Under the pieces are notes generated by a model, which did no database searches, was not told where the DNA came from, and saw only the letters and a list, made by a program, of their open reading frames with translations. Positions 1-64,000 of a DNA stretch of 64,000 nucleotides are shown here, one piece after another. This DNA comes from a virus, in the IMG/VR virus record IMGVR_UViG_3300037258_000161, positions 1 through 64,000 of that record; one strand, written 5' to 3'. Position numbers and translations under genes: made by a program. Positions within the stretch are counted from its first letter, which is position 1; the number at the start of each line of letters is the position of its first letter.

Positions 1-327
1 CTCCCCCGCGTAGATATACCCCCCCCTACCCCCCGAGCCCGGCGACGGACGAGGCGCTACGACTACGACGGCGACCTGGACTTCCTCCGCTTCTGGGAGG
101 TCTTCCCGATCAGGAAGGGCAAGCCCGAGGCATACGAGGCGTGGCTGGCCGCGAAGTCCCGCGGTGCCGATCCCGAGGTCATCATCGCGGCGGCCAAGCG
201 CTACGCCGAGGACCCGAACCGCAATCCCGCCAAGACGAAATACCCGCAGGGCTGGCTCAACGGCGAGCGCTACAGCGACGAGCCGGCCAGCGCCGACAAC
301 CCGAGCGAAAGGCACTACGAGTTCTGA
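1..327 (+). CDS. C-terminal part of phage replication initiator-like protein (5' truncated)
   Basis: Frame 1 is open from base 1: FLRFWEVFPIRKGKPEAYEAW...KYPQGWLNGERYSDE, the FW..YP.K..K / P..WLN..R..DE pattern of phage replisome organisers. TGA overlaps the next ATG. Not in the ORF track. Confidence 0.7.
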   Translation, partial: LPRVDIPPPTPRARRRTRRYDYDGDLDFLRFWEVFPIRKGKPEAYEAWLAAKSRGADPEVIIAAAKRYAEDPNRNPAKTKYPQGWLNGERYSDEPASADNPSERHYEF

Positions 328-1973
328 TGGACGTACTCCGCGAGATCGTGCTGCCCAAGCTCCAGGGCGTCCGGAAGTCGGGCGGATCATTCATGGCCCG
401 CTGCCCCGTCCCGGCCCACGAGGACTCCAAGGCGAGCCTGTCGCTCACCACGGGCAAGGATCACCCGGTGGTGTTCACGTGCCACGCCGGGTGCGAACGT
501 GACGACATCCTCGCCGCCATCGGGCTCACGTGGGACGACCTGTGCAAGCCACGGGAGAGCGATAGCCGCCAGGATGAGTGGACGCCCTACGGTGCAGCTC
601 AGGCGGTCTACCCGTATCACGACGAGTCCGGCACGCTGCTGTTCCAGGTGCTCCGGGCTCCGGGCAAGAGATTCGTCCAGCGCAGGCCCGACCAGACCGC
701 GAAGTCTGGCTGGGCGTACAAGCTCGACGACACCCGCCGCGTCCTGTTCCACCTGCCGAAGCTGATCGAGGATCTTCGCGACGGCTCCGAGGTATGGATC
801 GCGGAAGGCGAGAAGGACGTCCTCGCGCTTGAGCGGCACGGCTGCACCGCCACGTGCAATCCGGGCGGTGCCGGCAAGTGGCGCGAGCAGTACACCGAAG
901 TGCTCCGCGACGCCATCGTCCACATCGTCGCCGACCGTGACGAGCCCGGCCAGCGTCACGCCCGGCAGGTGTTCGCCAGCCTGCAAGGCGTGGCCGCAGC
1001 TGTCGAGATCGTGGAAGCAGCGGGGGAGGGCCTGCCGGGCGGCGGCAGGATCAAGGACGCCGCCGACCACTTCGCCGCGGGCCACACGACTGCGGACTTC
1101 GTTGTCACGCACCAGGAGAACGACCCGGTGCCCGACCTCGCACCCGACCTGCACGAGTTCCTTGCGGTAGACGACCCGCCCTACGACTGGCTCATCCCGC
1201 AGATTCTTGAGCGCGGTGACCGGCTCATCTGGACTGGCGGGGAGGGATCCGGAAAGTCGGTCTGCGTGAGGATCCTCTGCGTCGCCGCCGCGGCCGGGCT
1301 GCACCCCTTCAGGACGGCGAGCATCAGGCCCTGCAAGGTGCTGTTCATCGACCTGGAGAACAGCGAGCGGAAGACGCGCAAGCACTTCCGCGTCCTTGAG
1401 CGCGTAGCGCGGATCCGCGGCCAGCGAGTACCGGACGGCAACCTCCGGATCATCTGCCGGCCCGAGGGGATCAACGTCCTCAGCGACGACGGCGCTGCAT
1501 GGCTGCTGGAGCGCGTGACCGCCCACAAACCTGACGTGCTCTACATCGGGTCGTTCTACCGCATGCATGAGGCGGACATGAACGACGAGCGGGCCGCACG
1601 GAAGGTCACCGTCGTCCTGGATCACTGCCGGGCGCGGAGCGGCTGTGCCGTGGTCACCGAAGCACATTCCCCCCACGGCGACGGGATCACCCGGGCCGTG
1701 CGCCCGATCGGCTCAAGCCTGCTCATGCGCTGGCCCGAGCTCGGATACGGCATCCGCCCCGCCGCGGACTCCGAGCGCTCCGAGTCCGGCCATCACACGA
1801 AGGTTGACGTGGTGGCGTGGCGCGGCGCCCGGGACGACGACTACCGCTGGCCGAAGCAGCTCACCTGGGGATACAGCGACGGGGGCGACTGGCCGTGGAC
1901 TGACCCCACACAGCCCACCCTGCGCATCGCGCCTGACCACTCTGACCGCTACGACGAGACCGGCACCGACTAA
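327..1973 (+). CDS. DNA primase-helicase (Zn-binding + TOPRIM + RepA/AAA_25-type helicase)
   Basis: CPVPAHED...CHAGC Zn motif; TOPRIM EGEKD and DRD; Walker A GGEGSGKS. Start at the TGATG overlap (327), not 141. Confidence 0.85.
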   Translation: MDVLREIVLPKLQGVRKSGGSFMARCPVPAHEDSKASLSLTTGKDHPVVFTCHAGCERDDILAAIGLTWDDLCKPRESDSRQDEWTPYGAAQAVYPYHDESGTLLFQVLRAPGKRFVQRRPDQTAKSGWAYKLDDTRRVLFHLPKLIEDLRDGSEVWIAEGEKDVLALERHGCTATCNPGGAGKWREQYTEVLRDAIVHIVADRDEPGQRHARQVFASLQGVAAAVEIVEAAGEGLPGGGRIKDAADHFAAGHTTADFVVTHQENDPVPDLAPDLHEFLAVDDPPYDWLIPQILERGDRLIWTGGEGSGKSVCVRILCVAAAAGLHPFRTASIRPCKVLFIDLENSERKTRKHFRVLERVARIRGQRVPDGNLRIICRPEGINVLSDDGAAWLLERVTAHKPDVLYIGSFYRMHEADMNDERAARKVTVVLDHCRARSGCAVVTEAHSPHGDGITRAVRPIGSSLLMRWPELGYGIRPAADSERSESGHHTKVDVVAWRGARDDDYRWPKQLTWGYSDGGDWPWTDPTQPTLRIAPDHSDRYDETGTD

Positions 1974-2000
1974 TCAGCTCAGTGAACAAGGAGACATGAC

Positions 2001-2444
2001 ATGGCAGGCGACACCTCAATCACGATCACCGGCAACCTCACGGCGGACCCGGAGATGCGCTACACCCCGAGCGGCGTGGCGGTGGCCAAGTTCACCGTGG
2101 CCAGCACTCCGCGCACGTTCGACAAGCAGTCCAACGAGTTCAAGGACGGCGACACGCTGTTCCTCGGCTGCAACGTGTGGCGCCAGGCCGCGGAGAACGC
2201 AGCCGAGTCCCTCCAGCGCGGCATGCGCGTCATCGTCCACGGCAGGCTCCGCCAGCGGTCCTACGAAACCAAGGAGGGCGAGAAGCGCACCGTCTACGAG
2301 GTTGAGGTGGACGAGGTCGGCCCGTCGCTCCGCAGCGCCACGGCGAAGGTGATCAAGGCCAGCCGTGACAAGCCTGCAGCGCCGCAGACCGGATCCGACC
2401 CGTGGGCCGCAGATGGGGGATCCAGTGACACCCCGCCGTTCTGA
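2001..2444 (+). CDS. ssb: single-stranded DNA-binding protein
   Basis: [35 protein letters not shown], acidic tail DTPPF; AGGAG SD. Confidence 0.97.
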
Positions 2445-2625
2445 TGCCCTCGAGGCGGACGCCGGGCCGCTGCCCCGCATCACGCCCTGGCGGGCCACGT
2501 GCAACCGGCTCGTCCTCGACGCCGCGGTCCGGGCCTACGACCAGCGCCACGGCCGCACATCCCGCCGCCGTTCGGCCCGCATCCCGAAGGTGCAGCCGTC
2601 ACGGCAGGAAGCGAGCGCAGCGGCA

Positions 2626-2792
2626 TGAACCCCGACACCTTCGACCGCTACGCCGAGCTACGCCAGCGCAGTGAGGACGCCGAGTGCTCGGCCCTGCGCC
2701 TCCGCCTCGGTGAGGACGATGCCCGCCAGTACGAGGCGGCCTACCAGCGGAGCAGGGCAAACCATCACCAACGGCAACGAGCAGCAGCATGA
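2626..2792 (+). CDS. small hypothetical protein
   Basis: ATG MNPDTFDRY...; stop overlaps the next start (ATGA). Confidence 0.5.
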
Positions 2793-3034
2793 GCGCCGGA
2801 AGGAAACACGTCATGGGCAAACTCCGCTGGTGGATCGCCACCCAGCTGGACCGCCTGCCCGGCCAGTGCTGGGCCGACCTGGTCTCCTGGGCGCTCAGCT
2901 GGCCCGGCGGCGAGAAGCGACCGCTCTGGTCACCCGTCGGGGACGCCTGCCGCCGTGACGCCGCGGAGTGCGGCACCTGCTACTGCGGGAAGCTCCGGGC
3001 GCCGGTGGCCGAGGACGCCACGGTGCCCGCATGA
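2789..3034 (+). CDS. small Cys-rich hypothetical protein
   Basis: ATGA coupling on both sides; C..CYC motif. Confidence 0.6.
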   Translation: MSAGRKHVMGKLRWWIATQLDRLPGQCWADLVSWALSWPGGEKRPLWSPVGDACRRDAAECGTCYCGKLRAPVAEDATVPA

Positions 3035-3213
3035 GCGCCATCGCCGACGCCGTGACCGCACTGCGCACCAGGACCGCGGCCGTCCCCGGCTTCAGCCCGT
3101 CCCTCGCCAGCCTCCTGGAAGCCTGCGCCGGTGACCCAGGCGAGGCCGGGAAACTCGCTCACGCTGTGGCTGAGGACGTCCTGGGGCCACGTGGCAGGGA
3201 GGACGAGGCATGA
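3031..3213 (+). CDS. hypothetical protein
   Basis: ATGA-coupled, MSAIADAVTAL. Confidence 0.55.
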   Translation: MSAIADAVTALRTRTAAVPGFSPSLASLLEACAGDPGEAGKLAHAVAEDVLGPRGREDEA

Positions 3214-3503
3214 TCGCGCTCCTTGTCCTCGCCGCGTTCGTGGCACTCCTGGCGGCCACGGTGGCCGGGATCAGCCTCGCCACCCGCAACCCCCGGCTCA
3301 GGGCCCGCACGCGCGACCTGGAGGCCGGATACAGGGAGCTGTACGCGCTCGCCCGCCGCCTCCAGGACTGGTCGGCCGAAGCGCTGGACGACCCGCAGCG
3401 CCGCGTCGTCTACGACGAGGTCATGCGGGTGACCGGCACCGGAACTCCCGCGGGGGACAAGCTCCGCGGGCTAGCAGGAAAGGACGGGCCGCATGGCCTA
3501 TGA
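3210..3503 (+). CDS. membrane-anchored hypothetical protein
   Basis: N-terminal hydrophobic helix; coupled start. Confidence 0.6.
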   Translation: MIALLVLAAFVALLAATVAGISLATRNPRLRARTRDLEAGYRELYALARRLQDWSAEALDDPQRRVVYDEVMRVTGTGTPAGDKLRGLAGKDGPHGL

Positions 3504-3921
3504 CTCAGGCGGCACGGCCCGCATCCTGGGGATGACCGTTGCCGTGTTCGCATCCGTGGCAGCCGGGGTGATCCTGCTCGCCGCCCTGTTCATCGGACTG
3601 TGGCAGGCCGGCTGGATATTCACCCAGGCCAACGTGAATCGCACCGACCGCGTCACCCAGCAGGGCTACGCGAACCAGTCCGCCTTGCAGGCGCAGGTGT
3701 CGGCCGGGTTCACCAGCATCGCCAGCGAGCAGGCCGACGAGCAGAAGAACCCTGGGAACGTGGCGTTCGACCAGCCGCAGATCATCTCCCAGGCCGGCCA
3801 GATCTGCCAGCAGCTGCCGCAGTTCGCCCCCGGCTACCCCGTCAACTCCCAGTGGCGCAGCTGGGGCAACGCGAACTGCGCTGACGGTGCCCTGAGTGCG
3901 ACCTCCGCGCTCAGGAATTGA
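3493..3921 (+). CDS. membrane-anchored exported protein
   Basis: One N-terminal TM helix, then a Gln-rich domain with two Cys. Confidence 0.7.
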   Translation: MAYDSGGTARILGMTVAVFASVAAGVILLAALFIGLWQAGWIFTQANVNRTDRVTQQGYANQSALQAQVSAGFTSIASEQADEQKNPGNVAFDQPQIISQAGQICQQLPQFAPGYPVNSQWRSWGNANCADGALSATSALRN

Positions 3922-3941
3922 CAACAATGAAGGGATCGACG

Positions 3942-4565
3942 ATGAAGATCAGCAGACGGGGGACCGTCGCCGCAGTGGCCGTGTCCGGCCTCGCAGTACT
4001 GGCGCTCGCAGGCTGCACTGGCAGCGGCAGCGGAGGAAACGCGGCCGAGTCCGCGACGTCGCGGCAGGATCTGTCCACCTACGAGCAGGTCCAGCCCGCG
4101 CCGCACTTCCCGTACTCCGACATCCGGCAGACGATGATCGACGTGCAGGCGTCCCAGGCGCTGGGTGAGCAGACGACGAGCTTCTTCTTCAACATGGGGG
4201 CGCAGGACCCGTACTTCACGTGCCCGTCCAAGGGCGACCCGGTGCCGAACACGAGCCAGCTCACCAACCCGGACCAGGTGCAGAGCCTGGCGGTCCCGCA
4301 CTCCGGGGGCGCAGCGGTCACGATCGGGAACATTGACCCGAACGGCCTGTACTCGCCGAGCGCGTCGGACGGCACGAACGTCATGTGCCTCACGTCGGCC
4401 GGTACGGCTTACCTCGTGTATGCGGAGGGCCCGGTGACGACGTTCAACGCCCCGGCGCACTGGGACTACGGCAAGCACCAGCCGGTGATCTCCGGTGCCC
4501 CGGCGATGCCCACCTGCACCGTGCAGACCGTCAAGGGCAAGAAGCAGAGCGTCTGCGCCAAGTGA
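3942..4565 (+). CDS. lipoprotein
   Basis: MKISRR + hydrophobic stretch + lipobox LAGC; paired Cys. Confidence 0.8.
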   Translation: MKISRRGTVAAVAVSGLAVLALAGCTGSGSGGNAAESATSRQDLSTYEQVQPAPHFPYSDIRQTMIDVQASQALGEQTTSFFFNMGAQDPYFTCPSKGDPVPNTSQLTNPDQVQSLAVPHSGGAAVTIGNIDPNGLYSPSASDGTNVMCLTSAGTAYLVYAEGPVTTFNAPAHWDYGKHQPVISGAPAMPTCTVQTVKGKKQSVCAK

Positions 4566-4576
4566 GCCCGGTACCG

Positions 4577-4604
4577 GGACCGGCCGGCTTAACCGCGGCC
4601 GGTC
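4577..4604 (+). terminator. GC hairpin after the lipoprotein gene
   Basis: GACCGGCCG...CGGCCGGTC inverted repeat; no U-tract. Confidence 0.4.
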
Positions 4605-4654
4605 ACGGCTACCCAGCGTGAGCAACGGCAACCGCACCGACGAGAGGAACGAGC

Positions 4655-5548
4655 ATGCCTGACACCACCACCAGAGCCCAGGAGACCCCGGAGGGAGTGA
4701 AGCGCTGGCGCAGGATCCCAGCCGAGCCCGAAGTCCAGGCCGTGCAGCTCCTGGATGCGGACGACCTCGACTGGTACGCCATCGCCGCCTGGTGTGGCGG
4801 TGAAGTCGGAGTGCAGGCCGTCGGGGACTCGGGCGAGTTCGACTCCTACATCGAGATCCCGGGCCAGGAGCGCTGTGCATTCGAGGGTGCCTGGATCGTC
4901 AGGAGTGCCGCTGGCTTCCGGGTGATCGAGGACTTCGTGTTCGCGGAAACCTACGAGGCTGCCGCTGGCGGCCCGCAGACCGCACCCCACGCTCACGAGT
5001 TCCCCTGCCAGCCCCCAGACGGCGATCTCCTGGCCCCAGGGGACTGCCTGGTATGCGGGAAGCCCTACGCCCTGGACGTGGCGCAGAAGCGGGCAGCAGA
5101 GGCCGGGATGGTGCTCGTGGACCCGGACCAGGCTGACGAGGCCGCCCGGCTCAAGGCCGAGCTTTCCCGCGTCCAGTCCGCCGCTCAGACGCTCGGCAAG
5201 ATCGTCACCCGGCACGCGCAGTCAATGGAAGCCGCCCGCATCGAGATGTTCCAGAACGGCCCTGAGGCCGCGATGCAGTGGATTCTCAACTCACTGCCCG
5301 ATGTCTCCGACGAAGCCCCCGAAGACCAGTGGGATGGCAAGGAGACGGCAACGCAGTGGATCGACCGCACGCAGGCTGCCGACAGGGCGGCGGACGCGGC
5401 GGAGCCACAGTATGCGGCGGAGGCGCCCCGGGTGCTCGTGGACCCGGAAGACCTGCGGACGCTCCTGAAGGTCAATCACAGGTTCGCCTACGAGGCCGAG
5501 ATCGACGCCCGTGACCGGCTCGCTGCTGCGGTCGGGGTGGAGCGGTGA
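4655..5548 (+). CDS. hypothetical phage protein (mosaic, multi-module)
   Basis: GAGG SD, GC3-biased codons; GTGA overlap with the next gene. Confidence 0.7.
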   Translation: MPDTTTRAQETPEGVKRWRRIPAEPEVQAVQLLDADDLDWYAIAAWCGGEVGVQAVGDSGEFDSYIEIPGQERCAFEGAWIVRSAAGFRVIEDFVFAETYEAAAGGPQTAPHAHEFPCQPPDGDLLAPGDCLVCGKPYALDVAQKRAAEAGMVLVDPDQADEAARLKAELSRVQSAAQTLGKIVTRHAQSMEAARIEMFQNGPEAAMQWILNSLPDVSDEAPEDQWDGKETATQWIDRTQAADRAADAAEPQYAAEAPRVLVDPEDLRTLLKVNHRFAYEAEIDARDRLAAAVGVER

Positions 5549-5817
5549 GCGCCCCGAAGCGCAAGCGCACCTTCCGCGGCTACAAGAATGAGGCCCATGT
5601 CTGCGACCTCGGCTACCACGAGGGCGTCCCGATGGTGACGCCGCTGGCCACGACACCGGACTGCGAGCCGCACACATCGCATCCCAGGGACTATGTGGCC
5701 CATTCCGAATGGGCCGACCTGATGATGAAGACGCACGCCCAGCGCCAGTGCCGGGGATGTAAGCGATGGGCCATCTGGGAGCCGAAGAAGTCGGCTGCTG
5801 CGGGGGTGAAGGCGTGA
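5545..5817 (+). CDS. hypothetical protein (His/Cys-rich)
   Basis: Coupled; H...QCRGCKRWAIW. Confidence 0.6.
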   Translation: MSAPKRKRTFRGYKNEAHVCDLGYHEGVPMVTPLATTPDCEPHTSHPRDYVAHSEWADLMMKTHAQRQCRGCKRWAIWEPKKSAAAGVKA

Positions 5818-6152
5818 GCTACGTGCGGTTCAGCGACGAGTCCGAGGTCTATCTGATCGGGACTAAGGCCGAGGGCGACGCTCACGTCATCGAGTGCTGC
5901 GGCTGCAGGCTCACCGCCGACGTCCGCAAAGCCCGCACCGATGAGGAACGCGCCCAGGTGGCGGACATCAGCATCTCGCTAACGGAGGCGGACCCTGCCG
6001 ATCTGGAATGGGACTGGGGCCCGGTCCAGCATTTCACGGCGGGCCCGGATGCGCTGGCGCACCTGCAAGCGCACCGCGAGGCTGGCCACAGGGTGCCGGA
6101 CTCTGCGTTCGACCGCATCCGGACCGACGACTGGCTGGCAGGTGCCCGGTGA
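5814..6152 (+). CDS. hypothetical phage protein
   Basis: GTGA-coupled start MSYVRFSDESEVY; CCGC and HL..HR..GH.VP motifs. Confidence 0.65.
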   Translation: MSYVRFSDESEVYLIGTKAEGDAHVIECCGCRLTADVRKARTDEERAQVADISISLTEADPADLEWDWGPVQHFTAGPDALAHLQAHREAGHRVPDSAFDRIRTDDWLAGAR

Positions 6153-6466
6153 ATAGCACCGAGGGAGTGATCCGCCGCTCCGCCACACGCATCCAGCTGA
6201 TCAACGCCCTGCGCGAGGTAGAGCCGGGAGGCATGACCAGGGTCCGGTCCCTCGGTGCCCTGGCGAGCCTCATCCTGGACGGCCTGCCAGAGGTCTCCCC
6301 GCCGCCTGTCGGCCTTGTGGAGGCCGCACAGGAAGCCATCCGCCGCGAGCATTCCAGGCGCGGCTGGACGCTGCCCCAGGACTGGTGGTCACGGGAACTC
6401 GCCGGGGCCGTGGTGCGGGCAGTGATGCTGAGTGCTGCTGGAGGAGAGCGGGAGCCGCAGCCGTGA
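6149..6466 (+). CDS. hypothetical protein
   Basis: GTGA coupling at both ends. Confidence 0.55.
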   Translation: MNSTEGVIRRSATRIQLINALREVEPGGMTRVRSLGALASLILDGLPEVSPPPVGLVEAAQEAIRREHSRRGWTLPQDWWSRELAGAVVRAVMLSAAGGEREPQP

Positions 6467-6891
6467 ACGCCGAGGAGATCCCCGCAGCCAAGCCTGAGTG
6501 CGAGCACTACTGGGCGTTCCACTGCTTCGGCGGCCTGAGTGTGCGTCTCTGCAAGCTGTGTCACGAGCCGGACTGGAACGACGTGGCCGGTCAGCTGAGC
6601 GAGGCGGAGCGCAAGGGTGAACTGGCCGAGCGGGCCAAGCTCCAGCCAGCCATTGGCCGGGTGCAGCACCTCGCCACCACCGCGCAGGAGAAGGCCATCG
6701 AGCACGCGGTCCGCGCCGAGCGGAAGCGCATCGCGGAGCAGATTGATCTGCTGGCGGCCGAGTTCGCCACCCCGGACAGTAACGTGGGAACGCTTCGCTA
6801 CCTCGCTGAGCGCGCCACCTTCCCCGCCATACGGGAAGCGCTTCATGGTGCGGCCGAACTGGCACGGCGAGCAGGGGAGCCAGCGTCGTGA
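6463..6891 (+). CDS. hypothetical protein with CxH...CxxC and AERKRI coil
   Basis: GTGA-coupled. Confidence 0.6.
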   Translation: MNAEEIPAAKPECEHYWAFHCFGGLSVRLCKLCHEPDWNDVAGQLSEAERKGELAERAKLQPAIGRVQHLATTAQEKAIEHAVRAERKRIAEQIDLLAAEFATPDSNVGTLRYLAERATFPAIREALHGAAELARRAGEPAS

Positions 6892-7148
6892 CCCGCACCG
6901 GATGGCTCAACTGGCGCGACTACCGCTGGATGTGGGCCTACCGCGGCTTGCAGGCCGTGCTCCTGGCCCTGCTGATCTTTCCCACGTTCGCGGTCTACTG
7001 GCCAGCCGTGGGGATCGTGTGGCTGTTTGAGCGGGTCACCGGCTGGCGGGAGGGCATCTACGTGCGCTGCTACAACCACGACCTCGCCAGGAGAGACGGG
7101 CTGGCCCGCAAGCCGGGTGCGGCGAAGCCGGAAGGGTGGCTGCCGTGA
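6888..7148 (+). CDS. small membrane protein
   Basis: Coupled; hydrophobic central segment. Confidence 0.55.
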   Translation: MTRTGWLNWRDYRWMWAYRGLQAVLLALLIFPTFAVYWPAVGIVWLFERVTGWREGIYVRCYNHDLARRDGLARKPGAAKPEGWLP

Positions 7149-7399
7149 CCCCCGCCGAGATCCCAGACGAGGTGGTCGCCGCGGCCCTGCAGGCCGATCA
7201 CGAGGAAGGCGTGCGCGACGGCAGGAGCTATCACCAGGTCGCGGAGCATCAGGTGCGCAGGCTCATCGCTGGTGCTGTCACGGCTGAGCGGGAACGAATC
7301 ATCCGGCTGGCCGACCGGAACGAGGCTGTCTGTACCGGCGACGAGGGGACGAGCTGCTACTTCTCGGCGCTGATCCGGGAGGTGCCGGCCGATGAGTGA
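7145..7399 (+). CDS. hypothetical protein
   Basis: Coupled; C-terminal AERERIIRLA module. Confidence 0.6.
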   Translation: MTPAEIPDEVVAAALQADHEEGVRDGRSYHQVAEHQVRRLIAGAVTAERERIIRLADRNEAVCTGDEGTSCYFSALIREVPADE

Positions 7400-7742
7400 C
7401 GAGACCCTGCCACCCTGCCCCACCCCTTGTGACGACGACTGCGAACTGAACCCTGACGGCTGCCACGAGAGCCACATCCCCGATCACGGGAACAAGCGGG
7501 GTCACCAGCCGCACGGGTGCCTGGAGATCCGGCGCGCCATCGCTGCAGCTGTCGCGGCCGAGCAGGAGCGCGCCGAGGCTGAGCATGCGGAGTACCTGTC
7601 ACGGCTCACCCAAGAGATGGACGCGACGCTCCGCGACGAGCGGGACCGCATCATCGCGCTGGCCGAGAGGTGCTACGCCACCTGCCAGGACCAGAACGGT
7701 GACAGTTATCCGTTCGCGGATGCTATCCGGGAGCAGCAGTGA
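7392..7742 (+). CDS. hypothetical protein
   Basis: GGAGG SD; Cys/His N-terminus; C-terminal DERDRIIALA module. Confidence 0.6.
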   Translation: MSDETLPPCPTPCDDDCELNPDGCHESHIPDHGNKRGHQPHGCLEIRRAIAAAVAAEQERAEAEHAEYLSRLTQEMDATLRDERDRIIALAERCYATCQDQNGDSYPFADAIREQQ

Positions 7743-7924
7743 CCCCCGCCGAGTACGCAGCCTTCGTCCGCGAGGTCCGCGCCTTCCATGACGACGAGGA
7801 AGCCGCACGCATCATTGAGGCCGCCTGCCATCCGGAGTACAAGCCTCCCCTGCGCATTGACTTGGGACAGGCAAGGGCGGCAGCGAGGAGAGAAGCAGCC
7901 GAGGCCGAGGGTGGTGCGGCGTGA
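7739..7924 (+). CDS. small hypothetical protein
   Basis: GTGA-coupled. Confidence 0.5.
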   Translation: MTPAEYAAFVREVRAFHDDEEAARIIEAACHPEYKPPLRIDLGQARAAARREAAEAEGGAA

Positions 7925-8073
7925 AGCGGGCCCAGTGTGAGCAGCCTTGGATGGCGCTCCCTGGCGACCAGGGACTGCTCGCACTGAGAGGCCACCCGGA
8001 GAACTGGCACTCTTGCGTGCGGCCCTCCGGGCATCCGCCGCCATGCATGTGTTACTGCGGGGGTCGGCCATGA
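7921..8073 (+). CDS. small Cys/His-rich protein (50 aa, not in ORF track)
   Basis: GTGA and ATGA overlaps fill the gap exactly: MKRAQCEQPW...HSC...GHPPPCMCYCGGRP. Confidence 0.5.
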   Translation: MKRAQCEQPWMALPGDQGLLALRGHPENWHSCVRPSGHPPPCMCYCGGRP

Positions 8074-8321
8074 CCGCCCTGGACGGGTGGGCCCCGCCGC
8101 CGGAGGAGTTCCGCCGGCTCGGTTTCAGTGGCCTGTTCACTGCCGAGTCTGAGGCGAGCGCGGAGACGCTGGACATCTGGGAGCCGAGGATGCCGTGCCT
8201 GCTGCCGGGGGACCGCTGGGTGGCACTGCGGGCCGACCGGGAGCGGGGAACCATCACGGTGGTGCGCCGGGATGACTCGGCGATCTGGGAGGCGTTCACA
8301 ACGCGGGGAGGTGCAGCGTGA
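8070..8321 (+). CDS. hypothetical protein
   Basis: ATGA-coupled start MTALDGW. Confidence 0.5.
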   Translation: MTALDGWAPPPEEFRRLGFSGLFTAESEASAETLDIWEPRMPCLLPGDRWVALRADRERGTITVVRRDDSAIWEAFTTRGGAA

Positions 8322-8467
8322 GCACCCGGGTGGTCCGCGACTTCCGGCCCTTCCCTGTCCCGCATGATTCCAGGGAGGCTGCACGGTGGGCACTGAGGAC
8401 GGTACCGGCCGGCCTTGTCCTGGGGTTAGGGCTGGGCTGGCTGATCGGCCACTGGCGGCACAGGTGA
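8318..8467 (+). CDS. small membrane protein (49 aa, not in ORF track)
   Basis: GGAGG SD + GTGA overlap; LVLGLGLGWLIG hydrophobic C-terminus. Confidence 0.5.
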   Translation: MSTRVVRDFRPFPVPHDSREAARWALRTVPAGLVLGLGLGWLIGHWRHR

Positions 8468-8471
8468 GCGA

Positions 8472-8648
8472 TCAGGCGCTGCGAGCCGGCCGCTTCGGCG
8501 GTTCGTCTGTGTCACCGATCCAGAATCGCAGCAGCCCGATCACCAGCGCGTTGACGTCTGTTCCAGTCTCGGTCACGGCGGCTTGCACGCGCTCCCTCAG
8601 TTCTTCCGGCGGTCGTGGTGTGATCGCCCGGTTGCGATGCTTGCCCAT
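8472..8648 (-). CDS. ribbon-helix-helix (Arc/CopG-like) DNA-binding protein
   Basis: ITPRPPEELRERVQAAV...DVNALVIGLLRFW fits the RHH pattern. Confidence 0.7.
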   Translation of the reverse strand: MGKHRNRAITPRPPEELRERVQAAVTETGTDVNALVIGLLRFWIGDTDEPPKRPARSA

Positions 8649-8665
8649 GACAGCGATCTTCGCAT

Positions 8666-8712
8666 AGTGGCTTGCCACTCGTCCAGTCCGGCGATAGGCT
8701 GTGGCTAGCCAC
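8666..8712. promoter_or_regulatory. paired palindromic operators between divergent genes
   Basis: AGTGGCTTGCCACT (8666-8679) and GTGGCTAGCCAC (8701-8712), flanking a TAGGCT -10-like box. Confidence 0.6.
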
Positions 8713-8761
8713 TAGGAAGGTACCTCAGGTGCCCCAGTTGACTGGCGAGGAGGCTGACGCG

Positions 8762-8965
8762 ATGACTGCGGCGCGACCGCTGCTGTTCCTCGACGTTGAC
8801 GGCCCGCTGAACCCGTACGCGGCGGACCACGCCTACGCGGCCGAGCACACCACGGCCCCGTTCCTGCTCCAGTCGGTGAGCCCGCGCGTCGGCCTGCTGG
8901 CTGATGACTTCCGCACGCTGACCGAGTGGGCCCTGAGTATCGAGCCCGCGCCCAAGGAGGGCTAG
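8762..8965 (+). pseudogene. internally deleted HAD phosphatase (Swiss-Army-Knife RNA-repair-like HAD family)
   Basis: PLLFLDVDGPLNPYAA (motif I DxD) joined directly to the family C-terminus (LLQSVSPRVGL..DDF..L.EWA). Motifs II-IV missing; only 67 aa. Confidence 0.65.
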
Positions 8966-8969
8966 AGAG

Positions 8970-9185
8970 ATGGCCGACTACACGAGCCGGACCGTGACGA
9001 CGACCCGCAAGGAGTACGCACTCCGGTCCCCGACCAACTGGGCCGAGGTGGGCAAGGTCATTGCGGTGATCGAGGGGGAACTGTCCGCCAAGCGCACCTA
9101 CGACAACGACGTGACCGTAGAGGCGCGGGACGACGAGATCGTGTTCTGGTTCGACGTGCCCTCTGGCGGGGAGCCCACCCCATGA
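8970..9185 (+). CDS. hypothetical protein
   Basis: SD, GC3 bias, coupled to the next gene. Confidence 0.6.
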   Translation: MADYTSRTVTTTRKEYALRSPTNWAEVGKVIAVIEGELSAKRTYDNDVTVEARDDEIVFWFDVPSGGEPTP

Positions 9186-9694
9186 CCACCATCAAGGCAG
9201 GCGACGAGTTGCGAGCCGCCGCGAAACTGATGCGGGAGCGCGCCATGGCGGCGACACCCGGCCCGTGGGAGCGTCCGCTCGACACCCGGCACAAGAACGT
9301 CGTCATCGCTGCACTGCCCGAGGGTGAGCAAGGCTCATGGATCAGCGGCACGATCCCGGCCGAGTTCGCCAGCCATAGCGGCATCACCGGGCGCTACGCC
9401 GGGCAGCGGGAGCGCGTAAGTGTCGTGGAGGCGAACATCTGGTCGATCGGCGGCTTCACGCGCAAGCGCAGCGGCCGGGACCTGGACTACATCGCCAGCA
9501 TGAACCCTGTTGTCGCGCTGGCCGTCGCTGATTGGCTGGACAACGAGGCTGCGGCCACGGAACTGGTTGCTGCGGAAGGCCCTGCGATAGGACTACCGAC
9601 GCCTGCTGCGGTCAAGCTCGCCCGCGCCTACCTCGGCAAGCAGATCGAGGCTCCGGCCAAGGTAGCCACCACCTTCACCGAGCAGGAGGGCTAG
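9182..9694 (+). CDS. Ead/Ea22-like phage protein
   Basis: RAMAATPGPW ... DYIASMNPVVALAVADWL. Confidence 0.65.
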   Translation: MTTIKAGDELRAAAKLMRERAMAATPGPWERPLDTRHKNVVIAALPEGEQGSWISGTIPAEFASHSGITGRYAGQRERVSVVEANIWSIGGFTRKRSGRDLDYIASMNPVVALAVADWLDNEAAATELVAAEGPAIGLPTPAAVKLARAYLGKQIEAPAKVATTFTEQEG

Positions 9695-9696
9695 GC

Positions 9697-9885
9697 ATGG
9701 CCGCACCGTTGCTGTCCCCGCGCGAGTGGACTGAGCGCTGGACCGCACTCAAGGACCACCTCGGCACTCACCGGCAGGTCCGTCACGATCTTGCCCTGAA
9801 GTCCGGTGGCAGCAGTTACGACGAAGGCGTCATCCACGGCCTTGAAGTGGCGCTGGCCAAGATGGAAGAACTGGAGCAGTCATGA
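9697..9885 (+). CDS. hypothetical protein
   Basis: GGAGG SD, ATG at 9697. Confidence 0.55.
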   Translation: MAAPLLSPREWTERWTALKDHLGTHRQVRHDLALKSGGSSYDEGVIHGLEVALAKMEELEQS

Positions 9886-10163
9886 CCGATGCCGAGATGA
9901 TCCACGCCGGCGAAGTCGGGCCGGGCGCAGCCCTGCTGATCAGCGACAGCGGCGCATTCGTCCTGCGCAGCGGTGGCCACTCCACGGAACTGGACGCCGA
10001 CGCCCTCATCGCCGCGATTACCCGAGCAGGGCCACTGGCCGCACTCGTGGCCCGGTCGGCGACTCCCATCAGCGGGATGTCCGGCCCGGTTGAGCGGATG
10101 CTGGCGCGGTTCGGCTGCGAGCGCGTGGCTGGGACCCCTCCAGCAGGAGAGGGAGACCAGTGA
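9882..10163 (+). CDS. hypothetical protein
   Basis: ATGA-coupled. Confidence 0.5.
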   Translation: MTDAEMIHAGEVGPGAALLISDSGAFVLRSGGHSTELDADALIAAITRAGPLAALVARSATPISGMSGPVERMLARFGCERVAGTPPAGEGDQ

Positions 10164-10336
10164 GCGAGACCGAACTGCTGGCCGAGATCACCAGGCTTGC
10201 CGCCGAGCTGACCGCGATAGCAGGAGCCTCCCTCACGTTCACCGGGCGTGTCACCGTGCAGCCTTCACCGGAGGCACAGCGGGCCGCGGCGAGACTCCTG
10301 GCGGAGATCGGGCGCCAGGGAGAGGGGAAGCGCTAG
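10160..10336 (+). CDS. small hypothetical protein (not in ORF track)
   Basis: GTGA-coupled MSETELLAEITRL... Confidence 0.5.
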   Translation: MSETELLAEITRLAAELTAIAGASLTFTGRVTVQPSPEAQRAAARLLAEIGRQGEGKR

Positions 10337-10338
10337 CT

Positions 10339-10476
10339 ATGGACGTAGTGTTCGGGGCGCTCGACTGGATCGCGCTGCACTTGTTCCGGCGCCGTGTCCG
10401 GTGGCCCTGCTGGCTGCTGGACTGGGCCTGGTCGCGGCAGGCCACCCCGTACGTCGCAGGAGACGGGGAGCGGTGA
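10339..10476 (+). CDS. small Trp-rich protein
   Basis: SD GAGGGG; GTGA overlap downstream. Confidence 0.45.
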   Translation: MDVVFGALDWIALHLFRRRVRWPCWLLDWAWSRQATPYVAGDGER

Positions 10477-10676
10477 GCGAGGATGCAGCTCGCGGCCAGT
10501 GGAACCCGGAGAACCTGCCCGAGGTTGTTGTCCACCGTTGCCCTCCGGCGGGAAGCGGGGAAATGCCTTGCTGTGGCCGGACACCCATTGAGGTTCCGCT
10601 GCACCACAGGCTCACACTGGACCCCGGACTTGTCACCTGCCCGGGACGGGAAATCGGCATCGAGGGGGAGCAGTGA
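10473..10676 (+). CDS. small Cys-rich protein
   Basis: VHRCPP...PCCGRTP...VTC motif; coupled. Confidence 0.55.
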   Translation: MSEDAARGQWNPENLPEVVVHRCPPAGSGEMPCCGRTPIEVPLHHRLTLDPGLVTCPGREIGIEGEQ

Positions 10677-11110
10677 ACGGGACCCCGGCTGACCCTCTGG
10701 CCGCGTTCCTGGCCGACGCAGGGGAGCGGGAACGGGCCGCGACCAGGGCCCCGTGGCGGGCACACGACACCTGGCTTGAGTCCGGCGGTCACACGGCGAC
10801 AGTCCTGTCAGGCGAAGGTAACGCCACCGACCTGCGGGCATGGCTCCCGACCTTCGCAGGAGGCCTCGTGGCATGGGACGAGGGGCGCAACGCCTGGAAT
10901 GACGCCGCGTTCATCGCCGCGGCAAGGGCAGACGTCCCCCGTCTCCTCGCTGCGGTTGAGAAGGTGCTGGCACTCGCCGCCAAGCATGAGCACGGGGCCA
11001 CGCGTTGGGAGGACCCGCTGCCGGTGCCAACGTGGATCCCAGAACTACGCGAGGTCATCTCCCGCGAGCTCCTGGGTCCGGAAACCACTAGCACCGAGAT
11101 GGAAGGATGA
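10673..11110 (+). CDS. Ead/Ea22-like phage protein
   Basis: RAATRAPW ... NDAAFIAAARADVPRLL. Confidence 0.7.
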   Translation: MNGTPADPLAAFLADAGERERAATRAPWRAHDTWLESGGHTATVLSGEGNATDLRAWLPTFAGGLVAWDEGRNAWNDAAFIAAARADVPRLLAAVEKVLALAAKHEHGATRWEDPLPVPTWIPELREVISRELLGPETTSTEMEG

Positions 11111-11114
11111 GTAC

Positions 11115-12287
11115 GTGCAGCAACTGTCAAAGCGCCTCATGAACTGGGCTTCGATCCTGGAGGACAACACCCGGGAGCAGGCCGAGCGCACGTCTACGAT
11201 GCCGTTCATCTTCCCGCACGTGGCCCTGATGCCCGACGCTCACCTCGGCAAGGGCTGCAGCGTAGGGACAGTGGTCCCCACCCTCGGCGCGATCATGCCA
11301 GCTTGCGTTGGCGTCGATATCGGATGTGGGATGCAGGCCGTCCGTACCCAGTTCACGGCGGAGCGCGTACGGGAGCGCGGGAGCCTGGCTGCGCTGCGGG
11401 TGGCGATCGAGAACGCGATCCCACTGTCGGCCGGGAAGTACAACGAGACCCTGCGGGATGACCCGGGGACCGCAGCGCGCATCGCAGACCTTGAAGGCCA
11501 TGACGGTGCGGAGAGCGCCGAGCGGATCGCCCCGAACTGGCGGCTGCAGCTCGGCTCGCTCGGCAGCGGCAACCACTTCATCGAGATCAGCCTCGATGAG
11601 CAGGGCGACGTGTGGCTGTTCCTGCACTCCGGGTCGCGCGGGGTCGGGAACAAGCTTGCCGTCCGGCACATCAAGATCGCGCTTGAGCAGTGCCGCAAGC
11701 GGTGGATCTCGCTGCCCGATCCCGACCTGGCCTACCTGGTGCAGGGTGACCGGGAGTTCTGGGACTACATCCGTGACCTGCGGTGGGCGCAGAACTTCGC
11801 GCTGCTGAACCGCGCCGAGATGATGGACCGGGTCACGCAGTGCCTCGCTGAGTGGATGAACGAGCCGGTCACGGCACGGGAGACCGTCGCGTGCCACCAC
11901 AACTACACAGAACAAGAGCGCCACTTCGGGAAGGACGTGTGGCTGAGCCGCAAAGGCGCGATCGACGCGTCCGAGGGCACGCCCGGCCTGATCCCCGGCT
12001 CGATGGGCACCCGCTCCTACGTCGTGACCGGGAAGGGCGACCGTCTGGCGCTCAATTCCTCGCCGCACGGTGCCGGCCGCCAGCACTCCCGCTCCTCGGC
12101 GCGCAAGACCTTCACCCGGGCCGAGCTGGACGCGGCGATGGAGGGCATCGAGTGGCGGCAGACCGATGCCTTCCTGGATGAGATCCCGGGGGCCTACAAG
12201 CCGATCGATGTTGTGATGGAAGATGCGAGCGATCTTGTGGAGATCCGCCACACGCTGCGCCAGATCGTGAACGTGAAGGGCGACTAG
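11115..12287 (+). CDS. rtcB: RtcB-family RNA ligase
   Basis: PDAHLGKG, GVDIGCGM, GSLGSGNHF, LHSGSRG, HHN, RKGA, IPGSMG, SPHGAGR, DEIPGAYK all present. GTG start after GGAAGGA. Confidence 0.97.
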   Translation: MQQLSKRLMNWASILEDNTREQAERTSTMPFIFPHVALMPDAHLGKGCSVGTVVPTLGAIMPACVGVDIGCGMQAVRTQFTAERVRERGSLAALRVAIENAIPLSAGKYNETLRDDPGTAARIADLEGHDGAESAERIAPNWRLQLGSLGSGNHFIEISLDEQGDVWLFLHSGSRGVGNKLAVRHIKIALEQCRKRWISLPDPDLAYLVQGDREFWDYIRDLRWAQNFALLNRAEMMDRVTQCLAEWMNEPVTARETVACHHNYTEQERHFGKDVWLSRKGAIDASEGTPGLIPGSMGTRSYVVTGKGDRLALNSSPHGAGRQHSRSSARKTFTRAELDAAMEGIEWRQTDAFLDEIPGAYKPIDVVMEDASDLVEIRHTLRQIVNVKGD

Positions 12288-12299
12288 CGCTCCCGCTGT

Positions 12300-12305
12300 T
12301 ACGAT
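12300..12305 (+). promoter_or_regulatory. -10 box for the tRNA transcript
   Basis: TACGAT ~8 nt upstream of a 17-bp leader hairpin. Confidence 0.5.
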
Positions 12306-12395
12306 GGATACACCGGTCGGGAGGAGGCGCACCATGCGGGAACTGTCCGCCGCCAGCGCCTTCTCCCGACCGCGACCCTGACTGTGCTCTGCCAG

Positions 12396-12469
12396 CGGGG
12401 TGTGGGGAAGGTTGGTATCCCGCGTGATTTGGGATCACGAGATCGCCGGTTCGAATCCGGTCACCCCGA
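12396..12469 (+). tRNA. tRNA-Pro (UGG), no encoded CCA
   Basis: Acceptor CGGGGTG/CACCCCG + A; D-stem GGGA/TCCC; anticodon stem CGTGA/TCACG with loop TTTGGGA; T-arm GCCGG-TTCGAAT-CCGGT; followed by CGA. Confidence 0.95.
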
Positions 12470-12691
12470 CGAGTCCTCCAGGCGCCTGATCCCGGCCGGG
12501 TCGTAGAGGAACCATCCCTCCCGTCCCCCGACCGCTGACGACGCGTACCAGCGGATCCCCACACACCAGCGGCCATGACGGTCCCTGCGCTGGCCGATGA
12601 CCCGGGCATCCGCCCAGGTGCCGTCCTGGAGCAGCACCCCGGCATCGGAGTCCTCGAGCCTGGTACTGCCTTCCACGGCATCTGCGGGCAT
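12461..12691 (-). CDS. small beta-rich hypothetical protein
   Basis: DGTWADARVIGQRRD..GRWCVGIRWY...GWFLYD looks like a folded SH3-like protein. Its stop lies in the antisense of the tRNA 3' end. Confidence 0.55.
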   Translation of the reverse strand: MPADAVEGSTRLEDSDAGVLLQDGTWADARVIGQRRDRHGRWCVGIRWYASSAVGGREGWFLYDPAGIRRLEDSSG

Positions 12692-12732
12692 GGCGCGCTC
12701 AAGCTGGGGCTCGCGGGAGGGGTCGGAGATGG

Positions 12733-13416
12733 TCACCCGGTCCACATGGCCGAGCGCACCCGCAGCAGCCACGCCTCGGCCGCAGCCTCGTCCGGGTCGG
12801 CCGGGAGCGGCGTCCGGATGGTGTCGAAGTCATGCTCAGCCTCGGCCAGCAGCGCGCGGGCCGCGTCGAGATCCCCGGCCGCCACCTGCTCCCCGAACTC
12901 GAAGAACTCGGCCGGGTTGCCCAGCCGCACATGCAGTTCGCCGGTCCGGTACAGTTCCCGTCCCTGCACGACCAGCCGCTTGAGGTGCCTCGCGTGCTTT
13001 GCCGTGCGCTTCCTGGTGTCGGCCGAGAACGAGCCGTCGCCACGGTTTTCCAGCTTCCGGAATTGCTGGGTGGCATACCCGAGGTGCGCATCCCTGACCC
13101 GCTTCGCAGACAGCAGCAACGAGCGGATGCCCACCAGCTCGTCGCCGAGGGGAGTGCGGACCTCCCACGAGTCCAGCCACACCAGCTCCGTGACGGTCGG
13201 GTTGCCGCCCAGGGCGAGCGAGACCCACTTCCGGGCCTCGTGGCAGGTGGAGTCCGGGTGCGTGGTGACGTGCGATTCCTGCGGCTTGTGCAGGCCATGG
13301 AACGCCACCGTGGGCGCAGCGAAAACGCCCAGCCTGTCAACGTCGGACTCCGGCGTGGCCAGCCCGTAAGCGGTTGAGCCCACCACGCCTGCCAGCAGGA
13401 TCGTTCCCGGGATCAT
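12733..13416 (-). CDS. RlaP/YcgL-like Pol-beta nucleotidyltransferase
   Basis: GVVGSTAYGLATPESDVD, HEARK, GNPTVTELVW, KHARHL.RL; ATGA-coupled to the CCA enzyme gene. Confidence 0.88.
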   Translation of the reverse strand: MIPGTILLAGVVGSTAYGLATPESDVDRLGVFAAPTVAFHGLHKPQESHVTTHPDSTCHEARKWVSLALGGNPTVTELVWLDSWEVRTPLGDELVGIRSLLLSAKRVRDAHLGYATQQFRKLENRGDGSFSADTRKRTAKHARHLKRLVVQGRELYRTGELHVRLGNPAEFFEFGEQVAAGDLDAARALLAEAEHDFDTIRTPLPADPDEAAAEAWLLRVRSAMWTG

Positions 13417-14792
13417 GCGGCCTCCCTCCGTGCGGCGAACCATGCGAGCGCGCCGGCCTCGTCATCGAACTCCCCGGCATCCTGCGCCGCGAGGGCGGCA
13501 GCAAGAACCGGCTTAAACGCCGGGCCCGGGATCATCCCGGCAGCGATGAGGTGGTCTCCGGTCAGCAGCCCCTTCGCGGGCCGCTCGGTCACCCTGAGTC
13601 CTGCCGCGAGTTCCAGCCAGCGGGCAGCCGGGTTCGCTGCCTGCGGATCGCCGCGCCCGGCCCGGTCAGCGCCGCAGACGATCGCCAGCTCGGCCATCGT
13701 CGCGGGCACGAGCCGCCGCGCCAGCCTGCGCACGGCTGGCTTTGTCGGCCGCCCGGTGCAGCACATGTGCTCTTTCACTAGCGGGACAATGTGCGCGATC
13801 ACCCCCTCCGGGCAGGCGACCGAGCGGAGGAATGCCTGGGCCGGCCCAACCCCCGCCGTAGCGTGGCCCTGGGATGTGATCCGCCCCCCGGTCCGCTGGG
13901 TGTGCGTCACCTTGCCCAGGTCGTGCAGGAGTGCGCCCATGACGACCACGAAGCGGTCAGCGCCAGTCAGCCCTGCGTCGTCGGCCAGTCCCGCGGCCTG
14001 GTCCCCGGCCAGCCCGGAGTGGACGTGGACATCTCCCTCCGGGTGCCATGCCGGGTCCTGCTCGACTTCGTGCAGGGATGCGATCTGCGGGAAGTGCCGC
14101 TCCCATCCGGTGTCCGCCAGCACCGTGAGTGCGGCGCTGAGGTGCCTGCCCTTGGTGCCGATCTTCTCGAACTCCACCCAGACGCGCTCTACTGGCAGCT
14201 CGGCGTAGGAGTCCGCCAGTGAGCGGCAGAGCGCGGCGGTTTCCGGGGCGAGCGTGAAGCCGAACCGGGCGGCGAACTGCACTGCGCGCAGCACTCGCAG
14301 CGGATCCTCGGCGAACGCGGCAGACGTGTGCCGCAGGATTCCGGCCCGGATGTCAGCTGTGCCCCCGTGGCAATCGACAACCTCGCCGGTCTCCGGGTCG
14401 AGCAGGATCGCGTTCATCGTGAAGTCGCGCCGGGCGCTCGCCTCCGCGAAGCTGAGGCTCATGTCGGGGAAGACCTCGAAGCCGCGGTGACCGGTACTGA
14501 CCTTCCGCTCCCGGCGCGGGACGTTCACGTCGAGGTCAGTCTCCCCGGCGCGGATCTTGAGCACGCCGAAGCTCTTGCCGACCTCGTCCACCCGCCCGGC
14601 CTGGCTGAGAGCTTCCGCCACGGCGGCGAAGGTCAGGCCGTAGACCTCAATGTCGATGTCCTTGGCCGCGTGGCCCGCGCCGATGATGGCATCCCGGACG
14701 CACCCGCCGACGAGCATGGGCCGTCCGCCTGCGCCACGGATGGCGGCAAGGATGCGCCCCGTCTCAGGATCAAGGTGCGTGGTGATGGTCAC
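13413..14792 (-). CDS. cca: class II CCA-adding enzyme with HD phosphatase domain
   Basis: VGGCVRD..KDIDIEV, RRDFTMNA, EDPLRVLR, HPEGDV.VH...LLHDLGK, C-terminal GDHLIAAG..PGP.F..L. Confidence 0.92.
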   Translation of the reverse strand: MTITTHLDPETGRILAAIRGAGGRPMLVGGCVRDAIIGAGHAAKDIDIEVYGLTFAAVAEALSQAGRVDEVGKSFGVLKIRAGETDLDVNVPRRERKVSTGHRGFEVFPDMSLSFAEASARRDFTMNAILLDPETGEVVDCHGGTADIRAGILRHTSAAFAEDPLRVLRAVQFAARFGFTLAPETAALCRSLADSYAELPVERVWVEFEKIGTKGRHLSAALTVLADTGWERHFPQIASLHEVEQDPAWHPEGDVHVHSGLAGDQAAGLADDAGLTGADRFVVVMGALLHDLGKVTHTQRTGGRITSQGHATAGVGPAQAFLRSVACPEGVIAHIVPLVKEHMCCTGRPTKPAVRRLARRLVPATMAELAIVCGADRAGRGDPQAANPAARWLELAAGLRVTERPAKGLLTGDHLIAAGMIPGPAFKPVLAAALAAQDAGEFDDEAGALAWFAARREAA

Positions 14793-14821
14793 GGTAGGTG
14801 CTCTCTCGTTGGTGGAGGTGG

Positions 14822-15424
14822 TCACGGGGTCAGGAACAACTGGCCCTGCGCCCGGCAGTAGAGGTCCGTCAGCACTGCTTCCCATGTCGCCGCCGAGACG
14901 ATCGGGCCGCGGCCAAAGTGGGCTCCGAAGCCAAGGATGCTGGACACGCCCTCGCCTTCGAGGCAGCCGAGGGCGACCTTCAACTGCTCGTCCGAGAATG
15001 TGGCGAGCGCTTTGAGCATCTCCCTGCCCGGCCCGGTGTACGACTTCACTGCCTCGCGAAAGCTCGACGTGAAGAAGAGTTCTGTATGGTCTCCGGTTCG
15101 CGGATGGCCAGCCAGCCACTTCCACATGTACCGGGGGTCGATGGTGTCTGGGGCCGCCAGGTGGCACTCATGGCAGAGGAGCACCCTGTTAGCCGGGTCA
15201 TCATCGGACCCGCCGAGCGACTTGGGTATGACGTGCGCCCGGTCCAGCGAGATGCCGCGCTCCCATGAATGGTCGCGACCCCATGCCTGTGCGTCGTACT
15301 TGCCCCACGCTCCGCAGGCAAAGCAGTCCGGCTCGCCCCGGTCGATGCACGGAACGTAGTCCGTCCCCGGTATCCAGCGCCCGGCCCAGTAGGCGGCTAC
15401 TTCCGCGATTGTTGGCTCGCTCAT
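14822..15424 (-). CDS. HNH endonuclease
   Basis: CFACG ... RAHVIPKSLGGSDDDPANRVLLCHECH. Confidence 0.85.
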   Translation of the reverse strand: MSEPTIAEVAAYWAGRWIPGTDYVPCIDRGEPDCFACGAWGKYDAQAWGRDHSWERGISLDRAHVIPKSLGGSDDDPANRVLLCHECHLAAPDTIDPRYMWKWLAGHPRTGDHTELFFTSSFREAVKSYTGPGREMLKALATFSDEQLKVALGCLEGEGVSSILGFGAHFGRGPIVSAATWEAVLTDLYCRAQGQLFLTP

Positions 15425-16053
15425 GATTCCCCCTGTGTTGGTAGCGACGGCAGGTCCGCAGCTTCAAGCGCCGTGACGGCCTGCCCATTGGTCAGGTGGT
15501 CTAGGTAGCGCGCGGTCACGGCCACACTGGAATGACCCAGTAGCTTGCTGATGGTGGTCACGGTTTCCCCGGCTGCCTCAAGTTCGGCCGCGAAGGTGTG
15601 CCGCAGTCCGTGCGGGTGAACGCGTCGCTCAATGCCGGCCTTGGCGGCCATCCGCTTGAGCGCGTCCCGCACGTAGCGGTCGGACAGCTTGCCGCCGGCC
15701 AGCGTGCAGAACATCGGCCCGTTGCGGAGGCTGAGTCCGCGCCGGGTGTCGAGCCAGCGAGCCAGCGCGTCGTCGGCGCTTGGATGGAAGCCGCGAGTCT
15801 GGGGCTTGCCCGTCTTGGTGTCGAGCAGCCGGATGCTGTGCTTGGCCATGTCCACATCAGCCGGGCGCACCGCCAGAACTTCAGACACACGGAGACCGGA
15901 GCGGTAAAGCATGGTGATCATCGCGCGGTTGCGTATACCCGTTGGAGCCCGCATCGAGCACCCATGCAGGAGCATCGCCACCTCGGCCGGGCTAAGTAGC
16001 TCAGCGGGGAACTTCCGGTCCCAGTTCGGCGGATGCTGTCCTTTCTCTGCCAT
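15421..16053 (-). CDS. tyrosine recombinase, catalytic domain only (~210 aa)
   Basis: GLRVSE, TKTGK, HPHGLRH, LLGH, TARY: full R-K-H-R-H-Y set; no N-terminal core-binding domain. Confidence 0.9.
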   Translation of the reverse strand: MAEKGQHPPNWDRKFPAELLSPAEVAMLLHGCSMRAPTGIRNRAMITMLYRSGLRVSEVLAVRPADVDMAKHSIRLLDTKTGKPQTRGFHPSADDALARWLDTRRGLSLRNGPMFCTLAGGKLSDRYVRDALKRMAAKAGIERRVHPHGLRHTFAAELEAAGETVTTISKLLGHSSVAVTARYLDHLTNGQAVTALEAADLPSLPTQGES

Positions 16054-16074
16054 AGTGGCCCACCTGACGGCTTG

Positions 16075-16102
16075 AGTGTTGCCTTTGACTATTAGCAACA
16101 CT
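16075..16102. promoter_or_regulatory. candidate tyrosine-recombinase core site / operator (11-6-11 geometry)
   Basis: AGTGTTGC-N12-GCAACACT inverted repeat; extra half-site AGCAACATTAT at 16144-16154. Confidence 0.55.
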
Positions 16103-16162
16103 ATATAGCGGCCACATCCCGCTCACAGGCCGACACGCGCAGAAGCAACATTATTCTGAACG

Positions 16163-17560
16163 TCAGCGCCACTCGTACAAGATCGCGCTCCGATCGAAAT
16201 ACCGGCCGTCCTGCATCGGCCCCCTCGGCCGTCCCCGCTGCGGCATGATCCACACCCAGGCGAACACGTCCCCGACGATGGCCCGCTGCCGCCCGATGTC
16301 CAGCCCGGCGAGCCACCCGCGGATCTCCTCCGCCGAGGCGGGCATCCCCGACAGCGGCGACGCCCCGGCAGCCGCAGCGAGCCGGGCGTTGAGCGCGGCG
16401 ATCTCCCGGTCCGCCCTTGCGGTCCCGGCCGCGAGCTGCCGCCTGTCGATGATCCCGGCGACCTTGTCCTCCACGAGGTCGTCCTTGGCCTTGCGCCAGG
16501 AGATCACCTGCGCCGCGATGGCGTCAGTGTCGGGCAGTTCCCTTCCCCTCGGTGCCGCCTGCTGCCCGTCCCGTGCGAGCCGCGTGGCCATCAGGTCGCG
16601 GATCCACTCGTCCACGGGGGAGCAGGTGCGGGAGACGTGCCCGGTGCAGCGGTAGACGGTGCGCCGGTCCCCGTGGTGGGTGTGCAGGAGGCCCTGGCAG
16701 ATGCCGCACTGGAACAGGCTCCCGCCGAGCCACCTGCGTTCCGGTCCCGGGGTGGTGCGGCGTGACGGGTCACCCAGGATGGCCTGGAGGCCGCGGAACA
16801 GGGTCACGTCGATGACGGCCGGCCACTGGCCCGTGACTCCCTCGGCCCCCTGCCAGACGTTGATGCCGGCGTTGCGTGGCCGCAGGAGGGTCCGCCTGAC
16901 CATGGGCGCGGTCCAGGTGCCGCCCCGCGAGCCTGTCACCCCGGCCGCGGTCCAGCGCTTGGCGATGGCCAGCAGCGGCGTGCCGCTGAGCACAGCGCTG
17001 GAGGCGTCGCGGAGGAGCTGCGCCTCGGACTCGCGGATGACCAGCCCGCCCCCGGTGCGCTCGTACCCGAACGGCCTGGGACCCCCGGACCAGATGCCCG
17101 CCGCTGCCTGCTCGGCCTTGAGGGCGAGGATGCGCTCGGTGAGGTGGTCCACCTCGTAGGCGGCGTCGGTGGCGTCGTTGCGCAGGCGCTTGCGCCCCGT
17201 GGCGGTGGAGAGGTCATAGGAGCCGCCCCGGGGAGTCTCCACCAGGTGCCTGCCGGCGGCGCAGACGCGGATGAGTTCCTCGGTGTCATCGGCGTTGCGG
17301 ATGAGCCGGTCGGCGTGCCAGGCGGCGACACCGAGTCCGGGTGTGGCGCGGAGGGCGGCGAGCATGTCGTCGAATCCCTCGCGCTCGGGCCGCGCTCCGC
17401 CTACCTTGCGGTATGCGGTCCGGTCGGTGTCGGTGTACTCGCCGAGGACTTTCGCGCCGAGGCTGCCGAGGTAGCCGGCGGTGACGGTGCGCTGGCGTGC
17501 AACGCCGGCGCGGCCTTTGCTCTTGCGGAGGTAGAGCACGTACCCGCGTGGCTCGTCCAT
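16163..17560 (-). CDS. large serine recombinase (integrase)
   Basis: YLRKS catalytic motif, DRLIRN, GGPRPFGY recombinase domain, CGIC...YRC Zn ribbon, coiled coil. Confidence 0.92.
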   Translation of the reverse strand: MDEPRGYVLYLRKSKGRAGVARQRTVTAGYLGSLGAKVLGEYTDTDRTAYRKVGGARPEREGFDDMLAALRATPGLGVAAWHADRLIRNADDTEELIRVCAAGRHLVETPRGGSYDLSTATGRKRLRNDATDAAYEVDHLTERILALKAEQAAAGIWSGGPRPFGYERTGGGLVIRESEAQLLRDASSAVLSGTPLLAIAKRWTAAGVTGSRGGTWTAPMVRRTLLRPRNAGINVWQGAEGVTGQWPAVIDVTLFRGLQAILGDPSRRTTPGPERRWLGGSLFQCGICQGLLHTHHGDRRTVYRCTGHVSRTCSPVDEWIRDLMATRLARDGQQAAPRGRELPDTDAIAAQVISWRKAKDDLVEDKVAGIIDRRQLAAGTARADREIAALNARLAAAAGASPLSGMPASAEEIRGWLAGLDIGRQRAIVGDVFAWVWIMPQRGRPRGPMQDGRYFDRSAILYEWR

Positions 17561-17624
17561 GGACAGAGAGGCTATACCCATCCATCGCGCACTCTATTGC
17601 CTAAAATGGACTCCGAACGCCGCG

Positions 17625-18170
17625 CGCTCTGGCCAGGCATCTGACCTGCGGAAACGCCGCCCTGAGGCTGTTCCTGGCCAGGCTCTCCCGATAGGCTTGA
17701 CCCATCTCACCCGCCCACGACGTCGGACTTCCCCATGCTCTCTCTCGCCCTCGCGTTCCCCCTCGCTGCCCATCCCCGCCGTACAGCCCGGCGGGCCCGT
17801 GCAGTTGAACAGGCCCGGTCTGCGGCCCACGTGTGCGGGACTGAATCCCGGGTGCCGGTCCGCACCGGGGACGGGACGGGGACATGGGCCTGCCCGTGCC
17901 TGACGGGTCCGCACAGGGTGCTGGCAGTCGAGCGTGGATTAGTGCGGCGGGCCGGATTCGAACCTGCTCGCGACGGCGTGAGCCGCCCTCCTTCCCCGCG
18001 GGCTTAGCCGGTCCTTCGCCCTTGGCGCCTTCGGGGCGGGTGATCCGGCAGCCTATGACACCCTCGGGGTTATCCCTAGCCAGGGGCCGCGCTACGTGCG
18101 ATCGGTGACCGGGCTGGGTCTGTCCAGCCGTGAGGCCCCAGCCAGCCCGGCCCCGGCGAATCGCGCGCCA
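17625..18170 (-). ncRNA. candidate large structured ncRNA containing a tRNA-like module
   Basis: TG-TAGAAT -10 at 18177-18182; no credible CDS; successive hairpins; GCAGG-TTCGAAT-CCGGC T-arm at 17951-17967. The 3' end is uncertain. Confidence 0.5.
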
Positions 18171-18335
18171 GCCTTCATTCTACAGGGCGTGACCATTTTC
18201 GACTGGCTCGAACACGAAGTGTCACGTCCCCGGTAAGATGTTCGGGTACATACGGCGCTGCCAGCGGAGCGGTGAACTCCACTGGCAGCTAGGCCGTTCA
18301 CCGCACCCCGTTGAAAGCACGGTGACGACGTCCCC

Positions 18336-19085
18336 ATGACGATACAGCCTGACGCGGGGACCACTCCGCTTGAGCGGTATCTCGCGGACATGGATGCCGA
18401 GAGGACACCTCGGCGCCCGAATACGCACAAGAACATGTGCCGCGGAGCCATGTGCACTGCGGATGTCCCGAATCTTGAGTTCGTGATCTTTGACGTCCTG
18501 GTAGCAGGCACCCGGAAGTGGGACGTCTGGAAGCTTTCCGAGAAGCTCCACGTGAGCGACAAGGTAGTACGCCGCACTCTGGCCCACCTGGTGGAGCACG
18601 GATGGCTAGTGGCCAGCAAGCCGCCGTGGGAGACGAAGCCAGGCCTTGACTGCACCTGCCCGGGCCGCAGATGGCGCGGGCGCACCCAGGATCGGCGTCC
18701 CCCGCCGGACGGCATTGAGAACAATGGCCGGACGGCCCTGTACCGGCTCTACGATGCCGAGGATCGCCTGCTCTACGTGGGGATCACCGACGTCCTGGCC
18801 GCCAGGATGCGGCAGCACGCGAAGGAGCAGCAGTGGTGGCCGGAGGTCGCCCGGCAGACCGTGGCGTGGTACGACGAGCGCGCCAAGGCGGACCTAGCCG
18901 AGACGCTTGCTGTCGCGGCCGAGAAGCCTCTCCACAACAAGGCCAAGCTCTACTCGCCGGCGCCCGCAGCCGACTTTGAGTGGATGAGGCAAATCTCCGT
19001 GACCTGTATCGGCTGCGACGCCAGGGCCCGGCGGGGGTGCCGGACTTGCTGGGAGCACGCTGAGCTTGAGTTGAGGACCGCCTAG
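18336..19085 (+). CDS. wHTH + GIY-YIG domain protein
   Basis: LSEKLHVSDKVVRRTLAHLVEHGWL (wHTH); TALYRLYD...LLYVGIT...R..QH...E...I/V..EKPLHN (GIY-YIG). Confidence 0.8.
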   Translation: MTIQPDAGTTPLERYLADMDAERTPRRPNTHKNMCRGAMCTADVPNLEFVIFDVLVAGTRKWDVWKLSEKLHVSDKVVRRTLAHLVEHGWLVASKPPWETKPGLDCTCPGRRWRGRTQDRRPPPDGIENNGRTALYRLYDAEDRLLYVGITDVLAARMRQHAKEQQWWPEVARQTVAWYDERAKADLAETLAVAAEKPLHNKAKLYSPAPAADFEWMRQISVTCIGCDARARRGCRTCWEHAELELRTA

Positions 19086-19208
19086 GGGGACCGCGTTCGT
19101 TCCCGTCTGGGCTCTCCCCCGTCCTGCTCCCGATGAGTCCTGGAAGGTGTGGGCACCGGGGACGACCGGGGCCGAGGTGAACGCACCTAGTGATGGGAGA
19201 CTGGCCGT

Positions 19209-19520
19209 ATGACGAACGCTGCCATTGAGGGTTCCGAGTGGGTAAGGCTCGGCCCGGCCACCCAGGCTGTCACGCCGATCCTCGCCTGTAAGGGCTGCGG
19301 CGCCACCAAGACGCAACTGACCGCCGATCCCACGGACGTCTTCCCCTCGGAGCACTGCGGCGAGTGCCCTCCATGGATCTGCCAGACGTGCGGAGGGATG
19401 GACTCGGCGACGGAGCATTGCCCGTGCTGGACCGACCTGACGACGATGCCGCTGGCCGACCAGAAGGCCATCTTCGCCACTGACGGCGGCTTCAATATCG
19501 GCGGGAGGATGGACACGTGA
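19209..19520 (+). CDS. Cys-rich (multi-CxxC) protein
   Basis: CKGC, CGEC, CQTC, CPC. Confidence 0.65.
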   Translation: MTNAAIEGSEWVRLGPATQAVTPILACKGCGATKTQLTADPTDVFPSEHCGECPPWICQTCGGMDSATEHCPCWTDLTTMPLADQKAIFATDGGFNIGGRMDT

Positions 19521-19578
19521 GCGAGGACGAGACCCAGGCCATCATCGACTGGCTCCGCAGTCACAGGGGAACGGGTTC

Positions 19579-19791
19579 ATGAAGATACGCGACCGGGTGC
19601 TCCGGGGTTTCGGCTACCTCACCCTTGACCCGTCGCCGCGACTGCGCAGGCTGCGCGAGCGGGCACAGGACGACATGCTTGTCCGTGCCGGCCAGCATGT
19701 GGGGCCGTTGCCGCCACTCCCAGACAGCGCCTACGGGCCTGATGCGGTCCCGCTGGACCTCTCAGGCGTACCGCGTCGCCCTTCCCTGTAA
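19579..19791 (+). CDS. small hypothetical protein
   Basis: Coupled through a 21-codon ORF (19517-19582). Confidence 0.45.
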   Translation: MKIRDRVLRGFGYLTLDPSPRLRRLRERAQDDMLVRAGQHVGPLPPLPDSAYGPDAVPLDLSGVPRRPSL

Positions 19792-19898
19792 GCCTTCCCG
19801 CCGTGGCTGCCGTACCTGCCAGGACTGCCCGGCACCGGAGATCAGCAATGGGAGACTGACCGCATGAGCGCTGGCCAGCAAGACGCCGCCACAGTGCC

Positions 19899-20192
19899 AT
19901 GATCCCCGTAGGCGAACGCATCCTCCTGCAAGTGCGATGGACGGACTGCACGAACGTGGCCGGCGGCTGGCATGACGCCGAAGACCTGGAGCACTTCGCC
20001 ACCAGTGGGGCCTGGGAATGCTCCAATACCGGCTGGCTGGTCTGGGAGGACGACAAGTGCTACGTGCTGGCGGCCCGGATGACGGACGACGGGAAGAATG
20101 TCGGGCTGGTTGAGCGGATACCGAAGTCTGCCGTCACGGACAAGCAGGTCGTCACTGTAAGCAGCAGCGGCGATGGGAGACTGACCGCGTGA
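19899..20192 (+). CDS. small conserved phage protein (all-beta pattern)
   Basis: V.W.D....GW...C...GWL..E.....VL...IP...V pattern. Confidence 0.65.
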   Translation: MIPVGERILLQVRWTDCTNVAGGWHDAEDLEHFATSGAWECSNTGWLVWEDDKCYVLAARMTDDGKNVGLVERIPKSAVTDKQVVTVSSSGDGRLTA

Positions 20193-20437
20193 GCACCGAG
20201 TTCGTCTGCACTCCCTGCCGTCTGCGCCAGCCCGGTAGTCACGGCTGCCAGGATCTCGCCTGCACCTGCTGCTATGGCGACGTCTGGCGAGAGCAACTGT
20301 GCCGCGAGGCGGACTGCTGGGCCGCCGACCGGCCGCAGCACATCCACTCCCCGTGGGGTGGCTACCACATCGACATGGTCAACGACAAGGGCGAGACAGT
20401 GGAGCGCATCCCGCGCGAACGTACGGCCCAAGCCTGA
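20189..20437 (+). CDS. Cys/His-rich small protein
   Basis: GTGA-coupled; CxxC, CxCC, HxH. Confidence 0.55.
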   Translation: MSTEFVCTPCRLRQPGSHGCQDLACTCCYGDVWREQLCREADCWAADRPQHIHSPWGGYHIDMVNDKGETVERIPRERTAQA

Positions 20438-20613
20438 TGGCGATCAATCCCGTGCGGCTCGTGCTCGGTCCGCCGTGCATCGACCACGATCCCGGCTGGG
20501 CCGAACGGGTCGGCGCTATCGGCTACCCGGACGCGGAGGCCGTCAGCGAACTGGCCCCAGACATGCCAAACGACCCCGGCCAGCCGCCCAGCCCAGAAGG
20601 GCCGGAAGGCTGA
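20437..20613 (+). CDS. small hypothetical protein
   Basis: TGATG-coupled. Confidence 0.45.
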   Translation: MAINPVRLVLGPPCIDHDPGWAERVGAIGYPDAEAVSELAPDMPNDPGQPPSPEGPEG

Positions 20614-20645
20614 CCGGGGTCAGGTTCAGGTAGAGCGGCTGGTGC

Positions 20646-20903
20646 CTACATCTTCGCCGCCGCGGGTTTCGCGTCAGCCTCAAGCCTCGGGATTTCCTTC
20701 ACGAGGTACCCCGCGATCCCCCCTGCCGCTATCCCGATCACGGCAGACACGGTCCCTGCCTCGGTAGCGGTCTCATGCAGGCCGAGACGTGTCACTGCCA
20801 GCGCCACGATGAGCGTCAGGACGTTGGCGACCACAGCGGCGATGAGTTTGCGGTTGGGGACCCAGCTTGCGGGGGGCGGGGATGGCGGTGCGGTTGTGGT
20901 CAT
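20646..20903 (-). CDS. holin-like two-TM protein
   Basis: PNRKL + two hydrophobic helices + GYLVKE; last gene of the late operon; AGGAGG SD. Confidence 0.7.
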   Translation of the reverse strand: MTTTAPPSPPPASWVPNRKLIAAVVANVLTLIVALAVTRLGLHETATEAGTVSAVIGIAAGGIAGYLVKEIPRLEADAKPAAAKM

Positions 20904-20945
20904 GGATCACCCTCCTGACGTGCGGAAACGTGGGACAATGGATGG

Positions 20946-21311
20946 GTGACCGAGTTGGCGACTAGGTGGGGCGACTATGTGTTCAGGCGCCTGGCCGACC
21001 TGACGCGTGGCGACGGCAAGGACGACTGGGATGGCCAGTGGCCGTCGCCCGTCACCATCGGCTCGGCGGGGAGGTGGGCTACCGAGACCTTCCCGGGCGA
21101 TGCGCCGACGCCCTCAGTCGTCCCGACCGAGGAAGGCTTCGTGGCCTTCGTCTGGCGCAAGGGCGGCTGGGACATTGAGGTCGAGGTTGACCGGGAAAGT
21201 CACGCCGAGGTGTGGTTCCATCGCAGCGACGACGGCACCAACGAGTCCGGCTCGCTGGACGGGCACCGCGACCGGCTGCGGGACCTGCTCAGCGAACTAG
21301 GGCGCACCTAA
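20946..21311 (+). CDS. hypothetical protein (antisense moron)
   Basis: GACAAT -10 six nt before GTG; WDG..P...P...PT.EG....W pattern. Confidence 0.65.
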   Translation: MTELATRWGDYVFRRLADLTRGDGKDDWDGQWPSPVTIGSAGRWATETFPGDAPTPSVVPTEEGFVAFVWRKGGWDIEVEVDRESHAEVWFHRSDDGTNESGSLDGHRDRLRDLLSELGRT

Positions 21312-21415
21312 GTGGTGACCGGGCCATTCCCGTCCTCGCTGCCGCCCTTGTAACTCACCGCCGTTGCAGTGAGCGACGCGGGGAACGGTGAACCGTGGCA
21401 TCCCCGTGCAGTGCC

Positions 21416-22228
21416 TCATGCCGGCACCCTCAGAACCGCGCCAGCGGGGACAGGCAAGGTCGCGGGGATGCGGCCTTCAAATACGGCATTGAGCCAGGTG
21501 GCCACGTCGGGCTCGAACTTCCCGTCGTGGTTGGCAGTCCTGCGGATGATCCCGGCCGGTGTCCACCCCGGATGCCTCCCGCACAGTGCGGTCAGCGACG
21601 TCTTGCCGTCGCTGGTCCAGTTCTGCTCGCTCACCGCTGCCACTGGTCCCTCCCCAGGACGCCACTGCCCGAAGTCTGCCGTCACGGCCTCGTCGAGGTC
21701 CACGGCCTGGTTCCCGACGCTCTTGTTGATCGCCGTCTGGCGGATCTGCGCCCCGGGATGCCACTTCCCGCCCGACCAGGCGAGGGTCTGGAACGCCCAC
21801 TTGCAGACACCTTTCCCCAGTGCCGCCGTGACGACCGCCAGCCCCCCGTAGACGCCCGTGGCGTCCTTCCCCAGCACTGAGGCGGCACCGCGGAGGCAGT
21901 CCAGCACGGCGGGGATCTGGCCCGGCTGGGCGTCGAAGTCGCACCCGAGGTAGACGGGGCGTCCTGCGGGCATCCCGGCGTCTCGGCCGAGCTTCAGGGC
22001 GGTCCTGGCCGCGGCCTGACCGGCGTCAGCGCCGCCGAGCATCCACGTCGCCGGTCCCTCGTAGACGCTGGCGATCCACAGTCCCGCTGACGCGAGGGCG
22101 GTGGCCTCGCCGTGGCTGATGCCCTTGGCGCCGCCGTCCAGGTAGCGGATCACGAACCTGTAGCCAGCGGCGTGGATGGCTCCGGGGCTGGGTCTCGAGA
22201 AGCTGTAGTCGACGCCCTGGGTGCTCAC
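21416..22228 (-). CDS. endolysin, DUF1906/Rv2525c-like glycoside hydrolase + C-terminal binding domain
   Basis: GVDYS..RP, GYRFVIRYL, VYE, YLGCDFD, GVYGG, QTLAWSGG, VDLD; AAGGAGG SD before GTG. Confidence 0.85.
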   Translation of the reverse strand: MSTQGVDYSFSRPSPGAIHAAGYRFVIRYLDGGAKGISHGEATALASAGLWIASVYEGPATWMLGGADAGQAAARTALKLGRDAGMPAGRPVYLGCDFDAQPGQIPAVLDCLRGAASVLGKDATGVYGGLAVVTAALGKGVCKWAFQTLAWSGGKWHPGAQIRQTAINKSVGNQAVDLDEAVTADFGQWRPGEGPVAAVSEQNWTSDGKTSLTALCGRHPGWTPAGIIRRTANHDGKFEPDVATWLNAVFEGRIPATLPVPAGAVLRVPA

Positions 22229-22521
22229 GGTGCCTCCTTGGCTTTGTGGGCACGGTGCATGGCCAGGATGTGGTGATGGGTGGGCTTGCCGTCCGGGTGA
22301 TGCTTGCGGCAGACGACGTACGTGGTGCCCTCGACGTGCTGCCTGCCGATCCGCCAGCACCCTCGGACGTGGCAGTTCACGCGGTGCCAGCCGGCGAAGA
22401 TCGCGCCGAGCAGGGCGACCTCGCCTATGTCGCTGCCGAAGCCGCTCCAAAATCCGTAATACGGGCCAGGTTCGTTGACCGTCCCGGTGTGGACGGCCAG
22501 CCAGTGGAGGAACCAGTTCAC
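22225..22521 (-). CDS. membrane protein with CH..GC.R...C.KH motif
   Basis: GTGA-coupled at both ends, in the lysis cassette. Confidence 0.65.
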   Translation of the reverse strand: MNWFLHWLAVHTGTVNEPGPYYGFWSGFGSDIGEVALLGAIFAGWHRVNCHVRGCWRIGRQHVEGTTYVVCRKHHPDGKPTHHHILAMHRAHKAKEAP

Positions 22522-22688
22522 ATGCGCTTCGCGGTCTGGATGAGCGGCACTGCGATCCAGAACAGCAGGCCGAGCGGCACGAGGACGCCCAGCACCCACG
22601 CCGAGGGCTCACGCAGCTTCGGCGCCAGCACCGCGAACAGGAAGCAGGCAGCACCGAGCAGCAGCAGGATGAAGTAGATCTTCTCCAC
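22518..22688 (-). CDS. 56-aa two-TM protein (holin-like; not in ORF track)
   Basis: GGAGG SD; MEKIYFILLLLGAACFLFAVLAPKLREPSAWVLGVLVPLGLLFWIAVPLIQTAKRM. Confidence 0.7.
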   Translation of the reverse strand: MEKIYFILLLLGAACFLFAVLAPKLREPSAWVLGVLVPLGLLFWIAVPLIQTAKRM

Positions 22689-22701
22689 GGGGACCTCCAG
22701 G

Positions 22702-23121
22702 TCAGATGAAGCTGGCGGCGAAGCACAGGCCAGCAGCGATGAGCAGGATCCCGAATGTCTGCACCCACGCCAGGAGTCCGCGTTCCGGCCTCAGCCAGCT
22801 GATGGCCCCGGCGACGATGGCCACGAGCGCCAGCGACGGGCCGAGGGCCGCGAGGCCGTGCGCCAGCAGGTACGGCAGGGCCGGGACGACACAGGCCGCC
22901 AGTGCCGCCGCACCGTTGGCGAGTGCTGGCCAGTAGCCCGCATCGCTGTCGGACAGGTAGGCCCCGGCACTCATGCCAACGAGTTCGGCCAGGCCGGCAC
23001 CGATAGCGGCGTGGACCAGTGCGTCAGGGTGGCCGGTCAGGCTCACGACCAGGCCGAGCGCCAGGACGAGGCCGTCTGCCGCGCCGAACGTGGCCTGCTT
23101 GCGGAGGATGGTGGGCGTCAC
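22702..23121 (-). CDS. VIT1/CCC1-like membrane protein (minimal)
   Basis: FGAADG, GMSAGAYLS and PALPY signature motifs; no cytoplasmic insert. Confidence 0.75.
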   Translation of the reverse strand: MTPTILRKQATFGAADGLVLALGLVVSLTGHPDALVHAAIGAGLAELVGMSAGAYLSDSDAGYWPALANGAAALAACVVPALPYLLAHGLAALGPSLALVAIVAGAISWLRPERGLLAWVQTFGILLIAAGLCFAASFI

Positions 23122-23603
23122 GGCTTGATGCGGTAGGCACGTTCACAGTTGCGCGACGCCCAGCCCACGGCGATCTCGGCGCGGGCGTGCGCGAGGTAGG
23201 CACGCGCGGCCGGGGTCGCATGCGCCGGGGTGCGCAGGATGCCGTTCAGGACGCTCTCCTGCCGTGCCAGGCGCACATTGTTGGCCTGGCACCCGGCCAG
23301 GTTGGAGGCATGCACATCCTGCACGGTGGCCGCGTTGCGCTTCGCCGCCGCGATGGCGTTCCGCTCGCCGTGGAGCGCGACGAACGCGACCGTCGTGGCG
23401 GTGACGTCCAGCAGGAGCCCGACGACGGCGATGATGATCAGGATCCTGTTGAGCCGCCCGTACCGCGCGAGGGCGGCGTCCCGTTCCTCGCTGCCGGTCT
23501 TGACCTCATCCAGCCGGGAACTGAGCCCGTTCACGGACCCGGTGAGCGCCCGGGCCGCGTCGAGGGCTTCCTGGTTGCGGCCGGGCGGCGTTGCGTGGCT
23601 CAT
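23118..23603 (-). CDS. single-TM membrane protein (lysis cassette)
   Basis: Central TM; two Cys in the outer coil. Confidence 0.65.
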   Translation of the reverse strand: MSHATPPGRNQEALDAARALTGSVNGLSSRLDEVKTGSEERDAALARYGRLNRILIIIAVVGLLLDVTATTVAFVALHGERNAIAAAKRNAATVQDVHASNLAGCQANNVRLARQESVLNGILRTPAHATPAARAYLAHARAEIAVGWASRNCERAYRIKP

Positions 23604-23755
23604 GACGGCGTCAGCTCCTCGGCCGGGGCGTCGGGGGCCGGGGGTGCGGCCGGTGCGAGGATGGCCTGCAGGGCGTCCACGCTGGCCCGCAGCTGGTCCA
23701 TCAGGGCGTCGGCGTCGGCGACGACCTTGCGTATCTCCGCGTCCTTACTGGCCAT
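23600..23755 (-). CDS. small coiled-coil protein
   Basis: MASKDAEIRKVV...; ATGA-coupled. Confidence 0.55.
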   Translation of the reverse strand: MASKDAEIRKVVADADALMDQLRASVDALQAILAPAAPPAPDAPAEELTPS

Positions 23756-24002
23756 CGGGATCACCTTCGCCGTCGAGCCCGGCGAGCTTGCCGAGAAGCC
23801 ACGCCATGCGCTGCGACTGGGTGATGGCCTCGGTGACGAGTTCCCGGATCTGCGCAGGGGACATGCCCTCCCCTTGCTTGGTGAAGGCGCTGGCGCTGAG
23901 GTCCGCAAGTTGCTGTGCGGTGGGCATGCCGGCTGCGCGCTCGCGGACCCGGGCAGCCATCAGGCGCGTCTCCTCGGAGATCTCATCTTCGGTCCCGGTC
24001 AC
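23745..24002 (-). CDS. hypothetical protein
   Basis: GGGAGG SD before GTG at 24002. Confidence 0.55.
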   Translation of the reverse strand: MTGTEDEISEETRLMAARVRERAAGMPTAQQLADLSASAFTKQGEGMSPAQIRELVTEAITQSQRMAWLLGKLAGLDGEGDPDGQ

Positions 24003-24369
24003 GGGCGCTGCCCTCCCGCCGCTCGCGGTCACGGACAAGTTCCTGCAGGAGTGGCAGGAGGCTCTGTGTCGCCGCGGTGAACGAGACCAGCATCGGGACG
24101 AGCTGATCTGTCGCGAGCTTCAGCGCCTCGTCTCGCTGGTCCTCGGCCTGCTTCTTCTCCGCGATGAGCCTGATGTTCTCCGCCACGAGGTCGCTGCGGG
24201 CGGCCGAGACGGAGTTGTTCATCACCGACTTGGGGACGATGTAGCCGAGCCCGAATAGGACAATTCCTACCCCAAGCGGCCCGAAGCCCAGAATGTAGGA
24301 GATCGCATCTCCGGTGACGGAGCCGACGGGCGTGACACTGGTGGCCAGGAGCCAGTAACCTGCCCACAC
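23983..24369 (-). CDS. membrane protein with coiled coil (lysis cassette)
   Basis: FGPLGVGIVLFGLGYIVP TM followed by a coil. Confidence 0.7.
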   Translation of the reverse strand: MWAGYWLLATSVTPVGSVTGDAISYILGFGPLGVGIVLFGLGYIVPKSVMNNSVSAARSDLVAENIRLIAEKKQAEDQRDEALKLATDQLVPMLVSFTAATQSLLPLLQELVRDRERREGSARDRDRR

Positions 24370-24489
24370 CAGCGCCCCCCGTCTTTTGGTTGTCCTGGTG
24401 TGCCTTACGGGGCCGGTATCCCGGGCCCGTCTCCCTCGTGTGCGCAGTTACCTCACGTCACCGGATGACTACAGCTAGCATCGGGGCGC

Positions 24490-25839
24490 ATGAGTGCCAT
24501 GATGCTGCGCAGGGACCACGCAGCCGCCAGGACTGCCCGCTGCGGCAGGGGAACGCTGTGGCAGGCCCGCATCGTCTGCCTGTCGGCCTTCGGGCCCTAC
24601 GTGACGGGCAGCGCGCGCACCGAGCAGATCGCGGTGTTCGGCCTGCTCGCGCTGATCCTGATCTCCGGATGGCCGCGGATCGTGAACGCAGGGACGGTCC
24701 CGCCGGTGCCGTTCCTGGTGACCTGGGGCGGCCTGTACGCGGTCATGCTGATCTCTACCGTGTGGCGCCCGTTCGATCCCGGGTTCTACGGCGCGCAGCC
24801 CGTCTCCCACTCGCTCTCGGCCCTCGCGCTGCCTGGCGCCCTGATGGTCATCACGTGGTACTGGTCACTGCGGGCCGGGGCGGTTGCGCTGATCCGCGCG
24901 GTGGCCCCGCTGATCACCGGGGGAATGAGCGTGAACACGCTCATCGAGCTGGCCCAGGTCTCGGCGGGGAAAGCGGCGGTGAGCGGTCTCCTGCCGCACT
25001 TCTGGTCCGCTCCCGGGCAGGCTGTCACAGTCGCCGCGAACGCCGCGCAGAACGGCCGGTACACCGGGATCTTCGACCAGCCCGCGGAGGCCGGCATCGC
25101 CTACGGGGTGGCGCTGCTGTGCGTGATCTGGCTGGCCCGGCGCGGGGTGACCCGTCTTCCGGTGACCGTGATCGCGGGCGTCCTGGTGACCGCCGGCGGG
25201 GTCCTGACGCTGTCGAAGGTGTTCCTGCTGGCCGCTATTCCCGTTGCGGTGGTGACGGTGCTGCGCGGCCCGGCGAGGATCCGGGCTGTCCTGGTGACGT
25301 CCGCATCGGCGGCGGTGCTGTGGGCGGCCGGTTCGGCGGGGATGCTTCCCGCGTGGCACCTGGGCGGTGTGGCGCTGGGGAGTCTCGCGCACCCGGGCAG
25401 TTCCCTGGCGTCGCAGTACACCGGGGGCCGGTATGGCTCAGGGGGCACTCTCGGCCCTGTCGCGTCCGATGTGCTGCACGCTTCCCCGTGGGCCGGTTTC
25501 GGCGCCGGGGGGCTGAACGCGGCCTACGATTCGCTGTGGCTGGAAGTGCTCGCGGTCAGCGGGGTCCTGGGCGTTGTCCTCGCCGCCGTCATGCTGGTCA
25601 TGCTGGCGTCGCGCTGGCTGGCGCTGAGGGCGTCGCTGGCGCTGCCGGAGTGGCATCTGGCGGGAGGCGTCCTGGCCCTCGCCGCCGGCGCGTCCCTGGG
25701 CATCCCGTCGCTGACGGCGAACCGTGCCGCCACATTGCTGTGGCTGATCCTCGGCGTGCTGATCACGGCACGATCAGGCGGCCCAGACTTCCATCACGGC
25801 CGGGCTGGCCTGGCTAGCGGGAATCGTCTTGCTGGCTGA
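24490..25839 (+). CDS. O-antigen ligase/Wzy-like polytopic membrane protein (antisense moron)
   Basis: About 11-12 TMs; RYTGIFDQP, LTLSK, PWAGFGAG...YDSLWLEVL...GVLG motifs; TAGCAT -10 before ATG. Confidence 0.75.
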   Translation: MSAMMLRRDHAAARTARCGRGTLWQARIVCLSAFGPYVTGSARTEQIAVFGLLALILISGWPRIVNAGTVPPVPFLVTWGGLYAVMLISTVWRPFDPGFYGAQPVSHSLSALALPGALMVITWYWSLRAGAVALIRAVAPLITGGMSVNTLIELAQVSAGKAAVSGLLPHFWSAPGQAVTVAANAAQNGRYTGIFDQPAEAGIAYGVALLCVIWLARRGVTRLPVTVIAGVLVTAGGVLTLSKVFLLAAIPVAVVTVLRGPARIRAVLVTSASAAVLWAAGSAGMLPAWHLGGVALGSLAHPGSSLASQYTGGRYGSGGTLGPVASDVLHASPWAGFGAGGLNAAYDSLWLEVLAVSGVLGVVLAAVMLVMLASRWLALRASLALPEWHLAGGVLALAAGASLGIPSLTANRAATLLWLILGVLITARSGGPDFHHGRAGLASGNRLAG

Positions 25840-28143
25840 GCCCATGGCGTACAGGGTGACGGTGCTGGCTGCGGTGCCGGACGCCAGCGCCCAGTCCATC
25901 TGGTATTTCTGGCCAGCAGTAAGCCCGGTGAGCACCTGGCTGGCGGACCACAGGCCGAAACTGGTGACCGCGTTCACGAGGAATACGCTGCCGTACAGAT
26001 TCCCCGAAGCGTGATCGAGCAGGCCCCAGCAGTGCAGCACGGCCGTGGTGGGAGCGGTGCCGTTCGCCGTCAGCCTCACGAGCACCTGGCCTGAGGCGGG
26101 AGCCGTGAACGAGACCGTCATGTTCACCTGGTCAACCGCTGCCAGCGTCGTGCTGCTGCTGGTGTAGATCGCCCTCGTGCCCGGTGCGAACTGGTTGACA
26201 CCCAGCAGGTAGGGCTGGTCAGGGCCGTAGCTTGGCTGGTCGAACACTGACGGGATGGTGCAGGGGTTGACGAACAGCGACCCGTTATTCGCGTAGAGGT
26301 TCGGCCCGATGAGGTGGCCGCCGCAGGCGTCACTGCCCTGGCCCATGTGCACGGCCGTGGAGGTGTTGTCGTGGATGTCGTTCCCGGCCACCACGCAGTT
26401 CCTGGCGACCATGTTGATGCCGTAGGTGCCGTTGTGGTGGAGCTCGCAGCCGGTGACGGTCAGGCTGGAGGCGTAGTCCACCCAGATGCCCGTGCCGGTG
26501 TTGTTCGCGCACACGCATCCCGAGATGGTCCCGCCCACGTCGGTGAAGATGTGGGAGCCGTCCAGGGCATACGCAGTGGTGGCGTCCAGGGCGTTGCCGA
26601 GGGCGCCGAAGGAAAAGGCCGTGGCGGTGTTCGAGGTGATGACCGCGGACTCGCCGTTGCCGGTCCCCCCGGTGAAGCGGATCGTCCAGCCTGCCCACTG
26701 GCTGGAAGTCCAGGACCGGGTGGAGTCCGTCAGGCTCGTGGTGGTGCCCGAGGAGGCGGTCCCGGTGACCTGGCTGCTTCCCCAGAGCACGTCGACGCCG
26801 ATGCCCCCGGCGCCGTTGCCCTCGCACCGCACCCCGGTGATGGTGAAATCGTGGCAGCCCTCGGATACGCATACCCCGTAGCCGGAGGTGCCGTTACCTG
26901 AGCAGTCACCCCCCGTGACCTGGAAGTCCGAGCACGGGGTGTTGAAGCTGGCGAAGTTGAACACCACCCCGTGGGCGGTGTTGCCGGTGCAGATGGGGCC
27001 GGTGATGTGCGTGCCCGCGGAGCCCTGGACCAGGATGCCGGACCGGCTGGAGCCGGTACCGCAGGCAGTGCAGACCGGGCGCACGATCCTGCAGTTCAGG
27101 CCGCCCGCGATCACGATGCCCGAGGCGCCGAGGTTCGTGACGGCGGCGTCCTCGAGGAAGGCCGTGACGGTATAGGTGCCGATCACGGCCGAGGCCACGG
27201 ATATGCCCTGCTGCCAGCCGTTCTGCACGGTGACCCGGCGGATGCTGATCCCGGTCACGCTCGCGCTGGCCGCCGTGACGCTGATGCCCATCTGCGTCGC
27301 AGCCGATCCGCTATTGGTATTGCCGGCGGAGTTCAGGTCGATCGTCAGGTCATGCCATGCCGCGTTTGACACGCTTGCGGCGGTGAAGACGTTGAAGGCG
27401 GAGGATCCTGAGGCGACCTTGATGGTCGTGAGGGACCGCCCGAGCCCGGCGATGGTGACACCGGCCGGGACGGCCACGCTCGCGTTGACCCAGAACGTGC
27501 CGGCGCCGAGCTGGACCAGGCCGCCCCCGGACGCGCTGGCGGCGGAGATGGCCGCGGAGATGGCCGCCTTGTCCGCGGCCCCGGTGGTGTCCGCCGACGC
27601 CTGGAGGAGCCTCGTCCAGCTCACGGCCTGCCAGGCGGCGTTCCCGGACGAGTCGGATCCCAGGTAGTCCCCCGCTGCCGCGCCGGACGGGATCCGCAGT
27701 GCGGGCGATCCGCCGAGGGTGAGCGTCCCCGACAGTGTGCCGCCGGTGAGCGGGACGTAGGCGCTGAGCGCCGTCCCGGGGGTCGCGGGGACCAGTGCGG
27801 AGAAGTCCAGCGTGGATGGTGAGCCGGGCAGGAACGCGGTGAAGGTGTCGGGGATGCCCGCGTCGAGGGTGAACTGGTAGGCCCAGTTCGCCGGGGCCAG
27901 TCCTGCCGTGTCGGTCGCGGCGAGGGGGAGCGAGAACGTCCCGCCGCTGCTGTGCCCGAAGCTGCGCCGAACCCCGCAGGCAGCCACGACGATGAACCCG
28001 GAGGCGTCGGTCACGGTGACAGGGATGACCTGCGTGCCCCTGGTGATCACGGGGACCGCCGTGATGGTGCCGCTGACCGGCTGGCCGGATGCGTCTGCCA
28101 CGGTGCCGGTCAGCGTCACCAGCGGCGGGATGGTGACGGGCAT
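25774..28143 (-). CDS. tailspike-like protein with parallel beta-helix (pectate-lyase-like)
   Basis: Shared N-terminal fibre module; D..AI.AAI...GGG.V.L..GT.; repeated N...GI rungs; C-terminal domain shared with two other fibres. Confidence 0.8.
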   Translation of the reverse strand: MPVTIPPLVTLTGTVADASGQPVSGTITAVPVITRGTQVIPVTVTDASGFIVVAACGVRRSFGHSSGGTFSLPLAATDTAGLAPANWAYQFTLDAGIPDTFTAFLPGSPSTLDFSALVPATPGTALSAYVPLTGGTLSGTLTLGGSPALRIPSGAAAGDYLGSDSSGNAAWQAVSWTRLLQASADTTGAADKAAISAAISAASASGGGLVQLGAGTFWVNASVAVPAGVTIAGLGRSLTTIKVASGSSAFNVFTAASVSNAAWHDLTIDLNSAGNTNSGSAATQMGISVTAASASVTGISIRRVTVQNGWQQGISVASAVIGTYTVTAFLEDAAVTNLGASGIVIAGGLNCRIVRPVCTACGTGSSRSGILVQGSAGTHITGPICTGNTAHGVVFNFASFNTPCSDFQVTGGDCSGNGTSGYGVCVSEGCHDFTITGVRCEGNGAGGIGVDVLWGSSQVTGTASSGTTTSLTDSTRSWTSSQWAGWTIRFTGGTGNGESAVITSNTATAFSFGALGNALDATTAYALDGSHIFTDVGGTISGCVCANNTGTGIWVDYASSLTVTGCELHHNGTYGINMVARNCVVAGNDIHDNTSTAVHMGQGSDACGGHLIGPNLYANNGSLFVNPCTIPSVFDQPSYGPDQPYLLGVNQFAPGTRAIYTSSSTTLAAVDQVNMTVSFTAPASGQVLVRLTANGTAPTTAVLHCWGLLDHASGNLYGSVFLVNAVTSFGLWSASQVLTGLTAGQKYQMDWALASGTAASTVTLYAMGSASKTIPASQASPAVMEVWAA

Positions 28144-31007
28144 CAGGAGATACGCCGGGCAACTGCGTAGCTCCCGGCCTTCGGCGTTAGCGTGCTTCCG
28201 CCCGCAGTCCCGGCGTCCAGTTGCGGGTAGACGGTGCCGCTGGCAGAGAAGGACGCGAGGATCTTGATGGTGAGCGGCATCCCGTTGGTTCCGGTGTCGG
28301 TGGCCGACCCATTGCCGGTCAGGGTGATGGGCCCGGCGTAGGCCTTCGGGTTGCCGCCCCCGGACAGGGCGACGGTGATCCAGCAGGAGCCATAGGAGAC
28401 TGACGGGTTGCTGATTCCCCACCCGACATTGTTTCCGCTGCTGGCCGAGATGGTGTACCTGATGGCGAACTCGATGAGGTACGTGCCGCCCGAGACCACG
28501 GGGACGCCGAGCGCGGTCAGGTTCGCGAGGGAGGTACTGGTGATCCCGGTCGCATCCGAGGTCAATTCCGCGTAGGTGCTGATCTGCCCGTCGTACTGGC
28601 TGCCGCCCAGCGTGGAGCCGTTCACGATATTGGAGCCCGCGTCGTTGCCGACGAAGGTGAACTGGCTCGCATAGGTCGCGTTAAAGTTGATCGGTGCGCT
28701 GGCGTACTCGCCGTTGAACTGGTTGCCGGAGAAGTTGAACGGGCCCGTGGTGCACGCGCTGGCGTCGATGCAGTTCAGCGTCGATTGCGTCCACTGGCAG
28801 TTCGTGATCGACAGCGGCCCGGTCACGGGGGCGTCGAGCTGGATGCCGTTGTAGGAGTTCGTCGCCGCGCCCTGGCACTGGATGCCGCTGATGCGGATCT
28901 TCGCGCCGGCCTGGATGCGGATGGCCTGCGGGATGGAATGCACGGGGCTGGAGTTGTCCGCCCCGTAGTCCCCGCCGGTGATCTCCACATCCTGCGTGGC
29001 CACGCCGATCAGCAGCGACACCGACGCCGTGGCGGTCGCGTTGACCGCGGCCTGTGTGGCCAGCACGTTGTTCCCGGACGCGGGGACGACCTGGCACATC
29101 GTGAAGCCGACGCCAGGCGTCACAGTCTGGATGACGGTCCCGGAGGGGATGCCGGGCCCGGACACGTTCTTGCCCAGGTCGGTGGACAGGATCGCCGTGT
29201 CGGTCACCGCCGGGGAACCGGAGGTGGTGCCGCAGCTAGCGTCGGTCCGGCCGCCCATCCGCAGCGACGCACCGGAGGCGTAGCAGGCGTACATCCGCAG
29301 CTCGCCGTAGCAGGAGCCGAAGTCGAACCCGATGGGCTGGAAGGTGCCGCCGGGCAGGATCGCCTCGGGCGGGTAGACGCCGCCGCCGTTGTAGTTCGCC
29401 CCGACGTTGATGAGGGTGATGCCGTAGTTGGGCTGGCCGATGCCGAGGGTGTTGCGGCAGACGAGGGAGCAGATCCCGTTGATGTCGCAGCCGATCATCC
29501 ACAGCGACCCGTTGCACGAGTCCGACACCACGCCGACGGAGTCCCCGGAGATGCCCGTGGACAGGATGTGCAGCGGGTTCTGCGTGTAGATCCCGTAGTT
29601 CCGGCCGTAGATCCAGCAGCCGACGATCTCGGTCCGGCCGCCGCCGTTGAAGCAGGAGATCCCGTTGAAGCTGTTGTAAAGCCACATGTTGTTCATCCGG
29701 ACCGTGCCGCCGGTCTGGAAGTTGATCGCCGACCCGGCGGTCGAGCCTGCGATGGTGAGCTGCACATTCGACGCGGTTGCGGTCGCGTTGGCGCTCATCG
29801 TGAACGAGGTCCCGGCGACCACTGACAGGATCGTCGTCCCGCCCGGGATCCCGGCCCCGGTGACGGTCTTCCCGACGTCGACGGTGCCGATCGCGGAGTC
29901 CAGGACGACGGCGCTGCCACTGGTGGTGACACACGAGATGTCGGTGACGGTCAGCGATACCGTGGCGGATGCGGTGGCTGCCTGGCTCATCACGAACGAC
30001 GTGCTGGCGACGACACTGACGATGGTGGTGCTCGCGGGGATCCCGGACCCGGTGACGCTGCGGCCGACGTCGGCGGTCTTGACGTGCGAGTCGGTGACGG
30101 TCGTGCTGGTGCTGGTCGTGACGCACCCGGAGTCGGTGCGGCTGACGCTGCCGAAGTCGGTGTGGTTCGACCCGACCGAGGAGTCCAGGTACATGTAGCT
30201 GAACGCGACCCCGTTGCCCGCCGCCACGTAGAACGTGTCGTAGTTCCCGGTGGCCTTGATCCGGGAGCCGTACCCGTCGCCCATGACGTGCAGGCCGTCC
30301 CCGTACGAGGACAGGGTGATGGTGCCGGTGGTCTTGTAGTCCCCGCTCGCGGCCGGGAAGTACAGGCAGCCGCCGCCCTGTGCGCTGAGCGCGTTCGCCG
30401 CGGCCTGGATGGCGCTGGTGTCGTCGTGGCTGCCGTTCCCGAGCGCCCCGTAGTTCCGCACGTTGAACACGGGGGAAGGCGCGGGCTGCCACGTCCCGTT
30501 GCCGGAACTGTCCGAGGTGAAGACGTTCCCCGCGACGGCACCCGTGGAGATCCGCAGCGGCGGGGAGCCGCCGAGGGTGAGCGTCCCTGAGACGCTCCCT
30601 CCGGTAATGGGGATGTAGGAGGTCAGCGCGGTCCCCGGCGTGACCGGGGTGAGCGCCGAGAGGTCAACGGGGGACGGGGAGGCGGGCAGCAGGACCGTGA
30701 AGACCTCGGTCGTCCCGGCCTGGAGGGTGAGCCTGTAAGCCCACCCGCTAGGTGCGAGCCCCGCCGTGTCGGTGGACGTGAGCGGCATCGAGAAGTAGCC
30801 GGCGGTCGATGCGGAGAACTGCCTGCTCACCCCGCACGGGGCGACGACGACCTGCCCGGACGTGTCCGTCACGTTCGTCGGGACGGGCGCGTTACCCGGT
30901 GCCGGGATGATCACCGGGACGGCGGTGATGGTGCCGGAGACCGGCTCGCCGGAGGCGTCCGTGACGGTGCCGGTGAGCGTCGTCAGGGGGGGCAGCGTGG
31001 CAGTCAT
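28143..31007 (-). CDS. tailspike-like protein with parallel beta-helix (GH28/pectate-lyase-like)
   Basis: FNVRNYGALGNGSHDDTSAIQAA...GGGCLYFP; three inserted ~60-aa repeats. Confidence 0.85.
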   Translation of the reverse strand: MTATLPPLTTLTGTVTDASGEPVSGTITAVPVIIPAPGNAPVPTNVTDTSGQVVVAPCGVSRQFSASTAGYFSMPLTSTDTAGLAPSGWAYRLTLQAGTTEVFTVLLPASPSPVDLSALTPVTPGTALTSYIPITGGSVSGTLTLGGSPPLRISTGAVAGNVFTSDSSGNGTWQPAPSPVFNVRNYGALGNGSHDDTSAIQAAANALSAQGGGCLYFPAASGDYKTTGTITLSSYGDGLHVMGDGYGSRIKATGNYDTFYVAAGNGVAFSYMYLDSSVGSNHTDFGSVSRTDSGCVTTSTSTTVTDSHVKTADVGRSVTGSGIPASTTIVSVVASTSFVMSQAATASATVSLTVTDISCVTTSGSAVVLDSAIGTVDVGKTVTGAGIPGGTTILSVVAGTSFTMSANATATASNVQLTIAGSTAGSAINFQTGGTVRMNNMWLYNSFNGISCFNGGGRTEIVGCWIYGRNYGIYTQNPLHILSTGISGDSVGVVSDSCNGSLWMIGCDINGICSLVCRNTLGIGQPNYGITLINVGANYNGGGVYPPEAILPGGTFQPIGFDFGSCYGELRMYACYASGASLRMGGRTDASCGTTSGSPAVTDTAILSTDLGKNVSGPGIPSGTVIQTVTPGVGFTMCQVVPASGNNVLATQAAVNATATASVSLLIGVATQDVEITGGDYGADNSSPVHSIPQAIRIQAGAKIRISGIQCQGAATNSYNGIQLDAPVTGPLSITNCQWTQSTLNCIDASACTTGPFNFSGNQFNGEYASAPINFNATYASQFTFVGNDAGSNIVNGSTLGGSQYDGQISTYAELTSDATGITSTSLANLTALGVPVVSGGTYLIEFAIRYTISASSGNNVGWGISNPSVSYGSCWITVALSGGGNPKAYAGPITLTGNGSATDTGTNGMPLTIKILASFSASGTVYPQLDAGTAGGSTLTPKAGSYAVARRIS

Positions 31008-33397
31008 CAGGCTGCCCACACCTCCATGACGGCGGGGCTCCCGATGTTGGTCGTGGTCGCGGTCGTGCCGGTGATCCCGCGGACGAAGACGCTGACCGTG
31101 CTCGAGCCCGTGTTCGACGCCAGCGCCCAGTCCATCTGGTAGGCGGTGCCGGGAGTCAGGCCGGTGATGCGCTGAGGCACCGAGTAGGCCCCGGGGGCTG
31201 TCGTGGCCATGACGTACATCTGGGAGCCGTAGAGGGTTGTTGTCGTGGTGTGGTCGGTGAGCCCGAAGACGACCTGGACGGCTGTCGAGGGCGCGTCCAC
31301 CCAGGCGGACAGCCTGACGAGCACGGCCCCCGATGCGGGGGCAGTGAAGGACACGGTCAGGTTGGCAGCGTCCATCGCCGCGAGTGTCGTGCTGTTGCTG
31401 GTGTAAGTGGACCGGGTGCCGGGGGCGTACTGGCAGACGGCCAGCAGGTTCGTCGGGTGGACGTGACCGGAATCCGCGGCCAGCCCGTTCGACCCCGCGG
31501 CCTGCGAGCCCAGCGCGAGGATGTGCCCGGCGGTCGTGTCGAGCTGGGCGATCTTGGCCCAGGTGCCCGGGGTGCCCGCCGAGGTGCAGACCCAGATGTT
31601 CCCGGCCTGCGTGACAACGTAGTCACCGGCGGCGAACGTCCCGGAGGCGGGCGCACCTGAGGCGGTGGCCCCCGCGTACCGGCTCGCCGCGGTCGCGCCG
31701 GTGAGGCCCGTCGGGGCGAGGACGGCCGGCTGGGGGTGAACGTGCCCCGCATCGGCTGCCTTGCCCGCCGAGCCGGCCGCCGCAGTTCCGGGGGAGGCCG
31801 CGATGTCCCCGGACGTGGCGTCCAGGGCTATGCCGTTCGCCGCTGCGGTGATCCGGCCCTTCGTGTCGACGGTGATGTTCGCCGCCGTGTAGGAGGCCGC
31901 CGTGACCGCCGTGGTGCCCAGTGTCGGGCTTGGGTAGGTGCCCGTCAGGTCCCCGCCGGCGGATTCCCCGGAGATGACGAGGCCCGTGGTCGGGTGGATG
32001 TGGTCGGCCGCCGCGGCCTGGGTCAATGAGCCAGCGGCAGCCGACCCGCTGAGGGCCTTGATGTCGCTGGCGGTAGTGTCCACCTGCAGCGGCAGCGTCC
32101 ACGAGGCGTGCGTCGAGTCGGTGGCGATGGGCACCCGCCCGCTGGCCACGGTTCCCGAGACCGCCACGGCTCCGATGTTGGACGTGAACGGGTGGATGTG
32201 GTCGGCAGGTGACGCCTGCGTGCTCACGCCCGGGGAGGCGGCACCGAGCGCGGCCGGGTTGTCGACCGAGTCGATCGCCAGCGTGTCCGCCGTCTGCCAC
32301 GTGGCCGCCGAGGGGCCAGTGCAGATGATCGCCTTGCCAGTGGCCGGCGAGCCGCTGACGGTGACCCCGTTGATGATGCTGGTGGACGGGTGAATGTGCC
32401 CGGCGTCCGACGCCTTGCCCACCGAGCCAGGGGCGGCAGTGCCGAGGGCCAGCGGGTTGTCGGTGCTGTCGATCAGCAGGCCGCCGCCCGCGTAGAACGC
32501 CCACACGATCGCCGTCGTGCCGATCGTGAACGGCCCCGCCGAGGCGACAAACCAGCCCGTGTCGGTGCCCGCCGTCCCGGCTTCGACCAGGGCGAACGCG
32601 CCCGGCACCTGGGAGCCGGTACTCATGTCACTGGCGCGGGTGAGGATGTAGGGCAGCGAGCCCGAGCCGGCCTGGGTGGTCACGTAGATCCCGTTATGGG
32701 ACTGGGTAACCTCGTTCTTGACCAGCACCCGGTCACCAGCGGAGACGCTGACGCCGTCCACGGTCAGCGCGGCGTTCGCCGTGGCGGTGAGCACCCCGGA
32801 GGCGTAGGTGTTGCCAGCCAGTGCCGCAGCGGTCGCCAGACGGACCGCAGGCTTCGCGTCCAGCCCCGCCGACGCCGTGTCCACGTAACCCTTGGTGGCC
32901 ACTTCCAGGGCCGTCTGGGGCGACTCGGAGGCGTACAGGGGGCCTGTCATCGTCCCGCCGGCGAGCGGGACTGCTCCCACCTCGGATGCGGTCAGCACCA
33001 CAGCGCCGGTCTGCCCGTTGATGCTGTAGACCGCAGTCCCGGAAGGGGTGGCGAACGGTGGCGACGGGGCGACTGTGGATAGCTGCACCGAGGCGCCGAG
33101 CGAGGAAGGCAGCAGAACCGTGAACGGGTAGCTGTCCATCCCCTGCACGTCGATCATGACCCTGTAGGCCCATTGCCCTGCGGGGCTCAGCCCGGAGTTG
33201 TCAGTGCAGGGGAGCGTGAGCGTGAAGGTGCCTGTGGCCTGATTCACCGGAACGGTGACCGGCTGGATCGGGAAGACCACATTGCCGTCGGCCAGGCGGC
33301 AGGTGGCAGTGAAGGACACGCTCCCGCCAAGCGGGTTCCCGGTGATATCCGAATAGGCGTCGGTCACCGTGATCGTGGTGAGGCCACCAGGCAGCAT
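31007..33397 (-). CDS. tail fibre with HxH repeats
   Basis: Shared N-module, [25 protein letters not shown]...NGIY, five (D/G)H(I/V)HP repeats. Confidence 0.8.
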
Positions 33398-33470
33398 TCC
33401 GGAACCCTCCTCGCAGTGTTCTGGCAAGCGCGGAGTACCGGGGATGGACCCGGTACGGGAGGCGTTCTGG

Positions 33471-34553
33471 CTAGATGGCCTGCACGGTCATGGCCACGGG
33501 GAGCCCCTGGCTTGTGCTGCCGAAGCCGGGAGAGGTTCCGGACTGCCCGATCGCATTGACGGTCAGCGTTCCGGCGCTCGCGATGGCGAACATGAGGTCC
33601 AGGTTGTAGCTCGTACCGGCGGTCAGGCCGGTGACGATGAATTCGAGCGACTGCGGCAGGTTCACTCCGGTCGCCGGCAGGCTGAACGCCGGGGTTTTGC
33701 CGACCATCGGCGTGACGGTCCCATGGGCCGCCAGGCCGAACGCGACGGCATCCGCAGCGCTGACCTGCGCGGAGAAGGCCGCAGTCACGACGACGCTGCC
33801 GGATGGCGGGGCGGCGAAGGAACCCGTGTTCACGTTGGCACTGGACACCGCGGCAAAGGTTGCCGAGGTGGTGGTGAGCGACGCCTGGGCCCCTGGCGCG
33901 TACTGGGTGGGCGTGCAGAGGTACTGGCCGGAGACGACGCCCCACGCCGGGGCGGCGCTGACGGTGCCGTTGCCGGTCTGGGTGAACACCTTGACCTGGG
34001 CGGTCGTGTTCCCTGCCAGCCGGGCGCTCGCGTTCGCCCCGGAACCGTAGGTGATGTCACCGAGGGTCGTATTGGGCGAGAGCGCGTTGAAGGCCGCCGA
34101 TGCGGTCCCCGCGCCGGTGCCGCCCTGGGTGACAGGAACGTGGCCGCTGCTGTTGAGGCCGGCGACTCCGGACGGCTGCCCGATATTGGCCGTGGGCACA
34201 TACGTGGAGGTCTCGGGTGCGTCAGTGATGGTCTCCAGCGTGGAGATGTCCTGCGTGGAGGCGGTCGCGTAGGCCAGCGAGAAGGAGTACGCGGCTGGCG
34301 CGATCCCGGTGATGTACTCCGTGCAGTTCCACACCCATCCCGACGGCAGCAGGTCGCTGTTGTCCGTCGCATACAGCTCGACCGAGAAGGCACCTTCCGT
34401 GCTGAGGGTCGCCGTGATCGGTGACTGGCGGACAATCTCGGAGTCCGTGGCATCGGTCAGCTGGGTGTTCGGGACAAACTTCAGGTAGCCGGCGAGCGGG
34501 GCACCCGTCCCATCCTGGTAGGTGCCCGTCAGGGTCACTTTGTTCAATGCCAC
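33471..34553 (-). CDS. tail fibre-like protein
   Basis: Shared N-module, VTQGGTG, shared C-terminal domain. Confidence 0.8.
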
Positions 34554-34609
34554 AATCTGCCTCCGGCCGGGGTGGATGGTGTCAGGAAGGGGCAGCCGGA
34601 AGGCTGCGG

Positions 34610-35293
34610 TCAGGCGGTGAAAGCGAGCAACGCCGAGCCTGCGGTGACGGTGACGGAGCCTGGAGTCAGCGCGAGGGCGATGCCTGCATGGACGGCCTGA
34701 TTGGTGCTTGTGGTCGCCGAGTAACTCACCGTCCCCGCGGACCCGGGGATCTGGTAGTCCGCCACAAGGCCCCCATAGACGCTGCTGACGCGCTGCACCT
34801 CGCCAGCCGCGCTATTCCACGGCGACCCCGCGCCGCTGATGGCCAGAAGCGAGGACGAGTTCCCTGCGAGCATCCCGATCTGCACGGTGCCCGCAGGCGC
34901 GGATGCGGTAGTCCCGGACGCCCAGCTGGTGGTGTTCGGGACGGTCGTGACCAGCGACGACGCGGGCGTTACCGACAGCGCCGGCGCGTTGCCCATGCCG
35001 GAGAACTCGAAGGCGAAGATGTTCTGGATTGTCGCGTCCGAAGCGGTGAAGGCAACGTTGCTGGCACTCCCGTTGCAGTCCGGGTCCAGCCACACCGCGA
35101 TGACCTGGCCGCCCCCTGAGACGGTGATCAGCGACGACCAGTTGTCGTTGGATCCACCGAGGGTGACCTTCGACACCGACGACGCCCCATAGGCCTGCAC
35201 GCAGGCGATGAGGCAGTTCCCGGCTGCCGCATTTGATCCAAGAGTGGTGCTGCTGCCGGCACCGCTCGAGGACTGGACGAAGGCAGCAGTCAT
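34610..35293 (-). CDS. minor virion beta-sandwich protein
   Basis: TAATG overlap; MTAAFVQS...AAGNCLIA...FEFSG pattern; Ser/Thr-rich. Confidence 0.65.
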   Translation of the reverse strand: MTAAFVQSSSGAGSSTTLGSNAAAGNCLIACVQAYGASSVSKVTLGGSNDNWSSLITVSGGGQVIAVWLDPDCNGSASNVAFTASDATIQNIFAFEFSGMGNAPALSVTPASSLVTTVPNTTSWASGTTASAPAGTVQIGMLAGNSSSLLAISGAGSPWNSAAGEVQRVSSVYGGLVADYQIPGSAGTVSYSATTSTNQAVHAGIALALTPGSVTVTAGSALLAFTA

Positions 35294-37119
35294 TAGAAGC
35301 CCAGCGAGGATCCGGCAAAAATCCATTTGCCTTTGCTGGAGGAGTAGATGAAGCCGAGGATGTCCCTCGCACTGGCCGTCGCCGTCAGGGACGGTGCCCC
35401 GGCCGTGCCGAAGATGTAGGCGGAACTGAAGGCGACCGTCCGGCCCCCAGTGCCGTCCTGGATGATCTCGAACGTGATCTTCTGGCCGTCCGTGAGGTTG
35501 GTCGGCGTCCCCATCGTCGCGGTACTGGCCGTGAGGGTGAGCCGGAAGTGGTTTCCCTGGCTGGCGTCCACGCTGACCGTCGTGGCGTAGGTAAGCACGA
35601 ACACCCCGGCAGTGAGGGCCTTCGTGGTGGAAACCACGCCAGTGAAGGCAGCTCCTGCCAGGAGGGCCAGGCCCGTATAGGGATGCACGTGCCCGGCGTC
35701 AGCGGGCGTCCCGACCGACCCGGCCGCGGCCGATGAGGCCAGCGCCTGGATGTCTGAGGCCGTGGCATCCGTCAGCGCCGACCATGACGCCGCCGAGCTG
35801 CTCGTGCAGACGATGATCTTGCCGCTGGCAGGCGTCCCAGAGACTGTTACGCCGTTGATCACCGACGTCGTGGGGTGGATGTGGCCGGCATCCGCCGCGA
35901 GCCCGGTAGATCCCGCAGCGCGTGAGCCCAGTGGCTGGATGTCCGTGGCCGTGGAGTCGAGGATGGTGCCCCACGCCGCCGCAGACGAACTGGAGCAGAC
36001 GATCAGCTTCCCCGCAGCTGCAGTCCCCGAGACGGTGACCCCGTTGATGATGCTGGTGGACGGGTGGACATGGTCTGCTGGTGACGCCTGCCCGCTGACG
36101 CCAGGCGATGCGGAACCGAGCGCAGCCGGGTTGTCGCTCGTATCCAGGGTCACGCCCGCAGCGGGAGTGGACCAGGTCGCAGCACTCCCGGACGTGCAGA
36201 CGATCGACTTGCCTGAGGAAGGCGAGCCGGAGACGGTGACCCCGTTGATGATGCTCGTCGCCGGGTGGACGTGGTCGGCCCGCGCGGCCTGCGTGTTCGT
36301 GCCCGCCGCCTGGGTCCCGAGTGCGGCGATGTCGCCGCTCGTGCTGTCGAGCGTGACCCCGGATCCGGACGGCTGCCAGGACGCCTGCCCGGTGCCGTTC
36401 GAGGTGAGAATGTCCCCTGAGGCAGCCCCGTGGGTGATCTGCAGGGGAGAAGTCCCGCTGAGGATCAGGGTGCCGGGGATAGTGCCGCCCGCCAGCGGCA
36501 GAAGCACTGCTTCTGCCGCCTCCGCGCGGGTCGTCTCGGCGTCCACGTACTGCTTCGGCGCGGCCTGCAGGCTCGCGGACGGATTGGCGGGCAGCACGAT
36601 CGCGCCCGTCATGGTGCCGCCCGTGAGCAGGAGCTTCCCGCTCTCCGCAGCCTCGGCCCGCGTGGTCTCGGCGTCCACGTAGGCCTTGGTCGCGGCCATC
36701 AGGGACGTCGTGGGGGCACCGGCAAGGGTCAGCGGGCCAGTGAGCGTGCCGCCCTCGATCGCGAGGTATTCCGCCACCGGAGGGGCCAGCACGACAGCGT
36801 CCAGGCTGGAGATGTCCTGCGTGTCCCCGTCCGCGGAAGGCAGGAAGAAGCTCCATGTCCGGGGGGCGATCCCGGTGATGACTTCCTTGACGGTCCAGAC
36901 CCAGCCCTCAGGGGCGAGATTGGCATCATCCGTCGCGATCAGCGGCACCGAGAAGTGCCCGTCGGGGTCCAGCGTGATACTGATCGCCGCCTGGCGCATC
37001 AGCTGCTGGCCTGCCGCGTCCGTGAGCGGCACGTTCGGCACGAACAGGACGTAGCCCGCCAGGGCGTTGCCGAGCCCGTCGATGTACGTGCCGGTGAGGT
37101 TCACGGTGGTCAGCGCCAC
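35293..37119 (-). CDS. tail fibre with HxH repeats
   Basis: Shared N-module, ATKAYVD/PKQYVD, four H(V/I)HP repeats, C-terminal QDGTGGRT domain. Confidence 0.8.
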   Translation of the reverse strand: MALTTVNLTGTYIDGLGNALAGYVLFVPNVPLTDAAGQQLMRQAAISITLDPDGHFSVPLIATDDANLAPEGWVWTVKEVITGIAPRTWSFFLPSADGDTQDISSLDAVVLAPPVAEYLAIEGGTLTGPLTLAGAPTTSLMAATKAYVDAETTRAEAAESGKLLLTGGTMTGAIVLPANPSASLQAAPKQYVDAETTRAEAAEAVLLPLAGGTIPGTLILSGTSPLQITHGAASGDILTSNGTGQASWQPSGSGVTLDSTSGDIAALGTQAAGTNTQAARADHVHPATSIINGVTVSGSPSSGKSIVCTSGSAATWSTPAAGVTLDTSDNPAALGSASPGVSGQASPADHVHPSTSIINGVTVSGTAAAGKLIVCSSSSAAAWGTILDSTATDIQPLGSRAAGSTGLAADAGHIHPTTSVINGVTVSGTPASGKIIVCTSSSAASWSALTDATASDIQALASSAAAGSVGTPADAGHVHPYTGLALLAGAAFTGVVSTTKALTAGVFVLTYATTVSVDASQGNHFRLTLTASTATMGTPTNLTDGQKITFEIIQDGTGGRTVAFSSAYIFGTAGAPSLTATASARDILGFIYSSSKGKWIFAGSSLGF

Positions 37120-37184
37120 GGAGGCCTCCCGGCATCGCTCAGGGCCGCACCGGGCGGCATGGGACAGGGAGGGCCGGCAGACGG

Positions 37185-37496
37185 CTAATCAGGCCACGCG
37201 GTGACGATGCCTGACGCGCGGTACAGGTACGCGCGCTCCGCGCAGCAGGCCGGCTTGTGGTGCCTGGACACCCGCAGGGCGTGCGCGAGGCCGCGGTCGC
37301 TGTTCGGCTCGAACAGCAGCGTCAGGCAGGCGGGGCAGCGGAACTCGACGTACTGGCCGTTGCAGATCAGCCTGCCCTCGCCGTAGGCGGCCGTGACATG
37401 GGCGAAGCCACCCTGCGCCCGGGGCCCGGCGAGCGGGGGGAAATGCTGGCGCTGGCGCCAGAGATCAGCCAGGACCGCGGCGGTCAGGTGCGGCAT
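37185..37496 (-). CDS. hypothetical protein (CxxC/H/CC)
   Basis: GGGAGG SD; fills the gap in the late operon. Confidence 0.5.
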   Translation of the reverse strand: MPHLTAAVLADLWRQRQHFPPLAGPRAQGGFAHVTAAYGEGRLICNGQYVEFRCPACLTLLFEPNSDRGLAHALRVSRHHKPACCAERAYLYRASGIVTAWPD

Positions 37497-37519
37497 GACG
37501 CCTCCCGTCTGGTCATCGC

Positions 37520-38665
37520 CTAGTCCGGGAGCAGCCCTCCCGCGCCACTGCTGCTGCCCGACGAGGTCACGGTGGACGTCGTCGGGAAGATCGCCGCGAG
37601 GAGATCCGAGAACGAGCTCGCGACGGATTGCATAGGAGTGATGGTCGCCGTCTGGGCCGCATCATCGAACTCGTATTCCCCCACGACGAAGGTGACCGGA
37701 GCCGCGGTGACCTCGCCGCCGTACCCCGCATCGGTGAGGATGAGGCGGCACACCCCTCCGGCGTGCTCGGCGCCGAGGTCAACCGGGACACCGCCCGTGT
37801 TCAGGAGCTGCCCCGGGGCGACGGTGAACGGCCCGGCGAAGTTCGCCCGGTTGTACCGCTTGAGCACCGCGTTCCCGTTGGCTTCCACTGCGCCCGCGGT
37901 CATGACGCCATTGCTGCTCAGGTCGTAGAAGTCCTCGGTGGTCCCGTGCGCGGCGATGTCCGCCGCATTGGTGACGTTCACGGTGCCGTAGGTGGCTGCC
38001 GTGGCCGTGGAGGAGGTGTCGTCGGTGATCTGGTAGTACAGGAACAGGCTGTTGATGTCCGCGGCGACCGTCCTGGCCACGGGGATCGTGCAGACGAGCA
38101 GCCGGTTCACCGTCGTCGGCAGCACCCCGATCGACAAGGTGTTGTCGCGGCGGTCGATGCTCCACCCGAGCGCACCCTGGACGGTAATGCCGGACAGGAA
38201 GTCGGAGATCATCTGTGATCCGGAGTCCACCTGGTCACCGAGCCAGAGTCCGGAGACCCCGGAGACCCCGGGGTTGCGCCAGTTCATGCCGCGGGCTATC
38301 GCCTGGTTGATGTGGTCGTCCGGGTCGTCCCAGGTCGTGTAGATATCGCAGAACTGGGTGGCAAAGGCTCCTGAGCCATGGGCGGCCAGGGTCCAGCCGT
38401 CCGTGCCAGGTGCTGGCTCGTCCATGAGGCCGTTCCAGACAACCCCGGTCCCCCGGTAGATCCTGACGATGCGGCCGGGGTTCAGCGCCTCGGTGCGGAA
38501 TGTGGGGGGCACCTGGAGGAGCGCTGACATCTGGTCGCAGCCGCCCGGGTAACTGAACGAAAATTTCAGTCCGGACACATGGCCGATTGCCCCGAGCCAG
38601 CGCGAGTCGCTTCCATCCTGCTTAGTCGTGAGAATTTGCGAGAGATCTCGGCGCTCGATGGCTAC
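37520..38665 (-). CDS. minor tail protein (baseplate hub/Tal-like); probable non-canonical start
   Basis: GRIVRIYRGTGVVWNG motif and position. The frame is open 29 codons above the GTG at 38578, to a GTA 6 nt after GGGAGG. Confidence 0.75.
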   Translation of the reverse strand, partial: VAIERRDLSQILTTKQDGSDSRWLGAIGHVSGLKFSFSYPGGCDQMSALLQVPPTFRTEALNPGRIVRIYRGTGVVWNGLMDEPAPGTDGWTLAAHGSGAFATQFCDIYTTWDDPDDHINQAIARGMNWRNPGVSGVSGLWLGDQVDSGSQMISDFLSGITVQGALGWSIDRRDNTLSIGVLPTTVNRLLVCTIPVARTVAADINSLFLYYQITDDTSSTATAATYGTVNVTNAADIAAHGTTEDFYDLSSNGVMTAGAVEANGNAVLKRYNRANFAGPFTVAPGQLLNTGGVPVDLGAEHAGGVCRLILTDAGYGGEVTAAPVTFVVGEYEFDDAAQTATITPMQSVASSFSDLLAAIFPTTSTVTSSGSSSGAGGLLPD

Positions 38666-38726
38666 ACCACTCCTCCCGTTTTACGGAGTGGCTGCGTGCC
38701 CGCTCACGACATCGGAAGCACGTGGC

Positions 38727-39143
38727 CTAGGCCAGGATGTTCCCGGCCGTCAGCCTTCCGATCAGCGCATTCAGCAAGTCCGCCATGTCATTGACCGTCG
38801 TGTTCACGCTATTGAACTCGGCGTTCGTGATGTTGTTGCTCGCCCCGGAACCGCTGATCGTCCCGACCCCGGTGTGCGCCTGGGTCCCGGGCACCGCTGC
38901 CTGCGTGACCGTGCCGAGGTAGCTCTGCTGGGTGTTCCCGCCGAGCCGTGTCCCCAGGTTCGTGAGGTTGGTCGTTTGCGTGGTGATGTTCGTGGTGTTG
39001 GTATTGGTCGCCGTCCAGTGCGCCGCATAGTCGGCGCTGACGCGGTTCTTGGTGTTGTTGGCCTTCCGGCTCGGCACCGACCGGCCGCTCGCCATCGCCA
39101 GTGAGACGAGCCAGATGCCGAGCAGGAACGCGAGTCTGCGCAC
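38727..39143 (-). CDS. minor tail/virion protein
   Basis: GGGAGG SD; Asn/Thr coil; LNALIGRLTAGNIL end. Confidence 0.65.
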   Translation of the reverse strand: MRRLAFLLGIWLVSLAMASGRSVPSRKANNTKNRVSADYAAHWTATNTNTTNITTQTTNLTNLGTRLGGNTQQSYLGTVTQAAVPGTQAHTGVGTISGSGASNNITNAEFNSVNTTVNDMADLLNALIGRLTAGNILA

Positions 39144-39161
39144 TGGGCACTCCTCCCTGAA

Positions 39162-41645
39162 TTAGGACAATCTGTCCAGGAACCAGCGCGGCGAGTAGTA
39201 TGCGGCCAGACTGGGCACGCCGGTCATTGAGTAGCAGAGCAGGGTGTTTGCGTTTCCCGGATCCACCGTCAGGGGTCCTCCGCTGACGAACGAATTCGCC
39301 AGCACGGACACCGCCTGCGACCTGCCGAACGCGCTGCCCATCACCCGGCCGAGATCGCGGTCGCTCGCCGGCTCGTCGACATACATGATCGGGTACTCAG
39401 TGGATGGCAGGTTGACCCAGCAGGTCTGTCCCTGAGTGTCGAGGATCAGGCAGTCCAGGTAGCGCGTGCTGGTGAAGTTGTCGGTCACCGCGACGGCGAA
39501 GCTCGCCGCAGTGTTGTCTGGGGCAATGTCTGCGACGGGGAGGGTAAGTTCCCCGATGGTCACCATGCCGTTGGTCACGTCGGTGGAGGGGGTGAAGGTG
39601 CGGCTGACCTGCGCGGTGATCGAAGGTCCGGAGGCATACTCGTACTGGTAGACGGTGATCGTGACGGTGTGCGCGCTGCTCGCGCTGGCCCACGACGCCG
39701 CGGTCAGCATGAAACTGTATGTGCCGCCAAAGCTAGCACTGATGCCGCTGACCAGCGACGGGACCGGGTAGAGGGTTGAGCCGTTCGGCACGTCCCCGCC
39801 GCTGCCCACGGACAGGAACGGCGTCAGCGAAGCGGGCGAATCGGGGCCGGGCCGGTGGGCCACCAAGGTTGAGAATGGCGTCGGGGACGCGTAGGTGATC
39901 GAGACCTGTCCGGCTGCCCCGTTCCCGCCGGCCTTGGCGGTACCGGAGGACCGCGCCCCACCCCCACCGCCGCCAGGAGCCGACCCGGCGGTGCCGTTGC
40001 CACTGCTGGCGGTCTGGCCGTTCCCGCCCTTGCCGCCACCGGAGACTGCCGCGCCTCCCGTGGCGCCGGAGCCGGGATTCCCGGCCGAGATGGGACCGCC
40101 AGCGCTACCAGCACCACCGCCGTGACTGCTCGCTACCCCGGCCGCGCCCGCGCCACCGCCGGAGTGCTGGGTGTTGAGGCTCCCCGTCCCGCCGGGCCCC
40201 GGGGTGCCGTTAGCGTGCCCAGGCTGGCCCGTGTTCGCCTCGACGAGTACGCCGCCGTCGCCCGTGAAGTAGGAGTTCTGCCCGGCATTCCCGTCGGCGC
40301 CGGAGACTCCTATGCCGCCCGCGCCGACGAAGCCGCCGTAGGGGTTGCCGGGCGTGAAGGGGACCTCGGGCTCAAAAGCCCATTCGGCCCCTCCGGCGCC
40401 TCCGCCTACGGCTCCTGATCCGGTTGCGCCACCACCCGCGGATGTTCCCGCAGTGGTGCCGACAGCGCCCGTGGTCACGCCCGCTGGTGCGTCCCAGGTG
40501 AATGCGCCAGGGGAACTGAAGGTGTCCGTCGCAGTCGCGGACGCCTGCTGGAACTGCAGGCTGATGGGTGCCGGAGCGGTCCCGGTGATCCCAGCCAGCG
40601 AGTAGATCGTGCCCCTGGTCCCGGCTGCTGCGGTCGCGGACACCGGGACGGCCTGCAGGTCGTTCAGGTAGGCGACAACGTTGACGAGCTCGCCATTGGA
40701 ACTGTTCCACAGGGAGATCGAGTAGCTGGTGATGTCGTCGTAGGCGAACGACGGGTTCCCCTGCGGGATGTGCGCGGTGATGTAGGTCCACGCCGGCTTA
40801 GAGATGGAGTCGGAGACCGTGACGGACTTGGTGGTGCCCAGCGACAGGGTGTGGCCGGTGCCGTCATGCAGCGTGATCGCGAAGGTGACCGGCGGGAAGC
40901 CCGAGTAGTAGTAGTAACTTGAGCCGAACCCGGCCCACAGTCCCACGGAGACAAGCCCGGTGATATCCACTCCGGCGGCGGATGCCGAGTAGGACGCCAC
41001 CCCTTCGGACCCGACGTCCTTCCCGCTGCCTCCCGAGCCGGGATTCCAGAACGCCGAGTAACTCCCGGTGATCGCCTGCGTGGATTGCGACCAGTCAGTC
41101 CCCGAGACACTGGAGAAGCTGTCCAGCGTCACTGCGGAGGGGGGAGCCGTGGTGCCGGTGATCGGCGAGGAGAAGCTCAGCTGGTTGGCCGTGTCGGACC
41201 GGCCGTACGGGAGCGCCTGGAAGGCGATCTCGATGCCGTCGGAGAACTGCTGCGCGTCAATCAGGTCATAGGCAGGAGTGGACGGGCTGGCGCGGAAGCA
41301 GTCCAGGATAAGCGGCAGGCCGCCGTCCCGGGTCCACGTCAGCGTCCACGTCTGCTGGTCAATCAGCTCGAGCAAGGTCTCACGGGCACCGGCCAGGGTG
41401 GTCCTGTCCGGAGCCGTGATGGCGACCGGGAGTTTGATCGTCCTGTTTGACGCGCGGGTGCCATAGGGCCGCTCGCCGTTGAGGATCAGGCTCTCGACGA
41501 TGTCCACGACAGGCTGCGGGGCGCCGAGGTCGAACCCGGGCGACAGGGTGAACGTGGCACCGTCACACAGCGGGAGCGAGGACTGGACGCCTGCACCGCC
41601 GCCGAGCAGCTCGATCAGGCCCCCGACAATGAGGCTGTCCGCCAC
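39162..41645 (-). CDS. distal tail (Dit-like) minor tail protein with glycine-rich domain
   Basis: Directly after tape measure; NRTIKLPV..., ALPYGRS; Gly-rich insert. Confidence 0.75.
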   Translation of the reverse strand: MADSLIVGGLIELLGGGAGVQSSLPLCDGATFTLSPGFDLGAPQPVVDIVESLILNGERPYGTRASNRTIKLPVAITAPDRTTLAGARETLLELIDQQTWTLTWTRDGGLPLILDCFRASPSTPAYDLIDAQQFSDGIEIAFQALPYGRSDTANQLSFSSPITGTTAPPSAVTLDSFSSVSGTDWSQSTQAITGSYSAFWNPGSGGSGKDVGSEGVASYSASAAGVDITGLVSVGLWAGFGSSYYYYSGFPPVTFAITLHDGTGHTLSLGTTKSVTVSDSISKPAWTYITAHIPQGNPSFAYDDITSYSISLWNSSNGELVNVVAYLNDLQAVPVSATAAAGTRGTIYSLAGITGTAPAPISLQFQQASATATDTFSSPGAFTWDAPAGVTTGAVGTTAGTSAGGGATGSGAVGGGAGGAEWAFEPEVPFTPGNPYGGFVGAGGIGVSGADGNAGQNSYFTGDGGVLVEANTGQPGHANGTPGPGGTGSLNTQHSGGGAGAAGVASSHGGGAGSAGGPISAGNPGSGATGGAAVSGGGKGGNGQTASSGNGTAGSAPGGGGGGARSSGTAKAGGNGAAGQVSITYASPTPFSTLVAHRPGPDSPASLTPFLSVGSGGDVPNGSTLYPVPSLVSGISASFGGTYSFMLTAASWASASSAHTVTITVYQYEYASGPSITAQVSRTFTPSTDVTNGMVTIGELTLPVADIAPDNTAASFAVAVTDNFTSTRYLDCLILDTQGQTCWVNLPSTEYPIMYVDEPASDRDLGRVMGSAFGRSQAVSVLANSFVSGGPLTVDPGNANTLLCYSMTGVPSLAAYYSPRWFLDRLS

Positions 41646-41657
41646 GGGCCCTCCGCT

Positions 41658-44600
41658 CTAGCTGTACCGGCCCTTCTGGGCTGCCGCCTTCGCCACGCTG
41701 TTCAGCACGTCCGCCACCGCGGTTCCGGTTGCCTGCCCGATCTGCTTGGCGTTCGTGGTGGTGAGCAGCCCGATGAGCTTGTTCATCTGCTGCCGCGTGG
41801 CCAGGGTGTTGTCCACCGAGTGGATGTCCCGCAGCTGGGAGACGACCGTGGCCGCCTGGGAGCGGGTGAATCCCGCCTGCGACGTGCCGCCGTTGATGGA
41901 CTGACCCGCACCCCCGCCGCCCGCAGTGCTGGCCACGGCGGTCGCCGCCCCGCCACCCGAGCCGCCGCTGCCCGTGGTCAGCTTGACCTTGATCTTGAGG
42001 CCGACATCGAAGTCCTTGCGGACCTCCTTGGCGATCTCGTCACCAAGATCACGCATTTTCTTCTTGAGCTTCGATTCCTCGGCGGTCAGCCCGGACAGGA
42101 ACCCCTTGGAGATGTTCTGGCCGTACTGGATGTCCGCGGCCCGATTGCCGATCAGCTTGTCTTCCTGGGCAATTTTCTTCTCGTCGGCGTTGATCTCGTC
42201 GATGAGCTTCTTGCCGCCGGCGAGCGCCGCCTTCAGGTAGGTGTATCCGTCCACCGGGCCGAGGGCGATGGCCTGCTCGATGAACGTCTTGTCCAGTCCC
42301 GCTCTCTGCGCCTGCCCGATGATGCCGAAGAAGTTCTGAAGATCCTTCAGGTCCTGTGCGAGCTGGGTCTGGATCCCGGCACCGATCTGGGACGCGGTCT
42401 CGCCCGTCTTGGGTGCGGTGAGACTGGACAGGTCGGAGAACGACCCCAGGTTTGAGGTCACCGAGGAGGCGAACTGCTTCATATTCGCTATCTCGGTTGC
42501 GATGGCCGCCGACTTGTCGGCCAGCTTCTCCAGCGCCGACGTCTGGCTGTTCAGCGTGCCCAGGAGCTGCTGCCGCGCCGAGCCTGTGTAGTACTTGCGG
42601 ACCTCGTCGTCGAGCTGCTTCGCCTCAGACTCGATCTGTGACGCGGTCTTCAGCGACCCGTCGCTGAACGCCTTCGCGATGCTCGCCCCGGCCTGCTGCG
42701 CCGCCTGGAGAGCCGCGGGGGACAGCCGCTTCGCGAGGTCCGCCTGCTGCTGCGCCAGATCCTCGCCGCCGAGCCCACTGCGGCCCCATCCGGGGGCCCA
42801 GGGCGGGAGATTGAAGGTGAAGTTGAAGGTATCCGCACCCTCAACGGCTGACACCGCCCCGCCGATGGCGAAGTGGTGTGGCACGTTCTGGCGCCCGGTG
42901 ACACGCGATCCGCCGTACTTCGCGTTGAGCGCATGAATGGCGGAGGAACCCCCGAGCCCGCGAACCGCCTCCGGGACGAGGATGCCCTCGCCAGGCGAGA
43001 GCATCGCGTGCACCGAGTCAACGCCCGGCGCATATCCCGGGATGACGCCGCCGGTAGCCGCGCCCGGGGCAGTCGGCTTCAGTTCCCCGATCGTCGGCGC
43101 CGCTCCAGTGCTCCCGTGCACGAGCACGTCGATATTGATGGTCTTGGAGTGCAGGGCGGCGATCTGGGCGTTCAGTTCAGCGATGAGCTTCGCCGCGCCC
43201 TGACCGTGCAGCCCGGCGGCGTCGAACTGGTTGACCAGGCGCTGCAGCGGCGCGATGGCCTTCGTCGTGCTGCCCGTGGACGTCAGGATGTCCCCGGACA
43301 GCTTCAGGGCCGCCGCCGCCGCCCCAGTCGATGCAGTCGTCGCGGCTTGCGTCGCCGTACTGTAGGTCCCCAGCCGGCCATGTGAGGCCGCCAGGGCCGA
43401 CGCGAGGGAGGTCTGGTCCTGCTTGAAGGTCACCGTGTCGTTCATCAGGGTCAGTTGCGGGGTAACCAGCGCCGCGAAGGCGTTGTTCAGCGCCGAAACC
43501 TTCTCTGTTGTCGTCGCGGTGGCGCTCCCGAGGATTCCTTCCTCGATCGCGAGCTTCGACGTCGCAGTGGACGCCTGAGCTCCGGCCATGGCGTAGGCGA
43601 TGGTCTTGTTCGCCGCATCCTGGGCGGACCGGCCGCCCTTGGCGAACGCCGACGACGACACCCCGGCCGCCTCGGCGGCCTTGATGGCCTGCGCCTGGCT
43701 GATCCCGAGCGCCTGCTCAACCTCGCCGAGACCGGCTTTCAGGTTCTTCGCCGACGCCGACGCCTGCTGCTGCGCCGTCGCTACCTGACCCTGAGCCTGG
43801 ACGTACGCCTCGGAGCCGTAGCGGCCCTTCTCGAAGCCCGACGCCGTGTCCTGGATGTCCTTGTTCAGCTTCACGGCACCGGAGCCGGTCAGGGACATCT
43901 GGCTGGCCAGCTTCTGGTAGCCCGCCACATTGAAGCCGCTGGCCTGGTCGGCTTCCCGCATCTTGTCAATGAGGCCGGAGAGGGACGGGGTGTCCTGCAG
44001 CGCCACGTACCCGAGGGCACCGATGGCGACCGCAGCGCCGCCGATGAGGGCGGCTGGCGGTATGGCGGCACCGAGGGCCAGCATTGCAGCACCGAGGCCG
44101 CCAGAGCCGATCGCTGCCGCCGCTCCGTCTGCTGCGACAGCGGTTCCCTCGATGGCGGTAGTCCCTGCGGCGGCCTCGGCCGCCGCGGCCGTCGTCGCGG
44201 CAGCCGTTGCCTCCGTGGCGGCAGCCGCGCCCTCCTCGGCCACTCCAAGGCCCTTGTATGCGGCCGTGACCTGCGCCACCCACGCCCACTTGCCGGACAG
44301 GCCGGCGATGACATCCGAGGAGACCGTGAAGTCGGCATTGGAAATGGAGCCCAGTTCAACGGCTGCGGAGAACGCCTTGACGGCCGCCGTGACGCTGCCG
44401 ATTGGGCCGCGGAGTGCCAGGTACGCGAGCCCGGCATCCACGAGGAGGGGATTCGCGCGCAGCAGGGGTGACACGACGTCGGATATGCCAGTCGCCAGCG
44501 CGGTGACCGGCGGCAGGACGGCATGCAGCCCGGCCACGAGATCGCCTGTGAGGGCGCCCGTGATCTGCAGGATCGGGGGCAGGAGCTTGTCCAGGGCACC

Positions 44601-45686
44601 GATCAGGGTGTTCACCAGCGCAACGGACTGCGTGGCATTCCCGTTGGAGGCGAACGTCTGGAAAAGGTCACCCAGGGTCTTGCCCAGCAGCGACGCGGTC
44701 TGCCCGAGTTCGGCTTCCGCCGGCTGCATTTCACGAAGCGCCGAGGTGAACTCCGGCAGGAACTCCGCAGCCCCCTGGTGCAGCCCCGACAGCAGATCTC
44801 TCAGCCCGGGAAGGCCGGCCTGGAAGGCGGCTGCCACTTCCGGGGTCAGCCCCTCAAGGCCCGTGGCGAATTCCTGCAGCGAGGGCAGGAGTTCGGTGGC
44901 AATGGGGGCCAGTTCGGTGATGGCCTCGTCCTTGACCCCGGTGAACATCGAGGTCACCGCGGCCTTGAGTTTCGGGTCCCCGGCGATCACCGCGGCGGCG
45001 ATGCCGCCCACGAGCCCCACGCCTATCGCGGCCCCGGCCGCCGGAGCCAGGGCAGCCGCCCCGACGAGGATGCCGGCGATGAGGGTGCCGAGGCCGATGC
45101 CGCCCCCGCCGGCTGCCGAGCCTGAGTCGCTCACCCCCTTGAGGGCAGCGCCAGCCTCAATGGCCTTGTCCCGGACACTGGCGAGGGACTCGGCCTCCGC
45201 CTCATTGGCCGCGGCACTCTCCGCAGCTGCCCCCGCCTCTTCCGCGACAGCACCGGCTAGCTCATTGAGGGCGCCCCCGGCTTCGGCTCCGTCGCGGCCC
45301 ACATTGGCCAGGGCTTCCGCGAAGGCTTCGGAAGACGCGTCCCCGCCGTCCATGAGGCCGGCGAGTTCCTCAACCGAGCCGCCCAGGGCCTGGGTGGTCG
45401 CGGCCACCTGGCCCATCTGGTCCCGCAGATGGGAGGCACCCTCGGAGGTGGTGGCAAGGCTGTCGTCCAGGGTGCCGAGTTCGGCATCGACTTCTGCGAC
45501 ATTGCTGTTGATGTTGAGCTTGGTGTCGGCAAGGGCGGCTTCTATGCCCTCTTTGAGATGATCACCGATCTCAACGCCCAGCTCGTCAGCCTCGGGCAGT
45601 ATCTGGCTTTTAAGCTTGTCTGACCAGCCCTGGGCGCTCGGCACCACGGCGACGGTCACAGACCCGACTTCGCCCGCAGAAGGCAC
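41658..45686 (-). CDS. tape measure protein
   Basis: 1342 aa, Ala/Gly-rich; GSVTVAVVPS start; ATGGVIPGYAPGVDSVHAMLSPGE motif; follows the chaperones. Confidence 0.92.
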   Translation of the reverse strand: MPSAGEVGSVTVAVVPSAQGWSDKLKSQILPEADELGVEIGDHLKEGIEAALADTKLNINSNVAEVDAELGTLDDSLATTSEGASHLRDQMGQVAATTQALGGSVEELAGLMDGGDASSEAFAEALANVGRDGAEAGGALNELAGAVAEEAGAAAESAAANEAEAESLASVRDKAIEAGAALKGVSDSGSAAGGGGIGLGTLIAGILVGAAALAPAAGAAIGVGLVGGIAAAVIAGDPKLKAAVTSMFTGVKDEAITELAPIATELLPSLQEFATGLEGLTPEVAAAFQAGLPGLRDLLSGLHQGAAEFLPEFTSALREMQPAEAELGQTASLLGKTLGDLFQTFASNGNATQSVALVNTLIGALDKLLPPILQITGALTGDLVAGLHAVLPPVTALATGISDVVSPLLRANPLLVDAGLAYLALRGPIGSVTAAVKAFSAAVELGSISNADFTVSSDVIAGLSGKWAWVAQVTAAYKGLGVAEEGAAAATEATAAATTAAAAEAAAGTTAIEGTAVAADGAAAAIGSGGLGAAMLALGAAIPPAALIGGAAVAIGALGYVALQDTPSLSGLIDKMREADQASGFNVAGYQKLASQMSLTGSGAVKLNKDIQDTASGFEKGRYGSEAYVQAQGQVATAQQQASASAKNLKAGLGEVEQALGISQAQAIKAAEAAGVSSSAFAKGGRSAQDAANKTIAYAMAGAQASTATSKLAIEEGILGSATATTTEKVSALNNAFAALVTPQLTLMNDTVTFKQDQTSLASALAASHGRLGTYSTATQAATTASTGAAAAALKLSGDILTSTGSTTKAIAPLQRLVNQFDAAGLHGQGAAKLIAELNAQIAALHSKTINIDVLVHGSTGAAPTIGELKPTAPGAATGGVIPGYAPGVDSVHAMLSPGEGILVPEAVRGLGGSSAIHALNAKYGGSRVTGRQNVPHHFAIGGAVSAVEGADTFNFTFNLPPWAPGWGRSGLGGEDLAQQQADLAKRLSPAALQAAQQAGASIAKAFSDGSLKTASQIESEAKQLDDEVRKYYTGSARQQLLGTLNSQTSALEKLADKSAAIATEIANMKQFASSVTSNLGSFSDLSSLTAPKTGETASQIGAGIQTQLAQDLKDLQNFFGIIGQAQRAGLDKTFIEQAIALGPVDGYTYLKAALAGGKKLIDEINADEKKIAQEDKLIGNRAADIQYGQNISKGFLSGLTAEESKLKKKMRDLGDEIAKEVRKDFDVGLKIKVKLTTGSGGSGGGAATAVASTAGGGGAGQSINGGTSQAGFTRSQAATVVSQLRDIHSVDNTLATRQQMNKLIGLLTTTNAKQIGQATGTAVADVLNSVAKAAAQKGRYS

Positions 45687-45733
45687 GCTTTGTCACCGCC
45701 TTCCCGCTCGCCGGTCCGGGCAGCGGGAAAGCC

Positions 45734-46536
45734 TCACTCCAGCGCCGGTATCTCCAGTCCCCCCTCGGCCGCCCTCTTCCGCAGGCGCGGATCCAGGCGC
45801 AGCCTGTCTTTCATGCTGAGCCGCTTCCTCCTCGGCCTGGCGCCGGGGCGCTGCACCGGGTCAGGAGGCGACCCGGCTGCATTGCCGCCGGCGCTCGCTG
45901 CCACGGTGGTCCACCGCAGCAGCCGCACCTCGTCCACGAGCAGGGCCAGAAGCATCTCCGGGGAAGACCAGCGGCCGGCGTCCGGATCAACCGGCTCCAC
46001 TGGTGCCGCGTCCGGGTCATCCTGCGCGGCGTTGCGGAGCCCGGTCAGCGTCAGGGACTCCGGAGGGAGCGCGTCGATCAGTACGAGGAGCTTGCGCAGG
46101 CTGAGCTTGCCGCGGTAGTGATCAAGCAGGTCCAGCCCGTAGTAACGGTGCAGGTCGGCCTCTAGCGCCTCGTGGTGCTCCTTGAGGAACGCGAGCGCCG
46201 AGAGGGTTTTCCCGGCGTGATACCACTGGCAGAGGACACGACCTCGATGATCCGCTCAAGCTGGTAGTTCCGGACCTTCGCCGCGGTGAACGCCTTGAAG
46301 TCCTTGTCGCTCAGGACGCGCTGCGCCCACGCGATCGAGTTTCCGTTCCCGAGGAACACGCTGGCCTCGTGCGGCCAGTCCTTCTGATGCGGGAAGGTGA
46401 CGACCTTCCCGCCGATGCGGACGCTCGTGGGCTCGCCGACCGCCTCACGGCGCAGGGCGTCATCTTCGGCGTCCAGGTCGAGGTCAACAACGTCAGCCTC
46501 TTCAGCGTCCCGTTCCGGGGCGTCTGCGGCGGTCAT
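45734..46536 (-). CDS. tail assembly chaperone, -1 frameshift extension (gpGT-like)
   Basis: GGGAAAA slippery site at 46207-46213; -1 frame reads ...EALEADLHRYYGLDLLD...LIDALPPES. Confidence 0.85.
46162..46536 (-). CDS. tail assembly chaperone (gpG-like)
   Basis: Between major tail and tape measure genes; ...TPGK at the slippery site. Confidence 0.85.
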   Translation of the reverse strand: MTAADAPERDAEEADVVDLDLDAEDDALRREAVGEPTSVRIGGKVVTFPHQKDWPHEASVFLGNGNSIAWAQRVLSDKDFKAFTAAKVRNYQLERIIEVVSSASGITPGKPSRRSRSSRSTTRR

Positions 46537-46618
46537 TCAGGGTCCTCTCTGGCGCTCCCATTCCGGCAGCGCGGACGGCAGGAAACGGCCCGGTACATTC
46601 CGCACCGGGCCGCACTGG

Positions 46619-47224
46619 TTACGCGAAGAACGGCGTCAGATCAGCGGCGCCGTAGTCGATGTAGCGCTGGATCGCCGCCCTGGTGGACCCGATCATGTCG
46701 GGGTACAGGGTGATGGTCAGCTGGATGGTCTCGGCGTCGGTCTGCTGCTGCTGGTCGTTGCCGCGGCTGGTCACCTTGGCGTTGACAGCGAAGTTCCGCA
46801 TCGCCTTGTCGCCGTCGATGGTGTCGAACAGGAAGCAGTACCTGTTGTCGGTGGGGATCTCGGGCATCAGGTACGTGGCCACGGTGGTGCCGGTCGCAGG
46901 CTGCAGCTGGTCGAGCAGCACATCGTCGTACAGCGCCCTGACGGCGGGGTTCAGGCCCTCCATGAAGGTGACGTCGAACGTCTTAGGGGCTGCGGACGTG
47001 ATGGTGCGGATCGGGTCCAGTGTGCCGGCCGCCATCACATCCTTGATGGTCTCGGCCAGCTTGAAGGTGGCACCCGTGGTGTCCACCCAGCCCAGGCAGA
47101 TCCACGGCGATGTCACCGCAGCGAAGCCCGCGGGCGGCGTAGTACCCAGGTCGGCGTAGTACGCCATGACATCACCTGCGGCATATGTGAGGTCAGCTGA
47201 CCTAGTGTCCGTAATGAGACTCAC
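46619..47224 (-). CDS. major tail protein
   Basis: LGWVDTTG, FDVTFME, QLTITLYP; position. Confidence 0.85.
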   Translation of the reverse strand: MSLITDTRSADLTYAAGDVMAYYADLGTTPPAGFAAVTSPWICLGWVDTTGATFKLAETIKDVMAAGTLDPIRTITSAAPKTFDVTFMEGLNPAVRALYDDVLLDQLQPATGTTVATYLMPEIPTDNRYCFLFDTIDGDKAMRNFAVNAKVTSRGNDQQQQTDAETIQLTITLYPDMIGSTRAAIQRYIDYGAADLTPFFA

Positions 47225-47235
47225 CCTCTATCTAG

Positions 47236-47934
47236 TCAGGTTTCCTCACCGCCCGTCCCATTAGGCGATGTGGGGGCGGATTTGGGTTCGGTAGTGACTG
47301 CCGGCCAGACGACCTGCGCTCTTGCGGTCAGGACGTTCTTCCGGTACGTCGGGTCCTGCCACTGGGCCTTCCGGGTCGCACTGAGTTTCGCTAGCGCCTC
47401 CGCAGAGTGCGTTCGGCCTATGTGAGCTTCCGAGCGGTTCTTACGGCCCTCTTCGGAGCGCTGCCCTGCCAGGATGGCGGCACGTTTCTCCTTGTCAGCC
47501 CACATAGCGCGACCGTTCGCGGACATCGTGGCCAGCAGTTCCGGGCTCTTCTCGCGACCGCGGTTAGCCGCCCCGATCTTGGCCCGCGTCTCGGCGGACA
47601 CCACGCGCCCGCGGTGTGCCGCGCTGAGCTTGGCCCGCGTCTCAGGGGAGATCGAGCCCTTGATGCGCTCATTGAGCAGTGCGCCGCGGGTGAGTTTGCG
47701 CAGGGCGATGATGCATGCCCGCTCCACCTTGTTGGCCTCTTCGCCGTCCTCGACGATGGCGATGATCCGGAAGGCTGGCGGAGCATCCAGCGTCCGCAGC
47801 CACTGGTGCAGCTTGTTGTTCCTGCGGGTGCGGTCGTTCCAGTGCTGGCGCTGCCTGCCTTTACCGCTCACGGACTGCCCGATGTACCTGATCTCACCCG
47901 CGTCGCCGAGTACGGCGTAGATGTCTGTAGCCAT
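47236..47934 (-). CDS. GIY-YIG homing endonuclease with NUMOD3 repeats
   Basis: IYAV...RYIGQS..R..QH...E...I...LLN; SPETRAKLSAAHRG repeats. Confidence 0.88.
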   Translation of the reverse strand: MATDIYAVLGDAGEIRYIGQSVSGKGRQRQHWNDRTRRNNKLHQWLRTLDAPPAFRIIAIVEDGEEANKVERACIIALRKLTRGALLNERIKGSISPETRAKLSAAHRGRVVSAETRAKIGAANRGREKSPELLATMSANGRAMWADKEKRAAILAGQRSEEGRKNRSEAHIGRTHSAEALAKLSATRKAQWQDPTYRKNVLTARAQVVWPAVTTEPKSAPTSPNGTGGEET

Positions 47935-47943
47935 GCGGTCTAT

Positions 47944-47961
47944 TGTACATCCATGTACATG
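47944..47961. promoter_or_regulatory. tandem TGTACA palindromes between divergent -10 boxes
   Basis: TGTACA (47944-49) and CATGTACATG (47952-61); TACAAT on minus, TAGCAT on plus. Confidence 0.65.
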
Positions 47962-47977
47962 AGCTAGCATGGATGTC

Positions 47978-48169
47978 ATGAGCGAGTCTTCAGAGAAAGG
48001 CGTCGCCGAGTTGCGGCTTGAACTGGCCGACGTCCTCAATGCCGCCGCCGTGCGCGGCGAGATAACCTACGTCACCAACCGCGGGAGGCGCATGGCCGCC
48101 GTCGTCCCCATTCCCGTCGCTGAGGCGGCCGAAGCGGCGGCCAAGTCGAGGACTGATCGGCAGAGATGA
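47978..48169 (+). CDS. Phd/YefM-family antitoxin-like DNA-binding protein
   Basis: GVAELRLELADVLNAAAVRGEITYVTNRGRRMAAVVP. Confidence 0.85.
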   Translation: MSESSEKGVAELRLELADVLNAAAVRGEITYVTNRGRRMAAVVPIPVAEAAEAAAKSRTDRQR

Positions 48170-48624
48170 CTACCGATAAGGCCGTTGACGTCTGGCTGAT
48201 CGCCTTCCTGTCCGCCCGGCTGGACGAGGACGAGCTGGCCGCGCGGAACGCGGGCGGGGAGACATGGGACTTCACGGGCCCGGACTGCAAGGTACGCGTC
48301 CGCGAGCCTGACGGCGACCTCGGGCGCATCATCGCCTACTGCCGGCACGGCGAGCCACTGAACGAAGATCTGGCGCTCGCAATCCATATCGGCCACAACG
48401 ACCCAGCCCGCACGCTCCGCGAGATCGAGATCGAGATCGAGATCAGGCGGGCGAGGCTGAGGCGGTACCTGGAACAGCCCAGCTGGCACCTGCCCGAGGG
48501 TGTCCGCGACACCGACGAGCGCCAGCGCGCCCAGATAGTGAAAGACGTACTGGACGGCGAGGTCCGGGAGGACGCCGCCGTCTACAGCGACCATCCGGAC
48601 TACCGGCAGGAGTGGAAACCATGA
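48166..48624 (+). CDS. DUF6221-like protein
   Basis: FLSARLDEDE, HNDPARTLRE, YSDHPDYRQEW. Confidence 0.8.
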   Translation: MTTDKAVDVWLIAFLSARLDEDELAARNAGGETWDFTGPDCKVRVREPDGDLGRIIAYCRHGEPLNEDLALAIHIGHNDPARTLREIEIEIEIRRARLRRYLEQPSWHLPEGVRDTDERQRAQIVKDVLDGEVREDAAVYSDHPDYRQEWKP

Positions 48625-48824
48625 CCGGCCAGATCCTGGTCATCCTGGGGATTGCGATTGCCGTGTTCGTAACGGTCATCCTGGGTGCGTTCTTGTATGC
48701 GGCGCTCAAGGGGGCCACATTCCGTGAGGCGTGGCACCTCTGGTGGGAAGCTGTGGACCGCGAATACAAGGAGCACCCGACGTGGATTGCCCGGTGGCGC
48801 AGGCGCCGGCGAGCGCCTAAGTGA
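48621..48824 (+). CDS. small membrane protein
   Basis: ATGA-coupled; N-terminal TM; Arg-rich tail. Confidence 0.65.
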   Translation: MTGQILVILGIAIAVFVTVILGAFLYAALKGATFREAWHLWWEAVDREYKEHPTWIARWRRRRRAPK

Positions 48825-48833
48825 CGTGCCCTG

Positions 48834-49265
48834 TCAGGGCCGGGCGTGGATCTCGTAGCTCGCGCCGTAACGCGACATGTCCTGGTTCTCGTCGGGGATC
48901 CACCGCGGCCCGACTACCACCGTGACCGTCTGGACCGTCCCCTCCGGCAGGCTCACCCCCCGCAGCTGCCACAGCAGGAGGCATTCGCAGGCCTGCGCGA
49001 TGGCGTACGCCGCATCCCGGTCGAACGAGTACACGTCCAGGTCCACGATCGGGCGGTCCACGAAATAGCTCCGCGTCGCACCGGACACGCGGCTGATCCG
49101 GGTCCACGCACCGGACGCGCCAGGGGGGATGTACGGCAGGTCGGTGCAGAGCCTCACCGGGGCGAGCACGGCGTTCTGCCCGAGCCCCTGCTGCCCGGTG
49201 AGCCAGTTGAGCAGCAACACCTCGATGTCAGGGAACGGCTTCGGGCTGAACCTCGGCAGCGGCAC
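48834..49265 (-). CDS. tail terminator
   Basis: FPDIE..L, RISRVSG, DRPIVDLDVY, RYGASYEI. Confidence 0.8.
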   Translation of the reverse strand: MPLPRFSPKPFPDIEVLLLNWLTGQQGLGQNAVLAPVRLCTDLPYIPPGASGAWTRISRVSGATRSYFVDRPIVDLDVYSFDRDAAYAIAQACECLLLWQLRGVSLPEGTVQTVTVVVGPRWIPDENQDMSRYGASYEIHARP

Positions 49266-49266
49266 G

Positions 49267-49605
49267 TCAGTCGCCGGCCGCGCTCATCAGCGCGTTGAGC
49301 ATCGTGTGGTGAGCCAGCTGGCGGTGCGTGCCGTACTCGACCCAGCGGGCTTCGGGGGCTGAGTTCGAGATGATTGCTGCCGCCCTGTCCCCTTTCCAGC
49401 CGCCAGCGCTGGTGATCGTCATAGAGAAGGAGTCCTTGTACCGGCCGCGGTGCGGATCTTCCCAGTCGCCGTGATAGACGGGGGCCGTGGCGATGCACTG
49501 CGCCAGGACGTTCGCGCCGCGGCGTCCCATCTCGGCCTGCAGGAAGTCCGAGCGGAGCATGGCACCGATTCCGGCATAGCTGCCCTGGTAGGTGCTGCCG
49601 CCCAT
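49267..49605 (-). CDS. neck protein (HK97 gp10-like)
   Basis: APV...GRYKDS, ARWVEYGT. Confidence 0.75.
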   Translation of the reverse strand: MGGSTYQGSYAGIGAMLRSDFLQAEMGRRGANVLAQCIATAPVYHGDWEDPHRGRYKDSFSMTITSAGGWKGDRAAAIISNSAPEARWVEYGTHRQLAHHTMLNALMSAAGD

Positions 49606-49614
49606 TGGTGCCCC

Positions 49615-49986
49615 CTAACCCGCCTCGGTAGACATGTGGGCCGTGGCGCCCGTGACGCGCTTCAGGTGGACGAAGACCGGGCCGACGAGGCCGGTAAAGG
49701 GCGACGTCCAGGTGCCACCCTCGCCAGTAATCTCGAACGTTTCGCCGTTCTCGCGGATGATCCGGTCCTGCGGCGCGACCGGTGTTCCCCGGGGCAGGTA
49801 CATCTGGCCACCAGCCGTGACCTGCTCAGTGCCGATCGCGGCTTCGGCCTCGGTACCGGGCTCCCATGCGACGGGGCCGACCGTAGAGTCGGTGAAGGTG
49901 ATGATGTCGTTGCCGCGAGCGCTCCGGCCGGTTATGGCCGCCCTTTGGTACGTGACGTACTCACCTGGACCGCCGGGATCCAGCAT
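49615..49986 (-). CDS. head-to-tail stopper
   Basis: YLPRG...DRI...GETFEI.GE...W.SPFTG...V.LKRVTG. Confidence 0.8.
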   Translation of the reverse strand: MLDPGGPGEYVTYQRAAITGRSARGNDIITFTDSTVGPVAWEPGTEAEAAIGTEQVTAGGQMYLPRGTPVAPQDRIIRENGETFEITGEGGTWTSPFTGLVGPVFVHLKRVTGATAHMSTEAG

Positions 49987-50007
49987 CGGCTACCTCCCGC
50001 GCTCCGG

Positions 50008-50343
50008 TCAGGCCACGTGCTTCCAGGTCACCCGGTTGACGACGTCGTGCACGGTCGGCTGCTTTACGCCATAGGCGGCACCGAGGGTCTGCTGGGAGAC
50101 GCCGCCTGCGTCCCATCTGCGGCGTATCTCTCTCACTTTGTCCTCGTTCAATTTGGCGCAGCAGTGCTCGTTGCCCTTGGCTGGGTGAAGTGAGCCATGG
50201 CGCAGCGAGTCCTGCACGTTCTCGCTGTGAGTGCCGAACTCAAGGTTGGACGCAGCACAGTCGGTCTTGATGCCGTTCTTGTGCCGGCGGACCAGACCGG
50301 GCGGCAGAGGTCCGAGGAAAGCGGCCAGGTCGTATCCGCGCAT
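50008..50343 (-). CDS. HNH homing endonuclease with HTH (probably N-terminally truncated)
   Basis: AFLGP...RHKNG...NLEFGTHSENVQD; AKLNEDKVREIR...TWKHV. Confidence 0.75.
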   Translation of the reverse strand: MRGYDLAAFLGPLPPGLVRRHKNGIKTDCAASNLEFGTHSENVQDSLRHGSLHPAKGNEHCCAKLNEDKVREIRRRWDAGGVSQQTLGAAYGVKQPTVHDVVNRVTWKHVA

Positions 50344-50987
50344 TAGCGCAGGCGCGTCATGATCGTGCCAGTCGTGAGCCGGTAGTCCTTCAGTGCCGCG
50401 AGGTCAGCCTGAGTCAGGGCGACCGCCACGCCACCGCCAGACCGCTCCAAACGGTACGAATACGCCCCTAATGTTTCCCCGATCACGCCCGCCGCAAGAG
50501 TCGGCGCCGCGAGTACTGACAGCACTGCATTCGCGCAGACCATCACCACGTCGTCGGGTACCTCGGGGTAACCGTAGTTCCGGCAGACCTTGAAGGTCTG
50601 GGGGTACAAATCGGAATCCCAGTACACATAGGGCAGGTTGATGATGAAGTCGGTCCCCACGTCCAACCGGATGCGGTCGATCCCGTCGAAGATGAACCAG
50701 GTGATCGGGATGTCCGGCAAATCAATGCCGCCGCCGAAGTCGCTCCCGATCGCGGTCACGGAGATGACCTCGGTCGTGGTCTTGTCCGGCAGCAGGATCT
50801 CGGAGTCGTGGCCGCGGAAGATGCCCGTCTCATCCGCGTGCAGCAGGAAGTCCCGCCGGCAGTAGCGGCGGATCTGCGCCGAGGCGTCGGCCAGGAGCGC
50901 CGGGGCACGCGTGGCCTCAGCCTCGGTCAGGTCGCGCCCCAGCCGCGCGGCGACGTCATCCGGCTGGGCGAGAGGGGGCGGGCTCAT
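50343..50987 (-). CDS. head-to-tail adaptor
   Basis: LA.PDDVAARLGRDL, LLADASAQIR, GY.EVPDDV, ETLGAYSY. Confidence 0.85.
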   Translation of the reverse strand: MSPPPLAQPDDVAARLGRDLTEAEATRAPALLADASAQIRRYCRRDFLLHADETGIFRGHDSEILLPDKTTTEVISVTAIGSDFGGGIDLPDIPITWFIFDGIDRIRLDVGTDFIINLPYVYWDSDLYPQTFKVCRNYGYPEVPDDVVMVCANAVLSVLAAPTLAAGVIGETLGAYSYRLERSGGGVAVALTQADLAALKDYRLTTGTIMTRLR

Positions 50988-51035
50988 CGGCTACCCCTTC
51001 CTGCCGTCACCGGATGACGTCGCCGCGGTCAGGTG

Positions 51036-51389
51036 CTAGTGGGTGCGGATGCGGCCGGTCACCCAGAGGGTGATCTTCGCCGTGGTCCCCTGCAGGCCAC
51101 TGAGGAAGTCGCCGGGCTGCATGACGATGCCGAGTGTGCCGAGGGTTGAGGCCAGCGATGACGAGGACACCGCCGCCACGGACAGGGCGGCGGCCACGCG
51201 GTGCGTGACCCCGGCGGTACCCCCCGAGGGCACGACGTCCAGCGTGTAGCCGTACGCGGTGCTCCCGTCGTTGTTGCAGGCCACCACGTTGTCGAGGATC
51301 CAGTCCTCGCCGGCCGGAACGGTGGCGAGGGTGGTCGCCGAGGTAGTCGGCTGTCCCTTGTAGAAGTTGGCGTTCTGGAGCGGTCCCAT
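51036..51389 (-). CDS. virion protein (possible capsid decoration)
   Basis: Directly after MCP; beta-sandwich pattern; AGGAG SD. Confidence 0.6.
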   Translation of the reverse strand: MGPLQNANFYKGQPTTSATTLATVPAGEDWILDNVVACNNDGSTAYGYTLDVVPSGGTAGVTHRVAAALSVAAVSSSSLASTLGTLGIVMQPGDFLSGLQGTTAKITLWVTGRIRTH

Positions 51390-51440
51390 GCGTCTTCTCC
51401 TGTTCCTGGTTCGTGTCTTCGTGTTGCCCGGGAACCGGCG

Positions 51441-52442
51441 TCAGACGGCGCTCGCGATGGCACCGAAGGGCCAGCGCTGCTGGGTCCCCCCCGCTCCGTC
51501 GATCGTCTCGGTCGGCTGCATGATGGTGACCGGGTTCGCGGTGGCATAGGCCATGCGGAAGGTCAGCTTCATGGCCACGGCGTTCTGCTGGAGGAGGTTG
51601 AGGACGACCTGCCCGGAGTCGTTGCTGATGACGCCCACATCGGTCATCTGGAACGAGATGTCCTGCCGCAGCCCGATCACAGCCTTGGTCCAGTCGCCGC
51701 ACAGCACCTGGGCCTTGGCGCCTTGCCACGAGCCGTTCTTGACCTCCGTCATCGTGTAGCCGTACAGAAGCGAGTTCCCCGTCGCCTTGCCGTTCTGCAT
51801 GTCGGGGGCATAGATCGGGACACCCTGTTCCGACCGCAGTCCCTTCAGCCGCCATCCCAGGCCGGGACGCGCGGCGAAGCCGTCCACCGTGTAGCCGGTC
51901 TGGGACATTGCGTCCCCGAGGGCCGCGATGGACTGCCCGAAGTCGTCCGCCGACTCGGTCCCGGCGGAATCCAGGTAACCATCCTGGACGACGTTCCCGG
52001 CCGCTACCGCACCGTCGTAGATCGCCTGTCCCCATGTGGTGGGCTTGGCGACATTCCAGAAAACAGCCGAGTCGATCAGTGCGCCGAGCGCCTCCACCAT
52101 CCGCGGCTGGACCTGCGCCCAGACATCCACATCGGCGTCATCGAGATACGCCTTCGGAACGGGGATGATCGTGGCGAGTTCCTCCACGACCAGCTGGACG
52201 CCCTTCCATGCCTGCGCCGCCGTCTGCACGAGGCCCGTGTCGCCTCCGACGAAGTAGGCGACCGGCAGCATGTCCAGCACGGGGATGCGCTGGGTCTTGG
52301 AGGACAGCGGCATGTGCGCCATCAGGCCCAGGGCCGCGCTCGAAGTCGGGAGTTCCTGGAAGATCTCGTTGCTCAGCGGCTCCGGCACGAGTGCGTCGGA
52401 ACCGCTGGAGCGCGAGATGAGGTCGTTATAGACACCCGTCAT
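51441..52442 (-). CDS. major capsid protein (HK97 fold)
   Basis: LVPEPLSNEI, EELATIIPVP, GDW, IGLRQDI, NLLQQN.VA...R. Confidence 0.92.
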   Translation of the reverse strand: MTGVYNDLISRSSGSDALVPEPLSNEIFQELPTSSAALGLMAHMPLSSKTQRIPVLDMLPVAYFVGGDTGLVQTAAQAWKGVQLVVEELATIIPVPKAYLDDADVDVWAQVQPRMVEALGALIDSAVFWNVAKPTTWGQAIYDGAVAAGNVVQDGYLDSAGTESADDFGQSIAALGDAMSQTGYTVDGFAARPGLGWRLKGLRSEQGVPIYAPDMQNGKATGNSLLYGYTMTEVKNGSWQGAKAQVLCGDWTKAVIGLRQDISFQMTDVGVISNDSGQVVLNLLQQNAVAMKLTFRMAYATANPVTIMQPTETIDGAGGTQQRWPFGAIASAV

Positions 52443-52495
52443 CGGGCTTACCGCCTTTCACTGTGGGGCAGCCCGGCATGGCGGTGCTGCTGGAA

Positions 52496-53194
52496 TTACC
52501 TGGAACGGAGGTCTTCGTACTGGTTGCGGATCCACTCGCCGCCAGTCCGCGGCGCGTCACGGCCCGCAGGGGACGCCCCGGCGCGCATGGCTTCTACGGG
52601 CCGGCGCCCGCGGGCTGCCGCCGCCGTTCCCGCGGCAGTGGCTGAGGTGCCGTTCGCGCCAGCCGCCGCCTGGGCCGTGGCGAGCTGGGCCGCCACCTGG
52701 TCGGCGACACGGTTGTTGATCTCGGCGGCGATGGCCTCCGCATTCGCGTTGATCTCGTCCTCGGTCGCACCGCTGAGCGTGTCGATCAGCCCGGGAGGGA
52801 GTCCGTACGTGGCCGCCGCGAGGGTGCGGTGATAGCGGCCCTCCGCGTCAGCCGCGCGCTGCTCAGCCGCGGCCCGGGCGTCGGTCTCACGCTGGAGCTC
52901 GGTCTTCTGGGCGTCCTCGATCGCGGCGAGCTTCCTGGCTGCCTCGCCGCCCGCCTGGACCTGGTTTCTGTACCTGTTCGCCGCCGTCTCGTTCTTGCGG
53001 GACAGGTCCCGCCACTTCTTTGCCTCAGCCTGCGCCGCGGCGAGCGGGTCACCCTCGGTGCCGTCATCGCCGCCGGTGAGAGCGTCGGCGAGCATCTCCG
53101 CCGGGTCACCCCCGGCGTCAGCGGCCGGGGCTGCGGGTGCGGTGGCGTCAGCGGTTCCGGTGCCTTCCGCCCCGGCTCCTGCGTCTTCGGACAT
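52496..53194 (-). CDS. scaffolding protein
   Basis: KWRDLSRKNE, EDAQKTELQR, GATEDEI..NA; upstream of MCP. Confidence 0.85.
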   Translation of the reverse strand: MSEDAGAGAEGTGTADATAPAAPAADAGGDPAEMLADALTGGDDGTEGDPLAAAQAEAKKWRDLSRKNETAANRYRNQVQAGGEAARKLAAIEDAQKTELQRETDARAAAEQRAADAEGRYHRTLAAATYGLPPGLIDTLSGATEDEINANAEAIAAEINNRVADQVAAQLATAQAAAGANGTSATAAGTAAAARGRRPVEAMRAGASPAGRDAPRTGGEWIRNQYEDLRSR

Positions 53195-53220
53195 GCGGAT
53201 GCCTCCCATTCCGGGAAATG

Positions 53221-53251
53221 AAAAAGCCCTCCGCCATTCCGGCTGAGAGCT
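53221..53251 (-). terminator. hairpin + U-tract upstream of the scaffold gene
   Basis: AGCTCTC...GAGGGCT TTTT on minus; loop contains a GGAAU hairpin. Confidence 0.45.
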
Positions 53252-53273
53252 CCGTGGTGCCGCGCGAGCGCGG

Positions 53274-53645
53274 TTACTTGCGGGTGGGGCCGTCCGCCTT
53301 GAGGCTGCCGTCAGGTGCCCAGGTCGGGGGAATACGGGAAGAGAGACCCAGCTGTTTCGCGCGCATCATGACGAATCTCCGGACCGCCGCGCGTGCCTCG
53401 TCGGTAGCAGGCTTGATGCGGCCGATCGCCTTGATGGCGTTGTCCAGGTCAGCGGCGTTCTGAATGTTGAACCGGGGGCGCCCACCGGGCTTCGCTGGAG
53501 GCAGCGCCTTCCGCTGCTTCTGGAGCTTCCGCATGGTCGCGACGTCGGGTGTGGCCATGGGCCGCTTCCTTCCTGGCGAGAGGGGTTCGGGGACGAGGGG
53601 GTCACTGCCACTCGAGCGGGAGATGGCTGAGCCATAGGAAGCCAC
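53274..53645 (-). CDS. small head-associated protein (DUF6582-like) with MCP-like N-terminal peptide
   Basis: FNIQNAADLDNAIKAIGR...R.F...RAKQLG...IP.TW; GGGAGG SD before GTG 53645; alternative ATG at 53559. Confidence 0.75.
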   Translation of the reverse strand: MASYGSAISRSSGSDPLVPEPLSPGRKRPMATPDVATMRKLQKQRKALPPAKPGGRPRFNIQNAADLDNAIKAIGRIKPATDEARAAVRRFVMMRAKQLGLSSRIPPTWAPDGSLKADGPTRK

Positions 53646-53760
53646 GGGACCTCCCGTCGCTACGCTGGGAGCATGGCCAAGGTTCACCTGCAGGTCCGGG
53701 CCGCTGGACCGGGTCGCGCACGGAAGCTCGCCCGGTACATGACCCGGTGGGAGGGCGGTA

Positions 53761-54567
53761 CTACGCGACCCGAGGTGCCCCTACCGCGTCAGGGTGAGCC
53801 TTATCCCAGTACCGCCGCCATGCCCGCACTGCATCCGGTCCAGAGAAACCTCTGGTGACCCGCCTCCATTGCCGGTACAGGTCGTTGTCGCGGAGGGCCT
53901 TGGCGTCTTCCCTGCTAAAGGCTGCTGCGGCGCTGCAACGGCAACGCGAATGCGCCTTAAATCCTGCGGTCTGGGCGGTTTTGTACACTGCGCCACGTCC
54001 CGCTAGAAGGGCGCACCACGCGCATGGATCCGCCGCCGTAACGCGGTACCAGGCGACCGCTGCCGAGTCCTGCTGGACGGCCTGCAGGACCGCTGTGCGG
54101 GCCCCGTTCTGGATCAGCCGGGTAGCCGCCGACGCCATCACGTTCCCGGTCGCCTGCGCCGCCTGCGGGACGGGCTGCCCGGCCTTGATGCGCTTCAGCA
54201 GCGAGTACGGGCCGGTCGAGTCCAGCGTGGCCGTGACGAGTTCCGGGGGAGGCGGAGGGGGCACGCTCAGCAGCGGGGGAAGCGTGACCACCCCGGCTGC
54301 TGAGCGGGCCTGCTGATAGTACGCGTTCCCCGCCTGCCCCATCGCCTGTGACTGGGTCCCGATGACCGCGGTGATGGACGTGCGCACCTGGGGCCATGAC
54401 GAGATCACGTTCCGCAGGTCAAGCAGTCCCCACAGGCTGGTGATCTGCGAGAGAAGCCATGCCACCTGCCACGCCTGCTGCTGCCTGGAAGATTCGGCGA
54501 TCTGGGCCTGCGCCGCACGGGACGCGGTCGGCTGCGTGAGCGGCACCGGCCCGGCGTAGAGGCTCAC
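53761..54567 (-). CDS. MuF-like / capsid morphogenesis minor protein
   Basis: GARTAV, WYRV...PCAWCALLAGRG.VY, HSRCRC. Confidence 0.8.
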   Translation of the reverse strand: MSLYAGPVPLTQPTASRAAQAQIAESSRQQQAWQVAWLLSQITSLWGLLDLRNVISSWPQVRTSITAVIGTQSQAMGQAGNAYYQQARSAAGVVTLPPLLSVPPPPPPELVTATLDSTGPYSLLKRIKAGQPVPQAAQATGNVMASAATRLIQNGARTAVLQAVQQDSAAVAWYRVTAADPCAWCALLAGRGAVYKTAQTAGFKAHSRCRCSAAAAFSREDAKALRDNDLYRQWRRVTRGFSGPDAVRAWRRYWDKAHPDAVGAPRVA

Positions 54568-56177
54568 ACGCCGTGGGTCCGTTTCAATGCTGGCCCCTGG
54601 AAGGGATCGTCATCACCCGGAGGTGCCTGCTGGGCGCCCTGGGTCATCTGCGACTCGATCAGCTGATCCAGTTCCGCCAGCGCACCCTGCTTCGACGCTG
54701 CGGCCTTCCAGCGGGCCACATCATCGGCACTCGTCCCCGGCACCCGCTGCCACAGTTCCGTCGCGGGCACGCCGAGCATCTGGGTGAGTTTCCCGAGGGC
54801 GTCCACGGTGCCGGCGAACGCCCGGCCGCCCGTGTCGCGCCAGACGATCACCGCGGCGTCGTCATTCCACCCGGCCAGGTCGCCGGCTGCTTTCGACGCG
54901 AGCTGGAAGGTCTGCTTGTGGGGCTCGTTCAGGACACCCTGGGCCTCTTCCACTCTGCGGTCGAGCGCGTCGCGACTCGCAGTCAGGGCGTCTGCGGACA
55001 GATTTACCATCTGCCCCAAAAGATAATAAGGCGGCAACTGCGTGATGGTGCTCATGTGCACGATCGTGGCCTCGGCCGACTTGAGAAACCCCGTGAGATC
55101 CGTTTGCGCGAATTCACCGAATTTCGTGTCGGAATCCTCAGCCGTAAAGAGGCGGTCAACACCAGCCCGGAACGGCTCCTTCGGGTTCCCGTCCTCGTCA
55201 GACACAACCATCCCCGTGACCCACCGCTGCCTGAAAGCCCCGTACTGCTGGGCCATCAGGGCATTGAAGGTCGTGGTGTTCAGCTGGTCCTGCAGCGGGA
55301 TCAGCGGCTCCACGATCCCGGAGACGTCCATCTCGCCGTCAAGGTCAATCTGGTGCAGGTAGCGAACGACGGGGCACACCCCGAGCCCATGCTCGCTGAC
55401 CGCCTGTGTTCCGTTGAGCAGGACCGGGTCGTCGTCCTGCGGCCAGAACAGGCCCTCAGTGTCGGCCTTCCCGGTCAGCGTGTAGACCTTCTGGTCGTCA
55501 TACAGCCGCACGATCCGCCGCGCCCCGCCGGGCGCGTTGACGACGGTCTCCTCGACTGCGTAGGCAGGCCATTCGTCGTCAACGTCATCGGCGTACAGGG
55601 CGGTGAGGCGCCGCGGCGACACCGGCCGGATCACCGGATACGGCTCCCCGGGCAGCACCACTGTGTAGGCGAGCCCGTACTCGATCACCGAGCGGTGCAG
55701 GCCGTGCTGACGGCCTCCCATCCGGTTGGCCTGCCAGATCCGCCACGGCCCGTCATCTTCCTGCGGGGACTGGGCCTCTGCATGCGCGGCCTTCGCCTGG
55801 GCGAGAATCCCCGCCGCCCCAGCGGTATCACCGGCCTGCAGGGCGTCGTGAGCGCCCGCCAGGGCCACCGACACGTCATCGACCACATCCGCCGCCGCGC
55901 TCGGCCGGTAGCCGTCCACGTGCAGGTTCTGGCTAATCGTGGACACCACCAGCGGCAGGAAGTTCACCACCGACCGGTGCAGCAGCCAGCGGTACTCCTC
56001 CCGCGCGCCCCGCGGCACGTACACCGAGTCGTGGCGCCCGCGCATGTACTTGGAGATCCGCTTCAGGCGCCGCTGCTCGTGACCGCGGATGGCGAGGATC
56101 TTCTGCGCAAGCTGCGGGATGTCCTGGCTGTTTGCTGCGGAGGGAGCGTCGGCCTGCGCGAGCGTCATGACGGTCAC
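54564..56177 (-). CDS. portal protein (SPP1 gp6-like)
   Basis: VNFLPLVV, VDGYR, IWQAN, HGLGVCPVV, GAFRQRW.TG, NLSADAL. Confidence 0.92.
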   Translation of the reverse strand: MTVMTLAQADAPSAANSQDIPQLAQKILAIRGHEQRRLKRISKYMRGRHDSVYVPRGAREEYRWLLHRSVVNFLPLVVSTISQNLHVDGYRPSAAADVVDDVSVALAGAHDALQAGDTAGAAGILAQAKAAHAEAQSPQEDDGPWRIWQANRMGGRQHGLHRSVIEYGLAYTVVLPGEPYPVIRPVSPRRLTALYADDVDDEWPAYAVEETVVNAPGGARRIVRLYDDQKVYTLTGKADTEGLFWPQDDDPVLLNGTQAVSEHGLGVCPVVRYLHQIDLDGEMDVSGIVEPLIPLQDQLNTTTFNALMAQQYGAFRQRWVTGMVVSDEDGNPKEPFRAGVDRLFTAEDSDTKFGEFAQTDLTGFLKSAEATIVHMSTITQLPPYYLLGQMVNLSADALTASRDALDRRVEEAQGVLNEPHKQTFQLASKAAGDLAGWNDDAAVIVWRDTGGRAFAGTVDALGKLTQMLGVPATELWQRVPGTSADDVARWKAAASKQGALAELDQLIESQMTQGAQQAPPGDDDPFQGPALKRTHGV

Positions 56178-56223
56178 GCTCGGCCACCGCCCCCCGCGTT
56201 GCCAGCGTCTCTAGGCTGGATGG

Positions 56224-56601
56224 ATGGCAGACGATGAATACGCAGCCCAGACGGCCTTCCTGCGGGCACGCCTGGACGAGGACGAGGTGTGGGCACGCGA
56301 GGCTGTGCCGCGACCATGGCTCACCCAGGACAACTTCATCGAGTCGCCCGATGGCGGCGAGGTGGCCCGGTTCAACATGAAGGCGGACGCCAGGCTCGCC
56401 GCCCAATACGACCCGGCCCGGGTGCTCCGCGAGGTTGAGGCCAAGCGGAGGATCCTGGATCAGCTGGGGACCGACCTGTCATACCGGCCGCCTGTCCCGG
56501 TGGGCCACCGACGCGCGTGGGCTATCGCGTCGCTGATCGCGGAAGCTATGGCCGGTCCCTACAGCGACCACCCGGACTACCGGCGGGAGCGGAAGCCCTA
56601 G
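56224..56601 (+). CDS. DUF6221-like protein (antisense moron)
   Basis: FLRARLDEDE, DPARVLREVEAKRRI, YSDHPDYR; TAGGCT -10 six nt before ATG. Confidence 0.8.
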   Translation: MADDEYAAQTAFLRARLDEDEVWAREAVPRPWLTQDNFIESPDGGEVARFNMKADARLAAQYDPARVLREVEAKRRILDQLGTDLSYRPPVPVGHRRAWAIASLIAEAMAGPYSDHPDYRRERKP

Positions 56602-58280
56602 CTGAACCCGTAGACCTTCCCCGAACGGGGCTTCTTCTCCGCTGGCTTGCCGGCCAGGTACAGCCGCCGCACCATCCGGGCGCCGATCACGCACACCGCG
56701 GCGTCGATCTTCTTCGGCGAGTCCCTGGTCTCCTTCGCGACCGACACGCCCCACCTATTCGGGTGCCGCCGCGCGTTCCCCACATGCCGGGCAACCCGCG
56801 AGTCACCGTCGTGGGTGAACGCCCGGTCCTCGATCTCCTGCAGGGTGAGCTCGCACGCCATCGTGAAGTCATAGACCCGGGTCCGCATATCCCACGCGAC
56901 CGGCTGCGGATCCTTCCCGCCCGGCACCGCGTGGAGCTTCAGCTGGTCGCCGTAGCGCTTCGGCCACTCGACCTTGGTGAACGACTCCCACTCACGGACG
57001 TCCGCGAAGAACGCAACGACGTTCCAGTGCTCGAAGGAGTGCTCCACGGCCGCGTCGACCTGTGCGACGGGAACCGGCTGGGCCTCCACGCCGGCACGTG
57101 CAGGCGCCGGCTCCCAGACCTCTATGCAGAAGACGTGGCCGGTCTCGACATGGCAGCCGAGGAGCGCGGTCGCGTCATTGGTGCGCGAGCCGTCGAAGAA
57201 CATGACGATCTCGTCGCCATCAGGGACTGGCACCGAGGGGTCGGAGATGGCCGCCCACTCCTGCGGCGTGACCCAACTCGTCAGTGACGCGACCGGCTGG
57301 TTCAGGTAGAACCGCCTGGCAACGTCCGGGGCGGTCCGCAGCGACAGGATGCGGTCCATGATCGTCTGCTGGTCAACCCAGAAGCAGTCGTGATACGCCG
57401 CTGCGATCCCGGTCCGCAGGGAATCGTCGTCGGTCAGGTCCGTGTCCGGCGGGGCAACGTACGCGTCGTAGAGAATCTTCGCCCGCGACCGGGTGAGCCC
57501 TTCCTCCTGGGCCACCCACGCGTCCCACGTAGCCTCGGCCACCGAGCCCGCGCCAGGCTCCCACGCGTTGCACGTCTCCACGCCACGGCTGCCCGACTTC
57601 GCCATGTTGCGGTCCATCACCGCAGCGAGCTCAGAACCGCCGTTCGCAGGGCGCCACAGTTCGGTCTCGTCAAGCAGCCCGAACGTCGTCAGCGCGCCCT
57701 CAGCGGCGGACGCCGATGAGGTGATGATCTCTAGCTGGCCGCCGTTCTCGCTGTACGTGACCGTCTTCCCCGGGTCGAGCCCGAAGTCGCGCACGAGCCG
57801 CGAGCTCTTGGGCATCATCGCCCGGACCATGCGGTTTGTGTTCGCGGTCTGGGACTCTGACGTGGCCGCGATCTGCACCAGCGGCATGTCCACGGGCTTG
57901 CCGCGGACACCGCCCCACGTCCGGGGGTCGTCAGGGTCGCGTTCGCAGAAGTGGGAGAAGCGCACGGGCCCGCAGAGTTCCGTGATGCAGTGCGCGCCGG
58001 CCCCGGGCGACTTCCCGGCACCTTTGCTGAGCCTGCGCACCCCATGCTGGTACAGCCATCGCGTGGTGATCTCCTCCAGCGAGTACCACCACAAGATCCA
58101 GTGGCGCTGCGACGGCGTGTACTCCCACGGCAGCCCCGCTCGCGGGCCGTTCGGGTGCCTCAGGTACTTCGCCGCGAAGAAGATTGCCTCGTAGCCCAGC
58201 GTGAACTCAGGCTCGCCTGGAGGAAGCGTTACCAGCCGGTCGAGCGGGCCCGGTAGCTCAGTTGGCCTCGCGCTTGCCAC
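56598..58280 (-). CDS. terminase large subunit
   Basis: Walker A KGAGKS, Walker B LLDE, RRFYLNQ, nuclease FDGS..ND...KIDAAV. Confidence 0.95.
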   Translation of the reverse strand: MASARPTELPGPLDRLVTLPPGEPEFTLGYEAIFFAAKYLRHPNGPRAGLPWEYTPSQRHWILWWYSLEEITTRWLYQHGVRRLSKGAGKSPGAGAHCITELCGPVRFSHFCERDPDDPRTWGGVRGKPVDMPLVQIAATSESQTANTNRMVRAMMPKSSRLVRDFGLDPGKTVTYSENGGQLEIITSSASAAEGALTTFGLLDETELWRPANGGSELAAVMDRNMAKSGSRGVETCNAWEPGAGSVAEATWDAWVAQEEGLTRSRAKILYDAYVAPPDTDLTDDDSLRTGIAAAYHDCFWVDQQTIMDRILSLRTAPDVARRFYLNQPVASLTSWVTPQEWAAISDPSVPVPDGDEIVMFFDGSRTNDATALLGCHVETGHVFCIEVWEPAPARAGVEAQPVPVAQVDAAVEHSFEHWNVVAFFADVREWESFTKVEWPKRYGDQLKLHAVPGGKDPQPVAWDMRTRVYDFTMACELTLQEIEDRAFTHDGDSRVARHVGNARRHPNRWGVSVAKETRDSPKKIDAAVCVIGARMVRRLYLAGKPAEKKPRSGKVYGFS

Positions 58281-58704
58281 GCCACGCCGCCATGCTCGCC
58301 ACGGCCGCCGCTTCGTCCGGGTCCTCGGGCTTATCGCGCTCCAGTTCCAGCCGCAGGCGACGCCTGTCGCCCTCGGTCATCAGCAGCCGGGCCATCAGCG
58401 CGTCCCAGGCCGCGAACATCACCGCCGACGGGCGGCCAGAGTTCAGCTGCTGCGACATGACCTCCGAGCCGATCCGCAGCATGTTCCAGTCGGTCGGCTC
58501 CCAGAACGCGCTCTGCCCCGACCGCCCAGCGGACTCGTACAGGTCTCGGATCAGCGGATGCCACGCAGGGTCGGGCTCGGGCACGCCAGGCCCGGAGGAT
58601 GCCCCACGGCTGCCTGCTGGTGCCTTCGTGACGGGCCCTGCTGGATCCTTGTTCGTCCTCCGGCGCTGGTCTGTGCGCTTCGGGACCGGGCCGCGGCTAC
58701 CCAC
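58258..58704 (-). CDS. terminase small subunit
   Basis: GSRGPVPKR, WHP, SGQ..FW.PTDW, LLMTEGDRRR. Confidence 0.88.
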   Translation of the reverse strand: MGSRGPVPKRTDQRRRTNKDPAGPVTKAPAGSRGASSGPGVPEPDPAWHPLIRDLYESAGRSGQSAFWEPTDWNMLRIGSEVMSQQLNSGRPSAVMFAAWDALMARLLMTEGDRRRLRLELERDKPEDPDEAAAVASMAAWRGKREAN

Positions 58705-58799
58705 GGTGGACAACCTTCATCGACTGCTCCCATTCCGGGTACGGCCCATTCCGGGCTACTGCCAGGGATGGCCCGCATTCCGCAGGGAGCCCTAGCCGA

Positions 58800-59696
58800 T
58801 CAGGAGCGGCTTCGGAGCGCCGCCTCGTTGTTCTTCCTGCTGTTACAGGAGTAGTGGGCGCACTGAGCGTTCGCCGGCTCATGGAACCCGCGTGGCTCTC
58901 CCTCGCGGGGCCGCAGCGGGACGATGTGGTCGATCGTCGGTGAGAGGAGGTCCGGCCAGACGGCGCCCCGGCTGACGGGCTTCCCGCAGAGCTGGCAGAT
59001 CCAGCCGTCGCGCTCAAAGATCTCCAACGGCTCAACAGGTGCCCGGAACGCAGCCGCCTCCACGGCCCGGCGTACATGCGAGGCGATCCGGCCGTAGCAG
59101 CGCTGCGAGCACGTCCTGGTCTTCGGGTCAATACTCACAAACCATGTACCGCAGCACGAGCAGCGACCTGAATACCACTGCTGGCGCAGGCGTGGCAGCC
59201 TCGGGCTGGCTGCCTTGAGCCGCGCTAGTAGACGTGGATGCAGCCATCCTTCGGGGCGTTCCCAGAGGACTACCTGCGAGCGGGCTGCGCGCACGGCGTC
59301 ATAGTCGCAACTCACGGAGCGGCCGGAGCGGCAGCTATCCGAGCAGTAGAACGAAGTTGGAGCGGGTGCCTGCCACAAATCGCCGCAGCTTTGGCATATC
59401 AGCGTCCATTTGCGCGTCTTATTGTGGCAACTATTTGAGCAGAACCAGGTACGGGGCTCGGAGTTCGTCCATTTCTTGCCGCAGTTCTCGCACGTGTGCT
59501 CGTAGCGGTATTGGGATCTCCACGTCTTCCCGGTGCGCTTGGCGTAGCTGCGGAAATACTCTCTCGCCCGATCATTATTGCGCCGCCGTTTACATTCAGG
59601 CGCAGAGCATGTTTTCCACCTCTCCTGCGCCGTCTCGGTGCCGCAGTACTCGCAGGCACCCCGGACGGGCGCAGGGACTGGCACGAGGATCCTCAT
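58800..59696 (-). CDS. HNH endonuclease with N-terminal Cys repeats
   Basis: ERDGWICQLCG, TIDHIVP, H..AN...AHYSCNSRK; TAAGCT -10 six nt before ATG. Confidence 0.88.
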   Translation of the reverse strand: MRILVPVPAPVRGACEYCGTETAQERWKTCSAPECKRRRNNDRAREYFRSYAKRTGKTWRSQYRYEHTCENCGKKWTNSEPRTWFCSNSCHNKTRKWTLICQSCGDLWQAPAPTSFYCSDSCRSGRSVSCDYDAVRAARSQVVLWERPEGWLHPRLLARLKAASPRLPRLRQQWYSGRCSCCGTWFVSIDPKTRTCSQRCYGRIASHVRRAVEAAAFRAPVEPLEIFERDGWICQLCGKPVSRGAVWPDLLSPTIDHIVPLRPREGEPRGFHEPANAQCAHYSCNSRKNNEAALRSRS

Positions 59697-60114
59697 ACGC
59701 CCAGCTTAGAGGCCCCTACCGACAGTCTCACGGGGGTCGAAATACGTATCCACAGGCCGCCGCTATACGGGGCCGGTCGGGCGAAGCCCGGCATTTGGGC
59801 ACTCCCCCCACCCCTGCCATTGCTGCAGTGCGCATCCCGTGCCAGGCCTTGCCCGCGGCCCTCTGTATGCACACCGTGGCCTGCGCGGATGCCCGTACCC
59901 CGCACCGTGCCGAGCTCACCGGCACTGCTGGCAGCTGGCCACCATCCCCGCGGGGGACTGCCGCGGATTCCTGGCCGCTATTCCCTCGAGGCTGGCTTTC
60001 CGTGCCCCGATTGCCGCGTGGCTTAGTGCCTGCTCTCAGGTGGACTCAGCAAGCTTTGCCTGTGCTTTGCGCGATTCGCTTGCCTGCCAATTCGGTAGGC
60101 CATACGGTAGTGGT

Positions 60115-60288
60115 ATGCCAATCAACCAGACCGCTAAGCGCCTCGAAGCGGGCGCCCCGCAATGGGTGCGGGATGCCCAGGCCGATCTGTACCTCTGCCA
60201 GTGCGGCCAGCAGGCCATATCTATCTGGGCTGGCACGGGCAGGCCGATCTGTGACACGTGCCTGCAGCGGAAGCAGCGGCAGTCATGA
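60115..60288 (+). CDS. small Zn-finger-like protein
   Basis: TACGGT -10 six nt before ATG; CQCG...ICDTC. Confidence 0.6.
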   Translation: MPINQTAKRLEAGAPQWVRDAQADLYLCQCGQQAISIWAGTGRPICDTCLQRKQRQS

Positions 60289-61181
60289 CTGCCGCTAAGC
60301 GCGTCGTGCGCGCTGTCCGCATTGCCTTCCGTGCCGCGCGCATCCTCGCGACTGATCCGCAGCTCCCGTGGCTGCTGCGCATCCTCTTCGTTATCGGATG
60401 CGTGCAGATCCCGGTGTGCCCAGTGGATGAAGTCGCCATGGCGCTGGCGCTCGGGTGGCTGTTCCTGTTCCACCGTGACCGCCTGGCGCATGCCGTGCGC
60501 GAGGCCCGCTCATCCGATCCGAAGGAGCGCAAGCCCATGAACGTTCGCAAGCTCGCTGTTGCTGCCGCCGCCAGCCTCGCCGCTCTGGCCGCAGTCATCT
60601 CGCTCACTGCCGGTCTCATGCCGGCATCTGCCGCGGCCCGCTCGCCGCTCGCTACTGTCATCGCTCACGGCGTGCGGATGCCGCAGCACCACGAGACCAC
60701 CTGCACCCGCCAGCTTGAGGTGATGGGTGCTGCCGAGTACGAGACCGGCGTGCACCCCGGTTCATACACCATCGCGCCTGTCGCCCTCGCCGGCCCGCGT
60801 GCATGGGCCCGGCAGCTGCGGCGCGCTGGCCTGTTCCTGCTGGCAGCGACCGCGGAGGGCGTTCACGATGCGGCCTCGGCGCATGACTTCACGATGGCGC
60901 TGCTGGCGTCGGTGAAGGCGGCGCGTATGGGCGTGGACTGCCGCAGCGGCTATCCGGCGCCTTCACCGGCCGCGTGCGCCCGCCTGTCACCGCGGCCGGG
61001 TCACGTCCCGCCGGCGTTCGAGATCGGCGCCTCCGGTCTCACGTGGCAGTACGTGACGAAGCGGGAGGCGGCTTACTTCCACGTGTCCCGCTGCTCTGTG
61101 GTGGTCGTGAGCCACAACCGCTACGGGCAGGATGCGGACTTCATCCTCACGCCGTCGGGGCGCGTGACTGGCCGCAGCTGA
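60285..61181 (+). CDS. membrane/secreted protein (apparent in-frame fusion; internal start 60537)
   Basis: N-terminal TM module; internal AAGGAG + ATG followed by a signal peptide. Confidence 0.55.
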   Translation: MTAAKRVVRAVRIAFRAARILATDPQLPWLLRILFVIGCVQIPVCPVDEVAMALALGWLFLFHRDRLAHAVREARSSDPKERKPMNVRKLAVAAAASLAALAAVISLTAGLMPASAAARSPLATVIAHGVRMPQHHETTCTRQLEVMGAAEYETGVHPGSYTIAPVALAGPRAWARQLRRAGLFLLAATAEGVHDAASAHDFTMALLASVKAARMGVDCRSGYPAPSPAACARLSPRPGHVPPAFEIGASGLTWQYVTKREAAYFHVSRCSVVVVSHNRYGQDADFILTPSGRVTGRS

Positions 61182-61365
61182 CTGCCACGGTGGCGCTCGC
61201 TGCTCACGAGGGCGAGCGCTGCCGCGGTGGCCAGATGGCGCCGGTAACCACGGGGGATCACATGCGCAGTGCCGCGCGGGAGATCGAGACCAGGATCGCG
61301 GAGTGGCTCACCAGCTTCGCGGAGAAGCAGATGCGGCGCAGGCCGCTCACTGAAGGGGGATCACG

Positions 61366-62556
61366 ATGACGATCACGACGGACGCGCCTAGGACGCCACT
61401 CGACGAGGTGCGCAGCTTCCTGGGCAAGTTCATCGACGCCAGCGACACCCAGCTGGACGCCATCACGCTCTGGGTGGCGCACACCAACGTGCTGGGCGCG
61501 TTCCCGGCGTCGCCGCGCCTGCTGATCACCAGCCGTGACCCGGGCTGCGGCAAGTCGGAGACGCTGCGGCGGATCCGCGACCTGTCGCAGAACGGGTGGA
61601 GCGCCAAGGGCACGAGCTTCGCCATCCGCGCCAAGCTCGGCGAGCCGGACCGGCCGACAATCACGGTGGACGAGGTGAGCGACGTGTTCGGCAAGTCGGG
61701 CCGCTCAGGTGCGACTCACCCGCTGGGCACGCTGCTGCGGCTCGGCTACAAGGCAGGCGAGACGGACTGCTTCGCGCAGAACAAGGTGGCCGAGGAGATC
61801 AGCATCTACACGGCGGCGGCGATGGCCGGGCGCGGTGCGGCCGTGCCGGACGACATCCGCTCGCGGTGCGTCATCATCAAGCTCAAGCCGGGCCGGCCTG
61901 CGGAGGATTACGTGATCCGCGAGCACGAGCCACAGGCGCGGATGCTGCGGGACGCGCTCGGCCAGTGGGTGAAGTCGCAGTTCGGCGAGGTGCAGAAGTT
62001 CCGGGCGCGCGGCCTGCACCCGAAGCTGACCGGCCGCCGGCGCGAGATTTGGGAGCCGCTGCTGGCTGTGGCTAAGGCGGGTGGCGAGGAGTGGCTGCGG
62101 CGCGGCCTGTCGGCGCTGCTCGACCTGGCGCTGGACGAGTCCGACCAGCCGGTTCTGACGCCGCAGCAGACCGTGCTCCGCGACATGGCGAAGGCGGCCG
62201 GGCTGGTGGAACTGGCTGGCGGCACCGAGGACGGCTTCGCTCTGGGCGCTGACCTGCGCGAGGAGATGCGGCGCATGGGTGAGCCAATGTACGAGACGCT
62301 GGCCGACCGGGCGCTGTCGATGCTGATGGCCGAAGCGGTGGCGGACGCCTCGCCTGACGGGCAGGCGATCGTGACGGTGGGCGAGCGGCGCGGGCGCGGC
62401 TACCGGCTGGCGGACATCCGCGCCGAGTGGGCTGCGCGCGCTCCGGTCGGTTCGGCCGAGGAAGTCGCGGACACTGAGCCGCTCGACCCGGATGCGGTTG
62501 AGTTCGTCGCGCAACCTGACGACCTGACAACCTCGACGACCTCGGACGCGGCCTGA
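61366..62556 (+). CDS. DUF3631-like P-loop NTPase protein
   Basis: TLWVAHT, PRLLITS..PGCGKS, TITVDE, I.SR..II, WEPLLAVA. Confidence 0.8.
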   Translation: MTITTDAPRTPLDEVRSFLGKFIDASDTQLDAITLWVAHTNVLGAFPASPRLLITSRDPGCGKSETLRRIRDLSQNGWSAKGTSFAIRAKLGEPDRPTITVDEVSDVFGKSGRSGATHPLGTLLRLGYKAGETDCFAQNKVAEEISIYTAAAMAGRGAAVPDDIRSRCVIIKLKPGRPAEDYVIREHEPQARMLRDALGQWVKSQFGEVQKFRARGLHPKLTGRRREIWEPLLAVAKAGGEEWLRRGLSALLDLALDESDQPVLTPQQTVLRDMAKAAGLVELAGGTEDGFALGADLREEMRRMGEPMYETLADRALSMLMAEAVADASPDGQAIVTVGERRGRGYRLADIRAEWAARAPVGSAEEVADTEPLDPDAVEFVAQPDDLTTSTTSDAA

Positions 62557-62706
62557 TTTTTGCCGCAATCTCAGCCGATAGGCGTCACCCTGATGGGTGG
62601 CGCCATCGGCATGTCCGGGCATGAACCCGGTAAGCTTGGAGAACACAAACGCCCTGGTGAGCGCTGCAAACACCCACCAGGGCACGACCTGAGAAGGCAG
62701 GCCGCT

Positions 62707-63426
62707 GTGAGCAATCTACCCTTGGGCGAGATCCCCGCTGATGCGCTGATGAGGGAACTCGGTGCCCGTGACTTCGACCCGCGCGGCTTCTTCGTCTACA
62801 TCCTGTGGGATGCCGAGGATGAGGCCGTCTACGTGGGCCAGTCGGCCAACATCCTGTCGCGGCTCGGCAACCACATGCAGGACGCGGAGAAGCGCGGCCA
62901 GACGGTGCGCGCGTCGTTTATCCGCTGCGAGACGCGGCGCGAGATGGACGCCACTGAGGCATGGCTGATCAGCAAACTAGACCCGAAGCTCAACATCGCC
63001 CTCACGGACAAGCCGCGCAGCGTGCGCCGTAAGGCGATTGCGGTCTGGCCGACCGACGCGCAGATGGCGTCAGAGGACGCTGCTGCCGATGCCCGCTGGA
63101 TACCTGCCGCCGGGCGGCTGGTATCACGGGCCGCCCTTGACCAGCTGGTCGCCGACATCGTGACCGTGTGGAAGCCGACGGTGAGATTGCGCAGCGTTGC
63201 GTGGCTCACGGACGCCCTGCTCGCGATCCCCGGTGGCCAGTACGCGGCCATGTGGGACTCAAACCGGGTGTTCGCGATGCACAACCTGGAGTGGATGCTG
63301 GAGTACAGGCTGGGCATTGAGCCGCACCCTGGCATCGACGGCGCCTGTGGTGTGCGCACAGTTGGCTGGCGGCGCGACCAGTTCCCTGCCGACCTGCCAG
63401 CCTCCGCTTTGGTGACAACCCACTGA
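62707..63426 (+). CDS. GIY-YIG domain protein
   Basis: FVYILW...VYVGQS...RL..H...E..LI..L.PK.N. Confidence 0.75.
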   Translation: MSNLPLGEIPADALMRELGARDFDPRGFFVYILWDAEDEAVYVGQSANILSRLGNHMQDAEKRGQTVRASFIRCETRREMDATEAWLISKLDPKLNIALTDKPRSVRRKAIAVWPTDAQMASEDAAADARWIPAAGRLVSRAALDQLVADIVTVWKPTVRLRSVAWLTDALLAIPGGQYAAMWDSNRVFAMHNLEWMLEYRLGIEPHPGIDGACGVRTVGWRRDQFPADLPASALVTTH

Positions 63427-63487
63427 CCTGCGGCGAGTCACGATCGCTCACCGGCCGGCAAGCGCGGCGCGCGGGCAAAGCCTCCGG

Positions 63488-63739
63488 TTAGCGGGACGGC
63501 CACGAGGGCACACGGGACGGCTTAGCCGCTGCACCGTTGCCCGTGCCTATCCCCCGTGCATCCAGCTCCGCAGCGACAGCCTCACGGACGAGCAAGCGCA
63601 TCTGCTCGTCCGGGTCGGGCAGCAGGCGCCGCGCCTCGAGCGCCTCACGCAGCAGCACCGGGATAGACGCGCCGGACTGCTTCCACGCCGCCCAGAGGTC
63701 GTCGGGTAGCTCGCTGCTGGTTTTCCTGCCTGCACCCAT
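63488..63739 (-). CDS. RHH/CopG-like DNA-binding protein
   Basis: RKTSSELPDDLW......S...LLREAL; TAGCCT -10 seven nt before ATG. Confidence 0.65.
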   Translation of the reverse strand: MGAGRKTSSELPDDLWAAWKQSGASIPVLLREALEARRLLPDPDEQMRLLVREAVAAELDARGIGTGNGAAAKPSRVPSWPSR

Positions 63740-63834
63740 GCGGGACAGGCTACCTGACGGGGCGCCGGAAACAAGTTCCGCGACTTGCCACGTTGCGGTT
63801 GACCTGCGGATTCGGTAGCGGGTACTGTAGTCCC

Positions 63835-64000
63835 ATGATCGCAAGGATGGTGGTCCGGAGGGCGGTGCGGCAGTCGCGCCGCAACTCCCGCGCGCGGCGC
63901 CCGAGGCCGGCGGTGCGCGTGATCGTCATCCCCGCGGCGCGGCGGGTGCAGGCGGTGCGCAGTGAGCGCACGGCGCGGCCGGCATGGGCGGACGTGAGCG
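63835..64000 (+). CDS. Arg-rich hypothetical protein (3' truncated)
   Basis: TACTGT -10 six nt before ATG; frame open to the window end. Confidence 0.4.
   Translation, partial: MIARMVVRRAVRQSRRNSRARRPRPAVRVIVIPAARRVQAVRSERTARPAWADVS

Follow-up and report, generated by a model that had tools for sequence, protein, structure and literature searches.

A putative RNA end-repair module in an integrase-bearing phage: an RtcB ligase beside a translationally coupled RlaP-CCA/HD gene pair

Why would a phage with an integrase keep an RtcB ligase, a tRNA-Pro, an RlaP-like nucleotidyltransferase and a CCA/HD enzyme side by side, and do these genes work together on RNA ends? The locus lies in the window, i.e. 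the whole stretch of DNA analysed (64,000 nucleotides), which is the first part of the IMG/VR virus record IMGVR_UViG_3300037258_000161, a genome of 108,411 bp with a CheckV completeness of 92%. We infer a Streptomyces-type bacterium as the host; the phage sequence has been found in soil DNA runs only. An earlier note on this DNA read the four genes as a compact kit for re-sealing cut tRNAs and rebuilding their 3' ends. All four were present where it had placed them, with RtcB and the tRNA on the plus strand and the other two on the minus strand, and the ATGA coupling claimed for CCA/HD and RlaP was borne out by the sequence (...GGAGGGAGGCCGCATGATCC...).

The RtcB gene (11,115-12,287, plus strand, 390 aa) is the last gene of a rightward early/replication operon and starts with GTG behind a GGAAGGA Shine-Dalgarno, 4 nt beyond the preceding stop. 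The protein matches PF01139 over its full length (profile positions 1-426, 385 bits, cut-off 27, E 6.8e-115) as well as phrog_1075. Alignment to Pyrococcus PH1602 indicated that MPDxH, GxDIxCG, GSGNHF, HSGSRG, HHN and PHGAGR are kept, the last of which is the His-GMP site. Residues D41, H43, D68, C71, N153-H154, H171, H261/H262 and H318 match the conserved blocks of PH1602; going by RtcB structures, these are presumably the metal-binding Asp, Cys and His residues and the His of the GMP adduct. It shares 74% identity with the RtcB that adjoins RlaP-CCA in the related contig L041 and 58-61% with RtcB of the K1 mycobacteriophages and DS6A, and is predicted to be a GTP/Mn-dependent ligase joining 3'-phosphate or 2',3'-cyclic phosphate to 5'-OH ends.

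The CCA/HD gene (13,413-14,792, minus strand, 459 aa) has a GTG start at 14,792 in agreement with the N-termini of 15 relatives, and its product consists of a PolyA_pol head, an RNA-binding domain and an HD domain (PF01743, PF12627 and PF01966). The best NCBIfam match was the E. coli-type multifunctional CCA enzyme NF008137 with 180.5 bits, below the cut-off of 451; the actinobacterial TIGR02692 gave 124.8 bits, also below its cut-off (438.8), and the PcnB and A-adding models scored lower. As the protein sits in a separate clade, mostly of phage and metagenome sequences, we filed it as a putative CCA-type class II enzyme and not as an orthologue of the NF008137 or TIGR02692 enzymes. With an equivalog score below the cut-off, its specificity for CCA over poly(A), A- or CC-addition is putative. 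In the head, the motifs GGxVRD (G29-G30-x-V32-R33-D34), DxD (D45-x-D47), RRD (R121-R122-D123) and (E/D)DxxR (D163-x-x-R166) are invariant or nearly so among 16 relatives, and in the HD domain (PF01966, 25.4 bits, cut-off 22) the residues H250, H258, H290-D291, H342 and D376 are invariant, likewise among 16.

The coupled gene (12,733-13,416, minus strand), whose strong Shine-Dalgarno lies within the last part of the CCA reading frame, encodes a short form (227 aa) of the RlaP family of Pol-beta nucleotidyltransferases (PF10127, phrog_388). The match to PF10127 (70 bits, cut-off 23) is limited to positions 19-169 of a 249-position profile (its first two thirds). Among 21 relatives G13-S14 and D25-x-D27 do not vary, and at least 90% retain D55. 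The AF2 model (pLDDT 93) has a two-domain nucleotidyltransferase fold, and the best Foldseek matches were generic nucleotidyltransferases (kanamycin nucleotidyltransferase and Hailong HalB, TM 0.4-0.49) from a PDB copy in which neither sequence comparison nor Foldseek picked up an RlaP chain. The nearest cellular homologues (57-69% identical) belong to 33 Streptomycetaceae-type genomes and stand without a CCA enzyme or ligase, often beside an EF-G paralogue, which suggests that this subfamily can work without such partners. The characterised Pseudomonas enzymes are only distant relatives of the phage protein. These enzymes (PfRlaP and PaRlaP) add one or two NMP to RNA ends with 3'-OH but not 3'-phosphate, and in vitro the anticodon-side 3' end was preferred (PMC12776372). 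Activity on RNA 3'-OH ends is thus already on record for Pseudomonas members of this family, which the earlier note had called predicted to act in RNA repair.

Is the pairing of RlaP with CCA/HD a feature of this phage alone? Nine related phage contigs of high GC also have the CCA gene; in eight of the nine RlaP is its direct neighbour, in one gene order or the other. Six contigs (L039, L040, L041, L042, L043 and L045) share with this phage the 4-nt overlap of start and stop. Outside this group, the trio of RlaP, CCA and RtcB also turned up in a phage with 39% GC (L013/L014) and two contigs with 55-57% GC (L229 and L233); in the latter two, each partner has an RlaP paralogue of its own. A stand-alone HD protein directly adjoins or overlaps RlaP in L097, L101 and L103. 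In the RlaP tree, the RlaPs linked to CCA are spread over several separate clades with good support, so the pairing has arisen repeatedly. The tRNA-end role with CCA/HD suggested for RlaP in the earlier note is backed by this conserved, coupled adjacency in both orders and by the stand-alone HD neighbours. Among 64 metagenome loci, both of the RtcB-bearing ones also have RlaP, compared with 5 of 64 overall. Since phage contigs both related and unrelated show the same linkage of these genes, their clustering exceeds chance.

RtcB is a looser associate. Every one of the three clade members with RtcB has it next to the pair, in different arrangements (RlaP-CCA-RtcB in L041, RtcB-RlaP-CCA in L042, convergent in this phage). 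Five related contigs that were searched lack it, of which four reach a completeness of 94% or more; the RlaP-CCA pair is present in four of these five, and three of those four are likewise at least 94% complete. The comparison points to RtcB as a facultative partner of the pair, and the proposal that it is a fixed member of the set did not hold, given its adjacency in two relatives and its absence from five contigs.

The tRNA fared similarly. The tRNA-Pro(UGG) gene (12,396-12,470, plus strand; 60.2 bits against Rfam RF00005, also called by ARAGORN) is the sole tRNA gene of the genome. It has no encoded CCA, like most of the actinobacterial tRNA-Pro genes compared; C1-G72 and A73 can be read from its sequence, and 52-57 of its 75 positions are identical to actinobacterial tRNA-Pro(UGG). 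The CCA codon accounts for 7.6% of proline codons in the phage, compared with 2.6% for genes of Streptomyces, and this roughly threefold higher use explains the tRNA by codon supply. No tRNA genes were found in three complete relatives with the RlaP-CCA pair, and in most relatives no tRNA lies next to the pair, so the tRNA drops out as a member of the repair set.

The wider setting is that of a variable region. The pair belongs to a tight minus-strand run headed by two recombinases, with the order serine integrase (16,163-17,581; PF00239 and PF07508), mini tyrosine recombinase (15,421-16,101; PF00589), HNH endonuclease (14,822-15,424; PF01844), CCA, RlaP and possibly a 77-codon ORF (12,461-12,692), and the repair module thereby adjoins the integration region. 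In L045, too, the pair adjoins homologues of both recombinases. The HNH gene, directly upstream of CCA, has no counterpart at related loci and is a lineage-specific insertion. The status of the 77-codon ORF is uncertain: it lies downstream of RlaP within an ORF (12,461-12,772, 103 aa) of coding-like GC3, its stop overlaps the 3' end of the tRNA on the opposite strand, and it had no Pfam or NCBIfam match and no homologue at related loci. Flanking genes differ between relatives, which suggests that the repair genes move as a cassette.

Taken together, three intact RNA-end enzymes and their recurrent linkage make the kit the best reading of the locus, without the tRNA as a conserved member and with RtcB as an optional one. 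We put at slightly better than even (roughly 0.55) the probability that the phage encodes an RNA (chiefly tRNA) end-repair module of two chemically separate branches. In one, RtcB would directly re-seal breaks with 2',3'-cyclic or 3'-phosphate and 5'-OH; metal-independent anticodon nucleases leave such ends. In the other, the coupled CCA/HD-RlaP pair would restore damaged 3' acceptor ends independently of any ligase. The probable order of steps is that the HD domain takes off a terminal phosphate, RlaP replaces one or two missing nucleotides upstream of CCA, for example the discriminator, and the CCA head re-adds CCA. An HD phosphatase partner makes chemical sense since RlaP needs a 3'-OH and not a 3'-phosphate (PMC12776372). 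RtcA (PF01137), an Rnl2-type ligase and an AAA_33 kinase were absent from the genome (92% complete by CheckV), and the 3'-OH product of RlaP would thus have no phage ligase to seal it. Because tRNA genes are missing from the complete relatives that carry the pair, the substrates would have to be host RNAs, mainly tRNAs, and the phage tRNA-Pro would be an ordinary codon-supply tRNA placed in the same accessory region by chance. The module would serve in counter-defence, though a natural toxin removing the discriminator is for these hosts only putative.

The pair could alternatively be seen from the side of RtcB, with RlaP filling in a nucleotide removed by an RloC-type cut in the anticodon loop before RtcB re-ligates, and CCA/HD giving the phosphatase or acting independently. 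This role has been proposed for the family (PMC7824862; PMC12776372), and both the RtcB-RlaP adjacency in L233 and L042 and the in vitro preference for the anticodon-side end agree with it. However, RlaP yields 3'-OH while RtcB requires 3'-phosphate, and the authors of the biochemical study leave the serial route unsettled (PMC12776372). The phage has neither RtcA nor a kinase, its RlaP is coupled to CCA and not to RtcB, the four pair-bearing contigs lacking RtcB manage without it, and L229 and L233 assign each partner a RlaP of its own; we therefore hold this reading to be unlikely. Less likely still is that the CCA enzyme and RlaP only raise the capacity for maturing and maintaining tRNA 3' ends during infection, including those of the phage tRNA-Pro. 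The missing encoded CCA and the codon-supply role of the tRNA would suit such translation support, but the pair persists in the three complete relatives without tRNA genes, the host already needs a CCA enzyme of its own, an HD phosphoesterase is useful on damaged ends only, and maturation leaves the recurrent pairing of RlaP with CCA, stand-alone HD proteins and RtcB unexplained.

That the genes are independent accessory genes piled up by the integration module, with no joint function, is suggested by the two recombinases and the HNH gene next to them, by the varying flanks and by the tRNA and the small ORF, which are not conserved partners. The RlaP-CCA/HD linkage nevertheless survives rearrangement and arose in separate RlaP clades, and RtcB is found with the pair in three of three clade members and with RlaP in both metagenome loci that carry it, which makes mere neighbourhood improbable. 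Finally, the RlaP-like protein might act on a small molecule or nucleotide signal, as ANT(4') or HalB nucleotidyltransferases do, with the HD domain degrading the nucleotide product. The modelled structure, closest to those enzymes, and the Streptomyces homologues beside an EF-G paralogue instead of RNA-repair genes could be taken that way. Yet these structural hits reflect the fold in general and came from a PDB copy in which no RlaP structure turned up, the Pfam RlaP score is well over its cut-off, close relatives sit by Pnkp or RNA ligase genes and the partner has a tRNA-binding CCA body, and we give a non-RNA target very little weight.

Modular RNA-repair systems of bacteria and phages were reportedly surveyed by Burroughs and Aravind in 2016. 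In a jumbo-phage survey RlaP, CCA enzyme, RtcB and TROVE were grouped as phage RNA-repair parts (PMC7824862), which takes away the novelty of the combination as such. The present phage shares these parts, with the HD phosphoesterase included and a TROVE/Ro60 gene elsewhere in the genome (90,597-92,255), 78 kb away. Unlike the jumbo lytic phages it has a genome of 108 kb and an integrase, and its RlaP is coupled to CCA/HD and not to a ligase, an arrangement for which no description was found in the accessible RNA-repair literature. As in the rtcB-rlaP-rtcA operons of P. fluorescens and P. aeruginosa (PMC12776372), RlaP and RtcB lie within 450 bp of each other; unlike there, they are on opposite strands, RlaP is of the short form with CCA/HD as its direct partner, and no RtcA cyclase gene is present. 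RtcB with a single tRNA is known from temperate K1 mycobacteriophages, where a role against tRNA cleavage was proposed (Pope et al. 2011, PMC3203893). This actinophage resembles them and DS6A in having one tRNA and RtcB, but no RlaP or CCA gene was found near their RtcB. Since RtcB occurs widely among temperate actinophages, DS6A and cluster K included, the description of the set as unusual in a temperate siphophage was overstated. RtcB, Pnkp or Rnl genes adjoin RlaP in relatives; in Streptomyces phage GiJojo and Gordonia phages Daredevil and Bantam, RlaP (42-51% identical) lies beside Pnkp and/or an ATP-dependent RNA ligase, with homing endonuclease genes nearby, like the HNH gene here. In contrast to these phages and to the Pnkp-Rnl1 heal-and-seal system of T4, the partner here is CCA/HD, in a genome without a kinase or an ATP-dependent ligase.

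Taken for this phage by itself, the result is modest, as the parts and the general idea were already known, including RtcB with a tRNA in temperate actinophages and RlaP/CCA/RtcB kits in phages. The tight coupling of RlaP with CCA/HD, which recurs in many unrelated phages, does point to a possible ligase-free route for restoring tRNA tails. RlaP is widespread, and the only biochemical study leaves it a puzzle how its usual neighbour RtcB could seal the 3'-OH product (PMC12776372). In separate lineages, the phage loci couple RlaP to another partner, a CCA/HD enzyme or an HD protein by itself, often with no ligase. Tentatively, RlaP and an HD phosphoesterase, in most cases part of a CCA enzyme, may form a distinct, ligase-independent pathway for tRNA acceptor ends trimmed to beyond the CCA, which phages assembled convergently several times, some adding RtcB to cover attacks on both the anticodon loop and the acceptor end. 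If HD, RlaP and CCA activities restore the charging of 3'-clipped tRNAs, a new repair route would be defined, and Streptomyces-type hosts or their competitors would be expected to use toxins against the tRNA acceptor end.

The four RNA-related genes described in the earlier note were confirmed at this locus, with RtcB and a tRNA on the plus strand and RlaP and the CCA/HD enzyme on the minus strand. RtcB (11115-12287, plus strand; PF01139, E 6.8e-115) starts at a GTG behind a GGAAGGA site, 4 nt past the upstream stop, and has kept all the blocks conserved in the Pyrococcus protein, the PHGAGR histidine among them. The RlaP-family nucleotidyltransferase (12733-13416, minus strand; PF10127, 70 bits with a cut-off of 23) retains the catalytic GS, DxD and third Asp, and its predicted model (pLDDT 93) is a two-domain Pol-beta-type NTase. 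A PDB search with the RlaP sequence gave no relative, the PDB copy searched contained no solved RlaP structure, and the nearest folds to the model were generic NTases. Domain profile matches define the class II tRNA nucleotidyltransferase with its HD domain (13413-14792, minus strand), in which the GGxVRD, DxD, RRD and (E/D)DxxR motifs and the HD-domain H...HD...H...D set are present and invariant or nearly so across 16 relatives. The recorded gene call (13413-14717) begins 25 codons later, at Met26, and gives 434 aa; the relatives favour a 459-aa form with a GTG start at 14792. CCA ends and RlaP begins within one ATGA, which a GGAGGGAGG site precedes. A predicted complex of the two proteins had a score of 0.00 (mark 0.32), which speaks neither for nor against binding.

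The locus lies in a single-piece contig of 108,411 bp with 68% G+C; the window covers the first 64 kb of it. A terminase, an ORF of portal size and one of tape-measure size (1,342 codons) on the minus strand, together with a serine integrase encoded in the window, mark the phage as a large, tailed actinophage that is probably temperate. Phage sequence was carried by three public runs, all of soil DNA, and no RNA run was listed. Among cellular RlaPs the nearest, 57-69% identical, are chromosomal copies in about 33 genomes, nearly all Streptomyces with Wenjunlia, Streptacidiphilus, Spirillospora and two uncultured Actinomycetota in addition, and they are intermixed with phage RlaPs in the tree, which supports a Streptomyces-type host. 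No CCA or RtcB gene was found within 10 kb of these chromosomal copies. A full-length EF-G paralogue follows RlaP in 14 of the 33 loci (L117:9878-13092 and 13 other Streptomyces loci of L105-L137), and this RlaP subfamily may have a separate, translation-linked role. In Spirillospora (L109:9631-10684), tRNA-Gly and tRNA-Pro(UGG) are directly upstream of the RlaP homologue; tRNA-Pro(UGG) is thus next to RlaP there as in the phage, although the phage orientation is opposite and the sequence different.

The adjacency of the CCA and RlaP genes, for which the earlier note had proposed a synteny search, held well. Among nine IMG/VR high-GC contigs with a CCA gene 63-80% identical to that of this phage, RlaP directly adjoins CCA in eight, and in six of these eight pairs, which include both gene orders, start and stop overlap by 4 nt. 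The order is RlaP-CCA in six contigs and CCA-RlaP in two (L043 and L045), as in this phage; a Streptosporangiaceae MAG scrap (L140) also has CCA-RlaP. Neighbouring genes are almost never common to the relatives, which indicates that the two genes travel as a cassette. The top curated model for the CCA enzyme was the E. coli-type multifunctional CCA protein, at 180 bits against an equivalog cut-off of 451, and the score against the actinobacterial type was still lower, which argues that the enzyme is not a recent copy from the host. More than 120 protein clusters are at least 65% identical to it, all metagenomic and many on 98-185 kb contigs.

A metagenome scan gave, among the matches listed, relatives 40-59% identical and one short 76% fragment. 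An unrelated phage of 39% GC (L013/L014) has RlaP, RtcB and CCA within 4.7 kb, and two contigs of 55-57% GC (L229 and L233) have RtcB with one RlaP, then a second RlaP overlapping CCA. The two RlaP paralogues in these contigs (L233:5457-11359; L229:1691-11359), one just past RtcB and the other overlapping CCA, belong to widely separated RlaP clades, which looks like a dedicated RlaP for each end-enzyme. In three other contigs a long-form RlaP gene overlaps or abuts that of a stand-alone HD protein of 171-192 aa that is similar to the CCA enzyme's HD portion (L097:9863-11394; L101:5146-6577; L103:9007-10438), and actinophage RlaPs 42-51% identical adjoin Pnkp or an ATP-dependent-type RNA ligase. 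In a maximum likelihood tree, midpoint-rooted and with long branches that limit finer claims, CCA-linked RlaPs fall into several well-supported separate clades and partners switch within clades, which indicates that the RlaP-CCA pairing arose repeatedly. The tree gives no resolution of one versus two origins of the CCA-then-RlaP order in the high-GC clade.

The reading of the whole locus as a repair kit was borne out in part: the motifs are intact and the pair is adjacent in eight of nine relatives, but RtcB adjoins the pair in only two, L041 (RlaP-CCA-RtcB) and L042 (RtcB-RlaP-CCA), and tRNA genes were absent from three complete relatives. RtcB was not found in the whole contigs behind L039, L040, L044, L045 and L046; completeness is 94% or more for four of these five. 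An in-frame insert of about 309 codons interrupts the L042 RtcB (7103-9247) precisely at the GxDIxCG catalytic Cys (residue 71 in this phage), which is how an RtcB with an intein would be expected to look.

The tRNA-Pro(UGG) gene (12396-12470, plus strand; ARAGORN, Rfam 60.2 bits) is the sole tRNA of the whole genome, with C1-G72, A73 and no encoded CCA. It is identical to actinobacterial tRNA-Pro(UGG) at 52-57 of 75 positions, with differences at loop positions 32 and 38 and in the stems. CCA accounts for 7.6% of the proline codons across 61 phage genes called with confidence, versus 2.6% across 257 Streptomyces ORFs, so codon supply is the simplest role for the tRNA; its changed anticodon arm would be compatible with evasion of anticodon nucleases as well. 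An attP/attB overlap was rejected: the gene is a full tRNA, ~70-76% identical to actinobacterial tRNA-Pro(UGG), and five host-type genomes held no long match, at most a 28-nt T-arm match.

Upstream of CCA, on the same strand and spaced by no more than 61 nt, are an HNH endonuclease (14822-15424, minus strand), a 226-aa tyrosine recombinase and the serine integrase. The HNH gene has a 4-nt overlap with the mini tyrosine recombinase and a 29-nt gap to the CCA gene, and no counterpart in the related loci compared. The pair adjoins the integration module here and in L045, which hints at expression in the lysogen. Daredevil, Alone3 and L005 (from the contig of L044) likewise have homing endonuclease genes next to genes for RNA repair. 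The L005 RlaP gene (6778-7962) has an insert of about 465 nt that encodes, in another frame, an Endonuclease VII protein (7217-7687; PF02945, E 1e-22), with the RlaP frame open throughout; it looks like a homing-endonuclease insertion. On the 3' side of RlaP is a 77-codon ORF (12461-12692, minus strand) with coding-like GC3, whose stop codon overlaps the tRNA-Pro 3' end on the opposite strand; it matched no family, and the relatives' loci lack a homologue. A sigma-70 and terminator scan between the convergent genes gave nothing meaningful. The HAD-phosphatase remnant of the earlier note (8672-8965) had no Pfam or NCBIfam match, so nothing in these searches ties it to the repair module.

The RlaPs of Pseudomonas extend 3'-OH ends of RNA by one or two NMPs and are inactive on 3'-phosphate ends, and according to the authors the product is not usable by RtcB (PMC12776372). 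No RtcA, Rnl2-type ligase or AAA_33 kinase was found in the phage genome (92% complete, CheckV). Because RlaP needs a 3'-OH and the phage is without these enzymes, the HD phosphoesterase is the partner to be expected upstream of RlaP, and the CCA head the one downstream. The HD domain of E. coli CCA was reportedly found by Yakunin et al. in 2004 to be a 2',3'-cyclic phosphodiesterase and phosphatase. In one branch, RtcB would seal nicks with cyclic-phosphate and 5'-OH ends; in a second, ligase-free branch, of which we infer the order of steps and the substrates, HD, then RlaP, then CCA would act and acceptor ends would be rebuilt.

RtcB and tRNA genes in temperate cluster K phages were described with like speculation in 2011 (PMC3203893), and RlaP, CCA enzyme, RtcB and TROVE have been grouped as phage RNA-repair parts (PMC7824862). 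As in that parts list, this genome also encodes TROVE: a TROVE/Ro60-type gene (genome 90597-92255, L188:1098-2756, minus strand; PF05731, 42.9 bits) is outside the window, 78 kb away from the repair locus. The literature searched made no mention of a coupled RlaP-CCA/HD pair, its two gene orders, HD-only partners or repeated origin. The main value of the locus is as a clean test case for RlaP function.

What the first reader, a model, noticed from the sequence alone, without database searches (positions are those of the whole stretch)
46555..58786. Seven C-GGAAU-G pentaloop hairpins clustered in three late-gene leaders
Seen on the minus (mRNA) strand: GGAAT loops closed by C-G with differing stems. 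Three lie before terS (loops 58777-81, 58748-52, 58732-36), two before the scaffold gene (53236-40, 53208-12) and two before the tail chaperone (46597-601, 46560-64; the latter has a weak stem). The 53208 hairpin buries the scaffold SD GGGAGG. A constant loop with variable stems is the signature of an RNA-binding-protein operator. Known: CsrA-type proteins bind looped GGA; phage scaffold genes are often translationally autoregulated. Inference: a post-transcriptional regulon setting assembly-factor stoichiometry.
Basis: partly seen in the sequence, partly recalled or inferred. Interest (0 to 1): 0.7.

Follow-up and report, generated by a model that had tools for sequence, protein, structure and literature searches.

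The report
Paired hairpin leaders before phage head genes
A soil actinophage and its relatives place the same small pair of RNA hairpins, one of which hides the ribosome-binding site, in front of their DNA-packaging and capsid-scaffold genes, which points to a shared and so far undescribed control of when these proteins are made.

Summary
All seven C-GGAAT-G copies lie on the late-mRNA strand in three short leaders: HNH/terS, DUF6582-like orf/scaffold, and major tail/chaperone. CCGGAATGG occurs 5 times in the whole 108-kb record, only there. Every copy caps a hairpin of 3-12 pairs.

Relatives make it more than a curiosity. In 11 related phage contigs, the last hairpin of the terS and scaffold leaders reads YCCC-loop-GGGAG, so its 3' arm is the Shine-Dalgarno sequence. 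One or more upstream hairpins carry the same cap on unrelated, covarying stems.

The conserved cap is G-N-A-A-Y, not GGAAU. GGAA and GCAC variants also occur, and caps can differ within one genome.

It matches no Rfam family. The phage encodes no CsrA or ANTAR domain. The ~100-kb relatives share little beyond the head module.

Best reading (about 0.4): a two-hairpin RNA operator that masks the ribosome site under an unknown RNA-binding factor. A purely cis-acting device is nearly as likely.

The CsrA and "stoichiometry" ideas are not supported. Two word look-ups in the scan's earlier notes found no mention of this motif on other DNA.

The parts
58772..58786 (-). H1, first upstream hairpin of the terS leader (CCUGC / GCGGG, cap GGAAU 58777-58781)
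   Evidence: Read. It has 5 pairs including one U.G, and -6.0 kcal/mol.
58744..58756 (-). H2, second upstream hairpin of the terS leader (GCCC / GGGC, cap 58748-58752)
   Evidence: -6.8 kcal/mol.
58727..58739 (-). H3, start-proximal element CCC-GGAAU-GGGAG; GGGAG (58727-58731) is the Shine-Dalgarno sequence of the short upstream ORF
   Evidence: It scores 24.4 bits with model R1 and aligns with 19 relatives' elements.
58697..58720 (-). 7-codon upstream ORF (MKVVHRG, stop TAG) that runs over the terS start codon
   Evidence: Read. G002 has the same geometry (MNVEDDG, stop).
58258..58704 (-). terS (small terminase; its only PHROG match, phrog_226, is labelled 'minor tail protein'). The real start is GTG 58704.
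   Evidence: Its only PHROG match is phrog_226, labelled 'minor tail protein' (3.9e-35), so 'small terminase' is my reading from its position next to terL and its recalled P27-type N-terminus. Homologues begin M-G-x-R-G-P-V-P-K.
53221..53253 (-). H4, terminator-like hairpin after the DUF6582-like orf (12 pairs, cap 53236-53240) with its U-run 53221-53225
   Evidence: Orthologous hairpins in 8 relatives have 6 pairs with compensatory changes, and the TTT after the stem is invariant in 8 of 8.
53202..53218 (-). H5, start-proximal hairpin UUUCCC-GGAAU-GGGAGG that pairs the whole scaffold Shine-Dalgarno sequence; ATG at 53192-53194
   Evidence: 25.0 bits with R1; the proximal helix is invariant in 8 of 8 scaffold leaders.
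52496..53194 (-). Scaffold gene
   Evidence: phrog_1793 head scaffolding protein, 3.1e-18.
46585..46613 (-). H6, 12-pair hairpin directly after the major tail gene stop (cap 46597-46601), followed by GUUUCC
   Evidence: -24.9 kcal/mol.
46552..46572 (-). H7, GCGCUGCC-GGAAU-GGGAGCGC (cap 46560-46564). Its GGGAG lies 18 nt before the chaperone ATG at 46534-46536, which has its own GAGAGGA.
   Evidence: 20.3 bits with R1. The relative with the closest tail genes (G008) has no such leader.
46162..46536 (-).
   Evidence: ORF list; position between the major tail gene and the 1342-aa ORF.
58800..59696 (-). HNH endonuclease ORF whose stop bounds the terS leader
   Evidence: PF01844, 1.7e-05.
53274..53687 (-). 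DUF6582-like small ORF whose stop bounds the scaffold leader
   Evidence: No Pfam or PHROG match. The Atlas's nearest clusters carry PF20223. Homologues were found in G002, G003, G006, G008 and G009.
46619..47224 (-). Major tail protein gene whose stop bounds the chaperone leader
   Evidence: phrog_476, 1.7e-21.

Best explanation
**What it is.** The seven copies belong to a modular leader cassette of the phage's late mRNAs.
- The last hairpin of each leader (consensus Y-CCC-G-N-A-A-Y-GGG-A-G) pairs the Shine-Dalgarno sequence GGGAG with an upstream (U)UCCC.
- One or two stronger hairpins, 16-61 nt upstream, carry the same cap on otherwise free stems.

**How I think it works.** An RNA-binding factor recognises the caps and clamps the start-proximal hairpin, with help from the upstream hairpin(s). 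This holds the ribosome-binding site closed and co-regulates translation of the first genes of the packaging block (terS) and the shell block (scaffold). At the scaffold and tail leaders the upstream hairpin doubles as a transcription terminator or 3'-end stabiliser.

**Shown**
- The motif, its strand and its placement.
- Its hairpin context.
- Its conservation with covarying stems in relatives.
- The Shine-Dalgarno sequence lying inside the 3' arm.
- The cap being restricted to these leaders.

**Inferred**
- That a trans-acting factor exists.
- That it represses rather than activates.
- That it acts on translation.
For: 1. **Placement.** 7 of 16 CGGAATG and 5 of 5 CCGGAATGG in 108 kb lie in three leaders on the mRNA strand. 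Random placement never gave this in 20,000 trials.
2. **Conservation across diverged phages.**
   - 9 of 9 terS leaders with terS at least 46% identical carry CCC-(GNAAY or GCAC)-GGG(A)G just before the start. 8 of those 9 have at least one further copy upstream.
   - 8 of 8 scaffold leaders compared carry the proximal element. 6 of those 8 have a GNAAY cap on the U-run hairpin, and a seventh has one on a hairpin further upstream.
   - An unbiased scan for CCC-N3-7-GGG upstream of these genes returned only these caps in that clade.
3. **RNA structure.**
   - RNAalifold recovers both hairpins. 6 of the 9 distal pairs show compensatory double changes.
   - 40 hairpins from 20 leaders of 11 contigs hold 30 G.U pairs against 3 A.C mismatches. 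The sense-strand stem is longer than the antisense one in 17 cases, shorter in 6 and equal in 17.
4. **Cap specificity.**
   - Stems vary freely, but G1, A3 and A4 are invariant in the 20 aligned proximal elements.
   - The roughly 343 other hairpins predicted after gene ends in three ~100-kb genomes use other loops.
   - A covariance model of the proximal element finds nothing else above noise in 464,577 nt. This includes the motif-less relative G010, whose best hit is 15.6 bits, E 0.86.
5. **Precedent.** Dual stem-loops that overlap the ribosome-binding site are an established mode of translational repression in Actinobacteria (passages of PMC8164766).
Against: - No candidate binding protein was found.
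  - There is no CsrA or ANTAR domain in the record.
  - The three ~100-kb phages that carry the cassette share only the head module, a tail gene, DUF6221, a 552-aa gene and one small ORF at tblastn E below 1e-5.
  - The co-occurring DUF6582-like gene is missing in G007, which has the GCAC variant.
- The cap tolerates one-base variants: GGAA in the terS leaders of G003 and L077, and GCAC in G007. A structural role explains this more easily than a fixed protein contact.
- The proximal helix never varies, so it gives no covariation support.
- The whole-leader folds are only modestly better than shuffles, and the terS leader's minimum-free-energy fold differs from three separate hairpins.
- No expression data exist for this phage.
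Confidence: 0.4

Rival explanations
1. **A purely cis-acting device with no dedicated factor.**
- The proximal hairpin gives the ribosome site a defined, weak local fold in a 68% G+C mRNA. In three cases it feeds a short upstream ORF that passes ribosomes to the real start.
- The upstream hairpins are terminators, 3'-end or 5'-end stabilisers, or insulators against the preceding coding sequence.
- The G-N-A-A(-Y) cap persists because it is a fast-folding GNRA-type cap inherited when the cassette was copied from leader to leader.
For: - Caps include a canonical GGAA tetraloop, and the second base varies freely, as in GNRA loops.
- H4 has a U-run that is invariant in 8 of 8 relatives.
- H6 directly follows the major tail gene.
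- Upstream-ORF coupling is seen in the window, in G002 and in the capsid leader of G009.
- No binding protein was found.
Against: - Other hairpins in the same genomes do not use this cap.
- The extra pyrimidine makes the cap unlike the standard extra-stable C(GNRA)G loops (recalled).
- terS-leader upstream hairpins have no U-run.
- The same cap is kept on both hairpins across phages whose terS proteins are only 43-57% identical and whose leaders are otherwise unalignable.
Confidence: 0.3
2. **boxB/N-like processive antitermination.** The hairpins are loading sites on the nascent late RNA for a phage or host protein that makes RNA polymerase read through the terminators inside the late region.
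For: - Short G+C-rich stems carry a purine-rich, GNRA-related five-base cap.
- There are several copies at the start of the late operon (terS leader) and again next to terminator-like hairpins H4 and H6.
- A conserved terminator sits in front of the highly needed scaffold and capsid genes, which calls for read-through.
Against: - The cap ends in a pyrimidine, whereas lambda-type boxB caps end in A (recalled).
- Two copies are the terminator's own loop rather than upstream of it.
- The best-conserved copy overlaps the Shine-Dalgarno sequence, which N-type sites do not need.
- No boxA-like element or N-like gene was identified. Neither was searched for systematically.
Confidence: 0.1
3. **DNA-level sites.** The 11-bp core CCCG-NAA-YGGG is bound as double-stranded DNA by a repressor, late activator or terminase subunit, like stoperators or start-associated sequences of mycobacteriophages.
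For: - The motif is asymmetric, always in one orientation relative to transcription, and lies in short intergenic spaces next to start codons. SAS elements and stoperators share these properties (passages of PMC3203893).
- Relatives G006 and G009 carry arrays of 8-14 CCGGAAC(A) direct repeats, not in hairpins, upstream of HNH/terS.
Against: - The flanks of the upstream copies form 7-12-pair stems of unrelated sequence, which a DNA site does not need.
- G.U pairs outnumber A.C mismatches 30 to 3, and stems are better on the sense strand.
- G006's arrays read GGAAC while its leader caps read GCAAC.
- This phage has no such array.
- An ECF-type -35 reading fails. No conserved -10 follows, and the proximal copy lies only 13-23 nt from the start codon.
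Confidence: 0.07

Closest known systems
ANTAR-target dual stem-loop RNAs of Actinobacteria (PMC8164766; passages read)
   Same: Two small tandem hairpins with conserved loops are separated by a short linker. [quoted passage not shown] The bound protein represses translation. The hosts are Actinobacteria.
   Different: ANTAR loops are hexanucleotides with A at position 1 and G at position 4. Here the caps are G-N-A-A-Y, or a triloop NAA on a G-Y pair. The linker can exceed 25 nt. No ANTAR domain is encoded in the phage, and Rfam gives no match.
CsrA/RsmA binding sites (recalled, not read here)
   Same: There are two sites, one in an upstream hairpin loop and one overlapping the Shine-Dalgarno sequence, a few tens of nt apart. 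This phage's cap contains GGA.
   Different: GGA is not conserved: relatives use GCAAC, GUAAC and GAAAC. No CsrA domain is encoded in the record. Whether the host has CsrA is unknown.
boxB hairpins bound by N proteins of lambdoid phages (recalled)
   Same: A short G+C-rich stem carries a five-base GNRA-related cap. The element is phage-borne, occurs in several copies per genome, and lies near terminators.
   Different: The cap ends in a pyrimidine. The copies lie in late, not early, transcripts. One copy is part of the ribosome-binding site and two are terminator loops. No N-like protein is known here.
Start-associated sequences (SAS/ESAS) of cluster K mycobacteriophages (PMC3203893 and PMC12699233; passages read)
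   Same: A short asymmetric repeat contains the Shine-Dalgarno core. It lies in one orientation a few bases before start codons of a subset of genes, sometimes with an extra upstream inverted repeat. The function is still untested.
   Different: The SAS is GGGATAGGAGCCC, which is absent from this window. It occurs in 11-19 copies in the non-structural arm. The authors found no support for ESAS repeats pairing as RNA. Here there are 7 copies in structural-gene leaders with clear stem covariation.
Stoperators of cluster A mycobacteriophages (mentioned in PMC3203893; details recalled)
   Same: Asymmetric intergenic sites, all oriented with transcription.
   Different: Stoperators are double-stranded repressor sites present in dozens of copies across both arms. 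Here the copies are few, clustered in pairs or triplets, and embedded in sense-strand hairpins.

Membership tests
CsrA/RsmA target sites | GGA in the loop of the hairpin and in or near the Shine-Dalgarno sequence | tested here: not met
   GGA is present in this phage (GGAAU). It is absent from the orthologous caps GCAAC, GUAAC and GAAAC in relatives.
CsrA/RsmA target sites | A CsrA-family protein is available | tested here: inconclusive
   No PF02599 match in the 108-kb record at E up to 10. The host genome is unknown.
ANTAR-target RNA | Two tandem stem-loops with a linker of 2-25 nt | tested here: inconclusive
   Two or three tandem hairpins are present. Loop-to-loop distances of 16-61 nt imply linkers that fit in some leaders and are too long in others.
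ANTAR-target RNA | Hexanucleotide loops with A1 and G4 | tested here: not met
   Caps are five bases, G-N-A-A-Y. No register gives A1/G4. There is no Rfam match at E up to 10.
ANTAR-target RNA | ANTAR-domain protein partner | tested here: inconclusive
   No PF03861 match in the record. The host is unknown.
lambda-type nut site (boxA + boxB) | boxB pentaloop of the form G-N-R-N-A that folds like GNRA | tested here: not met
   The fifth base is C or U in all 20 aligned proximal elements and in the upstream copies. The boxB consensus is recalled.
lambda-type nut site (boxA + boxB) | boxA element and an N-like arginine-rich protein | not tested
   Not searched for systematically.
Cluster K SAS/ESAS | 13-bp word GGGATAGGAGCCC with up to two deviations | tested here: not met
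   0 matches with up to 2 mismatches in the window.
Cluster K SAS/ESAS | A repeat that contains the Shine-Dalgarno core, 3-7 bp before start codons, in one orientation | tested here: met
   GGGAG lies 6-18 nt before a start codon in the three leaders, and all copies are on the mRNA strand. This is a likeness of kind only.
Intrinsic (rho-independent) terminator | G+C-rich hairpin directly followed by a U-run | tested here: met
   H4 only: 12 pairs followed by UUUUU, with TTT invariant in 8 of 8 relatives. H6 is followed by GUUUCC, which fits only partly. H1, H2, H3, H5 and H7 have no U-run. The simple scanner did not list H4 or H6.
Any Rfam 15 family | Covariance-model match | tested here: not met
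   None of the 10 matches at E up to 10 in 46000-59500 overlaps a leader.

The most novel reading that the evidence does not exclude
The hairpins are operators for a protein encoded in the head module itself. The first suspect is the small terminase, whose N-terminus is rich in Arg and Lys. The cassette and its binder would then form a self-contained feedback circuit that couples packaging and shell synthesis. This circuit would move as one unit when head modules are exchanged between otherwise unrelated ~100-kb actinophages. It would be a new class of phage RNA operator, defined by a G-N-A-A-Y cap.
Probability: 0.12. Interest if true: 0.75.

Novelty: new variant of a known kind. Interest (0 to 1): 0.5.

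Why it matters
Little is known about how tailed phages of Actinobacteria time and balance their late proteins. This cassette is short, sharply defined and conserved, which gives a concrete handle:
- It marks the two genes that open the packaging and shell programmes.
- It travels with the head module between mosaic genomes.
- It can be tested with simple reporters.

If a cap-binding factor exists, it would add a new RNA operator class beside boxB, CsrA and ANTAR targets. If none exists, the cassette is a natural example of a ribosome-site insulator with upstream-ORF coupling in high-G+C mRNAs, which is useful for expression design in Streptomyces.

Tried and rejected
**Searches that gave nothing useful**
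- Megablast of the late region against isolated phages found no match. Portal tblastn gives under 41% identity to Arthrobacter, Curtobacterium and Streptomyces phages, so no annotated close relative exists.
- Relatives of the major tail protein in viral contigs: none.
- The scan of genome contigs with a 14-mer of the proximal element returned 120 stretches. None encoded head genes (tblastn) and most looked coding. The word is too short for that collection, so the scan says nothing.
- Sequencing runs: no RNA holder was listed. Two soil DNA runs hold the stretch, and one may be the source.
- Rfam: no leader match.
- Two literature searches listed no paper on such a motif, judged from the listings only. 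Supplements are closed and were not seen.
- Earlier-notes look-ups gave context on the genome but nothing on this motif.

**Readings considered and rejected**
- ECF-sigma -35 box (GGAAC, GCAAC, GUAAC and GAAAC do resemble such boxes, from memory). Rejected because nothing like a -10 is conserved 16-18 nt downstream, copy spacing ranges from 16 to 61 nt, and the proximal copy is too close to the start codon.
- Pairing of an upstream cap with the UUCC anti-Shine-Dalgarno arm. Rejected because the capsid leader of G009 has UUCCC arms with GCAAC caps.
- The DUF6582-like orf as the binder. It co-occurs in 6 genomes but is absent from G007.
- 'Identical caps within a genome, different between genomes', my early reading. 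Withdrawn after G009 and L076 showed mixed caps.

**Analyses of limited use**
- A brute-force list of all 7-pair stems and my rough G+C-based gene caller were too noisy. The caller missed the scaffold and protease genes, so I used start-codon and homology anchors instead.
- The hairpin census rests on that caller and so missed H1-H5 of the window.

Full report
**Setting**

The window is the first 64 kb of a 108,411-bp virus record: 68% G+C, CheckV 92% complete, from soil. Earlier notes of this scan call it a temperate Streptomyces-type phage. I did not test that.

The late genes run on the minus strand:
- HNH endonuclease, 58800-59696.
- The ORF I read as terS. Its only PHROG match, phrog_226, is labelled 'minor tail protein', so that name is my inference from position and a recalled N-terminus.
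- terL, 56598-58280.
- Portal, 54564-56177.
- Protease, 53761-54567.
- A small orf, 53274-53687.
- Scaffold, 52496-53194.
- Major capsid, 51441-52442.
- Connector genes.
- Major tail, 46619-47224.
- Chaperone, 46162-46536.
- A 1342-aa ORF, read as the tape-measure gene by size and position, not tested.

Homologues of terS all begin M-G-x-R-G-P-V-P-K. The real terS start here is therefore GTG 58704, not the TTG 58713 of the ORF list.

**The observation**

- CGGAATG is not enriched overall: 11 in the window against 8.0 expected, and 16 in the record.
- Seven copies sit at the stated coordinates, all on the mRNA strand, in three gene-free leaders of 79-95 nt.
- CCGGAATGG occurs five times in 108 kb, only there. 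GGAATGGGAG occurs three times and is the last copy of each leader.
- I placed 16 sites at random and counted the three fullest 100-nt windows. They never held seven sites in 20,000 trials.
- Every copy caps a hairpin of 3 to 12 pairs.
- H5 pairs the whole scaffold Shine-Dalgarno sequence (UUUCCC/GGGAGG).
- H4 and H6 are the strong hairpins that directly follow the stop codons of the upstream genes. H4 is followed by UUUUU.
- Caveat: the minimum-free-energy fold of the whole terS leader is a different, longer-range structure. The leaders' z-scores are modest.

**Relatives**

No isolated phage is close. Searches of viral contigs with the scaffold, terS and portal proteins gave 20, 6 and 64 loci. 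I fetched larger parts of seven records.

*terS leaders.* In all 9 leaders whose TerS is at least 46% identical (window included), a CCC-loop-GGG(A)G element lies just before the start. 8 of the 9 have one or two more copies upstream.

*Scaffold leaders.* In all 8 leaders compared, the proximal element is present. It is preceded by a hairpin plus U-run. That hairpin's loop is G-N-A-A-Y in 6 of the 8. G006 has CCCA. G009 has another loop there, but carries a GUAAC hairpin further upstream.

*Unbiased scan.* A scan for CCC-N3-7-GGG in the 160 nt upstream of these genes returned only GGAAU, GGAAC, GCAAC, GAAAC, GUAAC or GCAC in this clade. Among the 21 loci with more distant terS it returned no such cap, apart from one GGAA.

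*Tetraloop variants.* Reading the sequences showed that G003 and L077 carry CCC-GGAA-GGGG before terS, which is a tetraloop variant.

*Caps can differ within one genome.* G009 uses GCAAC, GGAAC and GUAAC, and L076 uses GCAAC and GGAAC. My early idea of genome-specific loops was therefore wrong.

**RNA or DNA**

- RNAalifold on the eight scaffold leaders recovers both hairpins. 6 of the 9 distal pairs show compensatory double changes. The proximal helix (U-A, three C-G, G-Y) never varies. The first and last cap bases are drawn as a G-C or G.U pair around an NAA triloop.
- I tabulated 40 hairpins from 20 leaders of 11 contigs.
  - The upstream stems are 5-12 pairs of unrelated sequence.
  - G.U pairs number 30, against 3 A.C mismatches.
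  - The sense-strand stem is longer than its antisense image in 17 cases, shorter in 6 and equal in 17.
- This favours a structure selected in the sense transcript over a double-stranded protein site.

**Specificity**

- A covariance model of 20 proximal elements was searched over 464,577 nt: six cassette-bearing records plus G010. The 15 hits with E at or below 0.06 were 14 places the model was built from plus the upstream terS copy of G009.
- In the whole 108-kb record, only the three leaders score.
- G010 is a 93%-complete relative without the motif. Its best hit is 15.6 bits, E 0.86.
- About 343 hairpins were predicted within 90 nt after called gene ends in three ~100-kb genomes. Only known leader hairpins carried this cap (the gene calls were rough).
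- Rfam has no match in the leaders.

**Regulon**

- The conserved targets are terS and scaffold.
- G009 also has the proximal element before its HNH gene (a second cap-like copy upstream has only a weak stem), and a full pair before its capsid gene.
- G008 has the closest tail genes but no cassette between the major tail and chaperone genes. The third leader is therefore peculiar to this phage.
- In the window and in G002, the proximal Shine-Dalgarno sequence serves a 7-codon ORF whose stop overlaps the terS start. In the capsid leader of G009 it serves a 6-codon ORF.

**Who could read the cap**

- The record encodes no CsrA or ANTAR domain.
- Of 320 candidate ORFs of this phage, only 26 have tblastn matches in both other ~100-kb phages that carry the cassette. 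That count includes antisense shadows. They lie in 46.6-58.7 kb, or are DUF6221, a 552-aa gene at 90,597-92,255, or a 68-aa ORF.
- The cassette is thus part of the head module. Its reader must be a head-module protein, a host factor, or nobody.
- The DUF6582-like orf co-occurs with the cassette but is absent from G007.

**Verdict**

I take the cassette to be a post-transcriptional control element of a new sequence type. It most likely works like the dual stem-loop operators known from Actinobacteria (ANTAR targets; passages of PMC8164766), but it fails their defining loop features.

The factor-dependent reading (0.4) explains why the same cap is kept on two hairpins with free stems, and only here. 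The factor-free reading (0.3) explains the tolerated one-base cap variants and the absence of a candidate protein. Antitermination (0.1) and DNA-site (0.07) readings fit fewer facts.

The closest described phage feature of the same kind is the start-associated sequence of cluster K mycobacteriophages. It differs in sequence, genome arm and structure, and is itself still unexplained (passages of PMC3203893 and PMC12699233).

Noticed in passing
window 56224-56601 (+) and 48166-48624 (+): Two DUF6221 paralogues (35% identical to each other) lie antisense inside the late region: one between terL and portal, the other before the tail genes. G006 has a homologue in the same antisense terL-portal position (2653-2982), and G008 has one elsewhere.
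   Followed up: partly
window 47236-48039 (-), 58800-59696 (-), 62557-63426 (+): Three homing-endonuclease-like ORFs lie in or beside the late region: GIY-YIG/NUMOD3, HNH, and GIY-YIG.
   Followed up: no
outside the window, G000 85,917-85,999 (+) = L274:1917-1999: Three copies of the palindrome TCCGGAAACCGGA, spaced 31 nt apart, lie about 40 nt before a gene that starts at 86,034. They look like a triple operator rather than the leader cassette.
   Followed up: no
L068:10150-10750 (-) in G006 and L138:4700-4900 (-) in G009: Arrays of roughly 8-14 direct repeats CCGGAAC(A), not in hairpins, lie upstream of HNH/terS; in G006 they lie around a G-run. They may be terminase or other DNA-binding sites. 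The window's phage has no such array.
   Followed up: partly
whole record G000 versus G006 and G008: Three ~100-kb phages share only the head module, a tail gene, DUF6221, a 552-aa gene (90,597-92,255, which earlier notes call Ro60/TROVE) and one 68-aa ORF at tblastn E below 1e-5. This is extreme mosaicism around a conserved head module.
   Followed up: partly
window 45700-45733 (-): A 14-pair hairpin with loop CGGACC lies between the stop of the ORF at 45734-46255 (read as the chaperone's frameshift product) and the start of the 1342-aa ORF read as the tape-measure gene. Its top (CCCGGACCGG) resembles the cap minus one A.
   Followed up: no
window 53274-53687 (-): A small basic ORF before the scaffold leader has no Pfam or PHROG match, but its nearest Atlas clusters carry DUF6582. 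It is conserved at 54-78% identity in five relatives.
   Followed up: partly
window 58806-58823: Another hairpin (GCGGC...GCCGC) sits at the very end of the HNH gene, just upstream of H1. The scanner lists it as terminator-like on the plus strand.
   Followed up: no

Follow-up and report, generated by a model that had tools for sequence, protein, structure and literature searches.

In phage T4, small basic proteins enter the prohead by means of a short terminal peptide, the capsid targeting sequence. The N-arm of HK97-fold capsid proteins touches the scaffold at the prohead stage, and in the mature shell it touches neighbouring subunits. In 80alpha procapsids, the C-terminus of the scaffold contacts the capsid N-arm, and the CpmB protein of SaPI1 copies the C-terminal helix-and-hook of that scaffold and thereby competes for the capsid N-arm (PMC5644958). 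In actinophage major capsid proteins (MCPs), the N-arms reach over long distances to contact adjacent MCPs, and they are poorly predicted (10.1101/2022.09.09.507160).

Here we describe an actinophage gene that opens with a copy of the N-arm tip of the phage's own MCP. The DNA analysed, called the window below, is a stretch of 64,000 nucleotides. Our search of the literature found no published account of a phage-encoded copy of its own capsid arm. If our reading is correct, a soluble, phage-made copy of the arm would represent a novel type of factor in the assembly of heads or in the conflict between phage and host, and it would offer a natural short peptide for directing proteins to capsids. 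Unrelated phages seem to share this design, among them T4, where easy genetics allows direct tests.

A small gene that opens with a copy of the capsid N-arm

The window is part of a 108,411-bp IMG/VR record of an uncultured actinophage that is 92% complete. The head module and the elements of the small gene are as follows.

58713-58258, minus strand: putative small terminase ORF, read from its size and position
58280-56598, minus strand: putative large terminase ORF, read from its size and position
54564..56177, minus strand: putative portal gene, named from its position between the terminase-large-like ORF and the VG15/MuF gene
53761..54567, minus strand: VG15/MuF-type minor head protein (PF25310, E 3.8e-28), with a CxxC...HxxCxC motif
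53650..53655, minus strand: Shine-Dalgarno sequence GGGAGG for the GTG at 53645, read directly, with a 4-nt spacer
53274..53645, minus strand: small gene, long ORF (123 aa), made of an N-arm-like peptide, a basic linker and a helical DUF6582-like domain
53577..53636, minus strand: N-arm mimic peptide (Y4 to S23), with the core Y..I.R..G.DPLVPEP
53559..53576, minus strand: basic linker PGRKRP, whose codons form the Shine-Dalgarno-like run AGGAAGGAAG (53574-53565) for the internal start
53274..53558, minus strand: short isoform or domain ORF (94 aa) from the ATG at 53558, the form predicted by the gene caller for the source genome
52496..53209, minus strand: scaffolding protein (DUF4355; PF14265 and phrog_1793)
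51441..52442, minus strand: MCP, 333 aa, HK97 fold, without a delta domain (PF05065, E 2.4e-17; phrog_10)
52430-52371, minus strand: MCP N-arm tip, the distal end of the arm and the stretch copied in the small gene

Annotated portal genes occupy the same position in phages KimJongPhill and Muddy as the ORF at 54564..56177 does in the window. The VG15/MuF-type protein is homologous to Muddy gp7 (E 5e-14), which is annotated as 'capsid maturation protease', and its PHROGs matches are labelled 'head maturation protease'. Pfam and PHROGs searches recognised no canonical (ClpP-type) prohead protease in the head module of the window, only this VG15/MuF-type protein. The MCP belongs to the Bobi-like actinophage family (Pham 15199). 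Its nearest solved structure is that of Mycobacterium phage Muddy (8EDU; phmmer E 7.5e-74; 10.1101/2022.09.09.507160), and the two proteins are 40% identical by tblastn. A promoter and terminator scan around the small gene gave nothing informative. Short GC stems with GGAAT loops lie at 53208-53240 on the minus strand, within the 64 nt that separate the small gene from the scaffold gene.

The long ORF begins V/M-A-S-Y-G-S-A-ISRSSGSDPLVPEPLS and the MCP begins MTGVYNDL-ISRSSGSDALVPEPLS. Within the block ISRSSGSD-P/A-LVPEPLS, which spans 53624-53577 in the small ORF and 52418-52371 (residues 9-24) in the MCP, 15 of 16 residues are identical, and the codons differ synonymously at 11 of these 15, with serines written AGT/TCC and TCG/AGC among them. 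A stretch of 21 codons counted from the shared Tyr has 16 identical residues, and 36 of its 63 nucleotides agree. This comparison confirms what a sequence-only reading of the window had claimed, namely that a small head-region gene opens with a copy of the MCP N-arm.

The likeness is well above what shuffled sequences produce: a Smith-Waterman alignment of the small protein with the MCP scores 77, and the maximum among 30 shuffles is 46. When the whole 108,411-bp record was searched in six frames, the small protein recovered only itself and the MCP N-terminus (E 2.7e-4). A scaffold mimic of the CpmB type is ruled out, because this sole second match lies at the MCP N-terminus and not in the scaffold. 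The MCP match to PF05065 starts at residue 18, which is profile position 4, and the peptide fits the start of the profile. The P-domain, A-domain and E-loop of the PF05065 fold are absent from the small protein, which has three helices after a disordered head; this composition of a 123-aa protein indicates that only the MCP arm was copied. With so few nucleotides in common, an RNA- or DNA-level explanation of the likeness is ruled out, and the same count, along with the class-specific P/A difference described below, rules out recent gene conversion.

AF2 modelling with the family alignment predicts helices at residues 35-43, 64-74 and 82-99, with pLDDT 84-91 over residues 61-110. Residues ~60-115 are predicted to form a confident small helical domain, and residues 1-29 are unstructured (pLDDT<50). 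The small protein has no match in Pfam, PHROGs or PDB sequence searches; Foldseek of the predicted domain against the PDB returned nothing at E<=0.001, and its structural matches in BFVD are to uncharacterised phage proteins only. The name DUF6582-like comes from the sequence-only reading and finds no support from profile methods. Neither the small protein nor its 53 homologues qualify for DUF6582 (PF20223) by HMM (gathering score 27.3 bits), and a search of the complete genome with PF20223 gave no match at E<=10. The DUF6582 assignment is carried only by language-model neighbours in the ESM Atlas (27 of 30, scores 0.94-0.96), which come without an alignment and serve as a lead only.

The domain itself recurs in distant phages. 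There it can form the C-terminal end of ClpP-type prohead proteases (PF00574, E 1.6e-26) or the N-terminal end of proteins with DUF7211 repeats, it can follow a DnaJ-type zinc finger, and it can lie within larger head-region ORFs. These varied head-region contexts mark it as a head-module domain in its own right. A scan of genome contigs found only three distant relatives of the domain, with no mimic among them. This helical 'YPIxDxxDLDNAIxAVGR' domain is widespread in head modules (L038:4936-6255, L015:798-1838, L016, L021, L097 and L045) and is unmodelled by Pfam.

Conservation, gene arrangements and the wider family

The relatives that carry the mimic are all metagenomic. About 20 distinct relatives keep the peptide in frame behind a conserved ATG or GTG start, so the relatives do not lack the matching peptide, an outcome that had been named in advance as speaking against the proposal. 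Nine residues are invariant among 19 copies (the initiator Met and Y, R, G, D, P, L, V and P), and the invariant D, L, V and P are each encoded by two to four codons across 21 distinct DNA versions. Invariant residues combined with synonymous turnover point to purifying selection on the peptide. This codon variety, together with the nucleotide count given above, bears out the earlier statement that the peptide rather than the DNA is conserved. The copy also carries a class-specific residue: in the clade of the window, the mimic reads D-P-L-V-P and the MCP reads D-A-L-V-P. Judged from these sequence patterns, the N-arm copy is translated in this family and is under purifying selection.

Three gene arrangements are found in the clade. 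In the fused arrangement, represented by 12 distinct loci including the window, the peptide is at the extreme N-terminus of the small protein, with an ATG or GTG two or three codons ahead of the Tyr, the same distance as in the MCP. Loci whose gene was called in its short form still have the peptide. In the split arrangement, it is encoded by a free mini-ORF of 44-60 aa whose stop codon adjoins the ATG of the domain ORF or overlaps it (L009, L010, L012-14 and L074). In the relocated arrangement (L072 and L077), a mini-ORF of 47-57 aa sits between the portal and MuF genes, where it abuts the end of the putative portal ORF, and lies ~1-1.7 kb upstream of the domain gene. An MCP tree intersperses the fused, split and portal/MuF-located arrangements within one clade (100/99 support). 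In the clade of the window, the mimic gene belongs to the head-assembly operon, and its translation is often coupled to that of head genes.

The sequence-only reading had cast the peptide as a tag that loads the DUF6582-like domain into the head. A selected mimic of the N-arm, fused to the domain in the window, agrees with part of that view, but in most relatives the peptide is not joined to that domain. The arrangements indicate that the peptide is a portable functional unit, and that the DUF6582-like domain is one partner among several. As a separate observation, two extra ORFs (241 and 108 aa, rich in Thr, Gly and Ala) lie between the domain and scaffold genes at L072:6281-7345. They also occur in L069 and L073, which belong to the same sub-lineage, and could encode decoration-like proteins.

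The long form of the small protein has a counterpart in many homologues. Among the 53 database homologues, 29 were called with an N-terminal extension and 24 without one. The fused relatives (n=11) all open with M/V-A-x-Y from a conserved ATG or GTG, and a clear upstream GGAGG-like run is present in 6 of the 11 (7 of the 12 fused loci when the window is included). Conservation of the start codon, and in part of the run before it, speaks for the upstream GTG as a real start, as had been proposed.

The internal start is likewise conserved. Every fused relative has an ATG or GTG at residue 30, with a purine-rich GGA/AGG/AAG run 5-12 nt before it, and in split relatives the same purine-rich run closes the mini-ORF (..KKGK stop). 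Retention of both elements in all fused forms suggests that the basic linker is partly the imprint of a ribosome-binding site. The homologue in Streptomyces phage KimJongPhill, gp11, aligns to the small protein only from residue 30 on. The conserved internal start and run make it likely that there are two isoforms, one of them untagged and started at the internal ATG 53558. A second ATG with a Shine-Dalgarno-like run had been noted before at 53559; the codon and the run stand, being conserved in every fused form, but the codon occupies 53558-53556.

The mimic co-varies with the MCP of its own genome to a modest extent, a relationship that the earlier reading had suggested looking for. Across 18 genomes and ~20 aligned positions, mean identity to the own MCP is 12.33 and to other MCPs 11.42 (p 2e-5 in 50,000 permutations), an effect of about one residue in 20 that reflects few independent events. 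For 6 of the 18 mimics no other MCP is a better match, with the own MCP being the sole best for three of them; the window mimic matches three other MCPs as well as its own. The sequence 'RISRT' is common to mimic and MCP in one record only. Because the mimic and MCP paralogues separated before the phages diverged, this co-variation is not predicted by shared ancestry alone.

Searching 1.84 billion representative proteins with a profile of the peptide alone yielded 54 matches at E<=1e-3. Nearly all are proteins of 40-135 aa in which the motif is C-terminal and the N-terminal parts are unrelated and without Pfam domains. The motif in this wider family reads x-Y-D-x-M-I-x-R-x-x-D-G-S/P-D-P-L-V-P/Q-E-P and is followed by 2-10 residues, which indicates that a free N-terminus is not required. 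The neighbours of these mimics are replication and nucleotide-metabolism genes, such as those for DNA polymerase (L135) or thymidylate synthase and methyltransferase (L136). In G001 and G002, the mimic gene lies 17-18 kb from the capsid gene and on the opposite strand. Wherever an MCP is present in these records, it opens with the motif, as in M-P-T-Y-x-T-H-I-x-R-T-T-T-G-S-D-P-L-V-P-E-P-L. This was seen in four further independent records with an MCP on the contig, whose genomes each have exactly one mimic, 17-18 kb away where measured.

Copy number was assessed in eight records searched whole. Five of them (59% to 100% complete) hold the MCP copy and exactly one mimic, and each of these five has a separate short-form domain gene in its head module. 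The other three, members of the clade, hold the MCP copy only; as fragments that are 10-52% complete, they do not establish an absence.

A second N-arm copy upstream of the MCP gene was not found in the fetched head modules of Muddy, JacoRen57, Bbif-1 and Eileen, nor in L083, L085 and L086, nor in KimJongPhill, which has the domain gene and an unrelated MCP. The lack of a second copy in the upstream stretch of cultured phages of the same family suggests that the mimic is not needed for this capsid type. Unannotated gaps of 260-290 nt separate the 'maturation protease' and scaffold genes in Muddy (L128:5697-5956) and JacoRen57 (L129:4536-4824). These gaps have the same position as the small gene of the window, and no N-arm copy was found in them.

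Two side observations concern individual proteins from the profile search. In P0074, P0075, P0079, P0091, P0093 and P0102, the arm copy is preceded by an N-terminal 'C-E-F-G-C-x-P-M-D-H-G' and by 'DPWVSGSI'; the Cys/His motif of such wider-family mimics may be a small metal-binding handle. P0069 (188 aa), which has three repeats of 'MDGSDPLVASPLATWSIQ', also scored against the peptide profile and looks like an unrelated repeat protein.

Proposed function and rival explanations

The reading that we prefer, to which we would give slightly less than an even chance, is that the peptide acts in trans as a mimic of the N-arm and occupies the docking partner of the arm, either the scaffold or a neighbouring MCP. 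A copy that is unstructured, that appears active alone or at either end of a protein and that occurs once per well-covered genome is most simply read as a mimic that competes with the arm or assembles together with it. Residues 1 to ~23 of the long isoform would then be a paralogue of the distal MCP N-arm tip that stands alone and is kept by selection. The peptide would serve as a short, intrinsically unstructured docking motif that works at the N-arm docking site during head assembly. This site would be either the scaffolding protein (DUF4355) or a groove in which an adjacent MCP subunit takes up the arm. The AF2 disorder of residues 1-29 is what would be expected of an arm that folds only on its partner.

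In the window, the motif would have become fused to a small basic DUF6582-like head-module protein. The product of GTG 53645 would be a tethered form, co-assembled with the shell or brought to it, and the product of ATG 53558 would be the free domain. Binding to the partner of the N-arm would presumably lead to incorporation, or to a modulation of assembly. The gene position in the wider group, among replication and nucleotide-metabolism genes and on the strand opposite the structural genes, fits a role in assembly less well than the position in the head module does.

That same position is what gives some weight to a different proposal, which we consider unlikely: that the mimic is a decoy for a host factor and titrates or blocks an immune or abortive-infection sensor, a protease or a chaperone that reads the MCP N-arm. 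The wider-group mimics lie in a non-structural arm beside DNA polymerase, thymidylate synthase and methyltransferase genes, their motif is kept while the flanking protein parts are highly variable, and a single mimic per well-covered genome that tracks its own MCP would also suit a decoy. The gene in the clade of the window, however, is within the head-assembly operon and often translationally coupled to head genes, and if the sensor is an activating one, a decoy bound to it should set it off. Moreover, we know of no defence system that senses the MCP N-arm. Rather less probable than a decoy, in our estimate, is a dedicated encapsidation tag that loads the DUF6582-like domain into the prohead in the manner of T4 capsid targeting. 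The 12 fused loci, with the peptide at the extreme N-terminus and at the distance from Met found in the MCP, look like such a tag; the cargo resembles internal proteins in being small and basic, and in distant phages the domain is carried by ClpP-type prohead proteases that are themselves encapsidated. Yet the split and relocated forms show the peptide working unattached to the domain, the wider group has the domain and mimic genes kilobases apart, and the conserved internal start suggests that much of the domain is made untagged.

Both proteins might instead share a recognition or processing signal at which one enzyme, for example the VG15/MuF-type protein, trims or modifies them, and this we regard as more improbable still than the tag. 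The PHROGs labels of the VG15 protein and its homology to Muddy gp7 would suit such an enzyme. T4 gp61.1, discussed below, copies a stretch of gp23 that spans what we take to be the E65/A66 cleavage point, and the scaffold and capsid proteins of 80alpha share a site for the host protease Prp, a comparable case. The motif, however, aligns with the part of the N-arm that is modelled as mature capsid (PF05065 profile position 4 onward), the head module has no canonical prohead protease, and a motif that is C-terminal in the wider family, 2-10 residues from the end, would be odd for an N-terminal processing site. Finally, the peptide could be left over from a partial duplication at the 5' end of the MCP gene and have no function, a reading to which we assign only a negligible probability. 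Origin by such a duplication is likely, since within the MCP family the motif goes back further, being present in Bridgette-type MCPs. Lack of function, though, is effectively refuted: the peptide stays in frame across >20 divergent loci and in 54 database clusters, and the conserved copies show synonymous turnover as well as a class-specific residue.

Comparison with known systems

One of the closest parallels to the trans-acting mimic that we favour comes from T4 itself. Residues 2-38 of gp61.1, a protein of 54 aa annotated as hypothetical, align with residues 57-93 of the capsid protein gp23 (E 1.4e-5; L151:167-331, L153), and a comparison of gp61.1 with the whole T4 genome matches only itself and gp23. 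Like the mimic, gp61.1 is the product of a small ORF that copies the N-terminal region of its own MCP. Its gene is beside the primase gene and away from the capsid gene, a location that resembles that of the wider actinophage group. No sequence relationship was seen between gp61.1 and the actinophage peptide. The gp23 57-93 stretch presumably includes the E65/A66 maturation cleavage site, and so the T4 copy would span a protease site, whereas the MCP of the window has no delta domain and its module no canonical prohead protease. The match of gp61.1 to its own gp23 suggests that the capsid-arm-copy design recurs independently. What the actinophage case contributes is a lineage that lacks both a delta domain and a canonical prohead protease, along with three gene arrangements and a large family with a C-terminal motif.

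The capsid targeting sequence of T4 resembles the fused form in the window, in which a terminal peptide is likewise joined to a small basic protein. The T4 sequence is not known to copy a capsid protein and is removed by the prohead protease. The actinophage peptide differs in that it copies the MCP arm, can sit at either terminus and also occurs free of cargo: the window and 11 fused relatives have it at the N-terminus, and most members of the wider family have it at the C-terminus or internally.

SaPI1 CpmB is similar in being a small protein that exploits the interface between scaffold and N-arm by mimicking a short motif of one partner. There, a parasite copies the scaffold side, whereas here the phage itself copies the capsid side. 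The Bobi-like MCPs of Muddy (8EDU) and Bridgette (8ECI) have in common with the system described here the N-arm that is the source of the motif and that makes inter-subunit contacts, but the cultured Bobi-like phages examined differ from the window in having no second arm copy upstream of the MCP gene.

Taken with T4 gene 61.1, the actinophage copies raise the tentative and, in our judgement, still rather doubtful prospect that capsid N-arm copies form a general, convergent class of mini-proteins, which would act on the docking site of the arm and either control the joining of capsomers or blind a host factor.
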